In this document: in pieces, positions 1 through 64,000 of the stretch
Position numbering within the stretch: the stretch's first letter is position 1
Layout of the letters: each line of letters opens with the position of its first letter
From: an uncultured Planctomycetaceae bacterium
GTDB taxonomy: Bacteria; Planctomycetota; Planctomycetia; Planctomycetales; Planctomycetaceae
Direction of reading: 5' to 3'
Length of the DNA stretch: 64,000 nucleotides
Assembly (NCBI GenBank): GCA_964388415.1
Contig: CAYMAO010000001.1
Coordinates: forward strand, 65,072-129,071
Position numbers and translations under genes: made by a program
Notes under the pieces: model-generated
What the model was told of the DNA's origin: nothing
Database searches by the model: none
The model's input: the letters and a program-made list of their open reading frames with translations, nothing else

Positions 1-296
1 TGGCTCGACACGGGGACGCATGATGCGCTGCTGGAAGCCGCCACATTTGTCAGCGTGATCGAAGCCCGACAAGGGTGGAAGGTGGCGTGCGTGGAAGAAA
101 TCGCCTGGCGGATGAACTTCATCGACGACGGCCAACTTCGGAAACTCGCCGAGCCGCTCCAGAAAAACCCTTACGGACAGTATTTACTCGACCTGCTCGA
201 GCGGGGGGAGTAAGCCCCCTGGTTGCGGCATCCACGACGATTCGCGCACAATCCGGGGACTGACGTCCTCCGCTCGGCATTTCTGAGGGTCCGCTC

Positions 297-842
297 ATGG
301 ACTACGAATACTACTTCATCCGCATGATCGGCTGGGGACCGGCGCTGTTGGTGCTGCTGTTCGGAGTCGTATTGGCCGTTCGCAACGGAACCATTTCTCG
401 ACGCGGCCGTTGGTGCCTGGCAGCGGCGATGGCGCTGCAGGCCGCGCAGATGCTGGCCGTGCCAATGATCAAACACGCGGCCAACGGACTGATGAATGCG
501 CCGGCAATCGCGTGGAACAAGATCATTGAAGACCATTCACCGACCCCCCAAACGTACGGCAACCCGCCCGCGCTGGAAGATGGTTTCTACTTTTCTGATC
601 TGCCAACCGCCGATCAACTTCCGCGCCCGAAAACTGGTCAAATGGCGAGCCTGTTTTTGTGTCCATCGCATCTCTCGGAAGAACAACTCGAACAGCATTG
701 GCAGTTCTATCGCGCGAAACGCTGGAAATGGACACTTTGGGACGTGCTCCCCGAGAGCCTTTTGACCGCGCTGACCTGGGGCCTGATTCTCTTCGCCGTC
801 TTCGACCGCCCGGCAGCGCCGAAGTTTCTGGCGGAGGAATGA
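297..842 (+). CDS. small 3-TM membrane protein, paralog A (hypothetical)
   Basis: ATG start. Three hydrophobic helices. C-terminal WGLILFAVFDRPAAPKFLAEE is conserved with the next ORF. N-terminal MDYEYYFIRM matches MDFEYQIARLM of paralog B. Confidence 0.55.
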   Translation: MDYEYYFIRMIGWGPALLVLLFGVVLAVRNGTISRRGRWCLAAAMALQAAQMLAVPMIKHAANGLMNAPAIAWNKIIEDHSPTPQTYGNPPALEDGFYFSDLPTADQLPRPKTGQMASLFLCPSHLSEEQLEQHWQFYRAKRWKWTLWDVLPESLLTALTWGLILFAVFDRPAAPKFLAEE

Positions 843-890
843 CCGACGGCGCGAAATCGTTTGCTAACGGAAGGGCCGAAAATCTTGGGC

Positions 891-1265
891 ATGGATTTTG
901 AGTATCAAATTGCACGGCTCATGGCTCTGACGCCGATGTTGCTGGTCGTCCTGGCCGGAACGACATTGGCGATTCGGCGGCTCCCCAAGTATCCGCGGCC
1001 CTGTTGGCTCATTCTGGCGGCGCTGGCCATCGATGCGTTCAGCAGTCTCGCGTTGCCGGTTGCCATGCAATACGTGACGTCGCTCCTGTCGATGAATACC
1101 GGCGTCCAGAATCACGTGATGATGGCGTTCCTCTGGACGTTGCCCTATAGCCTGATCTCTGCCTTGGTTTGGGGAATGGTTCTGTTCGCCGTTTTCGACC
1201 GACCCGACTCGCCGAAGTTCCTCAAGGAGGACGACCTGGAAAGGGATATTTTGGACCGCCCCTGA
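891..1265 (+). CDS. small 3-TM membrane protein, paralog B (hypothetical)
   Basis: ATG at 891 (track start 861 is TTG). Same architecture and C-terminal motif WGMVLFAVFDRPDSPKFL as paralog A. Lacks the ~60-aa Pro-rich insert of A. Confidence 0.5.
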   Translation: MDFEYQIARLMALTPMLLVVLAGTTLAIRRLPKYPRPCWLILAALAIDAFSSLALPVAMQYVTSLLSMNTGVQNHVMMAFLWTLPYSLISALVWGMVLFAVFDRPDSPKFLKEDDLERDILDRP

Positions 1266-1475
1266 TTCGAGAAAACGTCGGTCGCTCGGAATGGCTCTGC
1301 AATCGCACGGTTGCCGTCAACACGGGGCTGGCACCCGCCGCTCGGGAATTTCGCTGAGAATCTCGCTGCGCGACGCCCCATTTGCGGGTTCTCCCTTCTC
1401 AGGGTAAGATTCCCACTTGGCGAGCCGTGGCGCGAACCGGCTGGAGTGCATCGCGTTCGCCGGGGTGGTACTGAC

Positions 1476-3218
1476 GTGCCGTATCTGAAAGTCATCAAAG
1501 GCGGGCTTCCGGGGCAGCTCATCGAGTTGCAGGGAGAGCGGACCATTTTCGGCCGGCATCCCGGCTGCCAAGTGATGCTGGACAACTCGGCGATCAGCCG
1601 GCATCACGCGCAGATTATCGAGAATCACGGAACGTACTTTCTGGAAGATTTGCGAAGCCGCAACGGAACGCACTTGAACGACGTCGCCGTCCGCGGCCGC
1701 ATGGAACTGCACGACGCCGACGAAATCAAGCTCTGCGATTTTGTCTTTCATTTTCTGCTGCGCGCGCCGGCCGGGCCAGCCCCCGAACCCACGCAGACAT
1801 TCGACCGTTCTTCCGGCGTCCTGGGCGGCTTTCGGGCCAGGGAAGCAACGGCGGTGCGATCGTCGTCGCCTCTGATCTCGTTGCCGAAGTCATCCCTGGA
1901 GGAACCGCAGCAGGGTTCGTCGATCATCACGTCGGTGGATGCGGGGTCGGTTCGGACGGTGCGCTACAACGTTCGCCCGGAAGTGAAATTGCGAGCCGTG
2001 CTGGAGATCAGCGCCGCGGTCGGGCGGCTGTTGAAACTGGACGACATGCTGCCGGTGATCTTGCAGTCGCTCTTCAAGATCTTTCCACAGGCGGACGCCG
2101 GTTTCGTGCTGCTGAAAGATCCGGCGACCGAGAAGCTTTCGGTTCGGTCCTCGTTGCAGCGGGCACAGCAGGAAGACGACGACGTTCCGGTCAGCATGAC
2201 CATCGTCAACATGGCGATGGACGGAAAACGTGCCGTGCTCAGCGCTGACGCCACGGGCGATTCGCGGTTCAAGACCAGCGAAAGCCTGGCGGACATGCGG
2301 ATCCACTCGGTGATGTGCGTGCCGATGGTCACGCAGACGAACGAGGCGCTGGGCGTGATTCAGATCAGCACGGGAGACATCGCTCAGCAATTCTCCGCGG
2401 ATGATCTCGATCTGCTGGCCAGCGTCGGAGCGCAGGCGTCGCTCGCCGTGGAAAACGCGAAACTGCACGAGTCGCTGGTGGCTCAGCGCGATCTGGATCG
2501 CGAGCTGGAATTCGCCACGCAAGTGCAGCTCGGCTTTCTGCCCAGCGAGCCGCCGCACGTGCCCGGTTACGAATTCGCCGATTATTATGAACCGGCCAAC
2601 CGCGTGGGAGGCGACTACTTCGATTACGTCCCGTTGCCAAACGGAAATGTCGCGGTGGCGGTCGGCGACGTGGCGGGCAAAGGCGTCCCCGCCGCACTGT
2701 TGATGGCCCGGCTTCATGCGTCGGCCCGGTATCATCTGCTGAGCGCGACCGGCCCCGCGGACGCCATGACCAGCCTCAACGCGGAGATCGCCACGAGCGG
2801 GCTGGGCTTCCGGTTCATCACGCTGGTCATGGCGGTCATCAACGTGAAGACGCATCAGATTCACTTCGCAAACGCCGGGCATCTGCCGCCGCTCATCCGC
2901 CGAGCCAGCGGCGTGGTCGAGGCCGTCGGCATGAAGGAATCAGGAATGCCGCTGGGACTGGGCGGCCCGCAGACATTCCGGGAGATCACCGTCGCCCTGG
3001 AGGCCGGCGAGGCGTGCGTGCTGTATACCGACGGCGTCACGGAAGCCATTGATGCGCAGCAGGAAATCTACGGTCGCATTCGATTGAATGACGCCATCCA
3101 GCGGGCCCCGGCATCGGCCAAGGAACTGGTCCAGTCGGTCGTGGCAGACGTCGAAAAGTTTTACGGCGACCTGCCGCAGCGCGACGACCTGTGCATCGTC
3201 GCCACGCGCCGGCTGTAG
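1476..3218 (+). CDS. FHA-GAF-PP2C (SpoIIE/RsbU-type) serine phosphatase
   Basis: FHA signature GRHPGCQVMLDNSAISRHHAQI...RSRNGTHLN. Central GAF-like region. C-terminal PP2C/SpoIIE motifs GGDYFDY and GDVAGKGVPAALLMA. Start placed at GTG 1476, preceded by GGGGTGG. The TTG 1311 N-extension looks non-protein-like. Confidence 0.8.
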   Translation: MPYLKVIKGGLPGQLIELQGERTIFGRHPGCQVMLDNSAISRHHAQIIENHGTYFLEDLRSRNGTHLNDVAVRGRMELHDADEIKLCDFVFHFLLRAPAGPAPEPTQTFDRSSGVLGGFRAREATAVRSSSPLISLPKSSLEEPQQGSSIITSVDAGSVRTVRYNVRPEVKLRAVLEISAAVGRLLKLDDMLPVILQSLFKIFPQADAGFVLLKDPATEKLSVRSSLQRAQQEDDDVPVSMTIVNMAMDGKRAVLSADATGDSRFKTSESLADMRIHSVMCVPMVTQTNEALGVIQISTGDIAQQFSADDLDLLASVGAQASLAVENAKLHESLVAQRDLDRELEFATQVQLGFLPSEPPHVPGYEFADYYEPANRVGGDYFDYVPLPNGNVAVAVGDVAGKGVPAALLMARLHASARYHLLSATGPADAMTSLNAEIATSGLGFRFITLVMAVINVKTHQIHFANAGHLPPLIRRASGVVEAVGMKESGMPLGLGGPQTFREITVALEAGEACVLYTDGVTEAIDAQQEIYGRIRLNDAIQRAPASAKELVQSVVADVEKFYGDLPQRDDLCIVATRRL

Positions 3219-3365
3219 TAAAGCCCGTGGCGTGTAAAGCCGATGGGGTCTCCTGGTCCCGCCGCTTCGATTTTGCAACCATTTTCCTTGTGGAATTTCG
3301 TGACCCCGGTCTCTATGATAGGAGAGCCTGCAATTGTGCCCGCCGAATCTCCTTCCTGACGAAAG

Positions 3366-4469
3366 ATGATGACTGTGAGCAACTTGGATCAACTCGTCGC
3401 CAAGGCCAAGGCCGATCTGGACGCCCACACCCGCGAAAATGTCCGCTGGCATTTCAGTCCGGAAACCGGCAGCCCGTATTGGCTGGAAAAGGCGAAATCA
3501 CTCAAGTTCGATCCGCTCAAAGACGTCAACTGTTTCGACGATCTGAAAAAATTCCCGCTCTTTGAAGACGATGAACTTCGCGGCGGACCGGTCCAGCGCT
3601 GGATTCCGAAAGGCCTCGCCGGCAAACCGACCTACGTCTTCGAAACTGGCGGCACGACCGGCATCCCCAAATCCCGCGTCGTCATCGAAGATCACTGGAT
3701 CGACTACGAACTCTTCAGCGAAACCCTCGACGACAAGCATTTCCCCAAGGGATCCAACTGGCTGATGCTCGGACCGTCCGGTCCGCGCCGCTTGCGGTTG
3801 GCCGTCGAACATCTGGCCCAGTTCCGCGGCGGCATCTGCTTCTGCGTCGACCTCGATCCCCGCTGGGTGATCAAGCTCATCAAGCAGGGCAAGATCAAGG
3901 AAGCGGAGGCGTATAAGGATCACGTCATCGACCAGACGATGACCATCCTCTCCGCCGGCCACGAGATCAAGTGCGCGTTCATGACGCCCAAGCTGCTCGA
4001 AGCGCTCGCCATGCGGCTGATCAAGGAAGGTTCCAGCATCGCCGAGACCGGCATCAAAGGCATCTTCGGCGGCGGGACGGAATTCTCCCCGCAGTGGTAC
4101 CGTTTCTGCTGCGAGGAACTCCTGGGCCCGGACGTCTTCATGACGCCGACTTACGGCAACACCCTGATGGGCCTGGCCTGCTCCAAGCCGTTCGACATCG
4201 CCGACAACTACAAGATCACCTACCATGGCCCGCAGCCGCGCGCCGTGATCGAAGTCGTGAAATTTGAGGACTACAACCAGCTCGTCGGCTACGGCGAAAC
4301 GGGCCGCGTCAAGCTGTACACCATGACCAAGGAACTCTTCATCCCCGGTTTCATGGAACGCGATGAAGGCGAACGCGAAAAGCCGCACGAGAAATACCCG
4401 TGGGACGGCATCTCCGGGACGCGGCCGTTCCATGTGTTCGCGAAGACGACGACGGTGGGAGTGTATTGA
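3366..4469 (+). CDS. acyl-protein synthetase / adenylate-forming enzyme (LuxE- or PaaK/F390-synthetase-like)
   Basis: ETGGTTGIPKS adenylation motif (compare LuxE TSSGTNGLKS, PaaK SSGTTGKPK). ~367 aa, typical LuxE length. Sits next to a LuxC-like reductase. Confidence 0.65.
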   Translation: MMTVSNLDQLVAKAKADLDAHTRENVRWHFSPETGSPYWLEKAKSLKFDPLKDVNCFDDLKKFPLFEDDELRGGPVQRWIPKGLAGKPTYVFETGGTTGIPKSRVVIEDHWIDYELFSETLDDKHFPKGSNWLMLGPSGPRRLRLAVEHLAQFRGGICFCVDLDPRWVIKLIKQGKIKEAEAYKDHVIDQTMTILSAGHEIKCAFMTPKLLEALAMRLIKEGSSIAETGIKGIFGGGTEFSPQWYRFCCEELLGPDVFMTPTYGNTLMGLACSKPFDIADNYKITYHGPQPRAVIEVVKFEDYNQLVGYGETGRVKLYTMTKELFIPGFMERDEGEREKPHEKYPWDGISGTRPFHVFAKTTTVGVY

Positions 4470-4524
4470 AGGGGGGATAGCGGAAGAGAATTAGAGTGGG
4501 TGGAAATGATAGCGAGGTCGCGAA

Positions 4525-5088
4525 ATGACCATTGATGAATTCATCGCCAGCCCGCTGAGTGGTGATTGCAGCCTGCTCAAGCGACTCTATGACTTTGAAT
4601 ACCAAGCACTTGCAAACAAGCTGGGCTGTGTTCTCTCATTATTGGACATAGAGTCATATGAGGGAACGGCCTTGTGCAATCCAGCACTAACGCCAATTAA
4701 CTCCGTGACCTTTGCAACTACTGGGGGTGATGACGTTCATTTCGGACTAGTTGCAATCGAGCGGAAATATAGCGATTTATCGCCGATCGTAATGACAGTT
4801 CCCATGGCGGGCGACAACCCGAAAGAGACGAATTTCGTCGTGGGCGAGTCTTTACATGAATTTCTAAGGCTTGGCTGCGTACACGACTTTTTTGACCTGG
4901 AAAAGCTCGCATACTCATGGAGAACTGATTTATTTGGTCAGTATAAAAAAACACCTGCTCTGATTGATGAGCCAATCTACGTAAGATTTCGAAAAGAATT
5001 TGAACTGAAGCCATGGATTGAGCTGGAGTCGAGGTTTCAAGAACTCCAAAACAAATACTGGCCGCTATTGCGATTTCGGCGCGGATAA
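4525..5088 (+). CDS. hypothetical protein, low-GC orphan ORF
   Basis: ATG with GAGGT RBS 8 nt upstream. Visibly AT-richer than both flanking genes. No motif recognised. Soluble, acidic and aromatic-rich. Confidence 0.5.
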   Translation: MTIDEFIASPLSGDCSLLKRLYDFEYQALANKLGCVLSLLDIESYEGTALCNPALTPINSVTFATTGGDDVHFGLVAIERKYSDLSPIVMTVPMAGDNPKETNFVVGESLHEFLRLGCVHDFFDLEKLAYSWRTDLFGQYKKTPALIDEPIYVRFRKEFELKPWIELESRFQELQNKYWPLLRFRRG

Positions 5089-5143
5089 CTACCTCGCAAT
5101 TTTCTAAGCGAACTGTCTACACCTCTAACCCTCTGGATCTCTC

Positions 5144-6580
5144 ATGATCGAACTTCCCGTCCTCCGCTGGGGCAAACCGTACGAAAGTATGGAAAAGGCC
5201 GACGTCGTCCATTTTGAAACGGGCGAAGTCCTTGCCAAGGTCCATCAAGCCACCGGGTCGATGCTCGGCATGGACATGCGCCATGCCAAGAAGGCCCGAG
5301 ACGCCTTGCGGCAGCTTTCGATCGATCAGTTGATCGCGATGACAGCCAAGGCCGCCGACCTGTATTTGAACCAGACGCTGCCGCTCGGGACCGGCACGCA
5401 GTCCCCTGCCGAATTCTGCCGCATGCAGTCCGCGACCACCGGACTTCCAGAGCACATGTGCGCCGGCAACATGAAGAAGAATTACTTCGTGCTGACCCAC
5501 ATGCGCGACGTGCTGGAATCCCTCACCCGCGGGCTGCCGCTCGACATCTTCACCAAGGGCTTCGGTCAGGAAGCTCGCGGCGTGATGCTCAGCTACCAGG
5601 CGAATACGTCCGTCCTGGGCATGGTGCTCCCGTCCAACAGTCCGGGCGTCCATACGCTGTGGATGCCCGTCATCCCCTTGCAGATCGGCCTGGTCCTCAA
5701 GCCTGGCCCGCAGGAACCCTGGACCCCGTACCGCATGGCCGAAGCCTTCTTTCAGGCAGGCGTCCCTCGGGAAGCCATCTGCCTGTATCCCGGCGGACCG
5801 GACGTCGGCGCCGCCGTCATTGAACATTGCCCGCGGACCATGATCTTCGGCGGCACCGCCACCGTGGAACGCTACCACGGCGATCCCCGTGTCCAGGCTC
5901 ACGGCCCCGGCTTCAGCAAGTTGCTGCTCGGCGACGACGTCGTCGACAACTGGCCCGAATACCTCGACCTGATGTTCGACAGCATCGTGATGAACTCCGG
6001 CCGCGGCTGCATCAACTGCTCGGGCATCTGGGCGTCGCGTCATACGGAGGAGATCGCCGATGCGCTCGCCAAGCGGATGGGGCCGATTGCGCCGCTGCCC
6101 ATGACCGACCCGAAGGCCCAACTCGCTGCGTTCACGGTGCCGGGCCAGGCCGAGGCGATCAACAACCAGATCGATGAAGGCTGCAAAGCGTCCGGCGTGA
6201 CCGAAGTGACGGCGAAATATCGCGACGGTTCCCGCTGGGTGAAAAACGAACGCTGCGATTATTTGCGGCCGACGCTGATCCACTGCAACGCGCCGGGTTC
6301 GGACATGTCCAAGGCGGAATACATGTTCCCGTTCGCCTCGGTCGTGAAATGTCCGCAGGCCGACATGCTCAAGAAAATCGGCCAGACGCTGGTCTGCTCG
6401 GCGATCACCAAGGACGAGAAATGGTCGCAGGAACTGCTCGATGCGACGCACATCGACCGGCTGAACATCGGCCCCTTGAAAACGATCGCCCTCAACTGGC
6501 TGCAGCCGCACGAAGGGAACATCATTGACTTCCTGTTCCGCAACCGCGCGTTCCAGAACAGCCCGCCGCCGCCGCATTAA
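5144..6580 (+). CDS. LuxC-like long-chain acyl-CoA reductase (aldehyde dehydrogenase superfamily)
   Basis: Aligns by eye to V. harveyi LuxC: NSPGVHTL...KPGPQ; IFGGTATVERYHGD vs VAWGGPDAINWAVEH; catalytic-Cys region SGRGCINCSGIW vs DQRACFSAQNIY. 478 aa. Confidence 0.65.
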   Translation: MIELPVLRWGKPYESMEKADVVHFETGEVLAKVHQATGSMLGMDMRHAKKARDALRQLSIDQLIAMTAKAADLYLNQTLPLGTGTQSPAEFCRMQSATTGLPEHMCAGNMKKNYFVLTHMRDVLESLTRGLPLDIFTKGFGQEARGVMLSYQANTSVLGMVLPSNSPGVHTLWMPVIPLQIGLVLKPGPQEPWTPYRMAEAFFQAGVPREAICLYPGGPDVGAAVIEHCPRTMIFGGTATVERYHGDPRVQAHGPGFSKLLLGDDVVDNWPEYLDLMFDSIVMNSGRGCINCSGIWASRHTEEIADALAKRMGPIAPLPMTDPKAQLAAFTVPGQAEAINNQIDEGCKASGVTEVTAKYRDGSRWVKNERCDYLRPTLIHCNAPGSDMSKAEYMFPFASVVKCPQADMLKKIGQTLVCSAITKDEKWSQELLDATHIDRLNIGPLKTIALNWLQPHEGNIIDFLFRNRAFQNSPPPPH

Positions 6581-6714
6581 CGAGATCAGATCGCCGCTTG
6601 CCGTTTCGCGGCGCTGACCGCATGCCTGACATCAGTTTTCGTGTTGAGTCAACCGGCCGATTTCGCGTACAGTGCTCGAATCGGAAACGGACATATTTCA
6701 CGGAGGAACGGCGC

Positions 6715-7521
6715 ATGCGCTGCCGCAGGGTCTGGTGTGTCGTCTTGTTGGCGGGTCTCGGTTGTGGGGAAACCAAGACTCCCCCCTCGGCGGCAGCCAA
6801 TCCTGCCAAGACTGTTCCGCCGAAAAACGGAGAACTGCTGTCCGCGCCGTCGTCGAACGGGCGGTCCAACGCAGTTGCCGACAAGGCGTTCGCCGATCTG
6901 CTCGAAGCGACGCATGGCTCGAACCCCGACGCCTGGAGCGCGGCCGAGAAATCGCTGACCGAACTCGGGGCGCAGGCTGTTCCCGCATTGGCGCGTTACT
7001 TGGCTCACGACGATCAGACGGCCCGGGAACTCGCCGTGCAGTTTCTGGCCCAACTCGGGCCGGACGCCAAAGGAGCGGAGCCTGCGTTGACGAAAGCTCT
7101 GGCCGACGACTCGCCGATGGTTCGCGTCAATGCGGCGGCGGCGCTCTTGGCGCTCAATGCGTCCGCCACGGAGGCTGTCGCCGCGCTGCGGTCGATGCTC
7201 CAAGATGATGATGCGTCGGTCCGATTGCCTGCCGCGATTTCGCTGGCCGGGATGTCTGACGCCGTGAAGGATGCCGTTCCCGTGCTGACCGAACTACTGA
7301 CCGCCCGGGAACCCAGTATTCGGCAGACCGCAGCCGAAACGCTGGGAAAGCTGGGGAAGAATGCGGAGTCGAGCCTGGGCGCGCTCCAGCAATTGGAGTC
7401 GGACGATAACACCGAGGTCCGCTCCGCAGCCGCAGCAGCCGTGAATGCGATCGAGGCTGCGGAGAACTCCTCGTCAGAGACGAAGCCGGCGGACAGCGTC
7501 GAGAACGAAACGAATCCGTGA
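6715..7521 (+). CDS. HEAT/PBS-lyase repeat protein with N-terminal signal peptide (possible lipoprotein)
   Basis: ATG 6715 preceded by GGAGGA. Signal peptide MRCRRVWCVVLLAGLGCG. Repeated HEAT-like units (AVPALARYLAHDD..., AEPALTKALADDSPMVRVNAAAAL..., AVPVLTELLTAREPSIRQTAAETLGKLG). Confidence 0.7.
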   Translation: MRCRRVWCVVLLAGLGCGETKTPPSAAANPAKTVPPKNGELLSAPSSNGRSNAVADKAFADLLEATHGSNPDAWSAAEKSLTELGAQAVPALARYLAHDDQTARELAVQFLAQLGPDAKGAEPALTKALADDSPMVRVNAAAALLALNASATEAVAALRSMLQDDDASVRLPAAISLAGMSDAVKDAVPVLTELLTAREPSIRQTAAETLGKLGKNAESSLGALQQLESDDNTEVRSAAAAAVNAIEAAENSSSETKPADSVENETNP

Positions 7522-7629
7522 AGCGAACGGAGCAGTTTTCTCGCGACGCGGCGACTTCCTGGCGGAGCGCTGTGTTCCGCCACGGCACCTGTGTACGATG
7601 ATTCTCAGTTCATTCCTGAGGATCGCCCC

Positions 7630-8748
7630 ATGTCGCAATCCGTGCCTGAAATTGTGCCGGCCGATTATTTGCCGAAATTGCCGCGCGATCGTTCGCCCGG
7701 CATTGGGTGCATCGGCACCGGGTTCATCATGGCCGATTGTCACCTCGTGGCATATCGGCAAGCCGGGTTTCGGCCGGTGGCCATCACGTCGCGGCAGCGG
7801 CAAAATGCGGAGGCCGTTGCGGCTCGGCATCGGATTCCTCGCGTCCATGACGATGTGAAGTCTCTCGCGGCTGATCCCGAGGTGGTCGTCGTCGACGTCG
7901 CCGTTCCGCCGGATATTCAGCACGAGGTGATTCGTGAAGTCTTGACACGGGGCAAGCAGATTCGCGGCATCCTGGCGCAAAAACCGCTGGGTGTGGATTA
8001 TCGGCAGGCGAAAGACATTGTGCGGATGTGCCGGGACGCCGGGGTGACGCTCGCCGTCAATCAGAATATGCGCTACGACCAGTCGGTCCGAGCGGCGAAA
8101 TCGCTTTTAGAAAAAAAACGGCTCGGCGACCCGGTGCTGGCGACGATCGATATGCGGGCCATTCCGCATTGGATGCCGTGGCAAGAGCGGCAGGGCTGGG
8201 TCACTTTGCGAATCATGAGCATCCATCATCTGGACACGTTCCGATTCTGGCTGGGCGATCCTGTCCGCGTCTTCGCCAGCATTCGGCCTGATCCGCGCAC
8301 GGCGAAGAAATTCGCCCATGAAGACGGCATCTGCCTGTATATCCTCGAATTTGCGAACGGCGCCCGGGCTTCGAGTTGGGATGACGTCTGGGCCGGTCCG
8401 GCGCGCGAGGGTGCCGGCGCGGACATCGGCATCCAGTGGCGGATTGAAGGAACCGAGGGGTTAGCCCGCGGGACAATCGGCTGGCCCGAATATCCCAAGC
8501 CGACGTCCAGTACGCTGGATTTCTCCACAATTCACGACGCCGGGACGTGGCATCAGCCGCGCTGGCCGGAAGTCTGGTTTCCGGACGCATTTGTCGGGCC
8601 GATGGCTCAATTGTTGTGCGCTCTGGAAGACGGCACTCCGCCGGAAATCAGCGGTGACGACAACCTGAAGACGATGGCCCTGGTCGATGCGTGCTATCTT
8701 TCGGCCCGAGAGCATCGCGCGGTGGAACTGGCCGAAGTTCTTGCTTGA
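7630..8748 (+). CDS. Gfo/Idh/MocA family oxidoreductase
   Basis: Rossmann N-terminus [22 protein letters not shown] and Gfo/Idh/MocA C-domain. ATG 7630 with GAGGA 9 nt upstream. Track start 7591 is GTG. Confidence 0.75.
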
Positions 8749-8753
8749 CGTGA

Positions 8754-10133
8754 ATGGTGAGGGTGATGGCTCAACATCTTCAAGAGCGGTCGCTGCCGCG
8801 AAACGTGCGATTGCTCTTGGTGGATGTGGCCGGGCAGAAGGTCAACACCTTTACCGCCGAAGTGATTCGGGAGTTCGCGGACTTTCTCGCCGAGATTTCT
8901 CGGCAGCCGGACGTGCGCGGCCTGATCGTGGCCAGCGGCAAGCCGGGGCAGTTTTTCGCCGGGGCCGACCTGCATGATCTCGCCGATCCGAATCCTGCCG
9001 CACACGTGCGATGGACTTCGGCCATTCTCGACGGCAATCGCTTGATGACGGTGTTGTCGGAACTGCCGTTTCCCACGGTGACGCTGATCAACGGCGCCTG
9101 CCTGGGCGGCGGCGCGGAACTGGCGCTCGCGACGGATTTCCGCGTCGTCGCCGACGAGCCGCAGGTGAAAATCGGCCTGCCGGAAGTGACGCTCGGCCTG
9201 ATTCCCGGCTGGGGCGGCACGCAACGGCTGCCCCGACTCGTGGAGTTGGGCGCGGCGTTGGAGATGATCGTCACGGGCCAGCCGGTGGATGCCCGGCGTG
9301 CGGCGGACATCGGTCTGGTGGATGCCGTTGTACCTGCCGACCGGTTGCTTGACGCCGGCCTGGCGCGGATCGAAGACATGCAGCAGTCGCAAGAGTGGCG
9401 TGCGATGCGTCAACAGCGGAGACAACCGTTGACCTTGTCCGAGGAGCACCAGTCGCAACTATTTTCCGCTGCGGAAGCCGGGCTGCTCCAGAAATCGCCG
9501 GAGTCGAATTCCGCCCCGTGGACTGCGTTCCGCGTGGTGCGGGACGGCGTCGTGGTGCCACTGGAAGACGGGTTAGCACTTGAACGGACGGAGTTCTTGC
9601 ATCTGGTCGGCAGCCCCGTTTCCACAAAACTGATTACAGAGTTTTTCAATACATCGCGTCGGCAGCGTTCCGCGGACGTCCAGGAAGCTGGCAACACGCC
9701 CCGAGCGTTGCAGACCGTCGGAGAACAGGGAGCACGCATGTCTGAGCCACGGACGAATCCCTTCCTCGGCCATTTGCAACTGCCGCCGGTCACAGTCAGC
9801 GAGCAGGTGGCCCGGCTGGAATTCACGGTGGAGGCGATTCATCTCCGGCACGGCGGCGTCGTGCACGGCGGATTGCTGGCCGCGGTTTTGGACAGCGTGT
9901 CAGGGTACGCCGCTTATGAAGTTGCACCGCCCGGGACAGACCTGGTCTCCGTGCAGTTGAACTTGAATCTGACGGCGACGGCCCGGTTGGGTGACCGACT
10001 GACCGCCACGGCTCGGGTGCAACATGCCGGTCGCCGCACGGCCGTGGTGCAGGGGGAAATCCGCCGCGGCGATGGTAAGCTGGTCGCGTTGGGGAGCGTG
10101 ACGGTTTTTTTCATCGCGGAAGGGCTCACGTAG
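8754..10133 (+). CDS. enoyl-CoA hydratase/isomerase (crotonase) fused to PaaI/4HBT hotdog thioesterase
   Basis: Crotonase motifs FFAGADL and GGGAELALATDFRV. C-terminal hotdog motif HGGVVHGGLLAAVLDS. Confidence 0.75.
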   Translation: MVRVMAQHLQERSLPRNVRLLLVDVAGQKVNTFTAEVIREFADFLAEISRQPDVRGLIVASGKPGQFFAGADLHDLADPNPAAHVRWTSAILDGNRLMTVLSELPFPTVTLINGACLGGGAELALATDFRVVADEPQVKIGLPEVTLGLIPGWGGTQRLPRLVELGAALEMIVTGQPVDARRAADIGLVDAVVPADRLLDAGLARIEDMQQSQEWRAMRQQRRQPLTLSEEHQSQLFSAAEAGLLQKSPESNSAPWTAFRVVRDGVVVPLEDGLALERTEFLHLVGSPVSTKLITEFFNTSRRQRSADVQEAGNTPRALQTVGEQGARMSEPRTNPFLGHLQLPPVTVSEQVARLEFTVEAIHLRHGGVVHGGLLAAVLDSVSGYAAYEVAPPGTDLVSVQLNLNLTATARLGDRLTATARVQHAGRRTAVVQGEIRRGDGKLVALGSVTVFFIAEGLT

Positions 10134-10166
10134 TTTCTCGTTCGAACTCGTCGTAAGATCATCAGG

Positions 10167-11075
10167 ATGAATCACTCGTCAATCACACTGTCGGCGGGAG
10201 CGCGGTTTCGTGCGGCAATAGACGCCGAACGGCCGCTTCAAGTGGTCGGCACGGTCAATGCGTATTGTGCGCTGTTGGCCGAGCGGGCCGGTTTTCGGGC
10301 GTTGTATCTGTCGGGAGCGGGCGTGGCGAATGCGTCGTTCGGTCTGCCGGACCTGGGCATCACCACGCTGAATGACGTGTGTGAAGACGTTCGCCGCATC
10401 ACCCAGGCAACGCCGCTGCCGTTGTTGGTCGATGCCGATACGGGCTGGGGCGGGGCTTTCCTGATCGGGCGCACGATCCGGGAGTTGCACCGAGCCGGCG
10501 CGGCGGGTTGCCATCTCGAAGACCAGGTGCAGGCGAAGCGGTGCGGTCATCGTCCTGGGAAAACGCTGGTCAGCAGTGCGGAAATGTGTGACCGGCTGAA
10601 AGCCGCGATGGATGCCTCGCCCGATGATCAGTTCGTGATCATGGCTCGGACCGATGCCCATGCGGTGGAAGGACTGACGGCGGCCATCGATCGAGCCGGG
10701 GCCTATGTCGACGCCGGGGCCCACATGATCTTCGCCGAGGCGCTCACCAGCCTGGAAGACTATCGGGCTTTCACCCAGGCGATCTCGGTGCCCGTGCTGG
10801 CGAACATCACCGAATTCGGCAAGACGCCCTTGTTTCGCACCGACGAACTCGGCGCCAGTGGAGTGCGGCTGGTGCTCTACCCCTTGAGCGCCTTCCGCGC
10901 GATGAATCGCGCCGCCGAACGGGTTTATCGTACGCTCAGGAAGGAACAGTCCCAGGCTTCGGTTCTCGAACTGATGCAAACCCGAGACGAACTGTACGAT
11001 GTCCTCGGCTATCTCCGCTACGAGCAGCAGCTCGACGCGTTGTTTTCTCACGATCCACCCGGCAAGCCGTCATGA
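10167..11075 (+). CDS. prpB: 2-methylisocitrate lyase (PEP mutase/ICL superfamily)
   Basis: KRCGH active-site signature within [15 protein letters not shown]. Overall PrpB-like sequence. 4-nt overlap (ATGA) with the downstream citrate synthase homolog. Confidence 0.8.
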
Positions 11076-12226
11076 GTGATTCTCCAGCCAATTCGCAGTT
11101 CAAGCCGAAAAAATCGGTGGCGCTGTCGGGCGTCATCGCAGGCAATACCGCGCTGAGCACCGTCGGCCAGACCGGCAACGACCTGCATTACCGCGGATAC
11201 GACATCCGGGACCTCGCCGCGAACTGCGAGTTCGAAGAAGTCGCGTACCTGTTGATCCACGGCACGCTGCCGAACGCCACGGAACTCGCCGCGTACAAGG
11301 CGAAGCTGCAATCGCTGCGAACTTTGCCGACCGCGGTGTGCCGCGTGTTGGAGAATCTTCCTCAGGCAACGCATCCGATGGATGTGCTGCGGACCGGCGT
11401 TTCTGTTCTGGGTTGCCTGGAGCCGGAAGCGCAGACTCATGATCCGGCCATGGCCCGAGACCTGATCGACCGGTTGCTGGCATCGCTCGTCTCGATGCTG
11501 CTGTACTGGCATCACTTCGCTGCGCAGGGCCGCCGCATCGATGTTTCGTCATCGGAAAGCTCAGTGGGGGGCCAGTTTCTGCAACTGCTGCACGGTTCGC
11601 GCCCGCCGGCGTCGCAGGTGCAGGCCATGCACGGGTCGCTGACCCTCTATGCTGAACATGAATTCAATGCGTCGACGTTTGCGGCAAGAGTCATAGCCGG
11701 AACCGGATCCGATCTGTATTCCGCCGTGACGGGGGCCATTGGTGCGCTGCGCGGTCCGAAACACGGGGGGGCGAATGAATACGCGTTCCTGATCCAGAGC
11801 CGCTATGCAACACCCGATGAAGCCGAGGCCGACATCCTGAGACGCATGGCCGCGAAGGAAATTCTCATCGGCTTTGGACATCCCGTCTACACGATTTCCG
11901 ATCCGCGGAACGAGGCGATTAAGGAGATCGCCCGCTCGCTCTCCGAAGCGGCCGGCGACATGACGCTGTTTCACATCGCGGAGCGCATCGAAACGGTGAT
12001 GTGGCGCGAGAAGAAAATGTTTCCCAATCTCGACTGGTACAGCGCGGTGGCCTATCACCGGTTGGGTATCCCCACGGCCATGTTCACTCCGTTGTTTGTG
12101 CTGGCCCGCATCACAGGCTGGGGGGCTCACGTGCTGGAGCAGCGTGCGGACAACAAGATCATCCGGCCCGGGGCCCATTACGTCGGGCCGGACAATCGGC
12201 CCTTCGTGCCTCGGGATCGGCGCTGA
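11072..12226 (+). CDS. prpC: 2-methylcitrate synthase / citrate synthase family
   Basis: Citrate synthase family sequence (GYDIRDL..., GFGHPVY, HGGANE). Translationally coupled to prpB. Confidence 0.8.
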
Positions 12227-12289
12227 TTTCTCATTGTCGTCTGTAAGCCCTTTTGCGCCCCCCCGCTCGGGTCGAGATCCCAGCGCGAA

Positions 12290-13222
12290 TCACATCTCTC
12301 GGGCCGATTCACGGCCGGGGATTCTGCGATAGATCTGCAGCATTCCGATCAGCATCACGAATCCGAGGCCCGCGAGCGCCGCCAGAATCAACAGGCCATA
12401 CCAGTCACCGAAGATGCCGCGCGTGCGGAGCCAGATCGGCCCCCAACTGTACAAGACGATCAGCGCGCCGCCGCCGAGAAACGGCCCGAACGGAATGTAG
12501 GGCTTGTTGGTCATCAGCTTGAGCGGAATCCCGACCAGCAGCCCCAAGAGCGGCGCGAGCAGAAACGCGCAGACCGCGGGCTGCCAGCCAAGAAAACTGC
12601 CGATCACCGCCATCAGCGTGACATCCCCGAACCCCAGCGTTTCCCGGCCCATGAGCCAACTGCTCACGGCGCGCACCAGCCACGTCAGGCCCGCGCCGAT
12701 GACCAGTCCGGCACCGCTCCAGGACAGCCCATGCCAGTGACGGTGGGCGTCAAACCAGTCGGGAAAATACGGCCCGCGAACCTGCGGCATTTCGATGCTC
12801 CAATCCACCCACAGATGGATCAACTGCAGCTCGCCGGAGAGAAACGCCGCCAGTAAGCCCACCGCCATCCCGGGCAGGGTGATCTGATCCGGGATCACGT
12901 AGCCGTCCCAATCCACGGCGGTGGCGACGAGAATCAGGCCGATCAGCACCTGGTGGTAGATTAACCGAAGGTTCTCACCCCAGGGCGATGGCAAAACCTC
13001 CGGGGTCGCTTGCCCGCCGGCGGCAACCTTTTGAGCCAGAATGACGCACAGGCCAATGTACCAGAGAGTCATCGTCCCGATCCGCAGGCGTTGCGTGCCG
13101 ATCGAAAGTGCCGTTCGGCCAGTTTCGCGGCGATCTTGAACAATCAATCGCAGCGACCACCAGCCGAAGAACAGGCCCAGAGGAGGAGCGATCAGAACGG
13201 TGATCGAGACTGGATTCTGCAA
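12290..13222 (-). CDS. A24-family type IV prepilin leader peptidase
   Basis: Polytopic membrane protein with GFGDVTLMAVIGSFLGW matching the prepilin peptidase catalytic-Asp region. True start may be an internal Met (e.g. MTLWYIG). Confidence 0.7.
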   Translation of the reverse strand: MQNPVSITVLIAPPLGLFFGWWSLRLIVQDRRETGRTALSIGTQRLRIGTMTLWYIGLCVILAQKVAAGGQATPEVLPSPWGENLRLIYHQVLIGLILVATAVDWDGYVIPDQITLPGMAVGLLAAFLSGELQLIHLWVDWSIEMPQVRGPYFPDWFDAHRHWHGLSWSGAGLVIGAGLTWLVRAVSSWLMGRETLGFGDVTLMAVIGSFLGWQPAVCAFLLAPLLGLLVGIPLKLMTNKPYIPFGPFLGGGALIVLYSWGPIWLRTRGIFGDWYGLLILAALAGLGFVMLIGMLQIYRRIPGRESAREM

Positions 13223-13347
13223 GCGGCGGATTCCCTTCAGATCAGAAACATATCCATCCAGACGCTTCAGTTCGTGAACGGTGTTGGATACGATTGGAAA
13301 TTCCTGCCGCGGTCTTGAGGCGGCAATTTCGTGAATGCTGAAGCATT

Positions 13348-13364
13348 CGGCACCAATGTTGCAA
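13348..13364 (+). promoter_or_regulatory. sigma-54 (-24/-12) promoter for amt
   Basis: cGGCACcaatgTTGCA matches TGGCAC-N5-TTGCA with correct GG/GC spacing, ~118 nt upstream of the amt start. Immediately preceded by palindrome GAATGCTGAAGCATTC (13332-13347). Confidence 0.6.
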
Positions 13365-13481
13365 TAGTATCGGCTCGGTGGTGAACCGACAGCGAGCGTG
13401 CCGGACGGCTCGCAGGCTCAGCGGAAATGGCTCAAGGCCACGTTCAACATCGTATCTATTTACTATAAAAGGGGTTGTGAG

Positions 13482-14879
13482 ATGGGTCGGCTATTCGGGA
13501 TTCTGCTCGCGGTGATTTTTGCAACCTGTTTTTCAGAAACAACTTACGGAGATATTGAAGTCGCCAGCCCTCCGGCGGCCGCTCCTGCGTCCGTCCCGTT
13601 GGACAAAGCCGATATCACTTGGGTGCTTGTTTCTTCGGCATTGGTGCTCATGATGACGGCACCTGGTCTGGCGTTGTTTTATGGCGGGCTCGTTCGCAAA
13701 AAAAATATTCTGGGGGTGATGATGCAGTGCATGTTCCTCATGGGGATCATGTCGCTCGTCTGGGCGCTCTGGGGTTACAGCCTCGCCTTCAGCGGCGACG
13801 TGGGCGGGTACGGAGTGATTGGGGACCTCGGGTTTGTCGGCCTTCAAGGCGTGATGCCGACGGCTGCCGCGGCAGGAGAATATCCGAAAGATGATACCGC
13901 CACCATTCCACGCATGTTGCACATGATTTTCCAGATGATGTTCTTCATTATTACGCCGGGGCTGATTTGCGGCGCCTTTGCCGAGCGGATGAAATTCTCG
14001 GCGATGGTCGTCTTTTCGGTGCTTTGGGGAACGCTGATCTACTGTCCGGTCGCGCATTGGGTCTGGTCGGGCAGCGGCTGGTGTTCGGAATTCAACACGA
14101 ATGTCGCGTTCAAGATCAAGGCCATTGATTTTGCCGGCGGGACGGTGGTGCACATCACATCGGGGTTCTCGGCGCTGGTCTGTGCGCTGCTGTTGGGAAA
14201 GCGGCTGGGCTACGGTCAAGAGCCGATGCCGCCGCACAACTTGACATACACCTGTATCGGAGCGGCTCTGTTGTGGGTCGGTTGGTTCGGCTTCAACGGG
14301 GGCAGCCAATTGGCGTCAGACGTCCGCGCGGTGAACGCCTTCGTGTCGACGCACATGGCGGCAGCCGCCGGGCTGGTGGCGTGGGCCGGGATGGAATGGG
14401 TATTGCGCGGCAAGCCGAGCATCCTGGGGGCGTGTTCCGGCGCGGTCGCCGGGCTGGTCTGCATCACGCCCGCCTGCGGTTCGGTCACGCCGATGAACGG
14501 CATCCTCCTGGGCCTGGCGGCGGGCGTGGTCTGTTACTATGCGTGCACGAAACTCAAGAATCAGTTCAAGTATGATGACTCGCTGGACGCATTCGGCGTC
14601 CACGGCGTCGGCGGGACGCTGGGGGCCATTCTGACCGGCGTGTTCGCCTCCAAGGCGATCACCGGCCCGACCGGGTTGCACGGGTTGATCGAAGGAAACG
14701 CGAAGCAGTTCGTCGATCAGTTGATTGCCATCGGCGCGGCGGCTGCATTGGCCATCGTCGGCACGGTGATTCTGCTGAAAGTCATCGATGCCGTGATCGG
14801 GCTTCGCATCAGCCAGGCCGGCGAACTGCAGGGGCTGGACATCAATCAACATGGTGAAGAAGGCTATATCTTCCTATAA
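13482..14879 (+). CDS. amt: ammonium transporter (Amt family)
   Basis: Signal/TM N-terminus and Amt signature DFAGGTVVHI. ATG 13482 with AAAAGGGG RBS. Track start 13398 is GTG. Confidence 0.9.
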   Translation: MGRLFGILLAVIFATCFSETTYGDIEVASPPAAAPASVPLDKADITWVLVSSALVLMMTAPGLALFYGGLVRKKNILGVMMQCMFLMGIMSLVWALWGYSLAFSGDVGGYGVIGDLGFVGLQGVMPTAAAAGEYPKDDTATIPRMLHMIFQMMFFIITPGLICGAFAERMKFSAMVVFSVLWGTLIYCPVAHWVWSGSGWCSEFNTNVAFKIKAIDFAGGTVVHITSGFSALVCALLLGKRLGYGQEPMPPHNLTYTCIGAALLWVGWFGFNGGSQLASDVRAVNAFVSTHMAAAAGLVAWAGMEWVLRGKPSILGACSGAVAGLVCITPACGSVTPMNGILLGLAAGVVCYYACTKLKNQFKYDDSLDAFGVHGVGGTLGAILTGVFASKAITGPTGLHGLIEGNAKQFVDQLIAIGAAAALAIVGTVILLKVIDAVIGLRISQAGELQGLDINQHGEEGYIFL

Positions 14880-15284
<405 letters not shown>

Positions 15285-15300
15285 TTCCTCTCGAGAGGAA
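15285..15300. promoter_or_regulatory. perfect 16-bp palindrome TTCCTCTCGAGAGGAA between the two PII genes
   Basis: Immediately follows the glnK stop (15282-15284). Perfect dyad. Not followed by a T-tract. Confidence 0.4.
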
Positions 15301-15322
15301 CCCCACTGATCAATCTGCCTGA

Positions 15323-15679
<357 letters not shown>

Positions 15680-15701
15680 AGCGGGATGAGACACGAAAAA
15701 C

Positions 15702-15852
15702 ACGTTCGGCGCGGGTCTCCTGACCCCGCCGACTTCTTGCCTGCGGTCTCCTGACCGCTGTTCGGAATCCTGTGACACGTAACATCGGCATTAAACAGGG
15801 AGCGGGAGTCCCAAGAAGAAAACGGCGGGGTCAGGAGACCCTCGCCGAACGT
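15702..15852. repeat. composite palindromic repeat cluster: two 29-nt inverted arms (28/29 match) plus an internal third unit GCGGTCTCCTGACCGC
   Basis: Arm1 ACGTTCGGCGCGGGTCTCCTGACCCCGCC at 15702-15730. Arm2 at 15824-15852 is its reverse complement with one mismatch. Each unit also contains a local hairpin GGGTC-TCCT-GACCC. Confidence 0.6.
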
Positions 15853-15950
15853 CGAAGCCAAATGCTCATGCCTTGCCTTTTCGTGCGTTCTAGTGTTTTT
15901 TGTGGCAGCCCTGCCTTGAATTGTCTCCGGATTTCCTCGGGCCATCGATC

Positions 15951-18638
15951 ATGAGCGGCCCTGCCGCCACGACACCACCGGGCGATTCCGCGCGTCGAAC
16001 GGAGAACCGCCGCCGGTTGGACGCACTCCGTCAGCAGGCTCGGCAGCGGTTTGAGCGCGGAGCCACGGGGCTGCAGGTTGGCGGGGGATTGTCGCTCGGC
16101 TTCGATGAACTCGTGCTGTTCCTGCTGGAAGACGCTTTGGAAACCTGTTCCGCCCCGGAGCAGGCCGTCTTGCGGGAGACCACGGCGGTGGCAGCCGTGG
16201 GCGGGTCCGGCCGAGGGGAACTGGCTCCGTATTCGGATGTTGACCTGCTGTTCCTGTTTCGACCGGAAGCGGAAACGCTGTTTGCCCGCATCGTCTCCCA
16301 GGTCGTTCGGGATGCCTGGGATTCTGGGCTGAAACTCGGCCACAGCGTGCGAACCGTCCGCGATGCAGTCCAGGCGGCCAGGCAAGACATTCAGTTCGCG
16401 ACCGCGCTGACCGATCTGCGGCCGTTGTGGGGATCGGCGTCGCTGACGGCTGAACTGGGCCGCCGATTTCGCAGGGGCGTCTTGCAGGGTCGGGTCGGTC
16501 CCTTTCAGGCCGAATGCGTGGAGGCCCGTGAAAAAGAACGCCAGGAAGCCGGCGGCGCGGTGCTGCAACTGGAGCCGGACATCAAGCGCTCCTTCGGCGG
16601 GATGCGCGATCTGCATCTCATCCGCTGGATCGGCTTCGCGAACTACGGCGTGAGCGAGACCGATTCGCTCCGGCTCCGCGGCGTGCTCACCAAGGAGGAC
16701 GCCCGGAGGCTCTCGGTCGCCCATGATTATCTGCTGGCGCTGCGGATCAATCTCCATTTTCACGCCGGCAAGCCGCACGACGTCCTCACCCGGGATCATC
16801 AACTGCGCATCTCCCAGGAGCGGTCGATCACCGGGACAAAAGGGCAGCTTCCCGTCGAGCGGTTCATGCAGGATTATTTTCGGCACAGCCTGGCCGTCGC
16901 CGAAATCGCCGACCGGTTTGTCGCCCAGCATCAAAAGACGCCGTGGCTCAGACGGCTGTTCGATTTTGTGATGACGATTCGCATCGATGACATTTATCGC
17001 GTCGGGCCGAGGCAGGTCGATGTGCTGCGCCGCCAGCGCGCGGAGGTCACCGGTTCGCTGGAAGGGGCGCTGCAACTCTACCTGACGGCGGCCCGCTATC
17101 GCGTCGACCCGGCGCATTCCCTGCTGGAGATGATCCAGGAGCAGTCGCCGGCGTTCTCTCAGGCGCTCAGTCCGGAGGCTTCGTCCACGTTTCTACAGAT
17201 TCTCGCCACGCCGGGCCGGCTCGGCAAGGTGCTGCGGAGCATGTATCACACCGGCGTTTTGGAGACGGTCTTGCCGGCGTTCCGGCATGTGCGGTGCCTG
17301 CTGCAGTTCAATCAATATCACAGCTACACCGTGGACGAGCATACGCTGCGGACGATTGAAGTCCTCGAATCGTATGAGACCGATCCCGGGCCGATCGGGC
17401 AGGCGTACCGTGAGATCCGGCATCACGAAATCCTGCACCTGGCGCTGTTGCTCCACGACGCCGGCAAAGGGTTCGAGGAAGACCACTCGGAAATCGGCAA
17501 AAGACTGGCGGAAGAAGCCGCCGACCGGCTAAGGCTGACCGACGCCCGGCGCACGCTGCTGGTGTTCCTGGTGCACCGCCATTTGCTGATGGCCGAACTG
17601 GCACTCCGCCGCGATTCCACCGACCCGAACGTGTTGCTGAACTTCAGCCGCGAGGTCGGCAGTCCGGAAACCTTGAAGCTGCTCTTCGTGCTGACGGCGG
17701 CAGACATCAGTGCCGTCGGCCCCGGCGTCTGGACGTCGTGGAAATCGGAACTGCTGGTCAGCCTGTATGAACGGACGATGCAATGGCTGAGCGGCCAGAG
17801 CCATCTGTTGCAGGAGACGGCCCGTTTAGATGCGATCCGCCAGGACGTCGCGGCCAAATTGAAGACGACGCAGTCGCCCGACGAGACCTCGCGCAAGCTA
17901 GACTTGTTCCCGGCGCATTACTTGTTGTCCACCCCCCCGGAGCGCATTGCGGCCGATTTGCAGATGATCGCCGCACGGCAGCCGGGTGACATCTGCGTCG
18001 AAGGCCGTTATGATCCCGACACCGATACGGTCGCCTATCGGGTCATCACGCAGGAAGACGTCGTCCAAGGCTGCTTTCACAAATTGACCGGCGTCCTCAC
18101 GGCGCAAAGGATGGAAATTCTGTCCGCCGGCATCTGCACCAGCCAGGACGGCATCATCATCGACAGCTACCGGGTGGTAGATCACGATCACGCCGGGGAA
18201 GTGCCGGACTTTCGGATCGATGACGTGGCGGCGGCGATCCGCCGCGTGCTGACCGGCCAGGTCGCGGTGGAAACGATGTTGTCCTCGCGCGGAAGGTTCG
18301 GCCCCAGCCGTTTCCGCGGGCCGCTGTCCAACTTGCCGCTTCGGGTGGTGATCGACAACGACTGGTCCGACCGTTCCACGGTGATCGAAGTCTTCGCCCA
18401 TGATCGCCCGGGGCTGTTGTACCTGATCTCCCGGGCAATCTTTCAGCTTGAGTTGTCGGTGGCCCGCGCGCAGATTTCGACGCATTTCGACCAGGTCGTG
18501 GATGCGTTTTACGTGACCGATCTCCAGGGCCGAAAAATCGACGACGAACGCCGGCAAAAGGAAATTCACGATCAACTGGTCGAGGAAATCAGCCGCTTCG
18601 AACAAGCCGCCCAGTCGGAGACCCTCGCGACACGCTGA
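15951..18638 (+). CDS. glnD: [protein-PII] uridylyltransferase / uridylyl-removing enzyme
   Basis: Nucleotidyltransferase motif GGSGRGELAPYSDVDLLFL. HD domain (HTVDEHTL..., LLHDAGKG). Two C-terminal ACT-like domains. Start ATG 15951 (track TTG 15900); the start is uncertain. Confidence 0.85.
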   Translation: MSGPAATTPPGDSARRTENRRRLDALRQQARQRFERGATGLQVGGGLSLGFDELVLFLLEDALETCSAPEQAVLRETTAVAAVGGSGRGELAPYSDVDLLFLFRPEAETLFARIVSQVVRDAWDSGLKLGHSVRTVRDAVQAARQDIQFATALTDLRPLWGSASLTAELGRRFRRGVLQGRVGPFQAECVEAREKERQEAGGAVLQLEPDIKRSFGGMRDLHLIRWIGFANYGVSETDSLRLRGVLTKEDARRLSVAHDYLLALRINLHFHAGKPHDVLTRDHQLRISQERSITGTKGQLPVERFMQDYFRHSLAVAEIADRFVAQHQKTPWLRRLFDFVMTIRIDDIYRVGPRQVDVLRRQRAEVTGSLEGALQLYLTAARYRVDPAHSLLEMIQEQSPAFSQALSPEASSTFLQILATPGRLGKVLRSMYHTGVLETVLPAFRHVRCLLQFNQYHSYTVDEHTLRTIEVLESYETDPGPIGQAYREIRHHEILHLALLLHDAGKGFEEDHSEIGKRLAEEAADRLRLTDARRTLLVFLVHRHLLMAELALRRDSTDPNVLLNFSREVGSPETLKLLFVLTAADISAVGPGVWTSWKSELLVSLYERTMQWLSGQSHLLQETARLDAIRQDVAAKLKTTQSPDETSRKLDLFPAHYLLSTPPERIAADLQMIAARQPGDICVEGRYDPDTDTVAYRVITQEDVVQGCFHKLTGVLTAQRMEILSAGICTSQDGIIIDSYRVVDHDHAGEVPDFRIDDVAAAIRRVLTGQVAVETMLSSRGRFGPSRFRGPLSNLPLRVVIDNDWSDRSTVIEVFAHDRPGLLYLISRAIFQLELSVARAQISTHFDQVVDAFYVTDLQGRKIDDERRQKEIHDQLVEEISRFEQAAQSETLATR

Positions 18639-18856
18639 CGGGATCCGCTCAGCGGAACCGGGCCTGTTCCCTCACGCCTCTGCCTCTGCGCTACCAGAGA
18701 TCGATGCTTTCGTGCCCGGCGTCTGCTGCCGAGGCGGCAGCCTGTCTCGTTCGACAACCCCTCGCTTTGATGGCAGAATGAGCGTGAACAAAGACACCCT
18801 GAAGACCGCCCATCCCGAAGCGACGCCGTCGTCGGCAATCAAGGAATCGGCTGGCT

Positions 18857-19453
18857 ATGACAATGGCGACATCTCTGTCCCTGCTCGACGGACTCAAGCG
18901 GAATGATCACGAAGCCTGGGAACAGTTTCGGAAAATCTATCAAGAGCGGCTTCACAAGCAATTGTGGTTGATTCTCAGGGATCAGCACGACGTCGAAGAC
19001 GTCTACCAGGAAGTGCTGGTTGTGCTGCGCGACCGGATGCCGACGTTCGACCGCCAACGGACGGGTTCCTTCCGAACGTTTCTAAAACTCACTTGCCTGA
19101 ATATTGCACGCGACCGTCGTCGCAAGAATCGCAAAGAGCGGCCGCCGTCCGGCGTTCCGTCGCCTGACGATGTGCTTGATGTCGAACAGCTCAACGACTC
19201 CGAGAGCGAATTGAGCAAGAAGTGGGAACAAGACCACGAGGATTTTGTGGCGGGAAAAGTCTTGGAGGAACTGCGCAAACGCTGCGGCGACCGGAACTAC
19301 GAAATCTGGTGCGAGTTTGTGCAGAAGAAGCTGCCGCGCGCAGAAAGCGCCGAAAAGTTTGGCATGTCGATTGCCAACCTGCACGTCGTTTACCACAACG
19401 TGCAGAAAGTCCTGAATCAAATCAAAGCGGAGTGGGGCGACCTCTTCGAATGA
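18857..19453 (+). CDS. ECF-type RNA polymerase sigma factor
   Basis: Sigma-70 region 2-like (DVEDVYQEVLVVLRDRMPTFD) and region 4-like HTH (AEKFGMSIANLHVVYHNVQKVL). AAGGAA RBS 10 nt upstream of the ATG. Confidence 0.75.
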   Translation: MTMATSLSLLDGLKRNDHEAWEQFRKIYQERLHKQLWLILRDQHDVEDVYQEVLVVLRDRMPTFDRQRTGSFRTFLKLTCLNIARDRRRKNRKERPPSGVPSPDDVLDVEQLNDSESELSKKWEQDHEDFVAGKVLEELRKRCGDRNYEIWCEFVQKKLPRAESAEKFGMSIANLHVVYHNVQKVLNQIKAEWGDLFE

Positions 19454-19547
19454 AAAAAGTCCGCCAGGAATTCCCGGATTCTTTGAGACGTTTTCACGAA
19501 TTCCCCCATTTCTCTTCCGGGATCCTTCCTGAGAGAGACGCCAGACA

Positions 19548-21890
19548 ATGACCCTGTCCACGGATGCCTGCTGCTCCCCGGAGCGGCTGCGGGAATTCGC
19601 GCACGGCGAAATTGCCGACGACGGGGAACTTGCGTTCATTGCCGAACACCTGGCGAATTGCCCGTCTTGCACGAAACGATTCGACGCCATCGAAGACTTG
19701 CCGATCGTCGCCCTGCTCAGAACGGCCATTGCCGATCGGACGCTCAGCGACGCGGGTGACGAACAGGCCCGGGCCTTCGGCGACTCGCCTCCGCCGCCGG
19801 CCCTGCTGCACCACCCCAAGTGGAAACCGCTGCGCCGCTTGGGCCAGGGCGGGATGGGCGTCGTCTATCTCGCCCGGCATCGCCATCTGAAAGAACTCGA
19901 CGGCGAATACCAGTTCCGTGCGCTGAAAATCGTGCAAAAATCCCTGGCGTCCGGCGAGAAATACAAGGAACGGTTCCTCAACGAACTCCGGGCCGTCATC
20001 GGGCTGCCGGAACACCCCCACATTGTGCGGGGCTTTGATGTCGATGTCGATTCGCTGGATTCGTTCCTGCTGCTCGTGATGGAGTACGTCCCCGGCGACG
20101 ACCTCGAACACTACGCCGCCGCGCAGCCGGGCGGACGGCTGCCTGTCGACATGGCGTGCGGCATGATCTTGCAGGCACTCTCCGGGTTGGATCACGCCCG
20201 AAAGCATGGCGTCGTCGCCCACCGCGACCTCAAGCCGGAAAATCTGATCCTCTCCGACACGGGCATCGTCAAAGTCGTCGACTTCGGGCTGGCCAAAATC
20301 CGCGTGACGGACGTCGACCCGACGCATCCCACTCAAAGCGGCCTGCAAGGCTGCGGCAGTCCGAAATACGCGGCCCCGGAACAGATGAACGACTTCGCCG
20401 CCGCCGACGGCCGTTCCGATCTCTACAGCCTGGGCTGCACGCTGTATCGCTTGCTGGCCGGCCACCCGCCGTTTGGCGTCCACATCGGTTGCAAAAGCGT
20501 GCTGGAACTCTGGCAGGCCCACCAGACTTTCCGGCCGGCGTCCCTCGTGCAGATCGTCCCCAGCGTGCCGGCGAAGTTGAGCGCGCTGGTCGACCGGCTC
20601 CTGCAGAAATCCCCCGCCGCGCGCTGCCAGTCGCTGATCGAGTTTGCCGCGGAACTCTTTCCGTTTGCGTCGCCGGAATCCCAGGTCCTGACGCTGGAGT
20701 GGATCCGCGAATCACGACCCGATTCCCCGGAATCCACCGGCCCCCCGACACGGAAATTGCCCGTACGCTGGAGAAGCGGAACGCCGTTCCTGCTCACCTT
20801 GTTGTTGATCCCCATCCTGCTGCTGATAATTTCCCTTGCCTTCAGAAACCCTGCGAAGTTGAATTCGGCAGGGGATCACGATCTCGCTTCGTCCCCTGAA
20901 GCAATGCCGGCGGCTGCAATTGCACCTTTTGATCGGCAGCAGGCCGAAGATTTTCAGAAGCAATGGGCCGAACATCTAGGCGTGCCGGTCGAATGGGAAA
21001 ATTCCCTTGGCATGAAGTTCCGTTTGATTCCGCCCGGCGATTTCTGGATGGGGAGCACAGATGACGAAATCAAAGCCGTCGTCGCTGAACTTCGCCGACT
21101 GAAACAACCGGGCGAAGACCGTTTCGTGGAATGGGTCCAGAGCGAAGCTCCGCAGCATCGGGTCATTTTGACGCACCCTTATTACCTTGCAGTCCATGAA
21201 CTGACGCAATCTGTGTATGCCAAGGTGAATGGCAACAATCCATCCCATCACTCGGCGACAGGAAATGGCCGGGAATCTGTCGCAGGTTTCGACACCGCGA
21301 AATTTCCGGTGGACTCAGTGACCTGGAACGAAGCGATTGCGTTCTGCAATCACCTGAGCGATCTCGATCAGTTAAGCCCCGCCTACGAGGCGACGTCGTC
21401 TAGTATTACCGTGCTCAAGGGGAACGGTTATCGACTTCCCACGGAAGCGGAATGGGAATTTGCCGCCCGCGCGGGGACAACCACGAAATTCTGGTGTGGA
21501 GATCGAGTTGCAGATTTAGTTGCTTCCGAATGGATCACAGATAACTCACGCAATCTCCCGCACCCGGTCGGCCAGTTGAAGCCCAATCCTTTTGGCCTGT
21601 ACGACATTCTGGGTAATCAGATGGAATGGGTATTTGACGCCTGGGATCCGGACTATTATGCCCGCTTTCGAGACCAGGCCGCGGTCGATCCGACCGGCCC
21701 CGCTCCCGCAAATGCGGCTCACATCTGGCGAGGCGGCGCCTGGGGCAACTATTCCTACGCGGCCCGACCGGCCATGCGGAACCACTCCAACGGGCCGAAC
21801 TTTGCCGGCGGCGGAATCGGTTTTCGCCTGGCGATCTCCGTCGAGGCCGTCCGGCAGCAACAGCGAACCGATTCTACGTCCCCCGAATAG
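19548..21890 (+). CDS. Ser/Thr protein kinase with N-terminal ZAS-like zinc-finger segment, one TM helix and C-terminal FGE-sulfatase (SUMF1-like) domain
   Basis: Kinase motifs HRDLKPENL, DFGLAK, GSPKYAAPEQ. N-terminal HLANCPSCTKRFD resembles the anti-sigma HxxxCxxC motif. TM helix PFLLTLLLIPILLLIISLAF. C-terminal FGE motifs WEFAARAG and GFRLA. Confidence 0.85.
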   Translation: MTLSTDACCSPERLREFAHGEIADDGELAFIAEHLANCPSCTKRFDAIEDLPIVALLRTAIADRTLSDAGDEQARAFGDSPPPPALLHHPKWKPLRRLGQGGMGVVYLARHRHLKELDGEYQFRALKIVQKSLASGEKYKERFLNELRAVIGLPEHPHIVRGFDVDVDSLDSFLLLVMEYVPGDDLEHYAAAQPGGRLPVDMACGMILQALSGLDHARKHGVVAHRDLKPENLILSDTGIVKVVDFGLAKIRVTDVDPTHPTQSGLQGCGSPKYAAPEQMNDFAAADGRSDLYSLGCTLYRLLAGHPPFGVHIGCKSVLELWQAHQTFRPASLVQIVPSVPAKLSALVDRLLQKSPAARCQSLIEFAAELFPFASPESQVLTLEWIRESRPDSPESTGPPTRKLPVRWRSGTPFLLTLLLIPILLLIISLAFRNPAKLNSAGDHDLASSPEAMPAAAIAPFDRQQAEDFQKQWAEHLGVPVEWENSLGMKFRLIPPGDFWMGSTDDEIKAVVAELRRLKQPGEDRFVEWVQSEAPQHRVILTHPYYLAVHELTQSVYAKVNGNNPSHHSATGNGRESVAGFDTAKFPVDSVTWNEAIAFCNHLSDLDQLSPAYEATSSSITVLKGNGYRLPTEAEWEFAARAGTTTKFWCGDRVADLVASEWITDNSRNLPHPVGQLKPNPFGLYDILGNQMEWVFDAWDPDYYARFRDQAAVDPTGPAPANAAHIWRGGAWGNYSYAARPAMRNHSNGPNFAGGGIGFRLAISVEAVRQQQRTDSTSPE

Positions 21891-22172
21891 CTGCGTGGAC
21901 ACAATCGCCGCAACCTGTTTTCCATGAAACTCTTGCAGCGATTCTTCCGCAAACTGCGTGTCGTCGCGCAACCGCTCCCGTCTGACAACTTTGGTCCTTC
22001 TTGCAAGATTTCTCAAATTTCTTGAGAGATTTTCACCATAGCTCTCATTTCTATTGCAGACGGGTGAACCGTCACCCGCCGCATCCCGGGACTGATTTCG
22101 ACCCGTGGGCTGTGGGGGGAAATGTCCCCCTGAAGGGATACGAATTTCATATTACTTGGAGGAGGATAAGCG

Positions 22173-22880
22173 ATGGGACGCGTACTGTTGACGGCGCTTG
22201 CATTGGCAGGCTTATGCCGTGACGCCAGCGCCGGCATTATGGTGGATTCAATCAATCCCAGTGCCTCACCGAAAGAAAATATCAATTATGACTCTTCCTG
22301 GATTGGTATCGGCTGGTACTACACACCCGGCCAGGACTATGAGTTGACCCGTATCGAGAGCTTGTTCAATCCGATTCCTCACGCATCATCTCCGCCGCAG
22401 AAGCCAATCGCAATCAAGTTGTTTGATGATCGCCCCGTAGAAGGCGGAGTGTTGTTGGCGGAGTCTGCATTTACGCTGAATGTTCGTAATGGCGGCTGGC
22501 AAGGCACCGACTTTCTTCCGTTTGAACTTACCGCCGGCCAGCGTTACTTCTTGGCTTTTGAAGGAATCGCACTTGTAGGAATAAACCTCTCAACTTGGGA
22601 GTTTGTGGGTGGATTGCCAACGCTTTCGGGTGGCGCGACGGAGAGTTTGGGGGCCTATTACAGAGACCTTAACTACGCCACGGAGGTCACCGACCAATTT
22701 CAAGTTGCAAGTCCGACTGGAAACGTGAGTGGCACGTCCCCGATTCTCAGATTTTTTGGAAACCTTCCTGATCCACCTCCTCCTCCCTCCGTCCCCGAAC
22801 CCGGCACGTTGACTTTGGCGGGCCTTGGCATTGTCGGCTTGCTCGGGGCGCGGTGGCGGAAGCGGCGGGCGGGGAATTGA
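22173..22880 (+). CDS. PEP-CTERM sorting-domain secreted protein
   Basis: Signal peptide MGRVLLTALALAGLC. C-terminal VPEPGTLTLAGLGIVGLLGARWRKRR is a PEP-CTERM anchor. GGAGGAGG RBS. GC content lower than neighbours. Confidence 0.8.
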   Translation: MGRVLLTALALAGLCRDASAGIMVDSINPSASPKENINYDSSWIGIGWYYTPGQDYELTRIESLFNPIPHASSPPQKPIAIKLFDDRPVEGGVLLAESAFTLNVRNGGWQGTDFLPFELTAGQRYFLAFEGIALVGINLSTWEFVGGLPTLSGGATESLGAYYRDLNYATEVTDQFQVASPTGNVSGTSPILRFFGNLPDPPPPPSVPEPGTLTLAGLGIVGLLGARWRKRRAGN

Positions 22881-22980
22881 CGGGAACAAAAATCATGGGG
22901 GCGCATCCGGGGACCGGTGGCGGTGTGCGAGTTTCGTGAGTGATCAGAAGCGTTCTGCTTATGCATTCCGGGCGGAAAAC

Positions 22981-23083
22981 GGGTAGTGGGTCAGTTTAAT
23001 AATGTAGGACACTTGCTCCGCAAGTGTGATTGGCACTTGCGGAGCAAGTGTCCTACATTGAAAGGCAAACTGACCCACTACCC
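22981..23083. repeat. ~103-bp nested inverted repeat: 17-bp outer arms plus 26-bp inner arms, each inner arm containing its own palindrome CACTTGC-N3-GCAAGTG
   Basis: GGGTAGTGGGTCAGTTT (22981-22997) pairs with AAACTGACCCACTACCC (23067-23083). AATGTAGGACACTTGCTCCGCAAGTG (23001-23026) pairs with 23034-23059. Central loop is 7 nt. Confidence 0.7.
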
Positions 23084-23418
23084 GGAAACGAGGGCAATCT
23101 TTCCCACTCCAGCCTGTTCCGTCGCTTGTTCAGACGACCAATCTGCGGTTGCGCCTCAAATCTACGGCCAAGCCAGGACTCGGTTCCGTTGCCCGGCGTG
23201 GTCTCGCCGCGTCAGCCGCATGGCCGACCTGTGCCGCCTGATCTCAGAGATCTTCGACGACGCCTCGCAGCGCGAAGCTGCGAAGGAGGGGCTGTCGGCG
23301 GACTTTCATCTGGACTCAGGGAATTGTGAAGGCTATCATTCGCCGCGCCGGAATATGCCGGTAAGCGATGCAGAGCTTGAGTTGTCGCGCATGAGCCCCA
23401 CTTCTAGGTTGAGATCTG

Positions 23419-24351
23419 ATGCAGCCGAATTTCTTCATCGTGGGGGCGCCGAAATGCGGGACGACCGCCATTTACTCCTATCTCCAGAGAAATCCCGCCG
23501 TTTTCGTGCCGAGGGCCGTCAAAGAGCCGCATCATTTCAGTCCGGAATTCTGGAGTGTCGATTCGATTATTTCCTCCCAAGCCTACGAGCGGCTGTTCGA
23601 GAGGGCGACGGCGCGGCATCGGGCCGTGGGCGAAGCCTCGACCGGCTATATTCTGTCCGACGTCGCGCTGGAGCGGATCCGCTCGTACAATGTGTCCGCG
23701 AAAATCATTCTGATGCTCCGCAACCCGGTCGAGATGGCCGAGTCGTTGTTCGAAGAGATGAAGTATCATTGGATGGAGCCGCTGAATACATTTGAAGCCG
23801 CGTGGGCCGCCCAGGAACGACGACTCTTGTCCGGTCCGCCGAAGGTCGCCACGGAAACGGATGGCCGCCTGCAATACAGCCGCTGTTGCAGCGTCGGTTC
23901 CTTGCACCAGAAGGCTCTGGGCGTCTTCCCGGCAGAGCAAGTCCACGTCATCTTGTTCGATGATTTCAAGGCCGGCCCTCGAGATGTGTACCTCCAATTA
24001 TTGCGTTTTCTGGAGGTTCCCGACGATGGCCGCGTGGACTTTCCGTCGGTCAATGCGCGTCGAGTCCACCGGTATCCGCAGCTCATGCGACTGATTATGA
24101 AACCTCCCGAACCGTTCTATTCACTCAAGAAGCGAATTCGGAACGCACTGGGGCTGCGGGACGCAGGGTGGGGATGGAAGCTCATTTCCCGATTCTCAAA
24201 AACGACCACCAAGCAACCATTGCGTCCCGAATTCGAGGCGGAGTTGCGACGACATTTCGCCCCCGAGGTGGAACGCCTGGAAGAACTGCTGGGACGTTCG
24301 CTCGCCGCCTGGAAGACAGCGGCTCCCGCAGCGCACCGCACCGCCGCCTGA
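23419..24351 (+). CDS. sulfotransferase family protein
   Basis: PAPS 5'-phosphosulfate-binding loop GAPKCGTT. 3'-phosphate-binding region LMLRNPVEMAES. Confidence 0.8.
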   Translation: MQPNFFIVGAPKCGTTAIYSYLQRNPAVFVPRAVKEPHHFSPEFWSVDSIISSQAYERLFERATARHRAVGEASTGYILSDVALERIRSYNVSAKIILMLRNPVEMAESLFEEMKYHWMEPLNTFEAAWAAQERRLLSGPPKVATETDGRLQYSRCCSVGSLHQKALGVFPAEQVHVILFDDFKAGPRDVYLQLLRFLEVPDDGRVDFPSVNARRVHRYPQLMRLIMKPPEPFYSLKKRIRNALGLRDAGWGWKLISRFSKTTTKQPLRPEFEAELRRHFAPEVERLEELLGRSLAAWKTAAPAAHRTAA

Positions 24352-24480
24352 GCAGCGCACCCGTCACGGAGACGGACGTGGTTTCCGTCTTGACCGATCT
24401 GCGGATCGTCATTAGATTTCCGGCACATTTCGCCGGTTCCAGGCGGAAACCGCGGATGATTTGCTGCTTGAGGCCACTGA

Positions 24481-25854
24481 ATGTCGTTGCTCGCCACGGC
24501 TCGCGTCGTCTCCGAACCGGCTCCGGCTGCGGGTCGTCCGCGAAACCGTTGGACTGCGTCGGCGTTCGGCCTGACGCTGCTGTGGAGCGTCGGTTGGACG
24601 GTCTGCGGCGCGATCGGCTCCAAGGGGGGCGCGCTTTTGAGTCAAATGGTGCTGGCGCGCCTGTTGAAGCCGGAAGCCTTCGGCGTGTTCTGCGCCGCGC
24701 AAGGCGCCATCACGATGATCAGCACCATGTTCGGTACTGCGATCGGCCTGGCCGTGCTGCAGCGAGTGGCGATGCGCCGCGATGCGGCCTGGCGCACGAT
24801 CGGGTCCGCTTTGGCGACGACCGCCGCGCTTGGCTTCGGCCTCAGCCTGCTGTTGATGGTGTTGATCGTCGGATTGGCCGACCAACTGCCGCGCGGACTG
24901 CAATCGCCGTGGACGGGAATCCTCTGGTCTTCGTTGCTGATCGGCAGCCTGATCGCGCTGGTCCAGGCGAATGCGCTGCAGGGATTGCAGGAATTTTCCT
25001 CACTCGCCCGGTTGCAGTTGCTCGCGGCGGCAGTCGGGTTGCCCATTCAAGTGTTTTGCGCCTGGGGCTGGGGATTTTCGGGCGCCGTGCTGGGAATCAC
25101 GATCGCGACGGCTTTGCAAGTCGCGCTCCTTGGGGTCGCCATTCGGTCTGCGGCGAAGCCGTTGTCCGCAGTGGGCGATGCGGACAAACCGATGGACGCG
25201 CTGCCTTCCTCGCTGCTTTCTTTCAGCGTGCTCCCCTTGCTGTTCACGAGCGTGCTGTTTGCGGCGGTGGAGTGGTGGTGTCCGCTGCTGCTGGTCACGG
25301 ATCGGCAGAATTTCCAGTCCTATGCCGTCTGGTGCGTCGTGCGCGACTGGCTGCTGATGGCCGGATTCGTGCCCAACATGTTGTCGCAGAGCGTCCTGCC
25401 GATGCTGACCGAACGTTGCGCCCTGGGCGACGTCCGCGGTGCCGTACACGTTCTCGGAATTCAACTGGCGGCGGGCCTTTTGCTCTGTGGCGTCTTGGCG
25501 GCCGGACTGTGGCTGGCGGCCCCGTGGATCGCCGGCGCTTACGGCTCGGAATTCGCTTCCGCGGCATTGCCGTTTCGCGTGGGGTCGTTGACGATTCTGT
25601 GCATCGCCGTGTCGAAAAGTTTCGAGACCTTTCTCGTGGCGCGCGGCCGCCTGTGGTGGAACTTCGCATTGAACGTCTGGTTTGCCGCGTGGTACCTGGG
25701 CGCAACCTGGCAGTGCGCAAGCTGGGGCCCGGTGGGAATCGCTGCGGGCCGCCTCACTGCCTTTGGTCTTCATGCCGTGCTCGCGGGCGGCCTGACCGCG
25801 ATCGAATTTCGCCGGCTGCGTGCGCAGGCCGGGGTTACATCCCTTTCTTCGTAG
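24481..25854 (+). CDS. polysaccharide/oligosaccharide flippase (Wzx, MOP superfamily)
   Basis: ~12-14 TM helices. Typical Wzx-like length and hydrophobicity pattern. Sits in a glycan cluster. Confidence 0.65.
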   Translation: MSLLATARVVSEPAPAAGRPRNRWTASAFGLTLLWSVGWTVCGAIGSKGGALLSQMVLARLLKPEAFGVFCAAQGAITMISTMFGTAIGLAVLQRVAMRRDAAWRTIGSALATTAALGFGLSLLLMVLIVGLADQLPRGLQSPWTGILWSSLLIGSLIALVQANALQGLQEFSSLARLQLLAAAVGLPIQVFCAWGWGFSGAVLGITIATALQVALLGVAIRSAAKPLSAVGDADKPMDALPSSLLSFSVLPLLFTSVLFAAVEWWCPLLLVTDRQNFQSYAVWCVVRDWLLMAGFVPNMLSQSVLPMLTERCALGDVRGAVHVLGIQLAAGLLLCGVLAAGLWLAAPWIAGAYGSEFASAALPFRVGSLTILCIAVSKSFETFLVARGRLWWNFALNVWFAAWYLGATWQCASWGPVGIAAGRLTAFGLHAVLAGGLTAIEFRRLRAQAGVTSLSS

Positions 25855-25866
25855 AGGATTGCAGCA

Positions 25867-26535
25867 ATGGCCAAGACCAGCCGGGAAGAACGGAAACGCA
25901 TGGCGATCGAGTATTGCCGGGGGAAGCGCGTGCTGCATCTCGGCTGCACCGACTGGCCGTTCACCGCGGACAAAATTCGCGATCACGAATTGCTGCATGC
26001 GCAGCTCGCCGAGTGCGCGAAAGACATCATCGGCGTCGACATCTGCGACGAAGGATTAGAGCTGCTGCGGCGCTGCAATCCGAACTGGAAGCTCGTTTCC
26101 GCGGACGCGTGCGAATATCACTCCGACTTTGAAGCCGACATCGTGATCGCCTCCGAGCTGATCGAACACCTGGAAAATCCGGGCCAGATGCTGCGGTGCA
26201 TCGCGTCGTATGCGAAGCCGGAAACGGAACTGCTGATCACGACGAACAACGCGCAATCGCTGAAGAGCGCGCTCAGGGCCGTGGTCGGGAAGGAAGAATG
26301 CCATCCCGATCATACGCTGCTGTTCACCACGAAGACGATGACCCAACTGCTGAAGCGGACTGGGTGGGATGTCGTCGACATTCAGTATTACCGTGTGGCC
26401 GCCGAGCGTCCGTTGATGGCGGTCCTGTCCGGCTGTCTGCGCCTGCTGGAACTGGTCGGGTCGCCCCAGATGCGCGAAGGTCTGGTCGTCCTGGCGCGTC
26501 CCCAGGCGGCACAAGCGCAGCGACTTTCCGCCTGA
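25867..26535 (+). CDS. class I SAM-dependent methyltransferase
   Basis: Motif I VLHLGCTDW followed by a DI-GVD acidic loop. 222 aa. Confidence 0.7.
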   Translation: MAKTSREERKRMAIEYCRGKRVLHLGCTDWPFTADKIRDHELLHAQLAECAKDIIGVDICDEGLELLRRCNPNWKLVSADACEYHSDFEADIVIASELIEHLENPGQMLRCIASYAKPETELLITTNNAQSLKSALRAVVGKEECHPDHTLLFTTKTMTQLLKRTGWDVVDIQYYRVAAERPLMAVLSGCLRLLELVGSPQMREGLVVLARPQAAQAQRLSA

Positions 26536-26593
26536 GGCCTGCCCGTTTTCACTCTGTGCTCTTCGATTCGCCGGCCGCCCAGACGCCAGGTTT

Positions 26594-28039
26594 ATGACGC
26601 ACACTTTGCCACTGCCGCTGACGCGTTCCCTGACGGGAAGGCCGGTTGCGCGCGGTTGGACGACTCCGTTCGTGCTGTATGCCCTGACGTTTCTCGCGGT
26701 CAATTTGCACCTGCTGCGCAATGCCTCGGGAATGTATGTCGCCTTTCCCCTGGCGTTGTATGTCGTGACGTTTCTGTTCCAGATCCGCCGCGACGCCGGC
26801 CTGGCCCGGACCTCGCAGGGCGTCCATCCCAGTCTTGCGCTCGTGACTCCCCTGGCGTGGATCTTTCTGTATGGCACCGCTTACATGACGGCAGTGTCTT
26901 TCTGTTACCTCACCTCGCAAGAAGTGTTGAACGGTGCGATGCGCGTCTGGTTCGCGCCGCCGTTGTTGATTCTCGCCAAGGATGCCATCCGCAGCGAACA
27001 GGACGTCACCCGCATGCTCACGGTCATCGTGATGTTCATCGCGGTCGGCTGTCTGACGGTGCCGCTGCAGGTCGTGACAGGCCCGATCCCCTGGTTCGTC
27101 GAATCGTCGTCTCGCGGGGGCATGGATCGTTTCGGTTCCCTGTTTGGCAACCTGACGGCCATCGGCTGCGTCGGCGGACTGGGGCTGGTCGTGTCGCTGA
27201 TCTCGTCCATGTCCTATTTTTTGCGATTCGCCTGCTGCGTCATCATCGGCGGCAGCATGATGTTCTCGCTGCAAAAGGCCGGCGTGATCAACCTGGTCGT
27301 CGCACCGGCGGTCTTCCTCCTGTTCGGCGGCATCAGTCTTCAAACGCGTCTGAGCCGCGCCATCAGCGTGATGATTCCCTGCATTGCCGGCATTATCTAC
27401 ATGTCGTACGTCGACGATCAGTTCTCGGATTATTCAGGATACGTCGCGCGGAAACTGGGGTTGGGCTTTGGCGCGACCGGCGGAGTCGTCGACGATTACG
27501 GCATCAGTGAAAATCTTCAAGAGCGCCTGGTCGAAACCGTCATGATGCTCTTTGACTTCTACGGCTGGCTGGGAATCTTCTGCGGCGTCGGCGTGATGGG
27601 CCTTGGGGGAACCGCGGGCTTGCCGGATTATGAGATGGCCCATAATACCTATGGAGACCTGCTGTTCAGCGGAGGCGTCTTCTATCTCCTTGCGTTCCTT
27701 GCCTTGCAGGCAGCCGTGCTCTTATCGCTGTTCCACTTAAAGCGCCTGGCGACCATTCATCGCGACCAGGGGATGCATACCAACGTGTGCACGCTGATCT
27801 GCCTGACGCTCGTGTATTTCATCAATCTCCCCGCAGGCAGCGGACAACTGGTGCAGCCCAATTTGTGTTCCCTGTTTTATGTCACGGTCGGGGTGATCAT
27901 GGGGCACTATCACCGCCGGGCCGCCGAATTGGGGCAACGCGCCCTGATTCCGCAGGCCCGGATGTCGAGACGCTCTTTTCCAACCGCAGCAATCGGCCCG
28001 TCTCTTCAGAATCGGCAAATACAGCGCCGCGCTGCGTGA
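26594..28039 (+). CDS. O-antigen ligase/polymerase-like (Wzy-type) polytopic membrane protein
   Basis: ~10-12 TM helices with a large extracytoplasmic loop. Sits in a glycan cluster context. Assignment is by architecture only. Confidence 0.5.
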   Translation: MTHTLPLPLTRSLTGRPVARGWTTPFVLYALTFLAVNLHLLRNASGMYVAFPLALYVVTFLFQIRRDAGLARTSQGVHPSLALVTPLAWIFLYGTAYMTAVSFCYLTSQEVLNGAMRVWFAPPLLILAKDAIRSEQDVTRMLTVIVMFIAVGCLTVPLQVVTGPIPWFVESSSRGGMDRFGSLFGNLTAIGCVGGLGLVVSLISSMSYFLRFACCVIIGGSMMFSLQKAGVINLVVAPAVFLLFGGISLQTRLSRAISVMIPCIAGIIYMSYVDDQFSDYSGYVARKLGLGFGATGGVVDDYGISENLQERLVETVMMLFDFYGWLGIFCGVGVMGLGGTAGLPDYEMAHNTYGDLLFSGGVFYLLAFLALQAAVLLSLFHLKRLATIHRDQGMHTNVCTLICLTLVYFINLPAGSGQLVQPNLCSLFYVTVGVIMGHYHRRAAELGQRALIPQARMSRRSFPTAAIGPSLQNRQIQRRAA

Positions 28040-28094
28040 AGGACGCACCGGTTTCCACGACCCGTTTTTTTCGGAAGCAGAAAAGCAGGACACC

Positions 28095-29114
28095 ATGACC
28101 CGACATTCGCCTCTGTTCGCATCCGTGCAAATTCCCACGTGGCGCCGCCGTGAACGGCTAGCGACGCTGATTGATTGCCTCGCCAATCAAACGGCGCCGC
28201 TCAGTTCGTATGAAATCGTCGTCTGCGACAGCGGCAGCGGCGACGGCACCCGGGAAATGATGCAGGAACGGATGCAAACCCTCCCCAACCTGCGGTTTCT
28301 GGACATCACGACCAACACGCTCGCGGCCAAGCGGAACGCGCTGTTTTACGGTTCCGATGCGCCGGTTGTGATCCTGCTGGACGACGATCTCACCGTGAAT
28401 CCCGAATTCGTCGCCGCGCATGTCGCCGCCCATGCGTCGTCGACGCGGACCGTTTTCTGCGGGGATGTCCGGTTTCCGCCGGAATGGACGAGTCACAGTA
28501 ATTATTATCGCTGGCGGGAATCACGGCACATCGGCGAGACGCGCCCCGAGATCAACCAGGAAGATATTTCGGCCCGACATCTCGTGGTGATGAATTTCTC
28601 GGCGAAGCGGGCCGAAGTCGCTCCTTTGGGGTTCATGTCCGAGGAGTTTCGCCGTTACGGCTGCGAAGATCACGAGTTCGGCTACCGCGTCAAGCAGGCC
28701 GGGCTGCGAGTCCAGTTGGTGAAAGAGGCCGTGTGCTGGCATTACGAAGGGACCGGGGACCGGACCTCGATCGCCGGATACGAAAAGAAAGCCTATACCA
28801 TGATGCGTTACGGCATGCCCGTACTTCAAAACCTGGCGCCGGAAGCCGCGCACGGATCCTGGACCCAACTCCTGGAACCTGCGCAAGCCGCTGATCCCTT
28901 CGCACGCAAAGTTCTCAAGCAGGGCGTTCAACTTGCGTTGCGCCCTGGGCTGTCCCGGCAGGTGCGCAAATTTCTTGAACGGGTCGACGCGACGCCCGCG
29001 GCGTACTTTCCGTGGCTCTATCAATACGTGATCAGCACCGCCATGCTGCAAGGCCGGAAGGAGCGCAGCCCCGCGGACTGGACGGAACCGAGCGAATTCC
29101 TGAAAGCGGCGTGA
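28095..29114 (+). CDS. family 2 glycosyltransferase
   Basis: GT2 N-terminal fold: VQIPTWRRRERL...YEIVVCDSGSGDGT...LLDDDL (DxD). Confidence 0.75.
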   Translation: MTRHSPLFASVQIPTWRRRERLATLIDCLANQTAPLSSYEIVVCDSGSGDGTREMMQERMQTLPNLRFLDITTNTLAAKRNALFYGSDAPVVILLDDDLTVNPEFVAAHVAAHASSTRTVFCGDVRFPPEWTSHSNYYRWRESRHIGETRPEINQEDISARHLVVMNFSAKRAEVAPLGFMSEEFRRYGCEDHEFGYRVKQAGLRVQLVKEAVCWHYEGTGDRTSIAGYEKKAYTMMRYGMPVLQNLAPEAAHGSWTQLLEPAQAADPFARKVLKQGVQLALRPGLSRQVRKFLERVDATPAAYFPWLYQYVISTAMLQGRKERSPADWTEPSEFLKAA

Positions 29115-29133
29115 TCGATCGTGCCGAAGCGGA

Positions 29134-30270
29134 TTACACGGTCCGGCGGACTTTCCGCCCGGCGGTGAAGCGGTCGATCACGAGATTGCCCAGGTCTTGC
29201 GCGTTGCAGTAGGCCGCGACGCCGCCGCTGGCTTTCGCCATCCGCTCCACGAAGTTCACCAGGTCGAGATAAAAGTAGTCCTCGATCAGCGCGAAGCTCG
29301 ACAGTTGAATGCCTTCTCGGGCGCACTGACGCACTTCGGCCAGCGTGGCGTTTGCCGTCTGTTCGCACGGAGGGTAGATCAAGAGCACATCGCGGCCTTC
29401 GATGTGGGCCGTCGGTTCGCCGTCGGTGATCGTCACGATCTGCTTATTCTGCGCCCCTTGCCGGCGTAAGATTCTCCGGGCGTACTGCAGCCCGGCATGA
29501 ATGTTCGTAAAATGTTGCGGCACAAAACGGGGAGGATGATCGAGACTCACCCGCAACCGGACCCGGGGATCAAACAGGCTGACCGGCTTCGGGGCCGACA
29601 ACAGCAGTTCCCGCTCGTTCATCGGCGAGGCGAATGTGTAGAACCCGACGACCTGCAAGAAGTCTCCCTGGTATTTTCCGCGGACGAGGGCCTGCATGGC
29701 CAGGGCGACTTTTTTCGCCGCACCGTATTTGCCGAAACGGCTCATGCTGCCGGACATGTCCAAAAGGACGACAGTCGCGCACGACGTCTGATACTCGGAT
29801 TCATTGATCGCGAAGTCGTCTTCGGTGACGCGGATCGGCGTCCCCTGGCCTTGACGCTGCAGCGCATTCCGTAGCGTCTCCTGCAGATTCAGATTGGCGA
29901 CCGGGTCACCGTACTCGTAGGGCTTCGTCTCATCCTGCCGGACCGTGCCCGTCCCGCGGAAGTCGGTTTCATGACGGCCCAGCGTGTCTTTCCGGCGGAC
30001 ATCGAACAGCTCTTCCAGCGCCTTGTTTTCGACGCGGCGCAACCCCTTCGGCGTGACGCGGAATTTCCCCTCGGCGTCTTTCTCGATGTAGCCCTGCTTC
30101 AAAAGCAGGTCGAGCAGTTCCGGGTTCTCTTCCTCCCACTGGTTCAGCGAGTCAAGCACATCCTCGCCGTACTGCATCAGGTATTCGCTGAGTTGGTCGA
30201 AGAGCCGATCCGCCGATTGCGGCGTGAACTCCTGCGATCCGTCCCAGCGGGAGTATTCATACGCGGGCAT
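29134..30270 (-). CDS. VWA domain protein (CoxE-like)
   Basis: MIDAS motif VVLLDMSGSMS. CoxE-like VWA C-terminal region. Start placed at ATG (MPAYEYSRWDG); the track GTG-30372 extension is Pro/Arg/Cys-rich and implausible. Confidence 0.75.
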   Translation of the reverse strand: MPAYEYSRWDGSQEFTPQSADRLFDQLSEYLMQYGEDVLDSLNQWEEENPELLDLLLKQGYIEKDAEGKFRVTPKGLRRVENKALEELFDVRRKDTLGRHETDFRGTGTVRQDETKPYEYGDPVANLNLQETLRNALQRQGQGTPIRVTEDDFAINESEYQTSCATVVLLDMSGSMSRFGKYGAAKKVALAMQALVRGKYQGDFLQVVGFYTFASPMNERELLLSAPKPVSLFDPRVRLRVSLDHPPRFVPQHFTNIHAGLQYARRILRRQGAQNKQIVTITDGEPTAHIEGRDVLLIYPPCEQTANATLAEVRQCAREGIQLSSFALIEDYFYLDLVNFVERMAKASGGVAAYCNAQDLGNLVIDRFTAGRKVRRTV

Positions 30271-30368
30271 GGCGAGTCCGATGCGGCGACAAGGAAACGG
30301 CAAACAGCAGCGTCCTGGGAATTGTAACCGATTCGGCCTCGCCGTGAGAAAAACAATCAACGGCGGTA

Positions 30369-33300
30369 TCACCGGCGAGGTACGTCCGGCGGAGGTTCCG
30401 GGAAGATGGGAGGCGGCAATCCCCCGGTGCCGGGCATGTCTCCCAGATAAATCTGCCGGCGCCCCGTCAGGCCCGGGTCAACCAGCGTGAAGGGTTTGCC
30501 GCTCAACGCTTCGACGACGGCCGTCCAATACCAGTGCTGGCGCGACAATTCCGGATGCCCGCGCGACACGGCCAGCAGTTGTTGCAGACGGTCGGCTTGC
30601 CCCCGGGATGCCTGCCGGCGCTGTACCGCGGCGGCTTCCGCGTCGACTAACACCGCGGCCGCAGTGCCGGAAAGCGTCCGGTCTCCGGCGGCATCCGGCG
30701 TGGAAAGCGATTTCCACGCGTCGTCGCTCAGTGTCCAGTCGGAAATATTCTGCGGCTTGCCCCGTCGATCCAACTGGCGGATCGCAGTTTCTCCTGCGGC
30801 GCCGAACAGCGTTCGCGTTGCCAAGGCCTCGGCTTCATTCACGGCCTGCTCACTCTGCTCCCAGGCGTCGGACACCTGGCGGTAAGCGTCCACGACCGGC
30901 CGCGGGGGATGAACATCCAGCCAATGCACGGCGAGCACATCCAGACCAACATCGTACCCCGCGATCCGTTGCTGCAAATCTTCTCGGCAGCGCTGCTCTA
31001 ATTCGGTGCGCTGCTCCGTCAGGACCGCATCCAGCGGCTGCGCGGCAATCGCCGCCCTAAGCACACTCTCCGCGGCAGACCGCAGCAGTTCATCCGGCTG
31101 CAGCCCCCCGGACAACGCAAATCGCTGCACGTCGGCAATGCGGTAGTGAACTTCCGCCGTCAATTCCACGGCGACTTCGTCCCCCGTCAGGTACAGCGAT
31201 TCCTCCGGTACGCCGCGAAAGTGGGCGTCCTCATGCGAACTCGTCCACTCCAGATCCACGCGATCCTCGGTTGTCGGTTTTGCAACGCTTTCACCGGTGC
31301 GAAATCCGACCGACACCGACTTCACCTCTGAAGGGCGCAGCCGGACCAATCGCTCCAACGGCCACGGCCACCGCCAGGACCAGCCGGCCGACAGCGTCTC
31401 GTGATATTGGCCGCCGCGCAATACGACCACGGCTTCGTCATCGCGGACCATCACGATCTGGCTTGCCAGCCAGGCGATTGCCAGGCCGCATCCGGCGAGT
31501 TGCAACGTCAGCCGCCAGCCGCGAATTCCTTTCGCGAGCAACCGCCCGGGTGACAGCCGCGCGGCCCATTGCTCGAGAAAAGCATTCCCATCGAAATGCA
31601 CCGTCTTTGTCGCCGAGGGGCGATCTTGAAACCGCAATAGTCGCAACGCGTTCAACAGCACGAGCAAAGAAGCGGCTTCATGAAACACGGCCGCCGCCAC
31701 GGGAGACAACCAGCCCGTGCTGCAAGCCAGCACTCCCGCGCCATTGACCCCGAGGGCAAACCAGTACAGGCTTTGCCCGATGTTTTCTACCAGCGCCCGC
31801 GACAGCCGGACTAGCCCCGGCAGCGGCCGCAGCGGATCGCCCAGCAGCAGGATCTCGCCCGCTTCGCCTGCCGGCACACTCCCCGAACGGCACACAGCAA
31901 GCCCGACATCCGCCGCCGCGAGCGCCGGCCCGTCATTGAGGCCGTCGCCAATCATCGCCACGCGCTGGCCGGATTTCTGCGCCGCTTCAATCCAATGGGC
32001 CTTGTCCTCAGGCAGTTGCTGCGCCGCGACGTGATCGAACAGGGCCAGTCGCAAGGCCGCCGCTTGCGCAGGCAATTCGCGATCGCCCGTCAGCATGACA
32101 AGCCGGCGAATCCCAAGCTGCTTTAATTCGCGCAGGACCGCCGCTGATTCTTCACGAAGCGTCTCCTGGATGCCCAGCACGCCGGCGAGCTGACCATCGA
32201 CGCCGATCAGCAGCGGCGTCTGTCCGGCTTGCAGCAACTGATGGATGGCCTCCATGCCTGCGGCCGGCATCGTGACGTTGCGATCAGCGAGCAGCCGCTC
32301 CGAGCCGATCACCACCTGCCGCGCCGACGATTCCGATGCAGACTCTGGACCAGGTTTCGCGAGCGTCACCTGGGCCGTGACGCCGGCCCCGAGGTGCGCC
32401 GCAAAGTCCTTCGGCCAGGCCAGGTCCAGTTGGTGGGATTGCGCCGCGGTACGCAGCAACTGGGCGATGGGATGCGCGCTCGGACGTTCCGCGCTCGCTG
32501 CCAGTTGCAGCAGGTCCGTTGTGGACAACTCGCCGACGGAGAGGATGCTTCCCAACGAGAGATCACCTTCACTGAGCGTGCCTGTCTTGTCGAACGCGAA
32601 GACGTCGATGCCTGCCAGCCGTTCCAGCGCGGCCGATCCCTTCACGACGATGCCCCGCCGCGCCAGCCAGGCGAGCGCCGCCATCACGGCACAGGGGGTC
32701 GCTAGAATCAACGGGCACGGACAGGCCACGACAAGCACGCCAAGCGCCGGCAGCCAGCCCGCCTGCCACGTGCCGGTCTGCACCCGCCAGGCCAGCAGCG
32801 TGATCGCCGCGATGGCGAGCACCGCCGGCAAGAACCACCGGGCGAACCGGTCCGCCGTCCGTTCGCATCGCATCTTGCGCGACGTCGCCTGCCGGACCAG
32901 CCGTTCCATCTCCGCAAGGGCGGTGTTCGCACCGGACTTCTCGACGCGAATCGTGAGTGCCGACGTGAGATTGACGGTCCCGGCAATCACCGCGTCGTCC
33001 GTCGTCTTTTCGACCGGCAGACTCTCGCCGGAGATCAGGCTTTCGTTGATCGACGACATTCCCGTCACAATCCGGCCATCTGCGGGAATGCGGTCTCCGG
33101 CCCGGACCAGCACCAGGTCGCCGGGCTGTAAGGCTTCCGCGGCGATCTCCCGTTCCAGTCCGTCACGAATGAGCTGCGCCGTCTCCGGCCGCTGCTCGAA
33201 TGTTCGTCGAATGGCCCGCTTCGCTTGAGACAGCGTGAAGCCTTCGACGCTCTCCCCGATCAGCGAGATGAACACGACCAGGCCGGCCGTCTGATGTTCG

Positions 33301-33632
33301 CCAAGCGCGATCGCCGCCAGGCATGCCGTCGTCAGCGCGAGGTCGGCTCCGAACCGCCCGGCGAGCACGTTCTCGAGGCTGTGATAGAGAATCCGCGCGC
33401 CGCCCGACACTGCGGCGAACAGTGCCAGCCGATAGCCCCACGGAGCGCGCAGCCACTCCCAGCCGCCGGGAAGAGTCGCCAGCCCTAAGACCATGTCACC
33501 GGCCAGCAGCAGCCCGACGACTGCGGTCAAGGCATATAGCGAGGCAACTTCCGCCAGCGCGGCTTCGTCGGACCGCGAACCGCGCGCCGGCTCCTGAAAG
33601 AATTCACACGCCGATTCTGGAACATAATGCAT
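30369..33632 (-). CDS. P1B-type heavy-metal-translocating P-type ATPase fused to a C-terminal SPFH/band-7 (HflK/HflC-like) domain
   Basis: ATPase motifs CPC (VACPCPLILATP), DKTGTLS and MIGDGLNDGPALAAADVG. After the last ATPase TM pair comes an extra TM helix (LTLQLAGCGLAIAWLASQIVMV). It is followed by SPFH-like sequence: VVVLRGGQYHETLSAGW..., LTGDEVAVELTAEVHYRIADVQRF..., DVLAVHWLDV...RQV. Single 1087-aa uninterrupted ORF. Confidence 0.75.
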   Translation of the reverse strand: MHYVPESACEFFQEPARGSRSDEAALAEVASLYALTAVVGLLLAGDMVLGLATLPGGWEWLRAPWGYRLALFAAVSGGARILYHSLENVLAGRFGADLALTTACLAAIALGEHQTAGLVVFISLIGESVEGFTLSQAKRAIRRTFEQRPETAQLIRDGLEREIAAEALQPGDLVLVRAGDRIPADGRIVTGMSSINESLISGESLPVEKTTDDAVIAGTVNLTSALTIRVEKSGANTALAEMERLVRQATSRKMRCERTADRFARWFLPAVLAIAAITLLAWRVQTGTWQAGWLPALGVLVVACPCPLILATPCAVMAALAWLARRGIVVKGSAALERLAGIDVFAFDKTGTLSEGDLSLGSILSVGELSTTDLLQLAASAERPSAHPIAQLLRTAAQSHQLDLAWPKDFAAHLGAGVTAQVTLAKPGPESASESSARQVVIGSERLLADRNVTMPAAGMEAIHQLLQAGQTPLLIGVDGQLAGVLGIQETLREESAAVLRELKQLGIRRLVMLTGDRELPAQAAALRLALFDHVAAQQLPEDKAHWIEAAQKSGQRVAMIGDGLNDGPALAAADVGLAVCRSGSVPAGEAGEILLLGDPLRPLPGLVRLSRALVENIGQSLYWFALGVNGAGVLACSTGWLSPVAAAVFHEAASLLVLLNALRLLRFQDRPSATKTVHFDGNAFLEQWAARLSPGRLLAKGIRGWRLTLQLAGCGLAIAWLASQIVMVRDDEAVVVLRGGQYHETLSAGWSWRWPWPLERLVRLRPSEVKSVSVGFRTGESVAKPTTEDRVDLEWTSSHEDAHFRGVPEESLYLTGDEVAVELTAEVHYRIADVQRFALSGGLQPDELLRSAAESVLRAAIAAQPLDAVLTEQRTELEQRCREDLQQRIAGYDVGLDVLAVHWLDVHPPRPVVDAYRQVSDAWEQSEQAVNEAEALATRTLFGAAGETAIRQLDRRGKPQNISDWTLSDDAWKSLSTPDAAGDRTLSGTAAAVLVDAEAAAVQRRQASRGQADRLQQLLAVSRGHPELSRQHWYWTAVVEALSGKPFTLVDPGLTGRRQIYLGDMPGTGGLPPPIFPEPPPDVPRR

Positions 33633-33687
33633 TCTGAAATCATAATCGCCGCGCGCGACCCTTCGCCATGCCGGAGTTGATCCGACG

Positions 33688-33996
33688 TCATCCCGGCAGG
33701 TCGACCAGCACGTCGTCGCCCGTCACGGTGACGTCGTACTTCCTGGTCTGAATGTGGGCCGTCAGGCAGTGCCGGCCGGTGGTCACGTCGAATTGCCAGC
33801 CATGCCAGGGGCACGTGACGATGTTCTTCCGCAGCATTCCTTTCCCGAGCGGCCCGCCGGCGTGCGGGCACACGCCGTCAACAGCGTAGTACTCCCCGTC
33901 GACGTGATACAGTGCGATGATTTTCCCGTCGATCACCAGTTCTTTGCCGGTGCCGTTCGGGATGTCGGTTACGCAAGCGGCGCGGTGTTGAGTCAT
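33688..33996 (-). CDS. Rieske [2Fe-2S] domain protein
   Basis: CPHAGGPL...(17)...CPWHGWQF (CxH...CxxH). Start at ATG 33996 (MTQHRAACVTD). Confidence 0.75.
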   Translation of the reverse strand: MTQHRAACVTDIPNGTGKELVIDGKIIALYHVDGEYYAVDGVCPHAGGPLGKGMLRKNIVTCPWHGWQFDVTTGRHCLTAHIQTRKYDVTVTGDDVLVDLPG

Positions 33997-34096
33997 ACCG
34001 ATAGGATGCGGGATGAGCGGGCCGGGATCAAGGATAATCCCAAAGCCCGGCGATGGCATCGCCGGGATCCCGCCGTCGCCGACGGCGGGCTTTCCC

Positions 34097-35044
34097 TCAT
34101 GCCGCCTTCAATTCCCTTGCCGGCCGCTTCCGCGGTTCGCTCTTCCAGCGGCGATGAACCCAGAAGTATTGCTCCGGCGCGCGTCGGACGGCTTGCTCGA
34201 GCGCCGACGTGTACTGCTGCGTGATTTCGCGGACCGGGTCTTTCGACGTGATTCGCCGGGGGTCGATGACGGCGTCCATCTGCATCCGGAACCGCGACCA
34301 ACCGATGCGGTCGAAATCATCCGGCAGGCGAATCGTCGAACCGACGACGAGGAGGGCATCATACTCCAGCGCCAACAGCGCGATCGACTTGAACGTCGAT
34401 GCCGGCGTCCCGAAGTAATCGACGAACAGCCCGCGCGAGCCGGCGTCCTGGTCGCACAGCAGGCCGATGTTGCCGCCGCGATCGAGCAGCGTCAGCATCT
34501 CGTCGAAGTCGCCCTTTTTCGCCAGAAGATGGTGGCCGGTTCGTTGCCGCTCGCGGGAAAACCAGGCCTGGAGGTACGGGTTGTCCATTTCGCGGGCGAC
34601 GACTCCCATGCGGAAACCCCAGACGCCGAACAGGGCCATGCCGATCTCCCAACTGCCGAAGTGCCCGCCGAGCACCAGCACCCTGCGGCCGGACAACAAG
34701 GCATTGTTCGAGTCGGCCAGCCCTTCGAATTCAACGATCCGGCGATAGCTGTGCAGGTGAAGTTTTCTTGGGGCCTGAACCATCTCAATCACCGTGCGGA
34801 ACAGGTGGACCCACATGCCGTGCCGCAGCCGGCGCAATTCATTTTTTCTGATCTCTGGTCCAAACGCCCGGCGCAGATTATCGTAAATGACTTCCGTCCG
34901 CGTCCATTTTTCCGGCAGCGAATCACAGAAAAACGTCGCCAGCCTGTTCGCCCAGCGCGCAGCGGCCCTGGGCGACAGGCAATCAATCCAGCAGACCGCC
35001 AGCCGAAACGCCAGAAACTCGAACCAAAATCGCACCGCCTGCAT
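34097..35044 (-). CDS. LpxL/HtrB-family lysophospholipid (lipid A late) acyltransferase
   Basis: HFGSWE (HX4E acyltransferase motif). LpxL-like length after trimming to ATG 35044 (MQAVRFWFEF...). Confidence 0.7.
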   Translation of the reverse strand: MQAVRFWFEFLAFRLAVCWIDCLSPRAAARWANRLATFFCDSLPEKWTRTEVIYDNLRRAFGPEIRKNELRRLRHGMWVHLFRTVIEMVQAPRKLHLHSYRRIVEFEGLADSNNALLSGRRVLVLGGHFGSWEIGMALFGVWGFRMGVVAREMDNPYLQAWFSRERQRTGHHLLAKKGDFDEMLTLLDRGGNIGLLCDQDAGSRGLFVDYFGTPASTFKSIALLALEYDALLVVGSTIRLPDDFDRIGWSRFRMQMDAVIDPRRITSKDPVREITQQYTSALEQAVRRAPEQYFWVHRRWKSEPRKRPARELKAA

Positions 35045-35277
35045 CGTGTGCCCCTGACCGCTCCATCGGGACGCCGGTCGTATGTTGATCGCGTGCGAAG
35101 TGAGCGGCGGTTCCCGTCGCAAAGTCTCTCCGGAATCGCGATTTCCGTCAATTGAAGTTCGTCGGAAGATGTCGCTCGAACACTCGTCGCTCGTCGTCTG
35201 GGGTTGGTCGATGCTATGATGGGTCCCCTGCGGCCTTTTCATGTGTTGCCGGCATTCGCAGTCAGGGTTTCCGATCG

Positions 35278-37002
35278 ATGCTACATCTCAACGCGAGACG
35301 AAATACGCCGCGGCTAAGACGAAGGCGTATTGCCTGGCTGTTGTGCTCCATCGGCTGGGTCTGTTCGTCTGTCACTGCTGAAGACCGGCCACCGTATGAC
35401 GTCGTCATCCGTCAGGGACGAATCGTCGATGGCACGGGCAACCCGTGGTATCACGGCGACCTGGCGATCCGGGGTGATCGAATCGCGGCCATCGGAAGAA
35501 TCCCTGCCAAGGCAGGTCAGACAGAGATTGACGCCCAAGGGTTGGTCGTCGCTCCGGGCTTCATCGATATTCACGCTCACTCGGAAACGTTGCTGCTGGA
35601 AGACGGGGCCGCACACAGCAAAATCCGCCAGGGAGTGACGACGGAAATCTTCGGCGAAAGCGATTCCGCTGGCCCGGCTTCGGGAAAAATCGGACCGCAG
35701 AAACTCACGGTCGGCGATCGCACGCTGACCTGGAGCACGCTCGGCGATTATTTCGAAACGGTAGGCCGCGAAGGAGCCGCCGTGAATGTCGGATCGTATG
35801 TCGGCCTGGGGTCTGTCTGGCGCTGCGTGATGGGAGATTCCTTCGACCGGCCGACCGCCGGCCAGTTGCAAGAGATGCGAGTGCTGATTCGCGAGGCGCT
35901 GGCCGACGGCGCCCTGGGCCTCTCCAGCATGTTGATGATGCCGCCGGGGTCGCTGGCCACGACCGACGACATCGTGGAGCTATGCGGCGAATTGTCTGCA
36001 TTCGGGGGGATTTATTCGTCGCACATTCGCACCGAAGGGATCGACGTGTTCGATGCCGTCCGGGAAGCGATCGCCATCGGCGAACGGGCGCGCGTGCCGG
36101 TGGACATCATTCACCTGAAGATTGCCGATCAAAAGTGCTGGGGCCGGATGGATGAACTGATCGCCCTGATCGAAGCGGCCCGCCGGCGCGGCGTGAATGT
36201 TCAGGCCAACGTGTATCCTTACACCCGCGGGAACAACAATCTGGCCAGCATCGTTCCGCCGTGGGCCCATGAAGGGGGCACTGCCAGGCTGCTTGAACGT
36301 CTGAATGACCGCGCGCAGCGCGATAAGATCAAGCGAGATATCCGGCAGGGACTTCCCGGCTGGTATAACCATTACACGGCCGTCGGCAATGATTGGAGCC
36401 GAATGCTCATCAGCAAGGAGACGACGTTCAAAGGACTGACGATGGACCGCGTGCTGGCGACGCGCACCGCTGGAAAATCGCCCCCGGTGGATGTTCTGGA
36501 CGAGTTTCTCGATTATCTCGTGCAGGAAGACGGCAGCGTCTCGACGATCTTCGCCCATCACACCGAAGAGGATATGACCGCTGCCTTGTCGCAGCCGTGG
36601 TGTTCAGTCGGTTCCGACGGTTCGGCCCTGGCAACGGACGGGCCGCTCCGCCGGGGAAATCCTCATCCGCGCAGCTTCGGAACGTTTCCCCGCGTGCTCG
36701 GGGTGTATGCCCGGGACCTCAACGTGCTTCGCCTGGAAGACGCCATCCGCAAGATGACCTCGCTCAACGCCGCGAAGGTCGGTTTGCAGGATCGCGGCCT
36801 GCTGCAGCCGGGACGGTTTGCGGACATTGTCCTGTTCGACCCCTTGCAGGTGCGCGATCTCGCCACGTACACCGAACCGTTTCAGTATCCCGAGGGGATC
36901 GAGACCGTGATCGTCAACGGTGAAATCGTTTTGGACCAGGGGACGCCGACCGGCCGACGTCCTGGCCGACCGCTGCGCGGCGTACGCGACTCGTCACCCT
37001 GA
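35278..37002 (+). CDS. N-acyl-D-amino-acid deacylase family amidohydrolase (secreted)
   Basis: Signal peptide. GFIDIHAHSE metal-binding motif. D-aminoacylase-like architecture. Confidence 0.7.
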   Translation: MLHLNARRNTPRLRRRRIAWLLCSIGWVCSSVTAEDRPPYDVVIRQGRIVDGTGNPWYHGDLAIRGDRIAAIGRIPAKAGQTEIDAQGLVVAPGFIDIHAHSETLLLEDGAAHSKIRQGVTTEIFGESDSAGPASGKIGPQKLTVGDRTLTWSTLGDYFETVGREGAAVNVGSYVGLGSVWRCVMGDSFDRPTAGQLQEMRVLIREALADGALGLSSMLMMPPGSLATTDDIVELCGELSAFGGIYSSHIRTEGIDVFDAVREAIAIGERARVPVDIIHLKIADQKCWGRMDELIALIEAARRRGVNVQANVYPYTRGNNNLASIVPPWAHEGGTARLLERLNDRAQRDKIKRDIRQGLPGWYNHYTAVGNDWSRMLISKETTFKGLTMDRVLATRTAGKSPPVDVLDEFLDYLVQEDGSVSTIFAHHTEEDMTAALSQPWCSVGSDGSALATDGPLRRGNPHPRSFGTFPRVLGVYARDLNVLRLEDAIRKMTSLNAAKVGLQDRGLLQPGRFADIVLFDPLQVRDLATYTEPFQYPEGIETVIVNGEIVLDQGTPTGRRPGRPLRGVRDSSP

Positions 37003-37122
37003 GTCGCCGTTATTCGGTGTTCATTTCCCAGCCGCCTCTGCCTCGAACTTCGTAGGAGCGTTCCCATTCAGCCCACATCGTTACCGCCAGCCGTCCCTGA
37101 GGCCCGCACCGGTTCGCCGGGA

Positions 37123-38553
37123 TTGTCCCGTGAACTGGGGCTGGGCGTGGCGATCTCCATCGTCGTGGGCAATGTCATCGGTTCAGGAATTTTCAATAAG
37201 CCCGGGGTGATCGCGCTCTATGGCGGCAACGTGCCGACCATTCTCGCCGGCTGGGTGGCGTGCGGCGTGCTGTGCCTGTTTGGCGCGCTCTGTTTTGCGG
37301 AGCTCTCGGCGATGCTGCCCCACGCGGGCGGGCTGTACGTCTTTATTCGCGAGGCCTATGGCCGGCCGGCGGCATTTCTTTTCGGCGTGAATGAATATGC
37401 CATCGGCCGGCCGGCGTCCATCGGCGCGCTCGCGCATTATGCCGCGTTCCTCATCGGGAACATGATCTTGCCGCACGACATGCAGTTGACGGCCTGGGGG
37501 CAGGCCGTGCTGGCGGTGGGGTTGATCGTCCCTTTTGCGATGGTCAACATCTTCGGCGTCTATTGGGGAGGGCTCGTTCAAGGCGGCAGTACGCTGGTCA
37601 AAGCCGGCTTCGTGGGATTGCTCGCCCTGTTGCCGTTCGTGCTGTGGGTCTTTCAAGCCCCGGTCAGCGTGAAGTGGTCGAACTTTTTGACAACGTCGAT
37701 CCCCCCCGAGGGGGCCACCTTCGGCATGAGGTTCGCCGCCGTCATGCTGGCCATGATGTGGGCCTACAACGGCTGGCACGACGTGGCCCCGGTGGCGGAA
37801 GAAATCAAAAACCCGCAACGAAATGTACCATTGTCGCTGATTCTCGGCGTGATCCTCCTCGTGTTCCTCTATGCCGGAGCGAATCTGGCTTATCACGCCG
37901 TGCTCTCGCTGGAAGAAGTTGCTCAAGCCAAGATGGCGGCGCCGCAAGAGATGATCCGCCGCTTGTTTGCCCCGTGGGGCGCAGGCGTGTCCTCGGGCAT
38001 GATCGCCGTGATGTCGCTGGTGATTCTGTGCAGCGTGCTCGGGGCGGTGAACAGCAACTTGCTGCTGGGGCCGAGAATTGCGTTCGCCATGGGGAGGGAC
38101 AACCTCGCTCCGCAGATTCTCGGCACGGTTCATGCTGCGTGGCGCACGCCGGCGGCGTCCATTGCCCTGCAGGCGCTGCTCGGAGCGGGTTTCGTGCTGC
38201 TGGTGACGTACTTGCAGAAGAATGTCGATCTCTTCGCCGAGATCAACGTTTTTGACTTTCTGACCGACACCGTGGTCTATTGCGCCAGCGTGTTCTATTT
38301 CCTTTGCGTCGTCGCCGTTTATGTCTTTCGGTTTCGCAATCCCCATTGGACGCGGCCCTATCGCACCTGGGGCTACCCGGTCACTCCGGCCTTCTTTGCC
38401 GCATCGTATGTCGTTTTCCTGTATTTCGCCTGGCTGGCGAAGCCTCTGGAGTCCATCTCGGGAATAGTGCTGATCGTCGCCGCCGTGCCGTTGTATTTTC
38501 TCTGGCAGCAACTCGGCTCCCGATCTCTGCCGGACGCCCCCAAAGCTCCGTAG
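37123..38553 (+). CDS. APC-family amino acid permease
   Basis: SRELGLGVAISIVVGNVIGSGIF N-terminal APC signature. 12 TM helices. TTG is the first in-frame start after the upstream stop. Confidence 0.8.
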   Translation: MSRELGLGVAISIVVGNVIGSGIFNKPGVIALYGGNVPTILAGWVACGVLCLFGALCFAELSAMLPHAGGLYVFIREAYGRPAAFLFGVNEYAIGRPASIGALAHYAAFLIGNMILPHDMQLTAWGQAVLAVGLIVPFAMVNIFGVYWGGLVQGGSTLVKAGFVGLLALLPFVLWVFQAPVSVKWSNFLTTSIPPEGATFGMRFAAVMLAMMWAYNGWHDVAPVAEEIKNPQRNVPLSLILGVILLVFLYAGANLAYHAVLSLEEVAQAKMAAPQEMIRRLFAPWGAGVSSGMIAVMSLVILCSVLGAVNSNLLLGPRIAFAMGRDNLAPQILGTVHAAWRTPAASIALQALLGAGFVLLVTYLQKNVDLFAEINVFDFLTDTVVYCASVFYFLCVVAVYVFRFRNPHWTRPYRTWGYPVTPAFFAASYVVFLYFAWLAKPLESISGIVLIVAAVPLYFLWQQLGSRSLPDAPKAP

Positions 38554-38597
38554 AAGTTCACCGTTCCTGACCGCGGAGTCTCATTGCGAGCCCCTGC

Positions 38598-38626
38598 CAA
38601 AGCCCGGCGTCGGCGACGCCGGGAAC
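38598..38626. repeat. REP-like palindromic element copy A: CAAAGCCCGGCGTCGGCGACGCCGGGAAC
   Basis: Hairpin CCCGGCGTC-GGC-GACGCCGGG between a convergent gene pair. Same unit is found at 52230 and, inverted, at 63396. Confidence 0.7.
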
Positions 38627-38648
38627 GTCTTAGCATTCGCTAACTCTT

Positions 38649-39713
38649 TCACTCTTTCGCCGTCTTCGCCCCGCGCTTCCAGTCACCGATCCAGAGCTGG
38701 CTGGTCCCGTCGGCGGTCCGGTTGGAAGTCCACATCAGTTGCGTGCCGTCGGGACTGAAGACCGGCAAAACGTCGGCGGATTTGTGGTCGGTGATCCGCG
38801 TGATTTTCCCGCCTTTGAGCGTTTTCGGCGTCCGTTCGATTTCCATCGTCCATAAGTCAAAGTTCGCTCCCTGCGGACCTTTGCCGTAGTCGGCTCCCGC
38901 CCAGATCAGGTACTTCCCCGTCGGATGGAAATACGGGCACCAGTTGACCTGGTCGAGATTGTCGGTCAGCGGGACTTCGGTCTTGCCGTCGACGGAAATC
39001 GCAAACAACTGCAGCATGTCTTTTTTCTGTCGGTCGCTGCGAAAGATGATCCAGTTCCCATCGGGTGAAAAAAACGGCCCGCCGTCATAGCCGTCAGCAT
39101 TCGTCAGTTGGCGCACGCCGGTCCCATCGGCGTTCATCACGTACAAGTCGGGGTCTCCGTCGCGTGAGGACGTAAACACGATCTGCTTTCCGTCCGGCGA
39201 GAAACTCCCTTCGGCATCGTAGCCTTCCGACTCGGTCAACCGCTTCAGTCCCGTGCCGTCCAGGTGGACGATGTACAACTCCATGTGCGGATCAAAATCC
39301 CATTGGTAGCGGCGGCGGCCCCCTTGTGCAGCTTCATCGCGGGCCTTCTTCTCGGTGATGTCGATCGCCGGATCGGTATGGCTGGAGGCGAAGAGGACGT
39401 GGTCTCCTGAGTGAGAGAAATAGCTGCACGTCGTCCGCCCGCGTCCGGTGCTCAGCAAACGGGGCACGCGCTCATCCAGGTTCTGCACGTAAATCTGGTA
39501 GAACGGATAGCCGATCGGGTTCGCCTGGTAGACGATCATTTTCCCGTCGGGCGAGAAATAGCCTTCCCCGGCCCGCGGCAACCCAAACGTCACCTGCCGG
39601 ACGTTTGCCAGATGCCCGCCTTCCAGTTCGGTGACCGGCGGCGCGTCTTCCGCCCGGCCGACACTGCAAATCACGCTTGCGATAAGCAAAGAACCGCACA
39701 CGCCTCGTCCCAT
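38649..39713 (-). CDS. TolB-like / PD40 beta-propeller repeat protein (secreted)
   Basis: Signal peptide MGRGVCGSLLIASVICSVGRA. Repeated FSPDGK...YVMNADGTG PD40 motifs. Confidence 0.75.
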   Translation of the reverse strand: MGRGVCGSLLIASVICSVGRAEDAPPVTELEGGHLANVRQVTFGLPRAGEGYFSPDGKMIVYQANPIGYPFYQIYVQNLDERVPRLLSTGRGRTTCSYFSHSGDHVLFASSHTDPAIDITEKKARDEAAQGGRRRYQWDFDPHMELYIVHLDGTGLKRLTESEGYDAEGSFSPDGKQIVFTSSRDGDPDLYVMNADGTGVRQLTNADGYDGGPFFSPDGNWIIFRSDRQKKDMLQLFAISVDGKTEVPLTDNLDQVNWCPYFHPTGKYLIWAGADYGKGPQGANFDLWTMEIERTPKTLKGGKITRITDHKSADVLPVFSPDGTQLMWTSNRTADGTSQLWIGDWKRGAKTAKE

Positions 39714-39844
39714 GATCCCCACGCCTTTCTGCTGACCGGGCAACCGCTTGTCCAGCAGACTACCCTATCAGCGACAGCGTCGATCAGCAACTTGACGAGG
39801 GAGTGATCGCTCACTCCGAGTGCGGCGAACCAGCGCCACGACCA

Positions 39845-41917
39845 TCACTTCATCACGCCGACGACGTGATTGAAGCGGTCGGTCCACAGTACCAACGGGC
39901 GGTCGCCTTGCCGCGTGTTCTGTACGGCGGCCTGAATCACCGGCGTTTCCAGTGCCGCGGCATCCCGTGTCACGAGCATCCAATCGCAATATCCGGCTTC
40001 ACCGGCGACCTCGGCCAGCGAATAGACCTTCACGGCGTGCAAGCCGAAGCGATCGGCAGCCCCGTGAATCACCGGTTCCAGATCGAAGTGCCGGTTCGTG
40101 ATGTGAAACGCCAGCACCCCGTTCGGCTTCAAGTGCTTCAAATAGATGCCGAAGGCTTCCTCGGTAAGCAAATGGGCGGGCACCGCGTCGCTGCTGAAGG
40201 CGTCCAGCACGAGGACGTCAAACTGCTGAGCCGCTTCTCGTTCCAGCGACAGCCTCGCATCCCCGAGGACCATCTCCACCGTCGCTTCCGAATCGCTGAG
40301 ATAGCTGAAGTGCGCCCGCGCCAAACGGATGACGTCGGGATTGATCTCATAGAACCGGAAGCGGTCGCCCGGTTGTCCGTAAGCCGCCAGCGTTCCGACC
40401 CCCAGGCCGACCATGCCGACATTCCGCGGCGCCGATGCTTGCGATTGCAGCAACAACCCGATGCCGGATTGCTCCCCGTAATACGTCGTCGGAACCTTCC
40501 GTTTCTCAGGGGCCAGGTACTGCATGCCGTGCACAATCCTGCCGTGAACCATTCTCCGCGAGGCAGTTTCCGGCGTGTCGACGTCATGATCGACGACGCG
40601 AAGCACGCCGTAAAAATTCCGGCTCGATTCCAGTTCATTCGGCCCCGCGACCGCCGTTGCGATCCCGACCAGCCGCAGTCCGGCCCATGCGGCCAGCACG
40701 ACGTAACTCCAGCCCCAGCGCGGCGTGGTGCCGTTCCAGAGTTCGTCCTTGTCGCTCAGCAAGACCCACAGCACGATGCCGCAGCCGGCAATCAGTGCCA
40801 GCGGCAATTCCAGATAGTTGGACAAGATCAGCGGCGCCACTGCACCGACCAGGAGCCCGCCCGTTGCGCCGCCGGCACTGGACGCCAGGTAAAACGTCGT
40901 CAAAAACTGCGGCTGCGGACGCAACCGAACCAGTTCCCCGTGACAGACCATGCAGCAGAAAAACAGCGACGTAAAATGAACGACGATTTGCGAGAACAGC
41001 GAGGTGTCGCTGCCTGCCTGCAAGACAAACGACAGGCAGACAATCGCCCCGGTCAACGCCGTGGCATAGGCCCTCCGCGGATACCACCAGGCCCGGTCGA
41101 AACACAAAATGAACGACGCCAGGTACAACGTCAAAGGCAACACCCACAGGAACGGAATCACGGCGACATCCAGGCACACCTGGTTCGTCGTCGCCAGCAG
41201 CATCACCGAGGCGCACGCCGACAAGCCGAACCACGCGCCGATCAGCGGCCAACTCGGCGGAACAGCGGCCTCCGCGGACGTCACGGAGGCAGTCGCCGGC
41301 CGGCGGCTGCGCAGGATGAGATCCATCGCGCACACGCCGCAAACCACGGCGAAAAGTCCGAAACCCGCCGACCACCACAACGACTGATCTTCGGACGAAA
41401 GCCACGGCTCAAACACGAAGGGATACGTCACCAACCCCAGCACCGAACCGATGTTCGACAGCGCGTACAATCGATACGGTGATGCGCCCGGCCGCGTCTG
41501 ACCGAACCAGGCCTGCAGCAATGGCCCCGTTGCGGACAGCAGGAAGTAAGGCAACCCCACGGTCGCCGTCAGCAGTCCGAGAATCCGCAGCGCCGGGTTC
41601 TCATCTCCGACCGGCTTCCAGGACGCATCCGGCGACATCGGCAACAGCAACAGCGCCGTTGCCAGCAAGGCCAGATGAACGACAGCCTGCCCCCGCGGCG
41701 TCAACCAGCGAATGCTGCCGTGAGCATAGGCATAGCCGGCGAAGAGTACCACCTGAAAGAACAACATGCAGGTGGTCCAGACGCCCGGAGTGCCGCCGAA
41801 CCACGGCAAGATCGACTTGCTGATCAGCGGCTGCACCTGAAAGATGAGAAACGCGCTGGTGAGAATGGTGAGGGCGTAGACCGCCGTCGTCTGCCGGGGA
41901 GATCGAGAGTCTGTCAT
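39845..41917 (-). CDS. fused MFS-like membrane domain / spermidine synthase-like protein
   Basis: N-terminal ~12 TM helices. C-terminal spermidine-synthase/methyltransferase fold (VGLGVGTLAAYGQPGD...VLVLDAFSSD...NGVLAFHI). Confidence 0.75.
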   Translation of the reverse strand: MTDSRSPRQTTAVYALTILTSAFLIFQVQPLISKSILPWFGGTPGVWTTCMLFFQVVLFAGYAYAHGSIRWLTPRGQAVVHLALLATALLLLPMSPDASWKPVGDENPALRILGLLTATVGLPYFLLSATGPLLQAWFGQTRPGASPYRLYALSNIGSVLGLVTYPFVFEPWLSSEDQSLWWSAGFGLFAVVCGVCAMDLILRSRRPATASVTSAEAAVPPSWPLIGAWFGLSACASVMLLATTNQVCLDVAVIPFLWVLPLTLYLASFILCFDRAWWYPRRAYATALTGAIVCLSFVLQAGSDTSLFSQIVVHFTSLFFCCMVCHGELVRLRPQPQFLTTFYLASSAGGATGGLLVGAVAPLILSNYLELPLALIAGCGIVLWVLLSDKDELWNGTTPRWGWSYVVLAAWAGLRLVGIATAVAGPNELESSRNFYGVLRVVDHDVDTPETASRRMVHGRIVHGMQYLAPEKRKVPTTYYGEQSGIGLLLQSQASAPRNVGMVGLGVGTLAAYGQPGDRFRFYEINPDVIRLARAHFSYLSDSEATVEMVLGDARLSLEREAAQQFDVLVLDAFSSDAVPAHLLTEEAFGIYLKHLKPNGVLAFHITNRHFDLEPVIHGAADRFGLHAVKVYSLAEVAGEAGYCDWMLVTRDAAALETPVIQAAVQNTRQGDRPLVLWTDRFNHVVGVMK

Positions 41918-42244
41918 GCTGCCGCATCCGTTGGTGCTGGTTCTGCCGGTTGTAGCGCCTCCGCCGGGATGTCGACGGACCGCAACATGGCAAATCTAGC
42001 ACACGCCGGCTGCAATGCCGGGCGAATTTTTCGTTCCATCACCCTGGCCGGAGTGGTTGCGCTCTGTCAGGCAGTCGTGCACCGTCTGATGAGCATCCGA
42101 GGAGTTGGCTGACCTTCGGGCCGAACACGAAAGATGTGTGTTATTGACAGCGAAAACTCAGGGGCATGCCACCCGTTTCAAAGTGTACCACTACCGGAAC
42201 TCGGGGCAATGCCGATGAGGCTCAGGACTCGCCACCCGCGGCAT

Positions 42245-43294
42245 TCAACCAAGATCGGCACTCAATTCCCCGACCATCTTCACCAGCGCCTTCACATGTT
42301 CGGCCGGCGCTTCGGGCATCACGCCGTGGCCGAGATTAAAAATGTGGCCGGGGCGGCCGCCGGCGGCATCCAGGATTTCCTGCGTTCGGCGGCGGAGCGT
42401 CGGCAGATCGGCCAGCAAAATGACCGGGTCGAGATTTCCCTGCACGGCCCGGTCGTAACCGACGGTCTTCCAGGCGTCGGCGAGGTTCACTCGCCAGTCG
42501 ATGCCAATCACTTGCCCGCCGGCTTCTTTCAGCAACGGCAATAGCGCCGGGTTGCCGGTCAGGAAATTGATCACCGGGACATCCGCCGGCAAGCCGTCCA
42601 GAACCTGTTTCGTGTACGGCAGGGCGTACCGGCGGTAATCGTCCGGCGACAGGCATCCGGCCCAACTGTCGAAGAGTTGCACCGCCTGGCAACCGGCGTC
42701 GATCTGCGCTTTGAGATAGCGAATCAAACTGCGGGCCAGCGTGGTCATCAATGTCCGCCACGCTCCTTCATCACGGTACATCAACGATTTCGTCAGCAGG
42801 TAATTTCGCGAGCCGCCTCCTTCGATGGCATACGAGGCCAACGTGAACGGCGCCCCGGCAAAACCCAGCAAAGGAATATCGCTCGGCAGATCGCGGCGGA
42901 TCAGTTTCACGGCGTCGAATACAAATTGCAGCGACCCCACGTCTTCGAGTTCTTTCAGTCGCCCCACGTGCTCAGCCGACTGAATCGGATTGTGAATGAC
43001 GGGGCCTTCCCCTTTTTGATACTCCAGATCCAGGCCCATCGGTTCGAGCATCGGCAACAGGTCGGCAAACAGAATCGCCGCGTCGACGCCCAGAATCCTC
43101 TGCGCATCCAGCGTGACCTGTGCCGCAAGTTCCGGTGTCTTGCACAGTTCGATAAACGTCACTTTCGACCGGACGGCCATGTATTCCGGCAGATAACGGC
43201 CGGCTTGCCGCATGATCCAGACAGGCGTTCGATCCACCGGCTCGCGCCGGCAGGCTTTGAGAAATCGACACTGGTACAAGGCGTCCGGCGGCAT
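42245..43294 (-). CDS. hemE: uroporphyrinogen decarboxylase
   Basis: [15 protein letters not shown] signature. Start at ATG 43294 ([19 protein letters not shown]...) with GGAG RBS. Track start is GTG 43369. Confidence 0.9.
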
Positions 43295-43386
43295 GTCATC
43301 TCCATTGAAGATGGCACGATTATAGCTGCGCGACGGACCGAATTCTCTGGTGAAAATCGTCAAAGGCACGCTTCTGCGAAGCGACG

Positions 43387-44208
43387 CTAAGTTTGACGTG
43401 CCGCGAGCAGTGCCGTTGCGGCTGCCAGTGACTCTTTCACCAGCGGCCCCATTTTCGGATGCGACGGTTCGAAGTCGGCCCTGAGGCCCAGTTCTTGCAG
43501 CGTTTCGGTCGCTGTCGGGCCAATCGAACCGATCAGGCAGCGACTGGCTGCGGCAAGGCAGTCCTCTCGGACGCCCATGTCTTCCGCCACTCTCAGCAAA
43601 TGGTGAATCTGCTGGGCACTCGTGACGAGCAGCAGGTCAAACTCCCCGGCAATCAAGCGGCGAACGGCCGTTTGCAGCGGGGCGATGTCATCCGGCAAAT
43701 CCCAGCGGTAGACCGGCACGGGGAGGACGCGGCATCCCCAGAACTCAAGCTGCTGATAAAACTCGGGGTTCGGTTTGCCGTATTCCTGAATTGCAACCGT
43801 CGGGTGGTCGAGACACACGGCGGTCTTCATCACGCCCAGGACTTCTCGCCACGTGTTCGGCTCCGGGGCGCGGTGATCGATTCGCACGCCCCACTCTCTG
43901 AGCACGGCCACCGGTTTCGGTCCTCGCACCACGACCGTGCACCGCGATAACGCGGAGAAAAATTCCTCGCGGGGTATTTTTATCTCGACGACTTCCAGCA
44001 GGCCACGCGCACCGACGCCCGTCATGAAAATCACCACTTGCACCCGGCCGGCGATCAGTTCCTCCAGGAACGCGAAGACTTCAGGATTCTGGGCGAGCGG
44101 AATTTCCTGCATCGACGGGGCGACAAACGCCGTGCCTCCCTGCCGCTCGATCAGCGACCGCATCTCCTCCGCCCGACGGCTTTCCAGGCTGCACACTCGA
44201 ACGAACAT
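43387..44208 (-). CDS. hemD: uroporphyrinogen-III synthase
   Basis: HEM4-family sequence adjacent to hemE. N-terminus [16 protein letters not shown] aligns to the HemD N-terminus (MSILVTRPSPAGEEL). Confidence 0.7.
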
Positions 44209-44641
44209 GGGTGGAAACCCCGCGGCTCGGACACAAAAAAGAGTAGGCGACTGGAAGCATAGGCGCTCGCCCGGAATCAGCACAAGTCTGCCCCGGCTAC
44301 ACTCCCAGTCGCCGTACCCTTGGTGGAGCACGCGAAGACAGCCGGTTCCGAGCGTCGGTTGCCGACTGTTGATCTAGCGTTTAACGGTATCGCAAGGTTC
44401 ATGCCATTGAGCGAGAATCTTTGCTTGTAATCCGTAACCTGTTATCGGATAATATGTTATTAACTGTAGATTCATTTCCCGGGAGCATGCCATTGCCGGG
44501 CATTGCCTGAAGTTCAGGCAGCCGAAGATCGAAAAGAATTCAACGACAGGCTTGCCGGATTCCTTTCAGGCATCGCCTCAGACAGCGTTGGCAGCAAGCA
44601 ACACCGCGGATATCATGGCAGGATAAGATGTTGCGACAACC

Positions 44642-44723
44642 GGCCGCTTGGTGGAACTGGCAGACACGCAGGATTTAGGATCCTGTGCCGCAAGGCGTCG
44701 GGGTTCAAATCCCCGAGCGGCCA
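44642..44723 (+). tRNA. tRNA-Leu (anticodon TAG)
   Basis: Hand-folded. Acceptor GGCCGCT/AGCGGCC. U8. 3-bp D stem with GG in the loop. Anticodon stem CAGGA/TCCTG with loop TTTAGGA. Long variable arm (class II). T arm CGGGG-TTCAAAT-CCCCG. Discriminator A. CCA not encoded. Confidence 0.85.
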
Positions 44724-44777
44724 TTCTTTGCAGACTTCGCTGAATCCGGCGGGGGACTGCCGAGGGGGCTCTGCATC

Positions 44778-45827
44778 TCACGGCTTCCGGTGAAGGCTGC
44801 TCAGCGGCAGCCGATACGACAGCACGCCCTTGCCCTCCACGTTGCGGATGGCCAGCGTCACGGTCGGATCGGTCTCCTGCCAGTCGATTTCGATCCACCC
44901 GAAGTTGACCGGCGTGAACAATTCGCCAACGCGGTCCGCGTTCGGCTCGGTCTTCGGCTGGCTCGGCGCGTTGAGGCTGCTGGAGGTCACGTCAAACAGA
45001 GGGTAAGTCAGTGCGTCTTCCGTGCGGTTGATTTCCGCGTGATGCCGGTCGCCGCTGAGGCAGATCACGCCCTCGGCTTCGGTTTCGCGAATCAGGTCGA
45101 ACAGACGCTGCCTTTCGCGGGGAAAGTTTCCCCACTTCTCCCAGGCGTGCTCATTGGCCAGCACTTGAACGCTGGAGCACAAGATCCGGACCTCGGCTTC
45201 CACCCGGAGTTGCTCGGCCAGCCATTGCCACTGAGCATCACCAAGCAGCGTGGCGTCGGCGTCGTCATTTGGGGCGTACGGACCGGGATACGGTTGGCCG
45301 GGGACTCGTGTCAGTCCGTTCTTCTTCAACGGACTGCGATGATAGCGCGTATCGAGCAAGATAATCTGCACGCGTTTTCCCTCAGGGCCAAGGACGGCCG
45401 CGTCGTAGATGCCGGCTTGAGCACGCCTGGGCGAATCGGCCGGTTCGCCCAGGAAATCGAGCATGACCTGCTGGGATTCCTTGCGAAAGGGGTATTCGGC
45501 CCCGGCGTCGTCCCGGCCGTAATCGTGATCGTCCCAGGTCGCCATCAACCGGGCCGTTTTCCGCAGCGCTTGAAATCCAGGCTGACCGCCAAGCTGCTTC
45601 CACTTGGCGCGCAACACGTCCATGGCGTCGGAATCTCCGTAGATGTTGTCTCCGATCATCAGGAAGACTTGCGGCTTCGAAGCGACGATCGGCTCCCAGA
45701 TCGGCTGCGGCTTGTCCTGCTTGGCGCACGACCCGAACCCAATCCGCGAAATCGGCTTCTCATTCTCCGCCGCCGGCAGCAGGACGCCGCTGATCAGCCC
45801 GAACGCAACAATGGCTTGGATCCGCAT
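44778..45827 (-). CDS. PhoD-like metallophosphatase (alkaline phosphatase D family)
   Basis: Signal peptide. GDNIYGD and WDDHDYG metallophosphoesterase motifs. Start at ATG 45827 (MRIQAIVAF...). Confidence 0.75.
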   Translation of the reverse strand: MRIQAIVAFGLISGVLLPAAENEKPISRIGFGSCAKQDKPQPIWEPIVASKPQVFLMIGDNIYGDSDAMDVLRAKWKQLGGQPGFQALRKTARLMATWDDHDYGRDDAGAEYPFRKESQQVMLDFLGEPADSPRRAQAGIYDAAVLGPEGKRVQIILLDTRYHRSPLKKNGLTRVPGQPYPGPYAPNDDADATLLGDAQWQWLAEQLRVEAEVRILCSSVQVLANEHAWEKWGNFPRERQRLFDLIRETEAEGVICLSGDRHHAEINRTEDALTYPLFDVTSSSLNAPSQPKTEPNADRVGELFTPVNFGWIEIDWQETDPTVTLAIRNVEGKGVLSYRLPLSSLHRKP

Positions 45828-45919
45828 GATGATGTCTTTGAAAGTGAGCAGGGAGACCCGTTGCTGACGCTCCGGGCTGTCTGAAGACGTAGCAAAACGT
45901 GATTCGCTTCCGAGTATGT

Positions 45920-46723
45920 TCACTCCGCGCCGGCTTCGCGAGTGAAGTGATGCAGAAAAATTCCCGCGGCGACAGCAACGTTCAACGAATCCGCATCGCC
46001 CGACATGGGGATCGTGACGGTTTGATCGCAGGCCACGATCCATTCGGAACCGAGGCCCGTCGCCTCGTTACCCAGCAGCAGCCCGAATCGCGGCGAACGG
46101 CGGGCCTCAGTCAGCGGCGCCGCCGTCGGGTCCAGCACCGACGCCGCCAGCCGGAAATTCCATTCGGACTTTAATCGCTTCAAATCTCCGGCCAGGTCGG
46201 GCGATTCGATGATCGGCTGACGGAATGCCGTGCCCATCGACACCCGCAAAACCCGGCGAGAAAATGGGTCGCAGCATCCCGTGCCGAGCAAGATCAGGTC
46301 CGCGCCGAAGCCGCGGCTGATCCGCACGATGGCCCCCAGATTTTCCGGGTTGTCGCAATTTGGGCAGACGACGACCGTGAGCTGCGCCGCCGTCGGCGGC
46401 AGCACCTCGTCCAGCCGGGGGCTCGGCCGGCGACGCCCGGCGGCCATCACGCCGACGTGAAAGCTGAACCCGACGAGCTGCGTCCCCAGGCGTTCCGGAA
46501 CAATGAAGATGGGAATGTTCGCTGGGACGCGCGGCAGCCATTCGGCCTCGCGTTTCTCGCTCAGCAGCACGGCCGCCGTCTCGTAATCGCTGCGAAGCAG
46601 CCGATCGACGACCTTGGTCCCTTCGGCGATGAACAGCTCGCCGTGCCGCATCAGATTCGCGGCCTTCAGGTCCCGAAACGGCAGCACGCGCGGGTCGTCG
46701 AGACTGGCGATGGGGATGCGCAT
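45920..46723 (-). CDS. TrmH/SpoU-family RNA 2'-O-methyltransferase
   Basis: SPOUT motifs: GLLLGNEATGL, VTIPMSGDADSLNVAVAAGI. Confidence 0.75.
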   Translation of the reverse strand: MRIPIASLDDPRVLPFRDLKAANLMRHGELFIAEGTKVVDRLLRSDYETAAVLLSEKREAEWLPRVPANIPIFIVPERLGTQLVGFSFHVGVMAAGRRRPSPRLDEVLPPTAAQLTVVVCPNCDNPENLGAIVRISRGFGADLILLGTGCCDPFSRRVLRVSMGTAFRQPIIESPDLAGDLKRLKSEWNFRLAASVLDPTAAPLTEARRSPRFGLLLGNEATGLGSEWIVACDQTVTIPMSGDADSLNVAVAAGIFLHHFTREAGAE

Positions 46724-46852
46724 GCGTCGCCGTGATCGTTGCGGGTGGTGTGAGAGATCGAGAGTCGCAGGGAAGGAGAGAAAATGAGAGAGGTCATCCG
46801 TCGCCGAATGGCTTCATCCCTCTCACGCTCGCACCCCTTAAACTCTCGTACC

Positions 46853-48955
46853 TTAATTTCGCGGCCCCGGGGTGCCATTCGATCGGCCGGTTTCCAGGCG
46901 GCGAAATTCATTAAAGTGCAGGTATTCCCAGTGGCGGTAGAGCAGCGACTCATTCACCAGCACAGACTGCGGGCCTTGCGCGGCGATGTGGCCGTTGTGC
47001 AGCAGCAGCACTTCATCCACCCGTTTCAGCGTTGTCAGCCGGGTTGGAAGAAAAATCACCATGCGCCCGGGAATAATCCTCTGGTACGTGTCGTCGAGCA
47101 GTTGCTTGGTGTCGTCATCGAAACTGCCTTTCGGCTCTTCAATAATCAGGAGCGCCGGGTCGTGCAGCACGGCGCGCGTCAGCGACAAGCGAAACCTCTG
47201 GCTGACGTCCAGTTCGTCGTCGCCGCCCGAGAGCGGAGTTTCGTAGCCCTGCGGCAGCCGCACCAGAAAGTTATGCGCGTGCGTCTGCTTGGCCGCCTCG
47301 GTGGCCAGTTGAAGAGTGTACTGCGCGCTGCCCGCCTGCAGATTCTCCAGCACGGTCCCGCGGAGCGGCGGGTCGTCGCCGCCGACGAAGACCGCCTCGG
47401 CACGCAAGGATTCGAGCGTCGCCCAGGCGATATCCTCTCCGTCGAACAGCACCCGGCCCGATTGCGGTTCCAGAAACCGCGGCAGCAACAGCGAAAACGC
47501 CTTCGCCGCGAGCGGGTCGAGGGACACCACGGCGTAGCTTTTTTTCGCGTCGAGTTTCAGCGTCACCCGGTCGAGAATCACCTGCTGCGACGGCGTCCGA
47601 TAGCTGACAGCATCGAAGTGCAGCGACCGGCCGATGGGCTGAAGGAATTTCGCACCGACGGCCTGGCTGACGGATGGCAGCCGGTCGAGATATCGGAAAA
47701 TCTGATCTGCGGACAGCGAGATCGCATCATACACTGATTTCAGCGACCAGAGTTCGCGCGCGCCGCGAAGCGTCACCACCACCGCCAGCACAAAGACCGT
47801 CGCGCCGCCAAAACTCAACTCTTCCGACGCCCGGAGAAGCTTGATCCCCATCGAAAGCGACAAAAACAAGATCAGCACGGCGCACACAGGTGCCGTCAGC
47901 CGCTGCAGCCACAGGGCCTCGCGCTGCGACGGAAAGAGATCTTTCGGCGGGGTCAGCGTCCGTTCGAGCCGCTTCACGAATTCTTCGTGTTCCGAATGTT
48001 CGATGCCGAAGCCGCGCACCAGCCGGGCATTCAACATCTGCTGGGACAACGCCTGGTATTCGTTCCGCTGCCGGTCGTCGGCCAGGCGCCTGGCAGCAGC
48101 CAGGCGCAGCGAAGCCCGTTCAATCAGGAACCAGCACAAGAGCAAGGGGACGGCCCACTGGATGGTCATCAAGGGGTCGATGCTGAAGGCGATAACTAGG
48201 ACGCACAAGATTTCCAGTGGATAGCGGGCCAGCCGATTGATCCAGTTTTCCAGGCCAAAGCGCACGCCGTCTGCTTGCGTGGTGAACAATTCGACCGCGG
48301 AACGAGCCGAGTGCTCGTCGATGTCTTCCGGACTCAACCGCAGCGCCTGCCGATGCAGATTGTTCCGAAGTACGACGGCAATGCGCAGCGCTGCGGTCTG
48401 GCTGTGGTGCATGACCCTTTGCAGACAGCACAGCCTGGTCAGCCAGAAGACGATCACCAGGACCAGCAGACTGACCAGGGCAATATCATTGTGCCGAAGG
48501 AACTCGACGCGGCGGTAGAGCCAGGCAAAAGGCTCGCCGTACCAATGACCGTGTGACAGCCACACGCTGCGAAGCACCCCTTCGCCGGATATATGATGTT
48601 CCGTGGCCTGCTCTGGCTGCGGCGGGGCGATCTCCGGCGGAGGCTGTTCGGCGTTCGGAACTCCCTCGGCAGCGGGATCTTCCGGCGCTTTCGGGCCGGG
48701 TTGGAGTACCGGGCCGACATGCCGCATCTGAATGCCGGTGAAACGGTTGAACTCTTCCAGCTCGGTCGTTGTGAGCTTGATGCGCAACGGCTCCTGATCG
48801 GTCAGCAGTCCGACGATCAGCGCAAACGATATCAGGATCAGCGCCAGCAGCAGCGTGGCCAGCACGGACCAGATCACCGCCCGGCGCGCGGGGCCGGAAA
48901 ATAAGTCGCGATTGGCGAAAGTCCGCGAGAATGCGCTCTGGGGTTCGTTCGCCAC
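46853..48955 (-). CDS. ABC exporter-type fused TMD-NBD protein with degenerate nucleotide-binding domain
   Basis: Six N-terminal TM helices plus a C-terminal NBD-like domain. The NBD motifs are degenerate: Walker A position reads VSLDPLAAKAF; signature LSGGDDELDV replaces LSGGQ; Walker B is LLIIEEP. GTG start. Confidence 0.6.
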   Translation of the reverse strand: MANEPQSAFSRTFANRDLFSGPARRAVIWSVLATLLLALILISFALIVGLLTDQEPLRIKLTTTELEEFNRFTGIQMRHVGPVLQPGPKAPEDPAAEGVPNAEQPPPEIAPPQPEQATEHHISGEGVLRSVWLSHGHWYGEPFAWLYRRVEFLRHNDIALVSLLVLVIVFWLTRLCCLQRVMHHSQTAALRIAVVLRNNLHRQALRLSPEDIDEHSARSAVELFTTQADGVRFGLENWINRLARYPLEILCVLVIAFSIDPLMTIQWAVPLLLCWFLIERASLRLAAARRLADDRQRNEYQALSQQMLNARLVRGFGIEHSEHEEFVKRLERTLTPPKDLFPSQREALWLQRLTAPVCAVLILFLSLSMGIKLLRASEELSFGGATVFVLAVVVTLRGARELWSLKSVYDAISLSADQIFRYLDRLPSVSQAVGAKFLQPIGRSLHFDAVSYRTPSQQVILDRVTLKLDAKKSYAVVSLDPLAAKAFSLLLPRFLEPQSGRVLFDGEDIAWATLESLRAEAVFVGGDDPPLRGTVLENLQAGSAQYTLQLATEAAKQTHAHNFLVRLPQGYETPLSGGDDELDVSQRFRLSLTRAVLHDPALLIIEEPKGSFDDDTKQLLDDTYQRIIPGRMVIFLPTRLTTLKRVDEVLLLHNGHIAAQGPQSVLVNESLLYRHWEYLHFNEFRRLETGRSNGTPGPRN

Positions 48956-49008
48956 AGAAGTGCCCGTCCAGAAGGAACAATTCGGATCAGCTTCCGTGCC
49001 CGACGCCG

Positions 49009-49962
49009 CTATGCCAGATCGCGATCCTCAAACAAGATAAACGCCATCAAGATCGACGCCGCGCAGTAGCACAAACAGTACAGCCCCGCCTGGCCGAGAT
49101 ACTCGGGAGGCGGGATCTTATTCGTGGCCACCGCCGCGTTGATGTTGAACGAATCGAGCGACGGGAACACCGTGGCGATCAAGCGGGCCATGAACGCCAC
49201 GAATTCGTTCTTGATCGCGCTGCTTTCCACCAGGACCGACGTCAGGTGGCCCACCACGAACACCGCCAGGCAGGTCGTAAGGTTCACCACCATTGGCAAT
49301 CGCGTCGAAATCGCCACGCTCACTGCCGCCAGTACGGCGACCTCCATGAACATCAGCAACAAGCCCGGCACAACCTGGACCATCGCGTTCCAGCGGTCAT
49401 CGGCCGTGGGAGGATCCCCCCCGAGTTCCCGCGCATCGTAGCCGACCTTGTAATAGATCAGGGCCAGGAACATGAGCGAGAGCGGCAGCATGTACCACAA
49501 GACGGCCTGCACGATCCCGATGTATTTCCCGAGGATGAACTGCCGGCGATTGACGGGCTTTGAGAGCAGCGTCATCGCCGTCTTGCCTTCAATTTCGTCC
49601 GCCACGCTGGTGCTCGCCGTCCAGACGGAAATCAGCAGCGAGGAAATCAGCAGCGTCGCCAGGCCGCAGTCTTTCAGCATCTTCACGTCGTCGCCCAGCG
49701 AGAAGAACGGCAGGAAGGTATTCACCACCAGCAACACCACCGCCAGGCCGAAGCAGAGCCAGAACACCGGCTGCCGCACGGCTTCCTTCGTCGTGGCGCG
49801 GGCGATGATGCCCGCCTTGGTCAGGAAGTCAAACGCCCCCAGCGCCAACAGGCAGCAGGCCGCGACAATGGCCGTTGCCGTCCAGTTGATCGGGGCTTCC
49901 ACGATTCCGTAGCGATCGGCGCTTTGCGCTAACAACCACATTCCAGGCATTCCCTCCGTCAT
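49009..49962 (-). CDS. ABC-2-type / polytopic membrane permease
   Basis: 6-7 TM helices. Start at ATG 49962 (MTEGMPGMW) with GAGGTG RBS. Track start is TTG 50022. Confidence 0.55.
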   Translation of the reverse strand: MTEGMPGMWLLAQSADRYGIVEAPINWTATAIVAACCLLALGAFDFLTKAGIIARATTKEAVRQPVFWLCFGLAVVLLVVNTFLPFFSLGDDVKMLKDCGLATLLISSLLISVWTASTSVADEIEGKTAMTLLSKPVNRRQFILGKYIGIVQAVLWYMLPLSLMFLALIYYKVGYDARELGGDPPTADDRWNAMVQVVPGLLLMFMEVAVLAAVSVAISTRLPMVVNLTTCLAVFVVGHLTSVLVESSAIKNEFVAFMARLIATVFPSLDSFNINAAVATNKIPPPEYLGQAGLYCLCYCAASILMAFILFEDRDLA

Positions 49963-50218
49963 GCTGCACCTCAATGAGAAAATCGCGAATAAGGAACGGA
50001 CCCACAGCGACCAGCGGTTCAACGCCGTGTACGCCGTTCCGCTGGCTCCGGTTGGATTTTCTCTTGGTTGTTCCTGGAATTTAGTCTAATCGCCGCAAGA
50101 GGCGCTGGGAATGATCGGACGGTGCAGGAACCGGGAAATTTTCAGATCAGCCGATCATCGTCCTCAGAGATGTTGTTGACGGAGAAGTTTTCCTGAGGCA
50201 ACCCCACCGAGACTGTGG

Positions 50219-50500
50219 TCATTCCCGAACCGTAAACCCTGTTGCATGAAACTCTTGAGTCGCAGGCAGCTCCTCGATGCGTGTCAGGCTGGCCTGAAAT
50301 TGCGTGGCGACTTTCGTCAAGAATCCCGTAACGCCATCCGACGAGCCCTGGGCCTGAAGTTCGACCGTCCCGTCCGGCAGATTGCGAACGTACCCCGCGA
50401 TCGGGAAGGAGCGGGCCAAGTGGGCCGTGGTCGCACGAAACCCAACTCCTTGTACCCGGCCATGATAAATCACACGGCGGGTGATGTTTTCCTGATTCAT
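50219..50500 (-). CDS. acylphosphatase
   Basis: Signatures VIYHGRVQGVGFR and GYVRNLPDGTVE. Confidence 0.85.
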   Translation of the reverse strand: MNQENITRRVIYHGRVQGVGFRATTAHLARSFPIAGYVRNLPDGTVELQAQGSSDGVTGFLTKVATQFQASLTRIEELPATQEFHATGFTVRE

Positions 50501-50588
50501 GGTAACGCTCTACACCGGGATCGGATAGAATTGAGTTCGTGAAATTTCCTGAGGGATCGCCGCGGAGTTCTGCAAGAAAGCCCCAGCC

Positions 50589-50813
50589 ATGTCGATGAAC
50601 CGAGACCAATTGTATCAAGCCGCTCTGGATTTGCAGGACAACGAACGACTGGAATTGGCCGGGCAATTGATGGAAACAATTTCCCCGGCTGTCGAACTCT
50701 GGGAAGCCGACAATCCCGAATTTCTCGATGAACTAGATCGGCGGAGCGACGATCAATCTCCGCCGATTCCCTGGGCGCAAGTTCGCTCGGAATTGAACTC
50801 TCATGAATCGTGA
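50589..50813 (+). CDS. putative addiction-module antitoxin (TIGR02574-like)
   Basis: 74 aa. LELAGQLMETI and C-terminal IPWAQVRSEL match the typical addiction-module component. Local GC is low. Confidence 0.65.
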   Translation: MSMNRDQLYQAALDLQDNERLELAGQLMETISPAVELWEADNPEFLDELDRRSDDQSPPIPWAQVRSELNSHES

Positions 50814-51123
50814 GGTGGATTTTCACTGGCGAGCGAGAGCGGAATTGCGGAATGTCGTGGCATGGTATCAGGCGCGTTCGCAGAGGGCTGTCAGCCAATT
50901 CCTGATTCAAATGGATCGAGCCGTCATCCGATTGGCCGACGATCCGGAATCTCTACCGCGGATGGGGAAACGATACCGATCGCTGCGGGTTGGCAAGTTT
51001 CCCTTCTTGATTGTGTTTCTCCAGCGACCAGACCTGTCTGATTTTTGTCGTCGCGGTGGCGCATTACGAGTCGGCGTTCCGGGTATTGGCGAGGCCGAAA
51101 GCCATAATCCGAACCATGGGTAG
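50803..51123 (+). CDS. RelE/ParE-family toxin (C-terminus divergent)
   Basis: Overlaps the antitoxin by 11 nt. RSLRVGKFPFLIVFLQRPD matches the ParE core (RELRVGKYPYLIFYRV). The distal C-terminus lacks the usual ILRVxH. Confidence 0.55.
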   Translation: MNREVDFHWRARAELRNVVAWYQARSQRAVSQFLIQMDRAVIRLADDPESLPRMGKRYRSLRVGKFPFLIVFLQRPDLSDFCRRGGALRVGVPGIGEAESHNPNHG

Positions 51124-51216
51124 ACGGATGCAAGCCAGGGATGCTTTTCCGTTCGGAACCCGCTCTGAGAAGTAGCATTTGGAATGATTACCGTCTTAAC
51201 GAATTGCTGAATCCTC

Positions 51217-52218
51217 ATGTTTGTCGACCAGATCTCAATCTCCTGTTTCGGCGGCGACGGCGGGCCCGGGTGTTGCAGCTTTCGCCGGGAATCGCACGTC
51301 CCGCGCGGCGGTCCCGACGGCGGCGACGGCGGCCGCGGCGGACACGTCATTCTCGAAGCCGATGAAAACGTCAGCAGCCTGGTGCATCTCGTCGGCATCA
51401 AGGACTGGAAGGCAGACAGTGGCGCGCCGGGACAAACGGCACTGAAAACCGGCCGTGACGGCGAAGACATCGTCATCCGCGTGCCGCCCGGAACCATTCT
51501 CCGCGATGCCCAGCGCGGGTTCGTCCTGAAGGACATGACCCGCCACGGCGACCGGGTGATCGTTGCGAAAGGAGGCGCCGGCGGCCGCGGCAATGCGGGG
51601 TATATGACGTCGACCAATCGTGCCCCGCGCGAGTTCACGCCGGGTGATGAGGGCGAACAGCGAGACCTCGTCCTGGAACTGAAAGTCATCGCCGACGTCG
51701 GACTGGTCGGCAAGCCGAACGCCGGCAAATCGACGCTGCTCAGCCGCTTGTCGCGTGCAACGCCCGAGATCGCCAATTATCCCTTCACTACCAAATCGCC
51801 GAACCTGGGGGTCGTCAACGTCGGCACGGACCGTCAATTCGTCCTGGCGGATATTCCGGGGCTGATCGAAGGGGCGCACGCCGGGGTCGGCCTGGGACAT
51901 GAGTTCCTCAAGCACGTGGAACGGACGCGCGTCTTGCTGCACCTGGTCGAACCGCAGCCCGACGATCAATCCGACCCGATCCAGAACTACCTGTCGATCC
52001 GTGAAGAATTGCGATTGTATGACGCCGCGCTGGCCGAGCGGCCGGAACTGGTCGTCGTCACGAAGGGCGAACTGGAGGACGCCGCGGCGATTGCGGAACT
52101 CCTGAATGAAACGATCCATCGCCCGGTGCTGGTGATTTCCGCCGTTACCGGTAAAGGGCTGCCGCAATTGATCCAGGCCACCGTCAAGCTGCTGGATGAC
52201 CTGAACGAACCGCAATAG
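51217..52218 (+). CDS. obg: GTPase Obg
   Basis: Gly-rich Obg fold (GGDGGPGCCSFRRE...GGPDGGDGGRGG). G1 GKPNAGKST. DIPGLIEGA. Confidence 0.9.
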   Translation: MFVDQISISCFGGDGGPGCCSFRRESHVPRGGPDGGDGGRGGHVILEADENVSSLVHLVGIKDWKADSGAPGQTALKTGRDGEDIVIRVPPGTILRDAQRGFVLKDMTRHGDRVIVAKGGAGGRGNAGYMTSTNRAPREFTPGDEGEQRDLVLELKVIADVGLVGKPNAGKSTLLSRLSRATPEIANYPFTTKSPNLGVVNVGTDRQFVLADIPGLIEGAHAGVGLGHEFLKHVERTRVLLHLVEPQPDDQSDPIQNYLSIREELRLYDAALAERPELVVVTKGELEDAAAIAELLNETIHRPVLVISAVTGKGLPQLIQATVKLLDDLNEPQ

Positions 52219-52229
52219 GCTGTTCTGCC

Positions 52230-52258
52230 CAAAGCCCGGTGTCGGCGACGCCGGGACC
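52230..52258. repeat. REP-like palindromic element copy B: CAAAGCCCGGTGTCGGCGACGCCGGGACC
   Basis: Same unit as 38598 with a single G·T wobble in the stem. Lies downstream of obg. Confidence 0.7.
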
Positions 52259-52352
52259 TTGCTGGCGAACGCACCCTCCTCACACGTTCCGAACTTTCTG
52301 ACTCGCATCCGGTGCGCGCAGCGACTACCATCATGAGTCCGATCCCCGGCTG

Positions 52353-54044
52353 GTGATGCGCTCCCTGACGACACGGAACCGTAATCGTATGGCTCACGAG
52401 CAGACTCCGAACGCCCTGTCTGATTTCACGCCCCCGCATCCGGGAACCTCGCAAATGCCCCGCTGGGACGGCGGCGAATTGCCGGCCCCGCCGGAGTTTC
52501 GACTGCGGAATTGGGCGTTGATGCTCGGTCCCGGACTGGTGATGGGAGCTTCGGCGATCGGGGGAGGGGAATGGCTGACCGGTCCGCTGATCACGGCTCG
52601 GTTTGGCGGCGGGCTGTTCTGGCTGGCGACGCTCAGCATTCTCGGCCAGACGATTTATAACGTCGAGATCAGCCGGTACACGCTCTACTGCGGCGAGCCA
52701 ATTTTTACAGGCAAATTTCGTATTCTTCCCGGACCGATGTTTTGGGTGTTTTTGTATCTGCTGCTGGACTTCGGCTCGTTCATGCCGTACCTGGCCAAGA
52801 GTGCGTCGATACCGCTGTTGACGTTGTACTACGGCTACGTACCGGAATTGAAAGAGATCCCCCTTCAGTACAGCATCGTCTCCTGCGTGCTGTTCGTCAT
52901 GCTGCTGATTCCGCTCTTGGTGGGGGGCAAAGTTTATAACTCGATGAAAGCCGTGATGACGTTCAAGTTGATCTTTGTCTTGTCGTTTCTCATGTTTCTG
53001 GCGGTGTGCTTTTCCTCCCCCGCCGTGTGGGAAAATCTGATCGGCGGTTTTTTCAAGTTTGGCAACATTCCGATCGTGCCCGTCGAACCGGGAGGCGCCA
53101 ACCTGGACAACGTGTTCGTCGCGCTCTGGGAAGGACGCCCGTGGCCAAAAATTGACATGACGGTGATCAGCCTGGTCATGGCGATGGCGGCCATTGCCGG
53201 GAATGGTGGACTCACCAACACGCCGATCAGTTCCTACACCCGCGATCAGGGCTGGGGGATGGGCAAGCACGTCGGTGCCATCCCCAGCGTCGTCGGCGGC
53301 CATGCCATCGAATTGTCACACGTCGGCATGGTGTTCCCGCCAAATTCCGAGACGTTACCGCGGTGGCGCGGATGGGTGCGTCACGTCATGCGGGAACAAT
53401 GGGGGCTCTGGATGCCCGCCTGCTTCATCGGGCTGGCGCTGCCCAGCATGCTTTCGCGAGTTTTTCTGCCGCACAACTCGATTCTCCCGAACCCGAATAC
53501 TGCAGCGGCAATGACGGCCCTCAAAGTCGGCGAATCTGTGGGGGCTGCCTTCGGAACGCAACTCGGGTCGCTGTTCTGGTTTTTGACGCTGTTTTGCGGT
53601 TTGCTGATACTGGGGACCAGTTGCGCCGCCACGGCGGATGGTGTGCTTCGCCGCTGGATCGACGTCTTTTGGACCGGCTTGCCCATGCTGCGGAAGTGGG
53701 ACGCCAAACATATCGGCAAGCTCTATTTCGGCACGCTGATGGCGTACGCCGCCATTGGACTGTTGATGCTGATCTTCGTGGACGGGACGCAATTATTGAC
53801 CATCTCGACAATGATTTACAATTACGCGCTGGGCTTCAGCTGTTTCCATGTCCTGATCGTCAATTTGACGCTGCTGCCGAAGGAATTGCGACCAGGCTGG
53901 TTCCCGCGGATTGGCCTCGCGGTTGCCGGTGTCTTCTTCATCTGTTTCGCGGTCATGTCGATGCTGGCGAAACTGGAAGAATTGAAAGTCATCGACTGGT
54001 TCGAACCGTATGAAACGTCCGCAGCTGTAACAACCGAGAAGTAG
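52353..54044 (+). CDS. Nramp-family divalent metal transporter
   Basis: GPGLVMGASAIGGGEWLTGP resembles the Nramp N-terminal motif. ~11 TM helices. Start is ambiguous (GTG 52353, ATG 52356 or ATG 52389). Confidence 0.65.
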   Translation: MMRSLTTRNRNRMAHEQTPNALSDFTPPHPGTSQMPRWDGGELPAPPEFRLRNWALMLGPGLVMGASAIGGGEWLTGPLITARFGGGLFWLATLSILGQTIYNVEISRYTLYCGEPIFTGKFRILPGPMFWVFLYLLLDFGSFMPYLAKSASIPLLTLYYGYVPELKEIPLQYSIVSCVLFVMLLIPLLVGGKVYNSMKAVMTFKLIFVLSFLMFLAVCFSSPAVWENLIGGFFKFGNIPIVPVEPGGANLDNVFVALWEGRPWPKIDMTVISLVMAMAAIAGNGGLTNTPISSYTRDQGWGMGKHVGAIPSVVGGHAIELSHVGMVFPPNSETLPRWRGWVRHVMREQWGLWMPACFIGLALPSMLSRVFLPHNSILPNPNTAAAMTALKVGESVGAAFGTQLGSLFWFLTLFCGLLILGTSCAATADGVLRRWIDVFWTGLPMLRKWDAKHIGKLYFGTLMAYAAIGLLMLIFVDGTQLLTISTMIYNYALGFSCFHVLIVNLTLLPKELRPGWFPRIGLAVAGVFFICFAVMSMLAKLEELKVIDWFEPYETSAAVTTEK

Positions 54045-54058
54045 GCCGAGCTCTCCTG

Positions 54059-54784
54059 ATGAACGAACTTCGCGAACAGCTCAGTTGGCTGCTGCACATC
54101 CAGGATCGCCTGGACGACATGATCACGCTGTTTGGTCCCTGGACCTACGTGATCCTGTTTCTGGTCATCTTCTGCGAGACGGGCCTCGTCGTGACGCCGT
54201 TTCTGCCGGGTGATTCGCTGCTGTTCGCCGCCGGGGCGTTCGCGGCTTTGAACCCTCAGCATCTCAACATCTGGGTGATGTTCGTCGTGCTGAGCGTGGC
54301 GGCAATTCTGGGGGACACGGTGAATTACTGGATCGGCAAATGGATCGGACCTAAGGCTTTCAGCGGGAAGATTTGGTTTCTCAAACAGGACCATCTGCGA
54401 AAGACGGAAGCGTTTTACGAGAAGTACGGGGCCAAGGCGATTGTGCTGGCCCGGTTTGTGCCGATCGTCCGGACGTTCATTCCGTTCGTGGCGGGGATCG
54501 GGGCGATGAACTATCAGCAGTTCATTGCTTACAACATCCTGGGCGGGATCGCCTGGGTCGGGATCTGTACGTGGGCCGGCTACTTTTTTGGAAATTTCCC
54601 CTGGGTGAAAGACCATTTTGAAGCCGTTGTGGTGGCGATCATCGCGCTCTCGGTGCTGCCGATGGTCTGGGAAATTTATGCCTCGCGACGCTGGCCGGAG
54701 CCTCATGTGGCGAACGGCGAACTGCCCGCAACCGACGGCGAACCCGCAAGCGGCCAACCCGCATCCATCAACTCTCAACTCTGA
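54059..54784 (+). CDS. DedA-family membrane protein
   Basis: VVTPFLPGDSLLFAAGAFA DedA/SNARE-associated signature. Confidence 0.8.
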   Translation: MNELREQLSWLLHIQDRLDDMITLFGPWTYVILFLVIFCETGLVVTPFLPGDSLLFAAGAFAALNPQHLNIWVMFVVLSVAAILGDTVNYWIGKWIGPKAFSGKIWFLKQDHLRKTEAFYEKYGAKAIVLARFVPIVRTFIPFVAGIGAMNYQQFIAYNILGGIAWVGICTWAGYFFGNFPWVKDHFEAVVVAIIALSVLPMVWEIYASRRWPEPHVANGELPATDGEPASGQPASINSQL

Positions 54785-54792
54785 ACCAAATC

Positions 54793-56478
54793 ATGAACAA
54801 CGGCGGCAAAGAACGTTGGGCCTCACGGATTGGCCTGGTGCTGGCGATGGCCGGGAATGCCGTTGGCTTGGGGAATTTCCTGCGTTTTCCGGCCCAGGCG
54901 GCGAAAAACGGCGGCGGGGCGTTTCTGATTCCGTACTTCGTGGCGTTTGTCGTTGTCGGCCTGCCGCTCGTCTGGATCGAATGGACGATGGGCCGTTATG
55001 GCGGGCAGTTCGGGCATCACTCGACACCCGGTATCTTCGATGCGATGGGGAAAAAGAAATTCTGGAAGTATCTCGGCGTGTTCGGCCTGTGGGGCAACCT
55101 GATCATCGCCGCGTTTTATCTGTATATCGAATCATGGTGCATTGCCTACGCTGGGTTTGCGTTAGGCAACGGGTTCGCTCATCAGTCCGGTCTGGAATAT
55201 TTTAAGTTGGTGACGGGCGAGAAGCCGGGGGAACTTCAGGCGGTCAGCCCCTATGGCCTGAAAATTTTCGCGGTTTGCGTCGCAATTAACATCTATATAC
55301 TCTCGCGCGGCCTGGCCAAAGGGATCGAACTGGTCTGTAAGATCGGGATGCCCTTGTTGATGCTGTTTGCCGCCTTCCTGGCGATTCGCGGATTGATGAT
55401 CTCGCCGGCGCTCGATGGCGCGCACGTCAAAGCCAGTCCGCTTGTGGGGTTGAATTTCGTCTGGGAACCAAAGTTCGATCAACTGACCAATCCGGCGGTC
55501 TGGCTGGCCGCCGCCGGGCAGATCTTCTTCACGTTGTCGATCGGCATGGGCTCCATGCATTGTTATGCATCCTACCTGCGGAAAAACGACGATGTGACAT
55601 TGAACGGCGCGACCGGAGCCTGGACAAACGAATTTTGCGAAGTGGTGCTCGGCGGGAGCATTCTGATTCCGATCGCCGTGGCCTACTTGGGGCTGCAGGA
55701 AGTGCAAAGCGCCGTGGGCGGCGGATCGGGGTTCGGGCTGGGATTCATGGTCTTTCCCACGCTGTTCAATAATTGGGGCGCATTGGCGCCCGCGGCCGGG
55801 TTTATGTGGTTCGGCCTGTTGTTCTTTGCGGCAATTACCAGTTCGCTGGCGATGGGGCAGCCGATCATGGCGTTTCTGCAGGACGAATTCGGTTTCTCCC
55901 GCGAGAAAAGCGCACTCGCATTCGGCGGCATGTTGTTGCCGCTCGCGCTGCCGGTCGCGCTGCTCAGCCAGGCGAGTTTCTTCGATGAATTCGACTACTG
56001 GGCTGGAACGCTGGGGCTGGTCCTCATGGCCGTAGCGGAATCCGTGCTGTTCTGCTGGGTGTTCGGCGTCAACAAGGGCTGGGACGAGATGATGCGCGGC
56101 GCCGATCTGAAAGTGCCCCGCTTCTTCTTTTATATCATGAAGTATGTCACGCCGACGTTTCTGATCGTGATTCTCACCGCCTATGTCTTCCTGCCCGAGG
56201 CGGGATGGGAAACGTATCTCGGCGCTGGACCGAAGGACAAACCGATCCCGGCCTGGAAATGGTCTAAAGACGGCATGATCGGAAAGCTGCTGCATTACGA
56301 TCTGCCGATGAAAGCCGATGCCACGCCCGAAGAAATCGAATTCAACAACGACCTGAAAATGGTACGGACCGTCGATCGCGTGATCATGGTCACGGTCTTC
56401 GTCGGCTTCTCCGGGCTGGTCAGCCTGGCGTGGAGTCGGCGTGAGAGAAAAATCCAGACAGCGGAGGGTGTTGCATGA
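54793..56478 (+). CDS. sodium-dependent transporter (NSS/SNF family)
   Basis: GLGNFLRFP NSS signature in TM1. 11-12 TM helices. Confidence 0.85.
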   Translation: MNNGGKERWASRIGLVLAMAGNAVGLGNFLRFPAQAAKNGGGAFLIPYFVAFVVVGLPLVWIEWTMGRYGGQFGHHSTPGIFDAMGKKKFWKYLGVFGLWGNLIIAAFYLYIESWCIAYAGFALGNGFAHQSGLEYFKLVTGEKPGELQAVSPYGLKIFAVCVAINIYILSRGLAKGIELVCKIGMPLLMLFAAFLAIRGLMISPALDGAHVKASPLVGLNFVWEPKFDQLTNPAVWLAAAGQIFFTLSIGMGSMHCYASYLRKNDDVTLNGATGAWTNEFCEVVLGGSILIPIAVAYLGLQEVQSAVGGGSGFGLGFMVFPTLFNNWGALAPAAGFMWFGLLFFAAITSSLAMGQPIMAFLQDEFGFSREKSALAFGGMLLPLALPVALLSQASFFDEFDYWAGTLGLVLMAVAESVLFCWVFGVNKGWDEMMRGADLKVPRFFFYIMKYVTPTFLIVILTAYVFLPEAGWETYLGAGPKDKPIPAWKWSKDGMIGKLLHYDLPMKADATPEEIEFNNDLKMVRTVDRVIMVTVFVGFSGLVSLAWSRRERKIQTAEGVA

Positions 56479-56600
56479 CAACCTGGGCGTGGGTCTTCAT
56501 GTTCGGTGCCTGGGCCGTGATCATCGGCTGCATGGTGTATTGTTTTTCCAAGCTGCTTTTCTCGCCGCGCGGCTTGGGCGATGATGTTTCGGAATCGTAA
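56475..56600 (+). CDS. 41-aa single-TM small protein translationally coupled to the NSS transporter
   Basis: ATG overlaps the NSS stop (ATGA). MTTWAWVFMFGAWAVIIGCMVYCFSKLLFSPRGLGDDVSES. Below the ORF-track length cutoff. Confidence 0.45.
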   Translation: MTTWAWVFMFGAWAVIIGCMVYCFSKLLFSPRGLGDDVSES

Positions 56601-56659
56601 ACTTGCAAACGTCTTCGCCCCGGCGAACCGCTCGAGGCAACTCCTGAGAAAGCACCGTC

Positions 56660-56968
56660 ATGCCAAGTTTTTCCAGCGAACCGATCCTCAAAACGGCCCG
56701 GCGCGAAATGTTCTCCGCGGCCGGCGTCTGGCTCGCCACACTCTGCTGGTCCGTCGGATATTGTGCGAACTACGGATATGATCTGCAGCCCGAAGACCTG
56801 ACATTCGTGTTCGGTTTTCCGACCTGGATTTTCTATGGCGTCGTGCTGCCGTGGTGGCTGTGCACGCTGATCTCCGGCGTGTTTGCGTTTGGATTCATGC
56901 AGGATGCCGACCTCGGCGAAACCGATGAAGGGCCGTCGGCTGCGGAGGGCGAAGATGCCGGTCGCTAA
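56660..56968 (+). CDS. small 2-TM membrane protein, putative SSS-transporter-associated small subunit (DUF4212/DUF485-like)
   Basis: Two hydrophobic helices and an acidic C-terminal tail. Overlaps the start of the downstream SSS gene by 14 nt. Confidence 0.55.
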   Translation: MPSFSSEPILKTARREMFSAAGVWLATLCWSVGYCANYGYDLQPEDLTFVFGFPTWIFYGVVLPWWLCTLISGVFAFGFMQDADLGETDEGPSAAEGEDAGR

Positions 56969-58703
56969 TTTTGGATTTCTGCTTGCCGAGGCCGCGGGGA
57001 AATCCGCCGCGGACAAGCCTGGCGCGTTCGTGTTCGTCGCGCTGATGGTGTTCATTGCCGCCTCGGTCTGGCTGGGCACGCTGGCCCAGTCGGCCATGGA
57101 CAAGAAAAAATTCCTCGAAGGTTTTTTTCTGGGCAACCGCGGCCTCGGGGCCTGGGCGCTCGCGCTGACGGCCACCGTGCAGAGCGGCGGGACATTCATG
57201 GGCTTTCCGTCGCTGGTTTACAGCTCCGGGTGGATCGTCACACTGTGGATCGGCAGTTACATGGTCGTCCCGCTCACCGGGTTTACGATTCTAGGCAAAC
57301 GGCTGGCGCAGCTTTCCCGCAAGGCGAACGCCATCACCGTCCCCGATCTGCTGCGCACCCGCTTCGATGATCCCCGCGTCGGGCTGACGGCGTCGCTGCT
57401 GATCATGCTGTTCATGAGCATCATGATGATCGCCCAGTTCAAAGCCGGCGCGATCGTGATGAAGCTCTCCGCGGGCGACCTGATGGCCTTTTCCGAAGAC
57501 GCCGAGGTCAAGATCGACTGGCAGTATTACATCGGCCTGACCGTCTTTTCGCTGACCGTCATCGGCTACACGATGATCGGCGGATTTCTCGCGTCCGTCT
57601 GGACCGACTTGTTTCAAAGCGTGATGATGTTCTTCGGCGTGATGGTGCTGCTGGCGTTAGCGCTGATTGCCGTCACGAAGGAAGCCGAGCAGACGTCACT
57701 GACCGCGGGCATGGAGCAAGCCACGCGAAACGCCGTGGAAAAGACGTCGATGCGGTTTGCCTCCGGTCCTGGTTATGCAACCAAGCCGAATCCCGATTTT
57801 GTGAAGGGACGAACGGACAATCAAGTCCCGGAGGAGATCGAAGCTCCAGAACACGGCTTTCTGCCGGTGGGCCTGGCGTTTTCCATGTTTTTCGTCTGGG
57901 TCTGGGGAGGCTGGGCCTCGCCGGCGAGCATGGTCCGCGTGATGGCGGCGTCCAATACCGAGGTCATGCGGAAATCGATTTTTCTGCTCTCGTGCTACAA
58001 CTGCTGCATCTATCTCCCCTTGATTGTCATCTGCGTCTGCGGCCGAACGATTATTCCGGACCTGGTGCAGACCGATGAAATCATCCCCCGGCTGGCCATC
58101 CGGCTGACGCAGGAAATCCCCGGCGGGTCCATGATCACGGCGCTCATTCTCGCCGCTCCGTTCGGGGCGATCATGGCCACGGTCAGCTGTTATCTGCTCG
58201 TGATCGCCTCCGGACTGGTTCAGGACGTGTATCTGCGATTCATCAACCCAGGGGCAACGTCGAAGGAACTTCGGTTCTGGACGAATGTGTCGATGGTCGG
58301 CATCGGAGTCGCGGCCATTCTCGCCAATCTCGATCCGCCCAAATATCTGCAGGCGCTCGTGGTGATGAGCACGTCGTGCGGGGCGGCGGCCCTGGCGGTT
58401 CCCATGCTCATGGCCTGCTATTGGCGCAAGGCGACCTCCGCTGGCGTACTGACCGCCATGCTGACTGGCTCGGGAACCGTGCTGTTGTTGTTCGGCCTGG
58501 GACAGCTTCCACTCGATTGGCTCGGTCCGCCGCAGACCATCGGCATGACAAAAGGCTTCAAGCCGTATTTCGTCTACGGCCTGGAACCCGTCGTCTGGGG
58601 GCTGCTGGTCTCGGCAATCGCCGGTGTCGGCGTGAGCCTGGTCACCAGGCCGCCGCACGAAGACCATCTGGCAAAATACTTCGACGCGCCGTTGGCGAAA
58701 TAA
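56955..58703 (+). CDS. sodium:solute symporter (SSS) family transporter
   Basis: ~13 TM helices. SSS-like features (GGFLASVWTDLFQ...). ATG 56955. Track start is 56883. Confidence 0.8.
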   Translation: MPVANFGFLLAEAAGKSAADKPGAFVFVALMVFIAASVWLGTLAQSAMDKKKFLEGFFLGNRGLGAWALALTATVQSGGTFMGFPSLVYSSGWIVTLWIGSYMVVPLTGFTILGKRLAQLSRKANAITVPDLLRTRFDDPRVGLTASLLIMLFMSIMMIAQFKAGAIVMKLSAGDLMAFSEDAEVKIDWQYYIGLTVFSLTVIGYTMIGGFLASVWTDLFQSVMMFFGVMVLLALALIAVTKEAEQTSLTAGMEQATRNAVEKTSMRFASGPGYATKPNPDFVKGRTDNQVPEEIEAPEHGFLPVGLAFSMFFVWVWGGWASPASMVRVMAASNTEVMRKSIFLLSCYNCCIYLPLIVICVCGRTIIPDLVQTDEIIPRLAIRLTQEIPGGSMITALILAAPFGAIMATVSCYLLVIASGLVQDVYLRFINPGATSKELRFWTNVSMVGIGVAAILANLDPPKYLQALVVMSTSCGAAALAVPMLMACYWRKATSAGVLTAMLTGSGTVLLLFGLGQLPLDWLGPPQTIGMTKGFKPYFVYGLEPVVWGLLVSAIAGVGVSLVTRPPHEDHLAKYFDAPLAK

Positions 58704-58802
58704 GCCCGCAGCGCGAGCAAGGGACGCGAATCACGAGCCACGAGCCTCGAGCGTCAGCGGCCGGTCCGTCCTCATCCCTGTCGGTCGGGGCGATCTTCGG
58801 AA

Positions 58803-60143
58803 TCACACCCAACCGGGTTCCCAGCCGGCGCGGTACGATTTCGTCAGCAGTGATTTTGCGTGCGGGGAGCCGGTCAGTTCCATGGCCTCCGGGTTCCAGG
58901 AGAGCTTCGTTCCCTTCAACCGGATGGCGATCGTTCCCAGAAGCACGGCTTCCGACAGCGGCCCGGCGTAGTCGAAGTGCGACGTCGTCTTGTCTTCGCC
59001 GCGGCACGCGTCGGCCCACGAGGTGTAATGATTGCGGGCCGGCACGACTTCGATCTTGTAATCCGCGAATTTCTCTTCCGGGAACAGCTTCGGCATCGCC
59101 ACGTGCGGAATCACCAGCGAGCCCCTCTCGCCGATAAGCACCGAACCTGAGCCGGGGAGTGCATAGCTTTCCGGCAGCCCGGTTTCAGCCTTGGACGGCA
59201 GATGCTTCTCACCGTCGTGCCAGGTGACTTTGATCGTCTCGCCAGCCGTCAATTCGGTGCCTGGGAATTCGTATGACACGGTGGAGTGCCTGTACCAGAT
59301 CTCCTTGTTCATGGGGCCGGCATCGGCCTGAATGCTCAACGGGGCCGTCAGCTTGAGCGCCATGAAGACCGGGTCGAGAATGTGGCAGCCGAAGTCGCCC
59401 AGTTGGCCGTTCGAGAAATCCTGCCAGGCGCGCCAGTTGAAGCTGTGATAAATCTTTGGCATAAACGGCCGCTGTGGCGCGACGCCCAGCCATTCGTCCC
59501 AGTGGATCGTTTCCGGCACGGGTTCGCCTTGGGCCGGACGGTCGTCGACGAGAATCCAGCCCATCGCGCCGCTCTGCCAGGAATGAACTTCCTTCACCTT
59601 GCCGATGACGCCGTCATGCACCAGCTTGACCGCGGTGCGGTACGCTTCGTGCGACTGAATCTGGTTCCCCATCTGCGTAACAACATTGTATTTTTTCGCC
59701 GCCAGCCGCATCTGCCGGGCTTCATGGACGGTGTGCGTGAGGGGCTTCTGGCATTGGACGTGCTTGCCAAGCTGCATCGCCGGCAGCGAGACCGGGGCAT
59801 GCATGTGATCGGGCGTAGAGACAATAACCGCGTCGAAGTCCTTGTGATGCTCGAACAGCTTCCGCCAGTCGGTGTAGCGCTTCGCCTGTGGATACTTTTC
59901 AGCCGCCTGACCAAGATGCGGCTTGGATTCGTCGATGTCGCAGAGCGAGACGACTTCCACCTGCGGACTTGCTGCGGTCGCCGTCAAATCCGACCAGCCC
60001 TTCCCGCCGCACCCGACCGAGGCGACGCGCAATTTCCCGTTCGCTCCGTAAACCCTGGACCAGCTTGCGGCGGTCAACGGCAGAATCGTTCCGGCTGCGG
60101 CAGCGTTCTTCAGAAACTGGCGGCGCGTGGATCGGGCGGGCAT
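58803..60143 (-). CDS. TAT-secreted Gfo/Idh/MocA-family oxidoreductase
   Basis: Twin-arginine signal RRQFLKNAAAAG. Rossmann motif LRVASVGCGGKG. Gfo/Idh/MocA C-domain. Confidence 0.8.
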   Translation of the reverse strand: MPARSTRRQFLKNAAAAGTILPLTAASWSRVYGANGKLRVASVGCGGKGWSDLTATAASPQVEVVSLCDIDESKPHLGQAAEKYPQAKRYTDWRKLFEHHKDFDAVIVSTPDHMHAPVSLPAMQLGKHVQCQKPLTHTVHEARQMRLAAKKYNVVTQMGNQIQSHEAYRTAVKLVHDGVIGKVKEVHSWQSGAMGWILVDDRPAQGEPVPETIHWDEWLGVAPQRPFMPKIYHSFNWRAWQDFSNGQLGDFGCHILDPVFMALKLTAPLSIQADAGPMNKEIWYRHSTVSYEFPGTELTAGETIKVTWHDGEKHLPSKAETGLPESYALPGSGSVLIGERGSLVIPHVAMPKLFPEEKFADYKIEVVPARNHYTSWADACRGEDKTTSHFDYAGPLSEAVLLGTIAIRLKGTKLSWNPEAMELTGSPHAKSLLTKSYRAGWEPGWV

Positions 60144-60521
60144 GGCGTCGGCTCCTTGTGATTCGTTTTTGCGAGCGGATTCACGACGTCAGTTTAACAG
60201 ACGACGGGCGGGCAGGGAATTCGCTTGCCGGCGTTTGACGTCTTCGGGTGTCGTCGCGGATTTCGGGATTCGGGCGGCGAGCGGGATGACTTGGCGCTCG
60301 AATTGATGCCACCAGCCATCCTGCCTGGTGAGCGCCCTGTCATCCGGTCGAAACGGCCACCTTTTCCCGCCAGGGGAGTAGAGGAAAAACAATCCTCCGA
60401 TACGACACCCCTGCCGAAACGCGATAGATTCCCTGATTGCCGGTTGCATCAACGGGCGTTGATCTGCTATGCTGGTTCGGGATGAAATCTACAGGCAACG
60501 GAGCACACAGGAACTCCGAAG

Positions 60522-61934
60522 ATGCTGCGAATTTTGGGCCGCGGATCGACCCTGTGTGACCGAGTGCCTCGCCGCGAGGCGCTGCGTGTCGGCGGGTTGG
60601 CGTTGTTGTCTGGTGCGACGTGGCCGCAAAGAGTGCCGGCCGCCGCGGCATTGCCGGCGTCGCATTCCGGTGCGGCGAAGTCGGTGATTCTGATCAACCT
60701 CTTCGGCGGGCCGCCGCACCAGGATTTGTTCGATCTCAAGCCCGATGCGCCGAAAGAAGTGCGCGGGGAATTCTCGCCGATTTCCACTTCAATTCCCGGA
60801 GTTCAGATCGGCGAGTTGCTGCCTGAGATTGCTCAGGTCATGGACCGCTGCACGCTGATCCGGACGTATTCCCACAAGTACAACAGCCACAATCCGTACA
60901 ATGTTTTCACCGGGTTCGATGGCGGGAACGACCGCGAAAATTACTTTGCGAAGCGGTCCGACCATCCGTCGATCGCCTCGGTCTGCATGTCCGTGCGGCC
61001 GCCCTCGGGCGATATCCCGCCGTATGTGATCCTGCCGGCCTATCCGGGGTATTCGCAGGCATTGCGTCGGTCCGGTCCGTACGGGGCGTATCTCGGCAGC
61101 CAGTACGATCCGCTGTTCACGCTGTGGGACCCGCAGTTCCCCGGCAAGTCGAAGGACTTTTACGAGCATTTCACGGCGCAGGGGCAGCCCGTGCTCCCTT
61201 CGCTCGATGGCTTGCCGAACATCACGGCGGATCGGCTCGACCGGAGGCAGACGCTGCTGGAACAGATCGACCGGCAGACCGCCGCGCTGGAACGGTCGCG
61301 CGTGGTCGAAGGGATGGCTCATTTTCAACGGCAGGTCTTCACGCTGCTGACGTCGCCCAAGACGCGGTCGGCCTTTGATCTCTCTCGGGAAAGCGACGTA
61401 TCCCGGGACCGTTACGGCCGCCATCTGTGGGGTTCGAGCCTGCTTCTTTGCCGCCGGCTGGTCGAAGCCGGTTCGCTGTTCGTGAGCGTGAACTGGGAGG
61501 CCGACAACGGCAATCACTGGGATCTGCACGAGAACAATTTCGGCATGTGCCGGGCGCAGGCGCCGATCCTCGATCAGATGGTGTCGGCGCTCATTCTCGA
61601 TTTGGAAGCGCGCGGCATGCTGGAGACGACGCTGGTCATCGTGATGGGCGAAATGGGCCGATCTCCCCGGATCAACGCTAAGGCCGGCCGCGATCACTGG
61701 CCGCAATGCGGCTTCGCGCTTCTGGCCGGGGGTGGGATGAAGCGCGGGCTTGTCGTCGGGAAGACCGATGGCCAGGCCGGATACCCAATCGAGCGGCCCG
61801 TCTCCGCAGGCGACCTGGCGTCGACGATCTACCACTTGCTGGGCATCGATTACAACCTCACCGTCAACGACTTGACGGACCGGCCCAATCACATTTCGCA
61901 CGGCGGCGAACCCGTCTGGGAGGCCCTGGCATGA
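60522..61934 (+). CDS. DUF1501 domain protein (sulfatase-like fold, TAT signal)
   Basis: RREALRVGGLALLSGA TAT signal. DUF1501 hallmarks VILINLFGGPPHQDLFDLKPDAPKEVRGEF and GRDHWP. Confidence 0.85.
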   Translation: MLRILGRGSTLCDRVPRREALRVGGLALLSGATWPQRVPAAAALPASHSGAAKSVILINLFGGPPHQDLFDLKPDAPKEVRGEFSPISTSIPGVQIGELLPEIAQVMDRCTLIRTYSHKYNSHNPYNVFTGFDGGNDRENYFAKRSDHPSIASVCMSVRPPSGDIPPYVILPAYPGYSQALRRSGPYGAYLGSQYDPLFTLWDPQFPGKSKDFYEHFTAQGQPVLPSLDGLPNITADRLDRRQTLLEQIDRQTAALERSRVVEGMAHFQRQVFTLLTSPKTRSAFDLSRESDVSRDRYGRHLWGSSLLLCRRLVEAGSLFVSVNWEADNGNHWDLHENNFGMCRAQAPILDQMVSALILDLEARGMLETTLVIVMGEMGRSPRINAKAGRDHWPQCGFALLAGGGMKRGLVVGKTDGQAGYPIERPVSAGDLASTIYHLLGIDYNLTVNDLTDRPNHISHGGEPVWEALA

Positions 61935-63361
61935 CGCCTGGAAATCTGCACGAACGACTGGCAATTTCGCAGTTCTCCCGGCGAACGGGTTTGCAGGCCG
62001 GCGCGCTCGGCCTGATGGGCTTTGGCATGGCCGACGTCGCCGCCGTTCATGCCGCGAACTCCGAACTGCCCGTGACGCCGACCAAGTCGGTGATCTTCGT
62101 CTTCTTGAACGGCGGTATCTCTCAACAGGACAGTTTCGATCTGAAGCCCGGTGCGCCAGAATCCGTGCGAGGCGAATTTGCGCCGATCGCCACCGACACG
62201 CCCGGCGTTTCGATCTGCGAACATCTTCCTTTGCTGGCCCGTCAGAGTTCCCGGTATGCGCTGGTCCGGTCGATCACCTCGGACAGCAGCGACCACGGAG
62301 CGGCGTGCCACATGCTGTTCACGGGCCGGATGGACATGCCGCCGGGGGCGAACTTCAGCCAGGTTCCCGGGCCGAATGAATGGCCGTCGCTGGCCTCGCA
62401 GATGACGTATGCCACGCGGACCCGGTCTGGTTTGCCGCCGGCCGCCGTGTTGCCGCAGCCCAGCGTCAACGAAGCGAATCTCTTCCGGCCGGGGCAATAC
62501 GCCGGGAAACTGGGCGCGGGCCATGAAGCCTGGCATCTGCCGGTGGCAGCCCCGTGTGCGCTGGGCAACGGGGCGTGTCCGCATTGCTTTCGATTCGACG
62601 GCCAGCCGTTTGATCATGGTTCATCGACGATTTTCGAGATGCCGATGCTGACATTGCCCGAGGGGGGGCCGACGCGGTTAGGTCGCCGCATCCAGCTTCT
62701 TGATCACATCGACGGCCAGCGCCGGGCTCTGGAAGTCGGGGCCGAAGCGTTGCGGCTGGACCGGAATCGTCAGCAGGCGTTGTCCGTCTTATCCAATCCG
62801 AAAGTCCGGCTCGCCTTTGAAGTCGAACAGGCCGATCCGGCGATTCTCGCGGCCTACGGCAAGAATAAATTCGGGCTGTCGCTGCTGATGGCACGGCGTT
62901 TGGTGGAGGCCGGCGTGAACCTGGTGCAGGTGAATCTCGGGAAGAACTCGTCGTGGGATACGCACCGCCGGAATTTTCCGAACCTGAAATCGAACCTGCT
63001 GCCGTACCTCGATCAGTCGTTGTCCGCCCTGTTGCAAGACCTCGCGGACCACGGGCTGCTGGAAAGCACGCTGGTCGTCGTGTCTGGCGAGTTCGGCCGC
63101 ACGCCGAAAATCAACGCGGAAGGGGGCCGCGATCACTGGGGGCCCGTGATGACGAGCCTGTTCGCCGGCCCGGGAGTTCCCGGCGGCCAGGTGATCGGCG
63201 AGACCGACGCGCTGGCGGCGTACCCGATCAGCCAGGTCTACAGCGTGGAAAATCTGGCCGCCACGATGCTCCAAGCACTGGACATTCCGGCGCACGCTCA
63301 GTGGATGGACCTTGACGGTCGGCCGCATGAATTCTATCGAGCCGATCCGATCGCGTTCTGA
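61931..63361 (+). CDS. DUF1501 domain protein, second tandem copy
   Basis: ATG 61931 overlaps the upstream stop (ATGA). VIFVFLNGGISQQDSFDLKPGAPESVRGEF. GRDHWGP. Track start 61706 is upstream of the real start. Confidence 0.8.
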   Translation: MTPGNLHERLAISQFSRRTGLQAGALGLMGFGMADVAAVHAANSELPVTPTKSVIFVFLNGGISQQDSFDLKPGAPESVRGEFAPIATDTPGVSICEHLPLLARQSSRYALVRSITSDSSDHGAACHMLFTGRMDMPPGANFSQVPGPNEWPSLASQMTYATRTRSGLPPAAVLPQPSVNEANLFRPGQYAGKLGAGHEAWHLPVAAPCALGNGACPHCFRFDGQPFDHGSSTIFEMPMLTLPEGGPTRLGRRIQLLDHIDGQRRALEVGAEALRLDRNRQQALSVLSNPKVRLAFEVEQADPAILAAYGKNKFGLSLLMARRLVEAGVNLVQVNLGKNSSWDTHRRNFPNLKSNLLPYLDQSLSALLQDLADHGLLESTLVVVSGEFGRTPKINAEGGRDHWGPVMTSLFAGPGVPGGQVIGETDALAAYPISQVYSVENLAATMLQALDIPAHAQWMDLDGRPHEFYRADPIAF

Positions 63362-63395
63362 GACGCGTCGCATGACATGATGGCTCGCGTTCGCT

Positions 63396-63424
63396 CGGTC
63401 CCGGCGTCACCGACGCCGGGCTTT
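63396..63424. repeat. REP-like palindromic element copy C (inverted orientation): GGTCCCGGCGTCACCGACGCCGGGCTTTG
   Basis: Reverse complement matches copies A and B. Hairpin followed by CTTTG on the + strand, so it can act as a terminator for the DUF1501 gene. Confidence 0.65.
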
Positions 63425-63567
63425 GATGCGGGCTCGGCAGCAGGGTGTACTTCGGCCCCCTGGTTTCTTGCCGCTCGCAAGAACCAGTCTCCCCACGTAC
63501 GGGCTTCTCCGATAGAATCCGCATTGCGAAGATTGTGCAGTCATTTCGTTTTGCGAAAGAATTTCTC

Positions 63568-64000
63568 GTGCCCAATGGATGGCCCACGCTGCCGGTGTTG
63601 CCCGACGGCCTTTTGCAGGGTCTGTCGTCGATCTCCACGCTCGTGATTCTGGGGGCGTTCGCGCTGCACCTGGTGTTTTTCTGGTGGCTCTCGGCGTGGG
63701 CGCGCCGGGATGAACGGCGAATGGCGGCCGATTTCGAGGCGTTCACCCGCGATTTGAAGCATCGCAGCATTCTGGAACGCGGGATGCCGTTGTCCGATCA
63801 GATCGAGGCGTTTCTCGCCGACGTGAAAGATGTGCTGGACGATCCGGCGAAAGTTTCCGACCGGAAAGCGCTCTGGCAGCGGATCAAAATTCTCGATGAA
63901 GAGCGCCGGTATCTCCAGTCGCAGTCTTTTGAAACCTCGTACAACGTCTGCCGGACGATGATCGAAGCCTATCCCATGGCGGGAATTCTGGGCACCGTCC
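63568..64000 (+). CDS. MotA/TolQ/ExbB-family proton-channel protein (5' partial, runs off window)
   Basis: Not in the ORF track. In-frame translation from GTG 63568 gives TM1 ISTLVILGAFALHLVFFWWL, a cytoplasmic loop, then AYPMAGILGTV matching the MotA/TolQ LGLLGTV motif. Start codon is uncertain (GTG 63535 or 63568). Confidence 0.5.
   Translation, partial: MPNGWPTLPVLPDGLLQGLSSISTLVILGAFALHLVFFWWLSAWARRDERRMAADFEAFTRDLKHRSILERGMPLSDQIEAFLADVKDVLDDPAKVSDRKALWQRIKILDEERRYLQSQSFETSYNVCRTMIEAYPMAGILGTV

Follow-up and report, generated by a model that had tools for sequence, protein, structure and literature searches.

The window analyzed here, a stretch of 64,000 nucleotides from contig CAYMAO010000001.1 of an uncultured Planctomycetaceae bacterium, contains two enzyme genes separated by a small gene, which raises the questions of what the two enzymes make together and whether the gene between them takes part. 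A preliminary description had read the flanking genes as a LuxE-like acyl-protein synthetase and a LuxC-like acyl-CoA reductase, interrupted by a foreign-looking ORF. Our analysis favors another assignment, to which we give a probability of roughly 0.7: the flanking genes (A and C) would encode a two-protein carboxylate reductase of the EhpF/EhpG type, and the central gene (B) would be a mobile SUKH-like accessory gene residing in the A–C spacer.

The three ORFs were found with the lengths, strand and positions given in the preliminary description (Table 1), and they are genuine genes, not chance ORFs. Protein A has more than 8000 homologs, and the reality of gene C follows from its co-conservation with gene A. 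Gene B is supported by 35 homologs that share invariant motifs and by a confident fold prediction (pLDDT 92.8). The nearest relatives of the locus are found in Planctomycetaceae and Schlesneria genomes, and an identical copy is present on a metagenome contig of 188 kb; both observations agree with a planctomycete origin. No promoter or terminator signal was found between the three genes, and an Rfam search of positions 3000–7000 returned no riboswitch or other RNA element.

Table 1 Coordinates of the features of the locus, numbered from the first nucleotide of the window.
Feature	Position	Strand	Length	Assignment or remark
Gene A	3366–4469	+	367 aa	EhpF-family adenylating enzyme by homology; truncated ANL-superfamily protein without the usual C-terminal subdomain
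ANL phosphate-binding loop TGGTTGIPKS	3645–3674	+		Residues 94–103 of protein A, from the translation
Spacer A–B	4470–4524	+	55 nt	
Gene B	4525–5088	+	187 aa	Probable inserted accessory gene of an unannotated family; predicted SUKH/SMI1-KNR4-like fold; placed outside the enzyme
Spacer B–C	5089–5143	+	55 nt	
Gene C	5144–6580	+	478 aa	EhpG-like, ALDH fold; predicted thioester-forming NAD(P)H-dependent reductase and partner of A
Asn165 codon of gene C	5636–5638	+		Predicted oxyanion-hole residue, in PSNSP
His253 codon of gene C	5900–5902	+		Aligned with the general-base Glu of ALDHs, in their ELGGK motif
Cys289 codon of gene C	6008–6010	+		Predicted catalytic nucleophile

The relationship of protein A to EhpF is apparent over nearly its whole length. 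A phmmer search of the PDB aligned residues 17–357 with residues 19–355 of the 366-residue EhpF (3l2k/3hgu) at an E value of 5e-42, and a profile of the A family again gave EhpF as the best PDB match (6e-133), with PaaK next at 2e-5. Generic models were far less informative. The only Pfam match was AMP-binding with 14.7 bits, which is under the cut-off. Taken together, the HMM searches gave a sub-threshold AMP-binding/F390-synthetase signal, and the scores of all CoA-ligase models were far under their cut-offs. The phosphate-binding loop, correctly recognized in the preliminary description as an adenylate-forming motif, aligns with SGGTTGAPKY of EhpF; in the family alignment G96 shows no variation, with conservation of at least 90% at G95, G99, and P101. 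Identity of protein A is 74–87% across 80 planctomycete genome loci and reaches 93% among metagenome proteins. Its matches to CoA ligases of 436–504 residues stop short of the C-terminal subdomain of these enzymes. By its full-length homology, its ANL N-terminal domain with the loop and its missing C-terminal subdomain, protein A is assigned to the EhpF family.

Protein C belongs, as judged from its sequence, to the ALDH superfamily (PF00171, Aldedh; residues 17–407, E value of 1.6e-20, 73.6 bits against a gathering cut-off of 23). Full-length BLASTP alignments were obtained with EhpG (2e-28) and with the partner proteins of EhpF-like enzymes from Streptomyces (1e-29) and a haloarchaeon (8e-33), whereas similarity to ordinary ALDHs was weaker, the top PDB match being partial with an E value of 3.5e-12. 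Cys289 aligns with the catalytic cysteine of the GQNC motif in the ALDH structure 5gtk, and when EhpG-like proteins of five phyla were aligned, this cysteine was present in all of them. The column of Asn165 is likewise invariant, and PSNSP aligns with PWNFP of 5gtk. The position that holds the general-base Glu in 5gtk lies within an invariant GPGxS motif, and the Glu is missing across the clade; the residue is His in planctomycetes, Gln in EhpG, Arg in Streptomyces and Tyr in the haloarchaeon. A His in place of the hydrolytic general base is the pattern expected for a reductase. With full-length similarity, the Cys and the oxyanion Asn retained and the general-base Glu gone, protein C is classified as EhpG-like.

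The assignment of the pair to the LuxE and LuxC families is largely refuted by these and further searches. Proteins A and C share their two superfamilies with LuxE and LuxC, and the two systems have a common logic in which a small ANL-type enzyme, roughly 370 residues long, works with an ALDH-fold reductase carrying a catalytic cysteine; this resemblance is the attraction of a reading in which A would be a self-acylating acyl-protein synthetase and C would reduce the acyl group to a fatty aldehyde that feeds the synthesis of waxes, alcohols or hydrocarbons. However, neither PF04443 (LuxE) nor PF05893 (LuxC) matched any of the ORFs in Pfam at E ≤ 1. No chain named LuxE appeared among the 42 PDB matches of the A-family profile at E ≤ 10, which were EhpF and generic ANL ligases, and no chain named LuxC among the best 60 PDB matches of the C-family profile, where ordinary ALDHs were found instead. 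LuxE is acylated at a C-terminal cysteine, and protein A has none in its last 30 residues (…EKYPWDGISGTRPFHVFAKTTTVGVY). No luxD, luxAB or lipid gene is linked to the pair in the 80 loci, and the relatives with an informative gene context use aromatic acids. On the Pfam, NCBIfam and PDB profile searches, membership of the two Lux families was rejected, and the fatty-aldehyde reading as a whole is highly improbable. What the HMM searches returned, namely sub-threshold AMP-binding/F390-synthetase and generic Aldedh matches, was the outcome named in the preliminary description as speaking against its own proposal. Its by-eye alignment of the C product to LuxC through the catalytic-Cys region was right about the cysteine, which is Cys289, and wrong about the family.

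The co-conservation of the two genes, which the preliminary description had singled out as a check, is evident from their neighborhoods. Of the 80 planctomycete loci that were fetched, 73 were informative, and gene C (64–75% identical) lies downstream of gene A on the same strand in 66 of them, directly adjoining it in 43. Clustering of the neighbors in the 80 loci revealed no third conserved gene; only A and C recur. The other genes of the window showed no synteny with relatives, and in nearer outgroups the surroundings of the genes gave no hint or were truncated at the edge of the contig. The same order, an EhpF-like gene followed by an Aldedh gene, was observed in the phenazine cluster of Pantoea (ehpF–ehpG), in Burkholderia and Streptomyces, in one haloarchaeon and one Nitrospirota genome, and in metagenome operons. 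Judging from these sequence comparisons, A–C in planctomycetes is a free-standing and strongly conserved two-gene module.

This conservation bears on the explanation that A and C are chance neighbors, C being an ordinary oxidizing ALDH and A an unrelated ligase that forms, for example, amides. Protein C does score as a generic Aldedh, gene A lacks an adjoining gene C in 7 of the 73 informative loci, and an ALDH partner is missing for some EhpF-like genes, such as one beside a type I PKS gene and another beside radical-SAM genes. Against this, A and C keep their same-strand adjacency in 66 of 73 loci while other neighbors vary, pairs of this type occur in five phyla, and protein C lacks the Glu required for thioester hydrolysis. 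Coincidental adjacency is therefore given a very low probability.

In the reaction that we propose for the EhpF/EhpG-type pair, protein A would activate a carboxylate with ATP to give an acyl-adenylate, and Cys289 of protein C would attack the activated acyl group, probably by direct transfer from acyl-AMP, which would yield a thioester. The C-bound thioester would then be reduced with NAD(P)H, and the aldehyde would be released. Indirect support for an aldehyde product comes from proteins in which an EhpF-like domain is fused to an enzyme that consumes aldehydes. In P0245 this enzyme is a class-III aminotransferase, and in P0264, whose gene precedes an Aldedh gene, it is a Zn-dependent alcohol dehydrogenase. 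Bera et al. are said to have proposed in 2010 that EhpF and EhpG form 6-formylphenazine-1-carboxylic acid via an adenylate. According to the literature, EhpF-O convert phenazine-1,6-dicarboxylate to AGA, and AGA-type clusters take a route via the aldehyde 6-formylphenazine-1-carboxylic acid. From the EhpF/EhpG homologs and the fusions, the sequence of acid, acyl-AMP and aldehyde suggested in the preliminary description is probably sound as chemistry, although its attribution to LuxE and LuxC is not.

As for the substrate, the aromatic acids used by the EhpF-like relatives with an informative context are chorismate-derived. No phz, DAHP-synthase or chorismate-utilizing gene was located beside A–C in the window or recurred in the 80 planctomycete loci. 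The substrate of planctomycete A–C probably differs from that of EhpF/EhpG, and nothing in the analysis supports fatty acids.

A route through free CoA thioesters would account for the pair differently, with A as a PaaK-like acid–CoA ligase, C as a CoA-acylating ALDH or acyl-CoA reductase, and free acyl-CoA as the link in either direction. Protein A is weakly similar to PaaK/F390 synthetase and 4-chlorobenzoate–CoA ligase, the top NCBIfam match of protein C is the CoA-acylating methylmalonate-semialdehyde dehydrogenase (36 bits, far under the cut-off), and loss of the general-base Glu fits CoA-acylating ALDHs as well. In ANL enzymes, which work by domain alternation, the C-terminal subdomain serves the thioester-forming half-reaction. 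Protein A is devoid of this entire subdomain, and, as described above, its alignments with CoA ligases end ahead of it and the CoA-ligase models stay far under their cut-offs. The tight coupling of A and C and the fusions to aldehyde-consuming enzymes are also in line with direct channeling. We consider the CoA route improbable.

Gene B stands apart from its neighbors in composition, in agreement with its earlier description as foreign-looking. Its GC content is 0.46 against a background of 0.59–0.63, and its GC3 is 0.48 compared with 0.81 and 0.84 in genes A and C. Searches of Pfam, NCBIfam, the PDB and PADLOC placed it in no family, and its predicted fold is SUKH-like and not an alpha/beta-hydrolase; it may possibly be an immunity-type protein. 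Homologs of gene B elsewhere occur at unrelated loci and on mobile elements, none linked to A or C, and the gene is missing from all 66 other A–C pairs. The preliminary description had compared the ORF, by its position, with the acyltransferase gene luxD. This comparison fails on the SUKH-like fold, the absence from the 66 other pairs and the unrelated contexts of the homologs, and both a LuxD-like acyltransferase and a component of the system were rejected as readings on the fold, the contexts and the missing family match.

The arrangement of the genes could nevertheless suggest that B serves the A–C enzyme in this host as a third subunit, a regulator or a self-protection factor. It lies on the same strand as A and C with a 55-nt spacer on each side and no detected terminator, and for these reasons the three genes are probably co-transcribed. 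Yet every other A–C pair does without it, its homologs reside at unrelated loci and on mobile elements, its GC3 departs strongly from that of both neighbors, and unrelated genes fill the same slot in other genomes. We give such a component role very little credence. As part of the joint explanation stated at the outset, gene B is more probably a horizontally mobile accessory gene that landed in the A–C spacer.

The spacer itself is a recurrent site for such events. In other genomes it holds rRNA-IVS-type, PD-(D/E)XK, protease-like or Nudix genes, and this variety of small genes among genomes indicates an insertion slot with fast turnover. Also within the joint explanation, the A–C spacer of Planctomycetaceae probably gains and loses small, selfish-looking genes repeatedly. 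No transposon-like ends were detected around gene B, only a 10-nt imperfect inverted pair (4509–4518 and 5091–5100), and insertion scars could not be mapped against uninterrupted relatives because the spacers are unalignable between genera. A by-eye impression that the two 55-nt spacers pair with each other was not supported: the duplex dG of −33.7 did not differ significantly from that of shuffled sequences (−31.2 ± 4.1, z = −0.6).

A bolder version of this picture, which we regard as unlikely, would make A–C a core, lineage-defining reductase that produces an essential aldehyde, the spacer a docking slot for stem-flanked IVS-like mini-genes, and gene B a new, SUKH-fold member of these. If true, IVS-like elements (kin of the 23S rRNA IVS, PF05635 and PD-(D/E)XK/GxxExxY) would colonize a protein-coding operon, and RNase III-type processing might separate the A and C cistrons.

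Carboxylate reductases of the EhpF/EhpG type are scarcely characterized. Pfam and NCBIfam contain no model for them, and authentic EhpF and EhpG give only generic sub-threshold matches. The name "arylcarboxylate reductase", which NCBI attaches to some homologs, corresponds to no NCBIfam HMM match, and the phrase was not found in the literature searched. The distinct clade described here behaves as a core gene pair in Planctomycetaceae. In one comparison only, methylcitrate synthase was 54% identical between two genomes, against 74–87% for protein A across genera. From the core-like conservation of A–C, planctomycetes appear to carry out a metabolic step, so far unrecognized and probably important, that forms an aldehyde. 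The pair would be a compact acid-to-aldehyde catalyst without a carrier protein, which could interest biocatalysis, and its spacer may offer a clean natural system for the movement of four-helix-bundle IVS proteins, GxxExxY nucleases and similar orphan genes and for their choice of certain transcribed spacers.

Among known systems, LuxE/LuxC is similar to A–C by analogy in its working, since an adenylate-forming enzyme passes an acyl group to the cysteine of an ALDH-fold protein to yield an aldehyde. There is no detectable similarity at the family level, and A–C differs in having neither a C-terminal Cys in protein A nor LuxD, LuxAB or a lipid context. The net reaction predicted for A and C (acid + ATP + NAD(P)H → aldehyde + AMP + PPi) is the same as that of the carboxylic acid reductases (CAR), in which one polypeptide carries an A domain, a PCP and an SDR-type R domain, and of alpha-aminoadipate reductase. 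In contrast to CAR, A–C would work without a carrier protein, a phosphopantetheine arm or an SDR-type reductase, and its predicted reductase is an ALDH-fold protein that would use a Cys as the nucleophile; in Pfam, neither PP-binding nor NAD_binding_4 matched any of the three proteins. In ProB/ProA (glutamate 5-kinase and gamma-glutamyl-phosphate reductase), two proteins likewise convert an ATP-activated carboxylate to an aldehyde, with an ALDH-superfamily enzyme that forms a Cys thioester. Activation in that system is phosphorylation and not adenylation, and the sequence relation is limited to the ALDH superfamily, with no NCBIfam ProA match.

The closest likeness is to EhpF/EhpG from the pathway of D-alanylgriseoluteic acid, a phenazine of Pantoea agglomerans. 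Protein A aligns with EhpF over its full length as a truncated ANL protein of about 366 residues with the same P-loop. Protein C aligns with EhpG over its full length, the Cys, the Asn and GPGxS being invariant in both and the general-base Glu lost in both. The gene order, an adenylating enzyme followed by an ALDH-like gene on one strand, is also common to the two systems. Homologs of EhpF/EhpG are also present in Xenorhabdus, Pectobacterium and Proteus. Identity to the Pantoea proteins is only about 31% for A and 23% for C, and the planctomycete pair differs further in lying outside a phz or other biosynthetic cluster, in its core-like distribution across Planctomycetaceae and, in the window, in being split by gene B. 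For gene B, the closest known proteins are the SUKH/SMI1-KNR4 immunity proteins, including YobK, RhsPI and Knr4.

The three ORFs A, B and C were found at exactly the coordinates of the preliminary description and share one orientation. B, an ORF with a predicted SUKH-like fold, coincides with a GC trough of 0.46 against surroundings of ~0.6, and its third-position GC is 0.48 (A, 0.81; C, 0.84). An identical locus is carried on a 188-kb metagenome contig, and the closest relatives are Planctomycetaceae and Schlesneria genomes, which confirms the planctomycete origin assumed in the preliminary description. The features are listed in the table below.

Coordinates of the features in the window and in other loci.
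Sequence	Feature	Positions	Strand	Length
Window	Small membrane protein-like ORF	297-842		181 aa
Window	Small membrane protein-like ORF	861-1265		134 aa
Window	FHA/GAF/PP2C protein	1311-3218		
Window	A	3366-4469	same as B, C	367 aa
Window	A–C spacer	4470-5143		
Window	B	4525-5088	same as A, C	187 aa
Window	C	5144-6580	same as A, B	478 aa
Window	Methylcitrate-cycle genes	8754-12226		
L003 (Streptomyces sp. Mut1 plasmid)	EhpF-like gene and PKS	5941-13008		
L012 (ena:ERZ25074695 ctg323744)	Tandem repeat with B-family genes	372-15272		
L026 (genome locus with A)	Methylcitrate synthase homolog, PrpD-like gene	7561-10173		
L098 (ena:ERZ25039482 contig_111327)	Outgroup of A and following ORFs	7001-10913		
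L099 (locus of P0264)	EhpF-like/ADH fusion	5426-8965		

A and C had been described as a LuxE/LuxC-like cassette. Neither LuxE (PF04443) for A nor LuxC (PF05893) for C was scored in Pfam at E ≤ 1. In the HMM libraries, A gave a sub-threshold AMP-binding match (14.7 bits) and a weak F390-synthetase match but nothing else, and C gave a generic Aldedh match (PF00171, 1.6e-20). Profiles of the two families were built from divergent members and run against all PDB sequences; no LuxE-named chain appeared within E ≤ 10 for the A family, and LuxC-named chains were absent from the best 60 for the C family. No cysteine is located near the C-terminus of A, and clustering of the flanking ORFs of 80 related loci revealed no linked luxD- or luxAB-like genes. 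The HMM outcome is the one that the preliminary description had itself named as refuting the idea. Given the Pfam and PDB results, the Lux family assignment is wrong, while the type of chemistry that it implied is probably right.

A aligned over essentially its whole length with EhpF (PDB 3l2k, 3hgu), with residues 17–357 matching 19–355 of 366 (E = 5e-42). The A-family profile recovered EhpF at 6e-133, and the next match, PaaK, reached just 2e-5. Since A has only ~367 residues and its matches to CoA ligases (436–504 residues) end before the C-terminal subdomain of the latter, A is a truncated member of the adenylating enzymes. The EhpF-like family is small (261 representatives at E ≤ 1e-30 after 50% clustering), and the planctomycete clade of A stands well apart from its other members (≤47% identical). 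The closest full-length outgroup beyond the 50%-identity cluster of A, at 47% identity, is on contig L098. The ORFs behind it are fragmented, perhaps pieces of a frameshifted EhpG-like gene, and precede a split Fe-ADH gene; this contig contains many short, split genes and appears prone to errors.

In the Pantoea phenazine cluster, ehpF is immediately followed by ehpG, annotated as an aldehyde dehydrogenase family protein. C aligned end-to-end with Pantoea EhpG (2e-28) and with the ALDH-like proteins encoded after EhpF homologs in Streptomyces goshikiensis (1e-29) and Halalkalicoccus (8e-33); the best match to ordinary ALDHs of known structure was 3.5e-12 and only partial. Pfam and NCBIfam contain no model for the EhpF or EhpG family, and authentic EhpF and EhpG give the same weak generic matches as A and C, so HMM libraries alone are uninformative on this pair. 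When EhpG-like proteins from five phyla were aligned, the ALDH catalytic cysteine (Cys289 in C) and the oxyanion asparagine (Asn165) proved invariant. None of the aligned proteins retains the general-base glutamate of the ELGGK motif: its position, inside an invariant GPGxS motif, is occupied by His253 (C numbering) in planctomycetes and by Gln, Arg or Tyr elsewhere. In ALDHs, this glutamate activates water for hydrolysis of the thioacyl-enzyme. Judged from the alignments, its loss in C would fit thioester formation followed by reduction rather than hydrolysis.

Where the context is informative, the EhpF-like and Aldedh pair is located in chorismate-derived aromatic-acid clusters: with phz genes in Pantoea, with PhzD/PhzE-like and DAHP synthase genes in Burkholderia, with DAHP synthase and ADC synthase genes in Streptomyces, and, in a metagenome operon, after genes for DAHP synthase, a chorismate-binding enzyme and a GATase and before an SDR gene. 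EhpF–O turn phenazine-1,6-dicarboxylate into D-alanylgriseoluteic acid. EhpF and EhpG were reportedly proposed, in the EhpF structure paper, to form the aldehyde of the pathway via an adenylate. The Streptomyces protein P0245 (824 aa) joins the EhpF-like domain to a class-III aminotransferase, and P0264, from another organism, joins it to a Zn-dependent alcohol dehydrogenase; the P0264 gene precedes an Aldedh gene and a condensation-domain gene. Both fusion partners are aldehyde consumers, and the fusions resemble compact modules for turning acids into amines or alcohols. On the L003 plasmid, a type I PKS directly follows an EhpF-like gene that is annotated as 'arylcarboxylate reductase' and lacks an ALDH partner; neither an HMM nor a paper was found behind this name.

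The pair is strongly conserved in planctomycetes. Across the 80 genome loci that were fetched, labelled as Schlesneria, Fuerstiella, Planctomicrobium and further lineages, A is 74–87% identical, and in Gimesia, Polystyrenella and Calycomorphotria it is 76–79% identical; metagenome homologs reach 93%, and more than 8000 homologs exist. C follows A on the same strand with 64–75% identity in 66 of the 80 loci; if loci with less than 2 kb of sequence downstream are set aside, the count is 66 of 73. This bears out the co-conservation expected of a cassette; A lacks C within 2–6 kb in seven loci. Unsupervised clustering of all flanking ORFs yielded just two recurrent clusters, A (62 loci) and C (59 loci), and no other neighbor in the window is syntenic in the related loci. 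A and C thus constitute a self-contained module. A planctomycete-type pair (74% and 69% identity) also occurs in L087 (CAZLOQ010000073.1), labelled 'uncultured Chitinophaga sp.', probably through a binning or labelling error rather than as a Bacteroidota occurrence.

The gene just upstream of A in the window encodes FHA, GAF and PP2C/SpoIIE phosphatase domains, according to the Pfam labels of the identical contig, and shows no synteny with A in other genomes. The two adjoining ORFs before it look like paralogs and share the C-terminal motif LxWGxxLFAVFDRPxxPKFL. Genes for an enoyl-CoA hydratase/thioesterase fusion, methylisocitrate lyase and 2-methylcitrate synthase lie 2–5 kb downstream of C. 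In L026, which lacks C, the genes directly after A are a homolog of methylcitrate synthase with 54% identity and, by eye, a PrpD-like gene. This proximity, seen in 2 of 81 loci, is probably a coincidence.

Small orphan genes are concentrated in the A–C spacer. Its length is ≤260 nt in 43 loci and ≥400 nt in 21, and the long spacers carry unrelated small genes: 23S-rRNA-IVS-type four-helix-bundle proteins (PF05635/TIGR02436), GxxExxY PD-(D/E)XK proteins (PF13366/TIGR04256), clan-AA protease-like proteins (match below cut-off), an AAA+Nudix protein (455 aa), a two-gene insert of 4 kb at one locus, and B in the window (examples among the 80 loci: L032, L038, L040, L060, L062, L065, L067, L090 and L095). 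Members of the occupant families were counted in the window and 821 kb of flanking DNA (~885 kb together): 19 lie inside the spacer and three elsewhere, and all three outside occurrences directly adjoin A or C. In the A-gene tree, nearest neighbors have different occupants and IVS-type genes are spread over at least five separate lineages, indicating rapid turnover. Contig L012 contains three tandem copies of a ~5-kb unit in which a B-family gene and two small ORFs accompany a tyrosine integrase and an IS91-type Y2 transposase, showing that B-family genes travel as mobile-element cargo.

Strong inverted repeats bracket the IVS-type and GxxExxY inserts (duplex z of −2.7 to −7.9 versus shuffles) in L032, L040, L067, L095, L038 and L065, e.g., GGTCCGTTGTCAGTGG ... 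CCACTGACAACGGACC. Pairing between the flanks of the clan-AA inserts, the Nudix insert and B was not significant versus shuffles. Several empty spacers (L048, L054, L093, L075, L046 and L043) contain very stable hairpins (z of −6.6 to −11.7), which may be remnants after ORF loss. By analogy, this layout recalls the stem-loops of rRNA intervening sequences.

In planctomycetes, A–C represents a variant of the EhpF/EhpG two-protein carboxylate reductase (activity predicted), a poorly characterised type of enzyme; the variant is distant, free of genomic context and strongly conserved. In the window, it is interrupted by the SUKH-like hitchhiker gene B in a recurrent insertion slot. The kind of enzyme is already known; the core-like conservation in planctomycetes and the slot behavior are new, and both are open to experiment. 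In planctomycetes, no biosynthetic genes around the pair point to a substrate. In the best-supported mechanism, for which we infer the reaction, cofactors and direct transfer, A would adenylate a carboxylate, Cys289 of C would capture the acyl group as a thioester, and NAD(P)H would reduce the thioester to the aldehyde. The LuxE/LuxC, ProB/ProA and CAR enzymes share this working principle, whereas the families to which A and C belong are those of EhpF and EhpG.

Follow-up and report, generated by a model that had tools for sequence, protein, structure and literature searches.

The 187-aa open reading frame (ORF) situated between an EhpF-like adenylating-enzyme gene and an aldehyde-dehydrogenase (ALDH) gene of an uncultured Planctomycetaceae bacterium is a genuine protein-coding gene and a foreign, horizontally acquired single-gene insertion, as seen in the 64,000-nucleotide stretch of DNA analysed here (hereafter, the window). 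Indeed, its third-position GC content (GC3) is extreme, the gene is absent from 80 related loci, its homologues stand in unrelated contexts, and two of these homologues lie in mobile elements, all of which agrees with the insertion between co-functional genes proposed in the initial annotation. The gene belongs to a sizeable protein family that is still absent from Pfam and NCBIfam. From the predicted structure, we conclude that its product would combine a SUKH-type alpha/beta core with a family-specific C-terminal helical extension and, as judged from sequence models, would stand outside every described SUKH sequence family. A role as an orphan immunity-type toxin binder appears to be the best-supported function, with roughly even chances.

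The ORF stands out from its surroundings by its composition (features in Table 1). Its GC content of 0.459 lies far beyond chance below the window mean of 0.610 (sd 0.033, 564-bp windows; z = -4.6), GC drops from ~0.60-0.65 in both flanks to 0.45-0.47 across the ORF, and, across the whole 64 kb, the 564-bp window of lowest GC begins at 4584, inside the ORF, the next-lowest value elsewhere being 0.514, at 21918. GC at the three codon positions is 0.53/0.37/0.49, and the resulting GC3 of 0.49 compares with 0.69-0.85 in 43 putative window genes (about 0.76 +/- 0.04), with a z of about -7. Thus, the low-GC island at ~4480-5100 described in the initial annotation holds, as do the AT-rich strings quoted for it, the good ribosome-binding site of the ORF's own (GAGG, 7 nt before the ATG) and the lack of a recognisable motif in Pfam, NCBIfam, PADLOC and PHROGs. 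Note that the coding frame also produces, as a by-product, a 98-aa antisense ORF (4718-5014), which recurs only in contigs identical to this one. The second-lowest-GC stretch (~0.51-0.52, 21.9-22.8 kb) holds a 235-aa ORF (22173-22880, +), whose N-terminus resembles a signal peptide and whose C-terminus carries a PEP-CTERM-like motif (VPEPGTLTLAGLGIVGLLGARWRKRR).

Table 1. The foreign gene and its immediate surroundings (positions in the window)
Feature	Position	Strand	Remarks
EhpF-like truncated ANL-superfamily adenylating enzyme, 367 aa	3366..4469	+	Upstream host gene
Upstream spacer, 55 nt	4470..4524	+	Shine-Dalgarno-like GAGG at 4514-4517, read from the sequence
187-aa ORF (plus stop)	4525..5088	+	Low in GC and of foreign origin; family without a name; predicted fold resembling SUKH proteins and HPF1
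Downstream spacer, 55 nt	5089..5143	+	Precedes the aldehyde-dehydrogenase gene; no terminator, repeat or RNA family
Aldehyde-dehydrogenase-family protein, 478 aa, EhpG-like partner	5144..6580	+	Downstream host gene

The upstream protein is a full-length homologue of EhpF (PDB 3hgu/3l2k, E 5e-42, residues 17-357), the downstream protein matches Pfam Aldedh (E 1.6e-20) as well as aldehyde dehydrogenases in the PDB, and ehpF (AMP-binding) adjoins ehpG (aldehyde dehydrogenase family) in a phenazine operon (PMC11278526); the two flanking genes are therefore a plausible carboxylate-activating and carboxylate-reducing couple. The AMP-binding and F390-synthetase signals of the upstream protein were weak, and neither flanking protein matched the LuxE or LuxC Pfam models at E ≤ 1. 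Thus, of the LuxE-like/LuxC-like operon first described for this locus, the same-strand adenylating-enzyme/ALDH pair stands, while the Lux label is reduced to a loose analogy, the pair being EhpF/EhpG-like. Several other genes of the region may be mentioned. Directly 5' of the EhpF-like gene lies a gene (1311-3218, +) for an FHA-GAF-SpoIIE (PP2C phosphatase) multidomain protein, whose TTG start at 1311 is probably too early, since the gene call of the matching contig gives 580 aa. Two adjacent ORFs of 181 and 134 aa (297-842 and 861-1265, +), with no Pfam match on record, resemble a tandem pair of paralogous small membrane proteins and share the ending ...W-G-(L/M)-(I/V)-L-F-A-V-F-D-R-P-x-x-P-K-F-L.... 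A 486-aa antisense ORF (5117-6577, -) covers nearly all of the ALDH gene; it is no gene but a shadow ORF of the kind typical of high-GC DNA. At 8754-12226 (+), a gene for an enoyl-CoA hydratase that carries a fused 4HBT thioesterase domain is followed by PEP-mutase/isocitrate-lyase-family and citrate-synthase-family genes overlapping by 4 nt, and this set looks like a methylcitrate-type propionate module.

The comparison with related genomes places the insertion in a lineage-specific frame. Scanning one genome per species provided 80 Planctomycetaceae loci with orthologues of the upstream gene (74-87% identity), spanning Schlesneria, Planctomyces, Planctomicrobium, Fuerstiella and further MAGs, and the ALDH gene lies directly downstream on the same contig in 66 of them. 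No homologue of the 187-aa protein was found by tblastn at 1e-5 in any of the 80 loci, the 66 complete pairs included, so that the gene shows no syntenic conservation with the pair across the family. The spacer between the two genes is no longer than 243 bp in 43 of the 66 loci and measures 334-368 bp in two; the remaining 21 spacers, of 462 bp or more, hold six other, unrelated kinds of insert, always in the orientation of the pair (+): a 23S_rRNA_IVP/TIGR02436 four-helix-bundle protein (9 loci), an 85-aa ORF with a clan-AA-aspartic-protease-like ORF (5 loci, among them those of the window's closest relatives), a GxxExxY/PDDEXK_3 protein (3 loci), an AAA_28+NUDIX protein of 455 aa (2 loci), a tandem of four ~75-aa paralogues (1 locus) and a PSCyt/DUF1552 pair (1 locus). 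Therefore, the EhpF-ALDH spacer of Planctomycetaceae is an insertion-tolerant slot, or hotspot, and the 187-aa gene is its seventh, lineage-specific occupant. Like this gene, the small intergenic ‘hitch-hiker’ genes of planctomycetes (23S_rRNA_IVP/TIGR02436 and GxxExxY/PDDEXK_3, TIGR04256), which other lineages carry in this very spacer and in the same direction, are single, small and without fixed partners; however, they are unrelated to it in sequence and fold, and the 187-aa gene deviates more in composition. Indeed, the window spacer has a GC content of 0.47 against 0.59 and 0.62 in its flanks, a deficit exceeding that of all 21 insert-bearing long spacers.

At the DNA level, similarity between the window and the loci of homologues is confined to the ORF and ~13 nt upstream, and thus no cassette boundary is definable. 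With the locus of the closest homologue (L005), blastn similarity begins 13 nt before the ATG (~4512), and the motif GAG(G/T)TCGC precedes the ATG in the 187-aa ORF and in its closest homologues (L005 and L006), while the downstream spacer resembles none of the downstream flanks of the homologues. In addition, when the window spacer was aligned with those of empty-site relatives, spacers proved not to be conserved between species, so that the insertion junctions cannot be fixed by alignment to empty sites. Direct or inverted repeats, an attC-like site and target-site duplications gave only chance-level short matches in 4300-5300, no integrase or transposase was found among the genes called within about 6 kb on either side, and the only tRNA lies 40 kb from the gene. 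The locus therefore has neither the recombination site nor the terminal repeats and nearby integrase or transposase that characterise an integron cassette or an insertion sequence. Between 3000 and 7000, no terminator-like site, Rfam match or plus-strand promoter-like site was found, and the one promoter-like site there is on the minus strand.

The 187-aa gene is a member of a large family. A word-indexed protein search returned 35 homologues with 38-63% identity, none of them named, and an exhaustive HMM/profile search over 1.84 billion cluster representatives returned 794 clusters (at 50% identity) with E ≤ 1e-3, of which 561 reached E ≤ 1e-10 and 164 reached E ≤ 1e-30. The 80 metagenome loci carrying family members range from 30 to 74% GC, which implies many phyla. 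The family alignment displays nearly invariant motifs (TP-x-N, TGGD(D/G)VH, SP(I/V)VMTVPM, N-x-(I/V)-V-G and EFL-x-LG), with the polar residues T56, N59, D69, H72, T91 and N103 near-invariant across phyla; the ORF is full length relative to its homologues and retains every family-invariant residue. The identical protein was also found in an identical context in four independent assemblies. No model of Pfam, NCBIfam, PADLOC or PHROGs matches the protein or its family, the PADLOC/PHROGs matches being limited to the ankyrin part of one fusion protein, and a profile search against PDB sequences gave nothing at E ≤ 10. Family members also occur as tandem duplications, as ankyrin-repeat fusions and as N-terminal zinc-ribbon fusions.

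Close homologues, as the window copy, look foreign in their hosts, and the family has no common neighbourhood. Four of them (L005, L006, L008 and L013) have a GC content 5-14 points below that of their hosts. The closest homologues are located after a DUF1501 gene, after a methyltransferase gene and before a FliG-like gene, between MR_MLE and small ORFs, or near WD40/TPR genes with an integrase fragment. Ten same-strand immediate upstream neighbours of family members comprised LepA, amidase, NhaA, aminotransferase, ALDH, GFO/IDH/MocA, Kelch/Ig and PD40 genes and two genes without a Pfam match, with no recognisable toxin gene among them. Note that the strand bias of upstream neighbours (39 of 60 on the same strand) falls within the general bacterial range, and no conclusion was drawn from it.

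The AlphaFold2 model built from the family alignment is confident (mean pLDDT 92.8, pTM 0.90) and predicts two N-terminal helices, five strands and then five helices, with a family-specific C-terminal helical extension of ~70 residues (H123-181). In the structure comparison, the first match (HPF1, discussed below) is followed by a run of SUKH-superfamily and type-VI immunity proteins, which supports a SUKH alpha/beta core in the predicted structure: DUF1851 immunity protein 8G0K_D (match figure 6.0), Smi1/Knr4 3D5P (5.2), 2ICG (5.1), YobK 2PRV (5.0), 2PAG (5.0), Atu4351 6ITW (4.8), Knr4 5J1B (4.4) and RhsPI 8BD1_B (4.4), with FBXO3 and Syd lower in the list. Foldseek against the PDB gave nothing significant except HPF1, and against the viral BFVD nothing significant, the top match there being a cytomegalovirus GP28.1 protein. 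At the sequence level, none of 74 family members matched the SUKH Pfam models (PF09346, PF14567, PF14568 and relatives) at E ≤ 0.1. The hhalign comparison with a 12-sequence SUKH-1 alignment aligned the core block GDG-H...P-V...F-x-x-F with a probability of 1.8% (P 0.027), which is not significant by hhalign's own statistics, and none of 100 block-shuffles reached the observed score. Compared to the SUKH superfamily (SMI1/KNR4; e.g., B. subtilis YobK and RhsPI), the family thus differs by its C-terminal extension, its unusually invariant motifs and the lack of a cognate toxin among the genes found, in addition to this profile result. Compared to type VI secretion immunity proteins of the DUF1851/Tdi type (8G0K_D, 6ITW_A), it shows no sequence similarity, just 94-102 residues are aligned, and no T6SS or effector gene lies nearby.

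Immunity genes are also found in the company of the family. In a set of 142 genes located no more than two positions from a family member, DUF4303 (3), SMI1_KNR4 (3), DUF7710 (2) and SUKH_6 (2) were the commonest Pfam families. As an example, one locus (L129) presents a same-strand array of DUF7710, the family gene, DUF4303, an unassigned gene, Imm43, an Imm33-like gene, two unassigned genes and Imm50, and in another (L171) the family gene is followed by an SMI1_KNR4 gene. Tandem duplications and ankyrin or zinc-ribbon fusions have reportedly been described for SUKH immunity proteins as well (by Zhang, Iyer and Aravind, in 2011). Together, the fold, the company of immunity genes, the fusions and duplications, and the patchy, context-independent and mobile distribution favour an orphan immunity-type protein. 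As in orphan immunity genes of polymorphic toxin systems (Imm families), most family copies are patchy and have no toxin partner; in contrast to the polyimmunity arrays of such systems, the window copy is solitary, inside a metabolic operon. Several observations weigh against this reading of an inserted orphan immunity gene. No toxin gene lies beside the window copy or among the ten upstream neighbours mentioned above, the array evidence comes essentially from one low-GC lineage (L129, L116 and L135) and three SMI1_KNR4 neighbours, one of which is located (L171), and the profile links to SUKH proteins are non-significant. In addition, the insertion shows no flanking repeats, attC-like site, integrase or nearby tRNA. 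Immunity proteins adapt to diverse toxins, and near-invariant polar residues are unusual for them; the six such residues of the family would be just as compatible with an enzyme, or with a protein that has one conserved partner. The immunity-protein-like character first suggested for the gene fits the SUKH-type fold matches and the L129 array, while neither a toxin nor a SUKH sequence-model match accompanies it.

These residues lead to a reading which we regard as rather unlikely, namely that the protein is an enzyme or small-molecule binder in which TGGD(G/D)VH ... SPVVMTVPM ... N-x-I-V-G form an active or ligand site and the SUKH-like fold is a mere scaffold. The persistence of T56, N59, D69, H72, T91 and N103 at 30-40% overall identity, in hosts of 30-74% GC, would be explained in this way, and a solitary, context-independent distribution fits a self-sufficient enzyme. 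However, no enzyme family of Pfam, NCBIfam or the PDB sequences is matched, the fold matches are binding and immunity proteins together with HPF1 and include no enzymes, and the family co-occurs with immunity genes.

The link of the family with mobile elements supports its mobility and may also be read as a function. In L013, a long-read contig (ENA ERZ25074695 ctg323744_1x_c, 1-16614), a ~5.07 kb unit is repeated three times with 97-99.9% identity. Besides a homologue of the 187-aa protein, it carries genes for a tyrosine recombinase and an IS91/Y2 transposase and two ORFs of 195 and 80 aa, and the homologue stands between the transposase and small ORFs; the repeats represent either a small circular element read as a concatemer or an amplification in tandem. 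In L095 (1481-4873), a distant family member of 183 aa lies a few genes from a RepSA/REP_ORF2-G2P replication-initiator gene, which suggests an integrative element of actinomycete type. Moreover, a phage-integrase fragment lies near the closest homologue, and IS4/5 transposases occur among the neighbours of family members. According to these observations, the protein could be cargo serving the element (in maintenance, anti-defence or regulation), and the window copy the stranded remnant of an IS91-type or integrative element. We consider this unlikely, since most loci have no nearby mobile-element gene, none of the viral contigs scanned carries the family, PADLOC and PHROGs give no matches, and the window copy is surrounded by no transposase, integrase or terminal repeats.

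The best structural match of the AlphaFold2 model (4525-5085) was HPF1 (PDB 6TVH/6TX1), with a Foldseek probability of 0.84 and a borderline TM-score of 0.46. According to a 2025 review, the two domains of HPF1 have ‘no known structural homologs’, and its PARP-contacting residues Asp283/Glu284, in the C-terminal domain, provide an acidic corner completing the PARP active site (PMC12596734). We aligned the family with 24 vertebrate HPF1 sequences (the human sequence used being identical to PDB 6M3G_A) and obtained an hhalign probability of 5.2% (P 0.0076, 38 columns), with 2 of 100 block-shuffles reaching the score. The confident alignment is restricted to HPF1 residues 48-85; a relaxed alignment extends colinearly, its C-terminal part being unreliable, and places TP, GGD, H72, SP and VGE...FL of the family opposite PP, GD122, H128, LP140 and GDN...FL of HPF1, residues which are invariant in both families. 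The HPF1/DUF2228 model PF10228 matched none of the 74 family members, and literature linking HPF1 with SUKH or KNR4 was limited to author-name or unrelated matches. Overall, the resemblance concerns the N-terminal part of HPF1 and is suggestive, not proven. It is rather unlikely, though conceivable, that the family (at least 794 clusters, many bacterial phyla, no Pfam entry) constitutes the first prokaryotic relative of HPF1. HPF1, a nuclear protein of eukaryotes, has almost twice the length of the 187-aa protein, and its acidic corner has no demonstrated counterpart in the family. That the protein would act as an HPF1-like cofactor, docking on an ADP-ribosyltransferase or other enzyme in order to modulate or complete its active site and not merely to block a toxin, seems quite improbable: besides the low hhalign probability and the missing PF10228 match, the matched part appears to be the N-terminal region of HPF1, while Asp283/Glu284 sit in the C-terminal domain (PMC12596734), and no ADP-ribosyltransferase gene adjoins any family member examined.

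The second proposal of the initial annotation was a lineage-specific accessory subunit of the EhpF-like/ALDH (LuxE/LuxC-like) pathway, e.g., one replacing a LuxD-type acyl-transfer step. The location of the gene between both pathway genes, on the same strand, with tight spacing and no terminator, would be in its favour, and the flanking pair associates an adenylating enzyme with an ALDH-family protein as in ehpF/ehpG, analogous to LuxE/LuxC in the LuxCDE fatty-acid reductase. However, nothing LuxD-like is seen in the inserted gene, which is not conserved together with the pair: synteny already contradicts this role, which we hold to be very improbable, since all 66 orthologous pairs exist without the gene, no examined homologue adjoins such a pair, the same spacer holds the six other unrelated inserts in other lineages, codon usage is foreign, and neither an acyltransferase or alpha/beta-hydrolase signature (Pfam, NCBIfam) nor such a fold was found. 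Of these two proposals, the horizontally acquired immunity-protein-like insertion is thus better supported than the LuxD-replacing subunit. Finally, despite an orphan-like look and the lack of annotation in any source, the chance that the ORF is non-functional (whether a fortuitous reading frame in AT-rich spacer DNA or a pseudogene in decay) is almost negligible and already contradicted by its full length, its family-invariant residues, the large conserved family, the confident structure prediction and the same sequence in four independent assemblies.

Altogether, the 187-aa gene arrived by horizontal transfer and landed in the short EhpF-like/ALDH spacer, where, having no promoter-like site or terminator of its own yet its own ribosome-binding site, it is probably read from the transcript of the host operon. 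Its product would be a cytoplasmic stand-alone protein, with a predicted SUKH (SMI1/KNR4)-type core and C-terminal helices, that most likely serves as an immunity-type orphan, binding and neutralising a toxin domain which rival bacteria deliver, and it would take no part in the carboxylate-activation and carboxylate-reduction chemistry of its neighbours. The analysis establishes a real, foreign and lineage-specific gene, the hotspot that it occupies, the predicted fold class and its absence from known families; co-transcription, immunity function and the way of insertion are what we infer here. In annotation, the gene is best labelled as an accessory gene of foreign origin that stands alone, and not as part of the carboxylate-reducing pair.

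A foreign orphan gene in an operon is an ordinary biological event, and the interest of this one is modest, consisting in a widespread unnamed family, a recurrent landing site and a possible HPF1 link. The spacer forms a natural ‘landing pad’ that has received at least seven different small gene sets in the same orientation and therefore provides a convenient system for the tolerance of operons to hitch-hiking genes. With its confident predicted structure and SUKH-like core, the family is a candidate for curation as a new family of immunity type. HPF1 is at present regarded as structurally unique, and the resemblance described above, weak yet consistent, gives a lead on its origin that can be tested: if the relationship is real, the N-terminal region of HPF1 would be a SUKH-like module, and HPF1 would descend from bacterial immunity-type proteins docking onto the active sites of toxins, possibly ADP-ribosyltransferases.

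What the first reader, a model, noticed from the sequence alone, without database searches (positions are those of the whole stretch)
22981..23083. Large nested hairpin (43 bp of stem) between the PEP-CTERM gene and the polysaccharide cluster
A 103-bp element has 17-bp outer arms and 26-bp inner arms around a 7-nt loop. Each inner arm also contains its own palindrome CACTTGC-N3-GCAAGTG, so two alternative foldings are possible: one long hairpin or two local hairpins. This is far larger than an intrinsic terminator and AT-richer than the genome. It lies ~100 nt after the PEP-CTERM stop and ~330 nt before the sulfotransferase start. Candidate roles are a MITE-like remnant, an attenuator with mutually exclusive structures controlling read-through into the glycan cluster, or paired operator sites for a dimeric regulator.
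Basis: seen in the sequence. Interest (0 to 1): 0.5.

Follow-up and report, generated by a model that had tools for sequence, protein, structure and literature searches.

The report
Miniature transposon carrying a REP-like palindrome pair
The large nested hairpin is a 101-bp non-coding miniature transposon: its ends match a very widespread IS1-type insertion sequence and its core is an inverted pair of REP-like palindromes, so it is a piece of selfish DNA rather than a control element made for the neighbouring sugar-modification genes.

Summary
Perfect 18-nt outer and 26-nt inner arms surround a 7-nt loop (RNA fold -87 kcal/mol, z = -14), and the element is AT-richer than the window (0.49 vs 0.61 GC).

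- **Outer arms.** GGTAGTGGGTCAGTTT is the exact terminal inverted repeat of a family found in many phyla and in viral contigs. There it bounds elements of 32 bp to 4.8 kb, with 44 perfect 8-bp target-site duplications. 17 of 21 elements of 2 kb or more encode an IS1-family DDE transposase; none of 29 under 1 kb does.
- **Target-site duplication.** The window copy (22982-23082) is flanked by CGGAAAACG / CGGAAACG, with a chance frequency of about 2.5e-4.
- **Inner arms.** They are a head-to-head dimer of a GTAG-tagged palindrome (GTAG-GA-CACTTGC-TCC-GCAAGTG), the published REP format. The same ~59-nt dimer recurs at 10 or more other loci in related planctomycete metagenome contigs.
- **Closest analogue.** Coxiella QMITE2, which combines TIRs, 7-9-bp direct repeats and a GTAG REP core.
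- **Regulatory readings.** The attenuator and operator ideas are not supported: the two-hairpin fold is far weaker, the element is repeated elsewhere, and a conserved promoter-like site lies downstream of it.

An incidental insulating or mRNA-stabilising effect is plausible but untested. Verdict: ordinary in kind, a new member of a known kind.

The parts
22973..22981 (.). Left copy of the target-site duplication, CGGAAAACG
   Evidence: It directly abuts the family-defined terminus GGTAGTG. It matches the right flank CGGAAACG except for one A in a homopolymer run. The empirical chance of such a 9/8 match at this spacing is about 1.2e-4 per orientation.
22982..22997 (+). Left terminal inverted repeat, GGTAGTGGGTCAGTTT (end motif GGnnnTG)
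   Evidence: It is identical to the termini of more than 119 genome loci and more than 120 viral-contig loci. In the logo over 123 ends the flank outside is random, while the 3 positions inside remain conserved. These termini bound elements with 8-bp TSDs that encode an IS1-family transposase.
22998..23003 (.). Linker AATAAT; the AAT directly 5' of GTAG is conserved in nearly all copies of the dimer
   Evidence: AAT precedes GTAG at 21 of 22 dimer ends.
23004..23026 (+). REP-like unit 1: GTAG tail, GA dinucleotide, 7-bp stem CACTTGC, loop TCC, stem GCAAGTG
   Evidence: It fits the published GTAG-REP format (PMC3733652). On its own it folds at -9.5 kcal/mol. The same unit is repeated in related metagenome contigs.
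23027..23033 (.). 7-nt spacer / apical loop, TGATTGG
   Evidence: It varies between copies (TTTTTTG, TTTCATG, and longer in L131) while the stems stay constant.
23034..23056 (-). REP-like unit 2, the exact reverse complement of unit 1. The GTAG tails face outward, giving a head-to-head homodimer.
23057..23066 (.). Linker ATT + GAAAGGC (the 7-nt side of the internal loop)
23067..23082 (-). Right terminal inverted repeat (AAACTGACCCACTACC on the + strand)
   Evidence: It is the exact reverse complement of the left TIR.
23083..23090 (.). Right copy of the target-site duplication, CGGAAACG
22173..22880 (+). Upstream gene for a PEP-CTERM-domain protein (context only, not part of the element)
   Evidence: PF07589.
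23311..23339 (+). Promoter-like site TGGACT-N17-TATCAT, downstream of the element and upstream of the sulfotransferase (context)
   Evidence: Found by the consensus scan. It is conserved as TGGACC-N17-TATCAT in L259, where the upstream gene is different. Function is inferred only.
23419..24351 (+). Sulfotransferase, first gene of the polysaccharide cluster (context)

Best explanation
The hairpin is a 101-bp non-autonomous transposable element (MITE) that inserted into the intergenic region of a planctomycete genome.

Its two perfect 16-nt ends (GGTAGTGGGTCAGTTT, GGnnnTG type) are the binding and cleavage sites of an IS1-family DDE transposase supplied in trans. Staggered cutting of the target and repair produced the flanking duplication CGGAAA(A)CG.

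The cargo between the ends is a head-to-head dimer of a GTAG-tagged REP-like palindrome. That dimer is itself a repeated sequence in related planctomycetes. This is why each inner arm is self-palindromic, and why the whole can fold either as one long stem-loop or as two small ones.

At this locus the element was not built as a regulator. Any effect would be a by-product of the very stable hairpin: blocking read-through from the PEP-CTERM gene, or protecting that transcript's 3' end.

What is shown and what is inferred:
- Shown: the TIR identity, the TSDs across the family, the link to the transposase, the REP format, and the multi-copy status.
- Inferred: that transposition was by the IS1-type enzyme, how the REP dimer came to lie inside the TIRs, and any effect on expression.
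For: - **Ends are true termini.** The outer arm equals the terminus of a huge family. In the logo of 123 ends, positions outside are random and the 3 positions just inside remain conserved (G 85%, A 63%, A 55%).
- **TSDs across the family.** Pairs of these ends bound elements of 32 bp to 4.8 kb. 44 pairs have perfect 8-bp TSDs, and some have 9-bp TSDs.
- **Link to a transposase.** 17 of 21 elements of 2 kb or more encode a protein that passes Pfam's IS1 transposase cut-off (35.5 and 32.4 bits against 24.1). None of 29 elements under 1 kb does. Relatives in public records are annotated 'IS1 family transposase'. A complete 3.37-kb element with exact TIRs and a TSD sits on a Mesorhizobium loti plasmid.
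- **Family hallmarks.** The literature gives GGnnnTG ends and 8-9-bp direct repeats for IS1 (PMC10425158, PMC6807381).
- **Window copy.** It has perfect consensus TIRs and a 9/8-nt TSD whose chance frequency is about 2.5e-4.
- **Inner dimer.** It fits the GTAG REP format, and the paper states that head-to-head dimers fold separately or as one large stem-loop (PMC3733652). The ~59-nt dimer recurs at 10 or more further loci in related metagenome contigs, including 3 dimers within 13 kb of L132.
- **Presence/absence.** The window lacks the element at the site orthologous to the L129 copy.
- **Recurrent cargo.** GT[AG]G-tagged hairpins are enriched in short elements of this TIR family: 6 of 27 against 0.42 expected, and head-to-head pairs 4 of 27 against 0.04 expected.
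- **Host.** The nearest named relatives of GlnD are all Planctomycetota, a phylum in which GTAG REPs are documented.
Against: - The TSD is imperfect: one A differs in a homopolymer run.
- No empty site could be found for this exact locus, because synteny is lost in the nearest relatives.
- No IS1-like transposase gene and no second copy of the TIR lie in the 64-kb window. The rest of the genome could not be scanned, so an autonomous partner in this organism is unproven.
- In the related organism the REP dimer is better conserved than its TIR-like flanks. Only 5 of 20 flanks exceed the 99th percentile of controls. The dimer may therefore spread, or be kept, by a mechanism other than the IS1-type enzyme.
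- No RAYT (Y1 transposase) gene was found in the DNA held, so calling the dimer a REP rests on form and copy number alone.
Confidence: 0.8

Rival explanations
1. It is a REPIN proper. On this view the inverted REP doublet arrived here through a REP-associated tyrosine (Y1/HUH) transposase acting on single-stranded DNA, and the outer arms are a hitch-hiking or target sequence, not functional transposon ends.
For: - The GTAG + palindrome format and head-to-head dimer organisation match REP/REPIN descriptions.
- In the related organism the dimer is far better conserved than its flanks. Several copies have no recognisable TIR (L126, L131, two copies in L132).
- A Y1-type IS is found nested inside one IS1-like element (L038), so such transposons do land in these elements.
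- Published cases exist of REP dimers embedded in longer palindromes.
Against: - Y1/HUH transposition makes no target-site duplication (from established knowledge of the IS200/IS605 family). This copy has an 8/9-nt duplication exactly at the TIR boundary.
- Its TIRs are a perfect match to the family consensus on both sides. That is not expected of a relic.
- No RAYT gene was found in any held DNA of this organism or its relative.
Confidence: 0.1
2. It is a transcription terminator or insulator that evolved in place, and the oversized hairpin merely resembles a mobile element. It would end the PEP-CTERM transcript, or act bidirectionally.
For: - It lies 101 nt downstream of a stop codon, between two genes on the same strand.
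- The stem is extremely stable.
- On the - strand the stem is followed by TTTT.
- REPs and MITEs are reported to terminate or stabilise transcripts (PMC3733652, PMC10969869).
Against: - No U-tract follows the stem on the + strand, where the sequence is GGAAACGAGG. The terminator scan did not call it.
- The sequence is a repeat found at many unrelated loci, and its ends are transposon termini with a TSD.
- A terminator role can only be secondary to insertion.
Confidence: 0.05
3. It is an attenuator or riboswitch-like switch in which mutually exclusive folds (one long hairpin versus two local hairpins) control read-through into the glycan cluster.
For: Both folds are geometrically possible.
Against: - The two local hairpins give about -9.5 kcal/mol each. 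A fold limited to local pairs gives -29. The long hairpin gives -87.2 and takes 44% of the ensemble as a single structure.
- There is no Rfam match apart from meaningless miRNA hits far below threshold.
- The same sequence occurs next to unrelated genes.
- A conserved promoter-like site for the cluster lies 230 nt downstream of the element.
Confidence: 0.03
4. The two 7-3-7 palindromes, 24 bp apart centre to centre, are paired operator sites for a dimeric DNA-binding regulator of the neighbouring genes.
For: There are two near-identical palindromes (CACTTGC-N3-GCAAGTG) (D1).
Against: - The same palindromes occur at 10 or more unrelated loci in a relative, always as part of the same repeat.
- Analogous elements in other genomes keep the architecture but use unrelated sequences.
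- No regulator gene adjoins the element.
Confidence: 0.02

Closest known systems
QMITE2 of Coxiella burnetii (Wachter et al. 2018, PMC5896051)
   Same: It is a small non-coding element with TIRs (17-29 bp), direct repeats mostly of 7-9 bp that are unique to each copy, and a GTAG REP core. It forms a very stable hairpin and lies mostly in 3' UTRs and intergenic regions. 'Small' versions that are essentially bare REPs coexist with full-size ones. That mirrors the copies with and without TIRs seen here.
   Different: QMITE2 is 150-190 bp long and belongs to a gammaproteobacterium. In the passages retrieved, no parent transposase is named. Its sequence could not be compared with this one. Here the TIRs are tied to an IS1-family transposase, and the REP is a tight head-to-head homodimer with a 7-nt spacer.
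GTAG-tagged REPs and their head-to-head dimers / REPINs (Di Nocera et al. 2013, PMC3733652; Bertels & Rainey 2011, PMC3116915)
   Same: The unit has a GTAG tail, a GW dinucleotide as in GTAG-1/2, a 7-bp stem and a 3-nt loop. The dimer has GTAG outward and can fold as two hairpins or as one large stem-loop. It lies downstream of a coding region between co-oriented genes. It is multi-copy in relatives. Such repeats are documented in Planctomycetes and Verrucomicrobia. Some REP dimers are reported inside longer palindromes.
   Different: [quoted passage not shown] Association with a RAYT gene could not be tested. This copy is bounded by DDE-type TIRs and has a TSD, features that classical REPs and REPINs lack.
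IS1-family insertion sequences and their MITE derivatives
   Same: The ends are GGnnnTG, the duplications are 8-9 bp, and the transposase is a DDE enzyme matching Pfam DDE_Tnp_IS1. The family splits into autonomous and non-autonomous sizes.
   Different: The transposase is a distant single-ORF relative, below NCBIfam's IS1 cut-off (52 bits against 100). The long elements are 2-4.8 kb and carry passenger genes: a small basic protein annotated 'histone H1', an HTH/ImmA-like protein and a hypothetical protein. From memory this resembles ISfinder's ISMhu11 subgroup, which I did not verify. GGnnnTG ends and 8-bp TSDs are also shared with IS6/IS26.
Structured bacterial MITEs that affect neighbouring transcripts (Correia/NEMIS, ERIC, RUP, BOX)
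   Same: They are small TIR-bounded elements that fold into robust hairpins in transcripts and can stabilise, destabilise or terminate them.
   Different: There is no sequence relationship, and no expression data exist for this element.

Membership tests
MITE derived from an IS1-family element | Terminal inverted repeats identical or near-identical to those of an autonomous element | tested here: met
   Both 16-nt ends equal the ends of transposase-encoding elements such as L017, L116 and the M. loti plasmid L258.
MITE derived from an IS1-family element | Target-site duplication of the family's length (8-9 bp) directly flanking the TIRs | tested here: met
   The flanks are CGGAAAACG and CGGAAACG. 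They differ by a one-base indel in an A run. The chance frequency is about 2.5e-4. The duplication is imperfect, so this is met with a caveat.
MITE derived from an IS1-family element | Small size and no coding capacity | tested here: met
   The element is 101 bp. Gene callers on the source contigs place no gene there.
MITE derived from an IS1-family element | Family ends GGnnnTG and a DDE transposase of the IS1 family in the long members | tested here: met
   The end is GGTAGTG. Pfam PF03400 is hit above its cut-off. PGAP annotation reads 'IS1 family transposase'. The literature table confirms the hallmarks. NCBIfam's IS1 model is the best hit but falls below its cut-off.
MITE derived from an IS1-family element | Multiple copies and an autonomous partner in the same genome | not testable with these tools
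   Only 64 kb of the genome is available. It holds one copy and no transposase. Same-genome multi-copy status is seen for analogous elements in other MAGs (L100+L109, L048+L121, L023+L071).
MITE derived from an IS1-family element | Presence/absence polymorphism (empty site) | tested here: inconclusive
   No syntenic relative exists for this locus. For the related L129 copy, the window provides an orthologous site that lacks the element, but divergence blurs the boundaries.
GTAG-type REP / REPIN | Unpaired GTAG (or GTRG) tail next to a 5-13-bp stem with a short loop | tested here: met
   The unit is GTAG-GA-CACTTGC-TCC-GCAAGTG, present on both strands. The criteria come from PMC3733652.
GTAG-type REP / REPIN | Inverted doublet (head-to-head dimer) able to form one large hairpin | tested here: met
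   The GTAG tails face outward, the spacer is 7 nt, and the 26-nt arms are perfect.
GTAG-type REP / REPIN | High copy number within a genome | tested here: inconclusive
   There is one dimer in the 64-kb window. A related organism holds 10 or more dimers in about 119 kb of ascertainment-biased DNA, including 3 unselected extra dimers.
GTAG-type REP / REPIN | Cognate RAYT (Y1/HUH transposase) gene flanked by the same REPs | not testable with these tools
   None was found in the window or in loci L125-L137, using a motif scan and phmmer with from-memory Y1 queries.
GTAG-type REP / REPIN | No target-site duplication and no DDE-type TIRs | tested here: not met
   This copy has both. It is therefore not filed as a plain REPIN, but as a MITE with a REP-like core.
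Intrinsic (Rho-independent) terminator | GC-rich stem followed immediately by a U-tract on the transcribed strand | tested here: not met
   The + strand tail is GGAAACGAGG, and the scan did not call it. Only the - strand has TTTT.
Riboswitch / attenuator | Match to a known RNA family, or energetically competing alternative structures | tested here: not met
   Rfam gave no credible hit. The fold energies are -87 against about -19 to -29 kcal/mol.

The most novel reading that the evidence does not exclude
The combination may not be accidental. Miniature elements bounded by this IS1-type TIR have repeatedly acquired unrelated GT[AG]G-tagged REP dimers, mostly in planctomycete and verrucomicrobial genomes (plus L097, Acidobacteriota). 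This points to a class of chimeric non-autonomous elements that two different transposition machineries could recognise: a DDE IS1-type enzyme at the ends and a Y1/RAYT-type enzyme at the core. Alternatively, the inner edge of the TIR palindrome may be a preferred landing site for Y1-mobilised REPs. Either reading would explain the unexplained 'REP dimers inside longer palindromes' of earlier surveys, and would link the REP and MITE worlds mechanistically.
Probability: 0.15. Interest if true: 0.6.

Novelty: new member of a known kind. Interest (0 to 1): 0.35.

Why it matters
**For this locus.** The result removes a tempting regulatory story. The hairpin is an inserted mobile element, so annotation of the glycan cluster should not assume a built-in attenuator. 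A hairpin of -87 kcal/mol between two co-oriented genes may still insulate them.

**More broadly.** The outer arm led to an apparently undescribed group of IS1-type elements:
- Their 16-19-nt termini are identical across many phyla and many viral contigs.
- Cargo ranges from nothing (32-bp TIR-TIR units) through REP dimers and a tRNA gene to multi-gene passengers.

This group is a useful marker for horizontal transfer. It is also a concrete system for asking how REPs and MITEs become fused.

Tried and rejected
- **Rfam.** Scans of the region and of the whole window gave only sub-threshold miRNA look-alikes and one tRNA.
- **Chance 17-mer matches.** About 70 are expected in 596 Gb x 2 strands, so I considered that the genome hits were noise. 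The logo rejected this: bases remain conserved beyond the pattern, and the outer boundary is sharp. So did the TSDs.
- **Empty site through the sulfotransferase.** Homologues P0002 (78%) and P0003 (62%) have a different upstream context.
- **Empty site through the PEP-CTERM gene.** Homologue P0122 (50%) is not syntenic.
- **Organism name.** The exact-sequence look-up returned no names. Taxonomy came instead from GlnD homologues.
- **Y1/RAYT genes.** A regex and phmmer with from-memory queries found none in the window or in the REP-bearing metagenome loci. The single hit, in L038, is a nested IS200-type IS with an in-frame stop, not a RAYT flanked by GTAG REPs. It gives only anecdotal support for a 'REPtron cargo' origin.
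- **Literature.** A search for the terminus sequence found only an unrelated primer-like match. The 2024 MITE survey (PMC11602168) returned no IS1-family, GGTAG or planctomycete match and only one passing Acidobacteria mention.
- **Published REP families.** The 5 supplementary files of Di Nocera et al. held as text do not contain this stem sequence.
- **Promoter inside the element.** A promoter-like TTGGCA-N18-TACATT lies inside the element. It is only a 9/12 consensus match, and I did not pursue it.

Full report
**1. The observation**

The sequence at 22980-23084 is as described. An 18-nt outer inverted repeat (CGGGTAGTGGGTCAGTTT) and a 26-nt inner one (AATGTAGGACACTTGCTCCGCAAGTG) are both 100% complementary. 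They are separated by a 3 x 7-nt internal loop and closed by a 7-nt apical loop. Each inner arm contains its own palindrome, CACTTGC-N3-GCAAGTG.

As RNA the + strand folds at -87.2 kcal/mol. Dinucleotide shuffles give -34.5 +/- 3.7 (z = -14.2), and none of 200 does as well. The - strand gives -82.7 (z = -15.7). GC content is 0.49 against 0.61 for the window.

The element begins 101 nt after the PEP-CTERM stop codon and ends 336 nt before the sulfotransferase start. The same sequence occurs in three independent assemblies, so it is not an assembly artefact. Two k-mer-based contigs break inside the palindrome. Neither arm has another copy in the window with up to 3 mismatches.

**2. The outer arms are transposon ends**

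A 17-mer is expected about 70 times by chance in that much DNA. These hits are nevertheless not chance:
- In a logo of 123 oriented ends, the bases outside the motif are random.
- The three bases after the motif are conserved: G 85%, A 63%, A 55%.
- The sharp outer boundary and the inward-extending conservation are the signature of an element terminus.

The hosts span Acidobacteriota, Planctomycetota, Actinomycetota, Pseudomonadota, Verrucomicrobiota, Chloroflexota, Gemmatimonadota and others.

I took the terminus as GGTAGTG... and paired ends within loci. This gave 106 candidate pairs, of which 44 have perfect 8-bp target-site duplications. A few have 9-bp duplications. Element lengths run from 32 bp (two ends back to back) to 4.8 kb.

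The long elements encode a protein of about 285 aa that passes Pfam's gathering threshold for the IS1 transposase domain (35.5 and 32.4 bits against 24.1). NCBIfam's IS1 model is its best hit, though below the cut-off. Homologues of 54-61% identity on plasmids are annotated 'IS1 family transposase'.

17 of 21 TIR+TSD-bounded elements of 2 kb or more encode this protein. None of 29 elements shorter than 1 kb does. A Mesorhizobium loti plasmid carries a complete 3,370-bp element with exact ends and the TSD CGCTGGTG. It holds a small basic protein annotated 'histone H1', a hypothetical protein, an HTH protein and the transposase. L017 has the same layout.

Published ISfinder-derived tables give IS1 the features DDE chemistry, GGnnnTG ends and 8-9-bp direct repeats (PMC10425158). 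GGnnnTG is also shared with IS6/IS26 (PMC6807381).

**3. The window copy**

With the family-defined boundary, the element is 22982-23082 (101 bp). Both ends match the consensus at 16 of 16 positions. The flanks are CGGAAAACG on the left and CGGAAACG on the right, the same 8/9-mer apart from one A in a homopolymer run.

In 200,000 random placements in the window, such a match occurred at a frequency of 1.0-1.4e-4 per orientation. This is the expected footprint of insertion by a DDE transposase.

No transposase gene of this type lies in the window. If the element is still mobile, it depends on an enzyme encoded elsewhere.

**4. The inner arms are a REP-type dimer**

Each inner arm reads GTAG-GA-CACTTGC-TCC-GCAAGTG. 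Di Nocera et al. (PMC3733652) define GTAG REPs by these features:
- an unpaired GTAG tail;
- in families GTAG-1/2, a 'GW' dinucleotide next to the tail;
- a stem of mostly 6-9 bp;
- a loop of often 2-3 nt.

[quoted passage not shown] They report such repeats in Planctomycetes and Verrucomicrobia, mostly downstream of coding regions between co-oriented or convergent genes. The window element meets all these formal criteria.

A metagenome scan for GTAGGACACTTGCNNNGCAAGTG found 13 contigs, representing 8 distinct loci. A tolerant search within them showed further dimers of the variant unit GTAGAGCACTTGCTCCGCAAGTG. L132 has three dimers in 13 kb and L127 has two. An alignment shows the ~59-nt dimer nearly invariant while the flanks diverge.

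These contigs come from an organism related to the window's. L129 carries orthologues of window 43419-44186 and 44235-44330 at 73-84% nucleotide identity. The L129 dimer sits between those two segments, whereas the window has no element there. That is a presence/absence difference, although divergence prevents base-level boundaries.

GlnD homologues place the window organism in Planctomycetota. All named relatives are Planctomycetaceae, Schlesneria or Planctomycetales, at 60% identity or less.

**5. How the two layers relate**

In the related organism, 'AAT' precedes GTAG at nearly every dimer end. Some copies keep recognisable but decayed TIRs. L129, for example, has TGTAGTGGTATAGTTTGAG ... 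CTGTACCACTACC. Nine of 20 flanks score at or above the 95th percentile of random controls for similarity to the TIR, and 5 of 20 at or above the 99th. The others show nothing.

This mirrors Coxiella QMITE2. There, full-size copies have TIRs, direct repeats mostly of 7-9 bp and a GTAG REP core, while 'small' copies are essentially bare REPs (PMC5896051).

Across the TIR family, short elements often carry long internal hairpins. GT[AG]G-tagged perfect hairpins occur in 6 of 27 distinct short elements, against 0.42 expected from size-matched random segments. Head-to-head pairs occur in 4 of 27, against 0.04 expected. Neither observed count was reached in 300 control sets.

The carriers are mostly planctomycetes and a verrucomicrobium: L109 Schlesneria, L068 Phycisphaerae, L083 Planctomycetota and L018 Opitutaceae. 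Their REP sequences are unrelated to one another, so the combination arose more than once.

How it arises is not established. One anecdote: an IS200-type Y1 element with its own flanking hairpins is nested inside the 4.1-kb L038 element. This shows that single-strand transposons do land in these elements.

**6. Function at this locus**

Nothing indicates a dedicated regulatory device:
- The two-hairpin fold is worth about -19 kcal/mol (-29 for any fold limited to local pairs), against -87 for the long hairpin.
- No RNA family matches.
- The same sequence lies beside unrelated genes.
- The + strand has no U-tract after the stem.
- A promoter-like TGGACT-N17-TATCAT at 23311-23339 is conserved in the closest sulfotransferase relative, even though that relative has a different upstream gene. 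The cluster therefore probably has its own promoter downstream of the element. This last point is an inference.

By analogy with REPs and structured MITEs, the hairpin could impede read-through from the PEP-CTERM gene, or protect that mRNA's 3' end. This is untested.

**7. Verdict**

The finding is real. It is best explained as a MITE of an IS1-type family with a REP-like dimer as its core (confidence about 0.8).

It is a new member of known kinds rather than a new kind. The closest precedent is QMITE2. Earlier work had also noted REP dimers within longer palindromes without explaining them.

What remains open:
- whether the REP core is, or was, mobilised by a RAYT;
- whether an autonomous IS1-like partner exists in this genome;
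- whether the hairpin has any effect on expression.

Noticed in passing
window 15702-15852: A second nested inverted repeat lies between the ammonium transporter (13398-14879) and glnD (15900-18638). It has 37-nt arms, 92% complementary, with a 77-nt spacer. Each arm holds the palindrome GGGTC-TCCT-GACCC, and a third copy of GGTCTCCTGACC lies in the spacer. The arms begin ACGTTCGGCG, which could be a CGTC-type REP dimer. Its sequence is unrelated to the target.
   Followed up: partly
window 34040-34093: Two adjacent 9-3-9 hairpins (CCCGGCGAT-GGC-ATCGCCGGG and CCCGCCGTC-GCC-GACGGCGGG) are 93-100% identical to sequences in L125, L130 and L132. They look like another REP-like repeat family shared with the related planctomycete.
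   Followed up: partly
The long members share a cargo of a small basic protein (annotated 'histone H1' in M. loti), a hypothetical protein and an HTH/ImmA-like protein. I found no description of this terminus in the searched literature.
   Followed up: partly
L049 657-688; L078 5582-5613; L040 6589-6623: Minimal elements of 32-35 bp consist only of two TIRs back to back, yet are flanked by 8-bp duplications (perfect in L049, one mismatch in L078 and L040). These may be the smallest possible derivatives of the family.
   Followed up: no
L158 6963-7162 (IMG/VR contig): A 200-bp TIR-bounded element with a perfect 8-bp TSD (GATCAAGG) carries a complete tRNA-Asp(GTC) gene as its only cargo.
   Followed up: partly
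L038 3904-4484 (inside the element 1751-5859): An IS200-type Y1 transposase gene (Pfam Y1_Tnp, 84.9 bits, one in-frame stop) is flanked by two copies of CCCCGCGGCAAGCCGCGGGG. It is nested within a 4.1-kb IS1-type element that has a perfect TSD.
   Followed up: partly
window 44235-44330 (- strand): A non-coding segment is 84% identical to L129 1103-1198. It contains GCTCCACCA followed by a hairpin (GGCGACTGG...CCAGTCGCC) and a T-run. It may be a conserved small RNA or a terminator. There was no Rfam hit at the gathering threshold, and it is not a tRNA; the only tRNA is Leu at 44642-44723.
   Followed up: no
window 23030-23059: A promoter-like TTGGCA-N18-TACATT lies inside the element and faces the sulfotransferase. 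The corresponding TTTGCA...TACATT is kept in most other copies of the dimer. It is a consensus match only.
   Followed up: no
L004, L005 (Logan contigs): Two independent unitig-style contigs end exactly inside the palindrome, at query positions 97-98 of the 146-nt probe. This illustrates how perfect inverted repeats break de Bruijn assemblies.
   Followed up: no
window 19548-21890: A Ser/Thr protein kinase is fused to an FGE-sulfatase-like domain directly upstream of the PEP-CTERM gene. A similar kinase neighbours the nearest PEP-CTERM homologue in L264, together with an ECF-type sigma factor.
   Followed up: no

What the first reader, a model, noticed from the sequence alone, without database searches (positions are those of the whole stretch)
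30369..33632. Heavy-metal P1B-type ATPase with an extra TM helix and a C-terminal SPFH/band-7 (HflK/C-like) domain, followed by a CoxE-type VWA gene
A single uninterrupted 1087-aa ORF holds a complete CPC-type P-type ATPase core (CPC, DKTGT, GDGLND motifs). After the last canonical TM pair it continues into one additional predicted TM helix and ~330 aa with clear SPFH/stomatin-prohibitin-HflK/C character. The P-type ATPase C-terminus is normally cytoplasmic, so the extra helix would put the SPFH domain on the other side of the membrane, as in HflK/HflC. I do not recall a metal pump carrying a membrane-scaffolding SPFH domain as a characterised architecture. The gene immediately downstream on the same strand (29134-30270) is a CoxE-like VWA/MIDAS protein, a family that usually works with MoxR AAA+ partners, but no MoxR is present here. 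The pair may form a functional unit, possibly a metal-efflux microdomain with a VWA-mediated assembly or metal-loading step.
Basis: partly seen in the sequence, partly recalled or inferred. Interest (0 to 1): 0.72.

Follow-up and report, generated by a model that had tools for sequence, protein, structure and literature searches.

The report
Metal pump fused to HflK scaffold
A Planctomycete gene joins a working heavy-metal export pump to a periplasmic HflK-type membrane-scaffold protein; related genomes use the same tail on other metal exporters and usually add two free scaffold genes, which points to an undescribed kind of built-in metal-efflux platform.

Summary
The 1087-aa ORF (30369-33632, minus strand) is real. 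It is identical in three independent assemblies. The same single-ORF architecture occurs in at least 120 protein clusters, and relatives of the tail are encoded in 248 species genomes; the 80 loci listed are all Planctomycetota. It has three parts. The first is a complete P1B ATPase, closest to the P1B-4 pump sCoaT, with M4 CPC and M6 HE but no SPC. The second is a fixed 39-aa linker and one extra TM helix. The third is a full HflK-like module (SPFH, CC1, CC2), whose best sequence and fold match is E. coli HflK.

The VWA part is not supported. The CoxE model is below threshold. The VWA gene adjoins the pump only in this genome, and lies roughly 50 kb from it on another contig.

The conserved partners are a dedicated HflC-like plus HflK-like gene pair, adjacent in 47 of 83 other loci and in 3 of 3 distant subfamilies. 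The same tail is also fused to CDF and ArsP exporters in several phyla, with the same partner pair. A W-x3-H insert marks P1B- and CDF-fused tails only.

Best reading: an exporter built into an HflK/C-type ring. No description was found in the searchable papers.

The parts
30369..33632 (-). Whole fusion gene, 1087 aa: P1B-ATPase, linker, TM9 and HflK-like module
   Evidence: Single ORF. Three Pfam domains. Identical in 3 assemblies. Conserved end to end in 120 homologs.
31629..33632 (-). P1B-type ATPase core, residues 1-668 (MA, MB, M1-M6, A/P/N domains); no HMA domain
   Evidence: TIGR01525 501 bits, above cut-off. Best solved relatives are sCoaT 7qbz (304 bits), ZntA 4umv and CopA. AF2 pLDDT is mostly 85-97.
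33612..33632 (-). Conserved N-terminal motif MHY(I/V)PES
   Evidence: About 80% column conservation at the very N-terminus of 120 homologs, which also validates the start codon.
32715..32723 (-). M4 metal-site motif CPC (in context VVACPCPLILATPC)
   Evidence: Invariant C304, P305, C306. Aligns with SPC of sCoaT and CPC of ZntA.
32577..32591 (-). DKTGT phosphorylation motif
   Evidence: Invariant D348-T352.
31932..31949 (-). GDGLND hinge motif
31635..31685 (-). M6 with FHEAAS...NALRLL; H651 and E652 invariant (P1B-4-type HE pair)
   Evidence: Aligns with VHEGST...NALRLL of sCoaT. HEGxT is defined as the P1B-4 M6 motif in PMC8880997.
31524..31628 (-). Cytoplasmic linker between M6 and TM9, with invariant S694-P695 and two short helices
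   Evidence: Length is 39 aa in 109 of 120 homologs. Invariant columns. AF2 helices 683-692 and 695-704; low pLDDT at 667-682.
31446..31517 (-). Ninth transmembrane helix (residues about 706-729), homologous to the single TM helix of HflK
   Evidence: The only hydrophobic segment after M6. AF2 helix 706-723. Aligns with E. coli HflK residues 81-101.
30819..31451 (-). SPFH/Band_7 domain (residues 728-938), predicted periplasmic
   Evidence: Pfam Band_7 68 bits. TIGR01933 hflK 128 bits, below its cut-off. HflK 7vhp E=2e-42 with the A1 profile.
31233..31250 (-). EWTSSH: [E/D]-W-x3-H signature inside an insertion of the SPFH domain
   Evidence: E795, W796 and H800 are invariant in the fused family. 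The motif is present in 16/16 ATPase-fused and 14/15 CDF-fused tails. It is absent from 46 HflC-like and 43 HflK-like partners, from 9 free HflKs and from the ArsP-fused tail. E. coli HflK lacks the insertion.
30504..30902 (-). Coiled-coil region: CC1 (911-946), a family-specific insert, CC2 (990-1025) and C-terminal helices to 1043. These correspond to the wall and cap elements of HflK/C cages
   Evidence: AF2 helices. Aligns with HflK 275-340. Foldseek best hits of the tail are HflK chains 9cz2_XA (4e-19) and 7vhq_E (2e-17).
29134..30270 (-). Neighbouring VWA/MIDAS gene (378 aa). Judged NOT part of the system
   Evidence: VWA_2 passes and VWA_CoxE fails. Adjacent to the fusion only in this genome. 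Roughly 50 kb away on another contig and with variable neighbours. 70-89% identical across Planctomycetaceae.

Best explanation
The gene encodes a catalytically intact P1B-type divalent-metal export pump. It is P1B-4-like, with an M4 CPC plus M6 His-Glu site and no HMA domain. Its cytoplasmic C-terminus continues through a fixed-length linker and a ninth TM helix into a periplasmic, full-length HflK-type module (SPFH domain, CC1, CC2, C-terminal segment). In effect the pump replaces the cytoplasmic N-terminal tail of HflK. The tail is expected to oligomerise as HflK does, into an HflK/C-type ring or cage on the periplasmic face, so that the pump becomes a built-in subunit of an SPFH membrane microdomain, a hard-wired efflux platform. 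In most related genomes the ring would be built together with a dedicated HflC-like and a second HflK-like subunit encoded directly next to the fusion. That would dilute the bulky pumps among the K positions. In the window's lineage these partners are not adjacent. A W-x3-H insertion near the membrane-proximal SPFH domain is specific to tails fused to cation exporters. It may receive or gate the exported ion, or contact the pump. Shown here: domain composition, motif integrity, single extra TM helix, HflK homology over the full tail, conservation of the fusion, conserved partner genes, recurrence of the tail on CDF and ArsP exporters. Inferred: periplasmic orientation, ring assembly, hetero-oligomer composition, metal identity, physiological role.
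For: Architecture and motifs. The fusion is real and conserved. The ATPase is closest to sCoaT (P1B-4) and shares invariant H651/E652. The tail aligns with E. coli HflK in three stretches: TM helix plus SPFH start, SPFH/CC1, and CC2 plus C-terminus. It gives HflK as its best fold match. HflK/C forms 24 alternating subunits in the periplasm, with HflK modelled only from residue 79 onward. Partner genes: an HflC (TIGR01932, 194 bits, above cut-off) and an HflK-like protein (148 bits) lie adjacent on the same strand in 47 of 83 other fused loci. They are also adjacent in 3 of 3 distant ATPase-fused subfamilies, with 3-225-nt gaps or overlaps. The partners have a short basic N-terminus followed by one TM helix, which indicates a periplasmic SPFH domain. 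The same tail is fused to CDF exporters (13 of the top 150 representatives; at least 75 clusters from several phyla) and to an ArsP permease, again followed by HflC-like then HflK-like genes. In Ca. Tritonobacter this sits in a Fur-FeoA-FeoB locus. The W-x3-H motif tracks P1B and CDF fusion only. Precedent that P1B pumps need membrane scaffolds: PacL 'effluxosomes' (PMC13460109).
Against: No experiment and no multimer model supports ring assembly. In the window's own clade (L001, L087, L088) no HflC/HflK pair is adjacent, and none lies in the 64-kb window. So a homo-oligomer, distant partners or a different mode is possible here. 24 pumps could not obviously fit around one HflK/C-size ring, so the stoichiometry is unexplained. 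The tail scores below the curated HflK cut-off (128 against 159 bits). Charge bias around TM9 is weak, so the orientation rests on helix parity and homology. One CDF fusion (P0200) shows a possible second hydrophobic segment. Metal specificity cannot be read from a CPC/N/HE site that fits no defined subclass.
Confidence: 0.55

Rival explanations
1. Proteolytic control. The HflK-like tail docks the pump into the housekeeping FtsH-HflK/C complex, so that FtsH can degrade or spare it. The fusion would then be a quality-control or turnover tag and not a structural efflux platform.
For: The tail is HflK-like through all segments, including those that build the FtsH-enclosing cage. HflK/C is known as an FtsH modulator. 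From my own knowledge, FtsH degrades some P-type ATPases such as Salmonella MgtA.
Against: No FtsH-like ORF occurs in any of 93 loci. The module brings its own dedicated HflC-like and HflK-like genes, which suggests a specialised complex. The exporter-specific W-x3-H insert has no obvious role in proteolysis. Whether the HflK residues that contact FtsH are kept was not resolved.
Confidence: 0.2
2. The pump and the downstream VWA/MIDAS protein form a functional unit, with VWA-mediated assembly or metal loading of an efflux microdomain.
For: Same strand with a 98-nt gap in the window. The VWA protein has an intact MIDAS DxSxS motif.
Against: The adjacency is unique to this genome: 0 of 83 other fused loci, including the nearest clade. 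The two genes are roughly 50 kb apart on another contig. The VWA gene is a far more conserved gene (70-89% identity) with variable neighbours. A terminator-like hairpin and a promoter-like site lie between the genes. The VWA protein has no signal peptide or TM feature to reach a periplasmic SPFH domain; this is my reading of the sequence and was not formally tested.
Confidence: 0.04
3. Cytoplasmic stomatin-like regulator. The hydrophobic segment is a re-entrant hairpin, the SPFH domain stays in the cytoplasm, and it regulates the pump's soluble domains in cis, as stomatin regulates channels.
For: Charge bias across TM9 is weak. Stomatin-type SPFH proteins are cytoplasmic and bind transporters; for example the AQP1-stomatin structure 9zd2 appears among the fold hits.
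Against: The segment aligns residue for residue with the true TM helix of HflK and is a single 18-24-residue helix without a hairpin break. The best family and fold match is HflK, well ahead of stomatin or QmcA: 149 against 31-41 bits. The co-encoded partners have an N-in single-pass topology.
Confidence: 0.08
4. Assembly or annotation artefact: two genes falsely joined by a frameshift or chimeric contig.
For: None was found. One relative (L008) is split into pieces.
Against: The gene is identical in three independent assemblies. The fusion is a single ORF in 84 of the first 86 loci and in at least 120 protein clusters. The linker length is fixed. L008 is broken by several frameshifts inside the ATPase core itself, so it is a degraded or error-ridden copy and not a natural two-gene form.
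Confidence: 0.01

Closest known systems
P1B-4 ATPases (sCoaT, CzcP, CtpD/CtpJ, PfeT): Co/Zn/Cd/Fe exporters
   Same: Best solved relative is sCoaT 7qbz. Eight core TM helices with a GG kink in MB (G77, G78 invariant). No HMA domain. An invariant His-Glu pair in M6 at the HEGxT position.
   Different: M4 is CPC(P), not SPC. M6 is HE(A/V)AS, not HEGxT. There is an extra ninth TM helix and a 360-aa periplasmic HflK-like module. No P1B subclass definition (P1B-1 to P1B-7) fits.
E. coli HflK/HflC: 24-subunit periplasmic SPFH cage around FtsH
   Same: The tail has the HflK order of TM helix, SPFH domain, CC1, CC2 and C-terminus, and HflK is its best sequence and fold match. In most genomes an HflC gene follows directly, as in hflK-hflC operons.
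   Different: The 78-residue cytoplasmic N-tail of HflK is replaced by a whole pump. The tail has two family-specific insertions, one carrying W-x3-H. A third gene, a second free HflK-like protein, is usually present. No FtsH linkage was seen. The score is below the curated HflK cut-off.
PacL-Ctp 'effluxosomes' of Mycobacterium tuberculosis
   Same: P1B metal pumps depend on a co-encoded small membrane scaffold for stability and clustering into mobile membrane platforms (PMC13460109). The functional logic is the same as proposed here.
   Different: PacL proteins are unrelated to SPFH, act non-covalently on the cytoplasmic metal-binding domain, and are encoded upstream. Here the scaffold is an SPFH protein, covalently fused, and periplasmic.
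CDF::HflK-like and ArsP::HflK-like fusions found here (for example MDP8248239.1, Ca. Tritonobacter lacicola)
   Same: The same tail clade and the same downstream HflC-like then HflK-like pair. The CDF fusions carry the same W-x3-H motif.
   Different: The exporter superfamily differs: secondary transporters in place of an ATPase. They occur in many phyla and are annotated only as 'FtsH protease activity modulator HflK'. They are also uncharacterised.
Stomatin-transporter complexes (AQP1, GLUT1, ASICs) and SPFH-NfeD pairs (QmcA-YbbJ)
   Same: SPFH oligomers that associate with and modulate membrane transport proteins. Both appear among the fold matches (9zd2, 8z5g).
   Different: Those associations are non-covalent, on the cytoplasmic face, with a different SPFH subfamily. 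No NfeD gene is present here.

Membership tests
P1B-type (heavy-metal) P-type ATPase | DKTGT phosphorylation site, (T/S)GES A-domain motif, GDGxND hinge, (S)xHP N-domain motif | tested here: met
   DKTGT 348-352, SGES 201-204 (TGES in the family consensus), GDGLND 562-567, SAHP 385-388.
P1B-type (heavy-metal) P-type ATPase | CPx-type motif in M4 and a curated family model above its cut-off | tested here: met
   CPC 304-306 is invariant. TIGR01525 scores 501.3 bits against a cut-off of 346.25.
P1B-type (heavy-metal) P-type ATPase | Eight-helix core (MA, MB, M1-M6) with a cytoplasmic C-terminus | tested here: met
   Hydropathy and AF2 helices. The alignment covers nearly the full length of the sCoaT and ZntA structures. 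The orientation itself is taken from the family and was not measured.
P1B-4 subclass | SPC motif in M4 | tested here: not met
   The protein has CPC where sCoaT has SPC. Definition from PMC8880997 and PMC13460109.
P1B-4 subclass | HEGxT motif in M6 | tested here: inconclusive
   H651 and E652 are invariant, but the motif reads HEAAS here and HE(V/A)AS in the consensus. Gly and Thr are replaced.
P1B-4 subclass | No classical N-terminal HMA metal-binding domain | tested here: met
   No HMA hit in Pfam. Only about 25 residues precede MA.
P1B-2 subclass (ZntA-type) | CPC in M4 together with the M5 Lys and M6 Asp (DxG) pair | tested here: not met
   CPC is present, but N630 aligns with ZntA K693, and HE aligns where ZntA has ADTG.
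SPFH / Band 7 superfamily | SPFH domain above the Pfam gathering score | tested here: met
   PF01145 scores 68.3 bits against 23.6, at residues 728-938.
HflK (FtsH protease activity modulator) | Curated equivalog model TIGR01933 above its cut-off | tested here: not met
   123-128 bits against a cut-off of 159.4. The protein is HflK-like, not an equivalog.
HflK (FtsH protease activity modulator) | N-in single TM helix, then SPFH, CC1, CC2 and a C-terminal cap segment | tested here: met
   Three aligned stretches with E. coli HflK, at residues 81-142, 141-273 and 275-340. Foldseek best hits are HflK chains over about 350 columns. The periplasmic side is inferred.
HflK (FtsH protease activity modulator) | Adjacent hflC partner gene | tested here: not met
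   None in the 64-kb window. An HflC gene is adjacent in 47 of 83 other fused loci and in L089-L091.
HflK (FtsH protease activity modulator) | Assembly with HflC into a cage that binds FtsH | not testable with these tools
   No multimer prediction or experiment was available. No FtsH gene lies in any of the 93 loci.
CoxE-type VWA protein with a MoxR partner (the neighbouring gene) | Pfam VWA_CoxE above its gathering score | tested here: not met
   16.8 bits against 26.4. VWA_2 passes at 32.1 against 27. Rv0959_3rd is on record.
CoxE-type VWA protein with a MoxR partner (the neighbouring gene) | Neighbouring MoxR or other AAA+ ATPase gene | tested here: not met
   No Walker-A ORF of at least 200 aa in the window. 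No AAA+ gene next to homologs in L092 or L093.

The most novel reading that the evidence does not exclude
There is an unrecognised class of SPFH cage systems spanning several phyla, in which the client is covalently built in. It is a three-gene module: [metal exporter::HflK-like], then HflC-like, then HflK-like. The exporter can be a P1B ATPase, a CDF or an ArsP permease. The exporters would discharge metal into, or next to, the closed periplasmic chamber of an HflK/C-type cage, with the W-x3-H insert acting as the first extracytoplasmic metal acceptor. That would create a periplasmic metal-handling nanocompartment for buffering, hand-off to metalloproteins, or prevention of re-entry.
Probability: 0.25. 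Interest if true: 0.88.

Novelty: new variant of a known kind. Interest (0 to 1): 0.72.

Why it matters
What SPFH cages (HflK/C, prohibitin, stomatin, flotillin, erlin) actually do for the membrane proteins they surround is still open, despite many recent structures. A natural, conserved, covalent scaffold-client fusion fixes the identity of the client. The recurrence of the same tail on three unrelated exporter families argues that the link to metal efflux is functional and not accidental. It gives cultured organisms (Symmachiella dynata, Schlesneria paludicola) in which the role of the cage can be tested with simple read-outs: metal tolerance, pump stability, complex size. For metal homeostasis it extends the 'effluxosome' idea, that P1B pumps work inside scaffolded platforms, beyond mycobacteria and to a different scaffold. 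For annotation, hundreds of proteins are currently named after only one of their halves: 'Cu+-exporting ATPase' for the pump fusions and 'HflK' for the CDF fusions.

Tried and rejected
1. Assembly frameshift: rejected. The gene is identical in three assemblies and the fusion is conserved.
2. L008 as a natural split form: rejected. It has several frameshifts inside the ATPase core.
3. VWA partnership: rejected.
4. Search for a MoxR/AAA+ gene or a second SPFH gene in the window: none found.
5. FtsH in the neighbourhood of any module: none in 93 loci.
6. Simple positive-inside charge counts around TM9: only a weak bias (+0.2 against -1.05), not decisive.
7. AFDB Foldseek search to find named UniProt entries with this architecture: the library was unavailable.
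8. Full-length Foldseek against the PDB was dominated by the ATPase half, so the tail was folded separately.
9. Naming the distant fused subfamilies through cluster members: mostly unnamed.
10. Context of the ArsP fusion: the contig was too short. Only the first 56 residues of the next ORF were available, and they look HflC-like.
11. Finding the HflC/HflK partners elsewhere in the window organism's genome: not possible with the tools, because only DNA within 10 kb of a looked-up gene is retrievable.
12. Nine literature searches for any exporter-SPFH fusion returned nothing relevant. The library holds only open-access papers and preprints, so absence is not proof.
13. The NJ trees are rough distance trees. 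They were used only to map contexts and not to claim a single origin of the tail.


Full report
**1.

The minus-strand ORF 30369-33632 is one uninterrupted 1087-codon frame. Pfam finds E1-E2_ATPase (147-326), HAD Hydrolase (342-575) and Band_7/SPFH (728-938; 68 bits against a gathering score of 23.6). NCBIfam places residues 98-665 in the heavy-metal P1B model TIGR01525, at 501 bits against a cut-off of 346.

CPC (304-306), DKTGT (348-352), SGES, SAHP and GDGLND are all in place. After the last core helix (M6, ending near 666) there is exactly one further hydrophobic segment, about 706-729. AlphaFold (74-sequence alignment, mean pLDDT 82.5) models it as a single helix, followed by an alpha/beta SPFH domain and long helices.

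Three independent metagenome assemblies carry the identical 3264-nt gene with no mismatch. The conserved N-terminal MHY(I/V)PES motif confirms the start codon.

**2. The fusion is a conserved family**

The 120 best database clusters (44-70% identity, full coverage, 1045-1217 aa) all carry the same three Pfam domains. Conservation runs through the linker, the ninth helix and the whole tail. The M6-to-TM9 linker is 39 residues in 109 of 120 sequences.

A scan of one genome per species with a tail-specific alignment found relatives in 248 species genomes. The 80 best loci all have Planctomycetota record titles (Planctomycetaceae, Schlesneria, Planctomyces, Kuenenia-labelled MAGs). In 84 of the first 86 loci the ATPase core and the tail are in one ORF. 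Of the two exceptions, one ends at a contig edge. The other, L008, is broken by frameshifts inside the ATPase core itself, so it is a degraded or error-ridden copy and not a natural two-gene form.

An exhaustive search of 1.8 billion representatives with the tail gave 107 hits at E<=1e-30. Among the top 150 representatives, 44 are full-length and 36 are contig-truncated ATPase-tail fusions. These include distant subfamilies of about 990-1300 aa with a standard CPCAL M4 and His-rich N-termini.

**3. What the two halves are**

The pump is closest to the solved P1B-4 ATPase sCoaT (7qbz, 304 bits), then ZntA and CopA. Like P1B-4 pumps it lacks an HMA domain, has the GG kink in MB (G77, G78 invariant), and has an invariant His-Glu pair in M6 that aligns with the HEGxT motif of sCoaT. 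But M4 is CPC(P) and not SPC, and the M6 motif reads HE(A/V)AS. The subclass definitions come from PMC8880997 and PMC13460109. It also lacks the Lys/Asp pair of P1B-2. So it is an intact divalent-metal exporter of no defined subclass, and its metal cannot be named.

The tail is specifically HflK-like. NCBIfam hflK scores 128 bits (below the 159 cut-off) against 20 bits for hflC. A profile of the tail matches E. coli HflK at E=2e-42 in three stretches: the TM helix and SPFH start, SPFH plus CC1, and CC2 plus the C-terminal segment. QmcA and stomatin follow far behind, at 41 and 31 bits. A separate model of the tail has HflK chains as its best fold matches (9cz2_XA 4e-19, 7vhq_E 2e-17), followed by erlin, HflC, stomatin, prohibitin, QmcA and flotillin, all of them ring or cage formers.

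In the solved complexes, HflK and HflC form 24 alternating subunits on the periplasmic side, and HflK is modelled only from residue 79. In this protein the pump therefore takes the place of HflK's cytoplasmic N-terminal tail.

**4. Topology**

This step is inferred. P-type ATPases end in the cytoplasm, which is established knowledge of the family. One further TM helix would put the tail in the periplasm, which is where HflK's homologous region sits. The co-encoded free partners (section 5) have a short basic N-terminus followed by a single helix, which is also the N-in, SPFH-out arrangement. Simple charge counts around TM9 show only a weak bias, so I do not claim more than coherence among parity, homology and partner topology.

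**5. The VWA gene is a bystander; the real partners are HflC- and HflK-like genes**

Pfam VWA_CoxE is below threshold for the downstream gene (16.8 against 26.4 bits). It is a VWA_2/Rv0959_3rd protein with an intact MIDAS motif.

It is next to the fusion only in the window organism's own contigs. None of 83 other fused loci has it, including the closest clade (L087 and L088, 64-65% identity). On another genome's 518,856-bp contig, the VWA gene and the fusion lie roughly 50 kb apart. The VWA protein is 70-89% identical across Planctomycetaceae, far more conserved than the pump, and has different neighbours in each genome, never an AAA+ gene. A terminator-like hairpin at the pump's stop codon and a promoter-like site precede the VWA gene. 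This is weak evidence, because the site counts do not exceed those in shuffled sequence.

By contrast, 47 of the 83 other fused loci carry two free SPFH genes on the same strand directly beside the fusion: 42 downstream and 5 upstream. This is a lower bound, since several loci have short flanks. In Symmachiella dynata these two genes are an HflC (TIGR01932, 194 bits, above cut-off) and an HflK-like protein (148 bits). A rough tree puts adjacency in both major clades. The window's small clade, and a Schlesneria-like subclade that instead has a conserved unannotated 133-aa upstream ORF, lack it. Three distant ATPase-fused subfamilies all have the same order, with 3-225-nt gaps or overlaps: fusion, HflC-like, HflK-like. 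The window itself contains no other SPFH gene.

**6. The same tail sits on other exporters**

Many relatives of the tail that lack an ATPase core are not free HflKs. Thirteen of the top 150 representatives are Cation_efflux (CDF) + Band_7 proteins of 528-619 aa. One is an ArsP_1 permease + Band_7 protein of 770 aa.

The CDF fusion occurs in at least 75 clusters. The source names include Auribacterota (Ca. Tritonobacter), Eisenbacteria, Hydrogenedentota, Myxococcales and other Deltaproteobacteria, Caldilineaceae and Fibrobacteria. All are annotated simply as 'FtsH protease activity modulator HflK'.

In Ca. Tritonobacter lacicola the locus reads Fur, FeoA, FeoB, [CDF::HflK-like], HflC-like, HflK-like. 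The truncated ORF 2 nt after the ArsP fusion begins like an HflC-type partner. Most CDF fusions have exactly one hydrophobic segment after TM6, which keeps the same parity. P0200 may have a second.

**7. A signature of cation-exporter-fused tails**

Inside an insertion of the SPFH domain that E. coli HflK lacks, the fused tails carry [E/D]-W-x3-H (EWTSSH, residues 795-800, in the window). E795, W796 and H800 are invariant in the 74-sequence alignment.

The motif occurs in 16 of 16 sampled ATPase-fused tails and 14 of 15 CDF-fused tails. It is absent from the ArsP-fused tail, from 46 HflC-like and 43 HflK-like partners, and from 9 free 333-aa HflKs. The model is unconfident in this region (pLDDT about 40). 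A role as an extracytoplasmic metal acceptor or as a pump contact is my speculation.

**8. Mechanism and rivals**

The best-supported reading is an active metal exporter built into an HflK/C-type periplasmic ring. The ring is normally formed with a dedicated HflC-like and a second HflK-like subunit. That would also ease the packing problem of placing a bulky nine-helix pump at every K position. The closest functional precedent is the PacL-scaffolded effluxosome of M. tuberculosis, where P1B pumps need a co-encoded membrane scaffold for stability and clustering (PMC13460109). Here the scaffold is an SPFH protein and is covalently attached.

The main rival is that the tail delivers the pump to FtsH for controlled proteolysis. 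I cannot exclude it, but no FtsH gene is linked in 93 loci, and the module carries its own C/K pair. A cytoplasmic stomatin-like arrangement and the VWA model are much less likely. For the window's own lineage the absence of adjacent partners remains unexplained.

**9. Novelty**

Nine full-text searches found no description of an exporter-SPFH fusion. These included a 2023 review of P-type ATPases and the 2009 survey of prokaryotic SPFH proteins. The library covers only open-access papers and preprints.

Each component is a known kind, so I rate this a new variant of a known kind. Its interest lies in the conserved three-gene module and in its recurrence on three exporter families.

Noticed in passing
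L094 7001-10553 (Ca. Tritonobacter lacicola); P0200, P0231, P0186 and others; P0207 / L096 786-3267: The same HflK-like tail is fused to CDF (Cation_efflux) exporters in many phyla and to an ArsP_1 permease. Each is followed by HflC-like then HflK-like genes. The CDF module sits next to Fur-FeoA-FeoB. Databases name these proteins just 'HflK'.
   Followed up: partly
window 31233-31250 (residues 795-800): An [E/D]-W-x3-H motif lies in an SPFH-domain insertion. It is found only in tails fused to P1B or CDF cation exporters and is absent from free HflK/HflC proteins and from the ArsP fusion. It is a possible periplasmic metal-acceptor or pump-contact site.
   Followed up: partly
window 33612-33632 (residues 1-7): The N-terminal motif MHY(I/V)PES is conserved in the close family. 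Distant fused subfamilies instead start with MHRE... or with His-rich stretches. It is a possible N-terminal metal-binding or regulatory element replacing the missing HMA domain.
   Followed up: no
window 29134-30270 (-): The VWA/MIDAS protein (Rv0959_3rd + VWA_2, 378 aa) is 70-89% identical across Planctomycetaceae and almost always about 378 aa. It has no conserved neighbour and no AAA+ partner. It looks like an unusually constrained gene of unknown role, not linked to any neighbour.
   Followed up: partly
L005 9481-9882; also L006, L009-L011, L014, L015, L019, L021, L036, L043, L047, L058, L067: A conserved ORF of about 133 aa, with no Pfam or NCBIfam hit, lies directly upstream of the fusion in a Schlesneria-like subclade that lacks the adjacent HflC/HflK pair. 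It may be an alternative partner.
   Followed up: no
L090 10884-11366 and L091 12240-12731: A homologous ORF of about 160 aa (one N-terminal TM helix, no family hit) follows the HflC-like/HflK-like pair in two distant ATPase-fused modules. It may be a fourth component.
   Followed up: no
window 33688-34059 (-): A small Rieske [2Fe-2S] protein gene (123 aa) lies 55 nt upstream of the pump on the same strand. The adjacency was not seen in any other locus.
   Followed up: partly
window 22173-29114: A surface-polysaccharide-type cluster lies on the strand opposite the pump: a PEP-CTERM-domain protein, a sulfotransferase, a Polysacc_synt flippase, a methyltransferase, a 481-aa multi-TM protein with no family hit, and a GT2 glycosyltransferase.
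   Followed up: no
window 19548-21890 (+): A 780-aa protein combines a Ser/Thr protein kinase domain with an FGE-sulfatase domain (Pfam hits on record for L001).
   Followed up: no
window 24001-28000 and 40001-42000: There are strong local AT-skew excursions, -0.21/-0.17 and +0.23, against a background near 0. The cause was not examined.
   Followed up: no
L006 5777-10876: In one Schlesneria-like contig, an IS110-family transposase and a P2-type cation ATPase lie just downstream of the fusion gene on the opposite strand.
   Followed up: no
L008 7908-11242: A close relative (59% identity; Planctomycetaceae MAG STL-PLA41) has the gene in three frame-shifted pieces. It is either a pseudogene or carries assembly errors.
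   Followed up: partly
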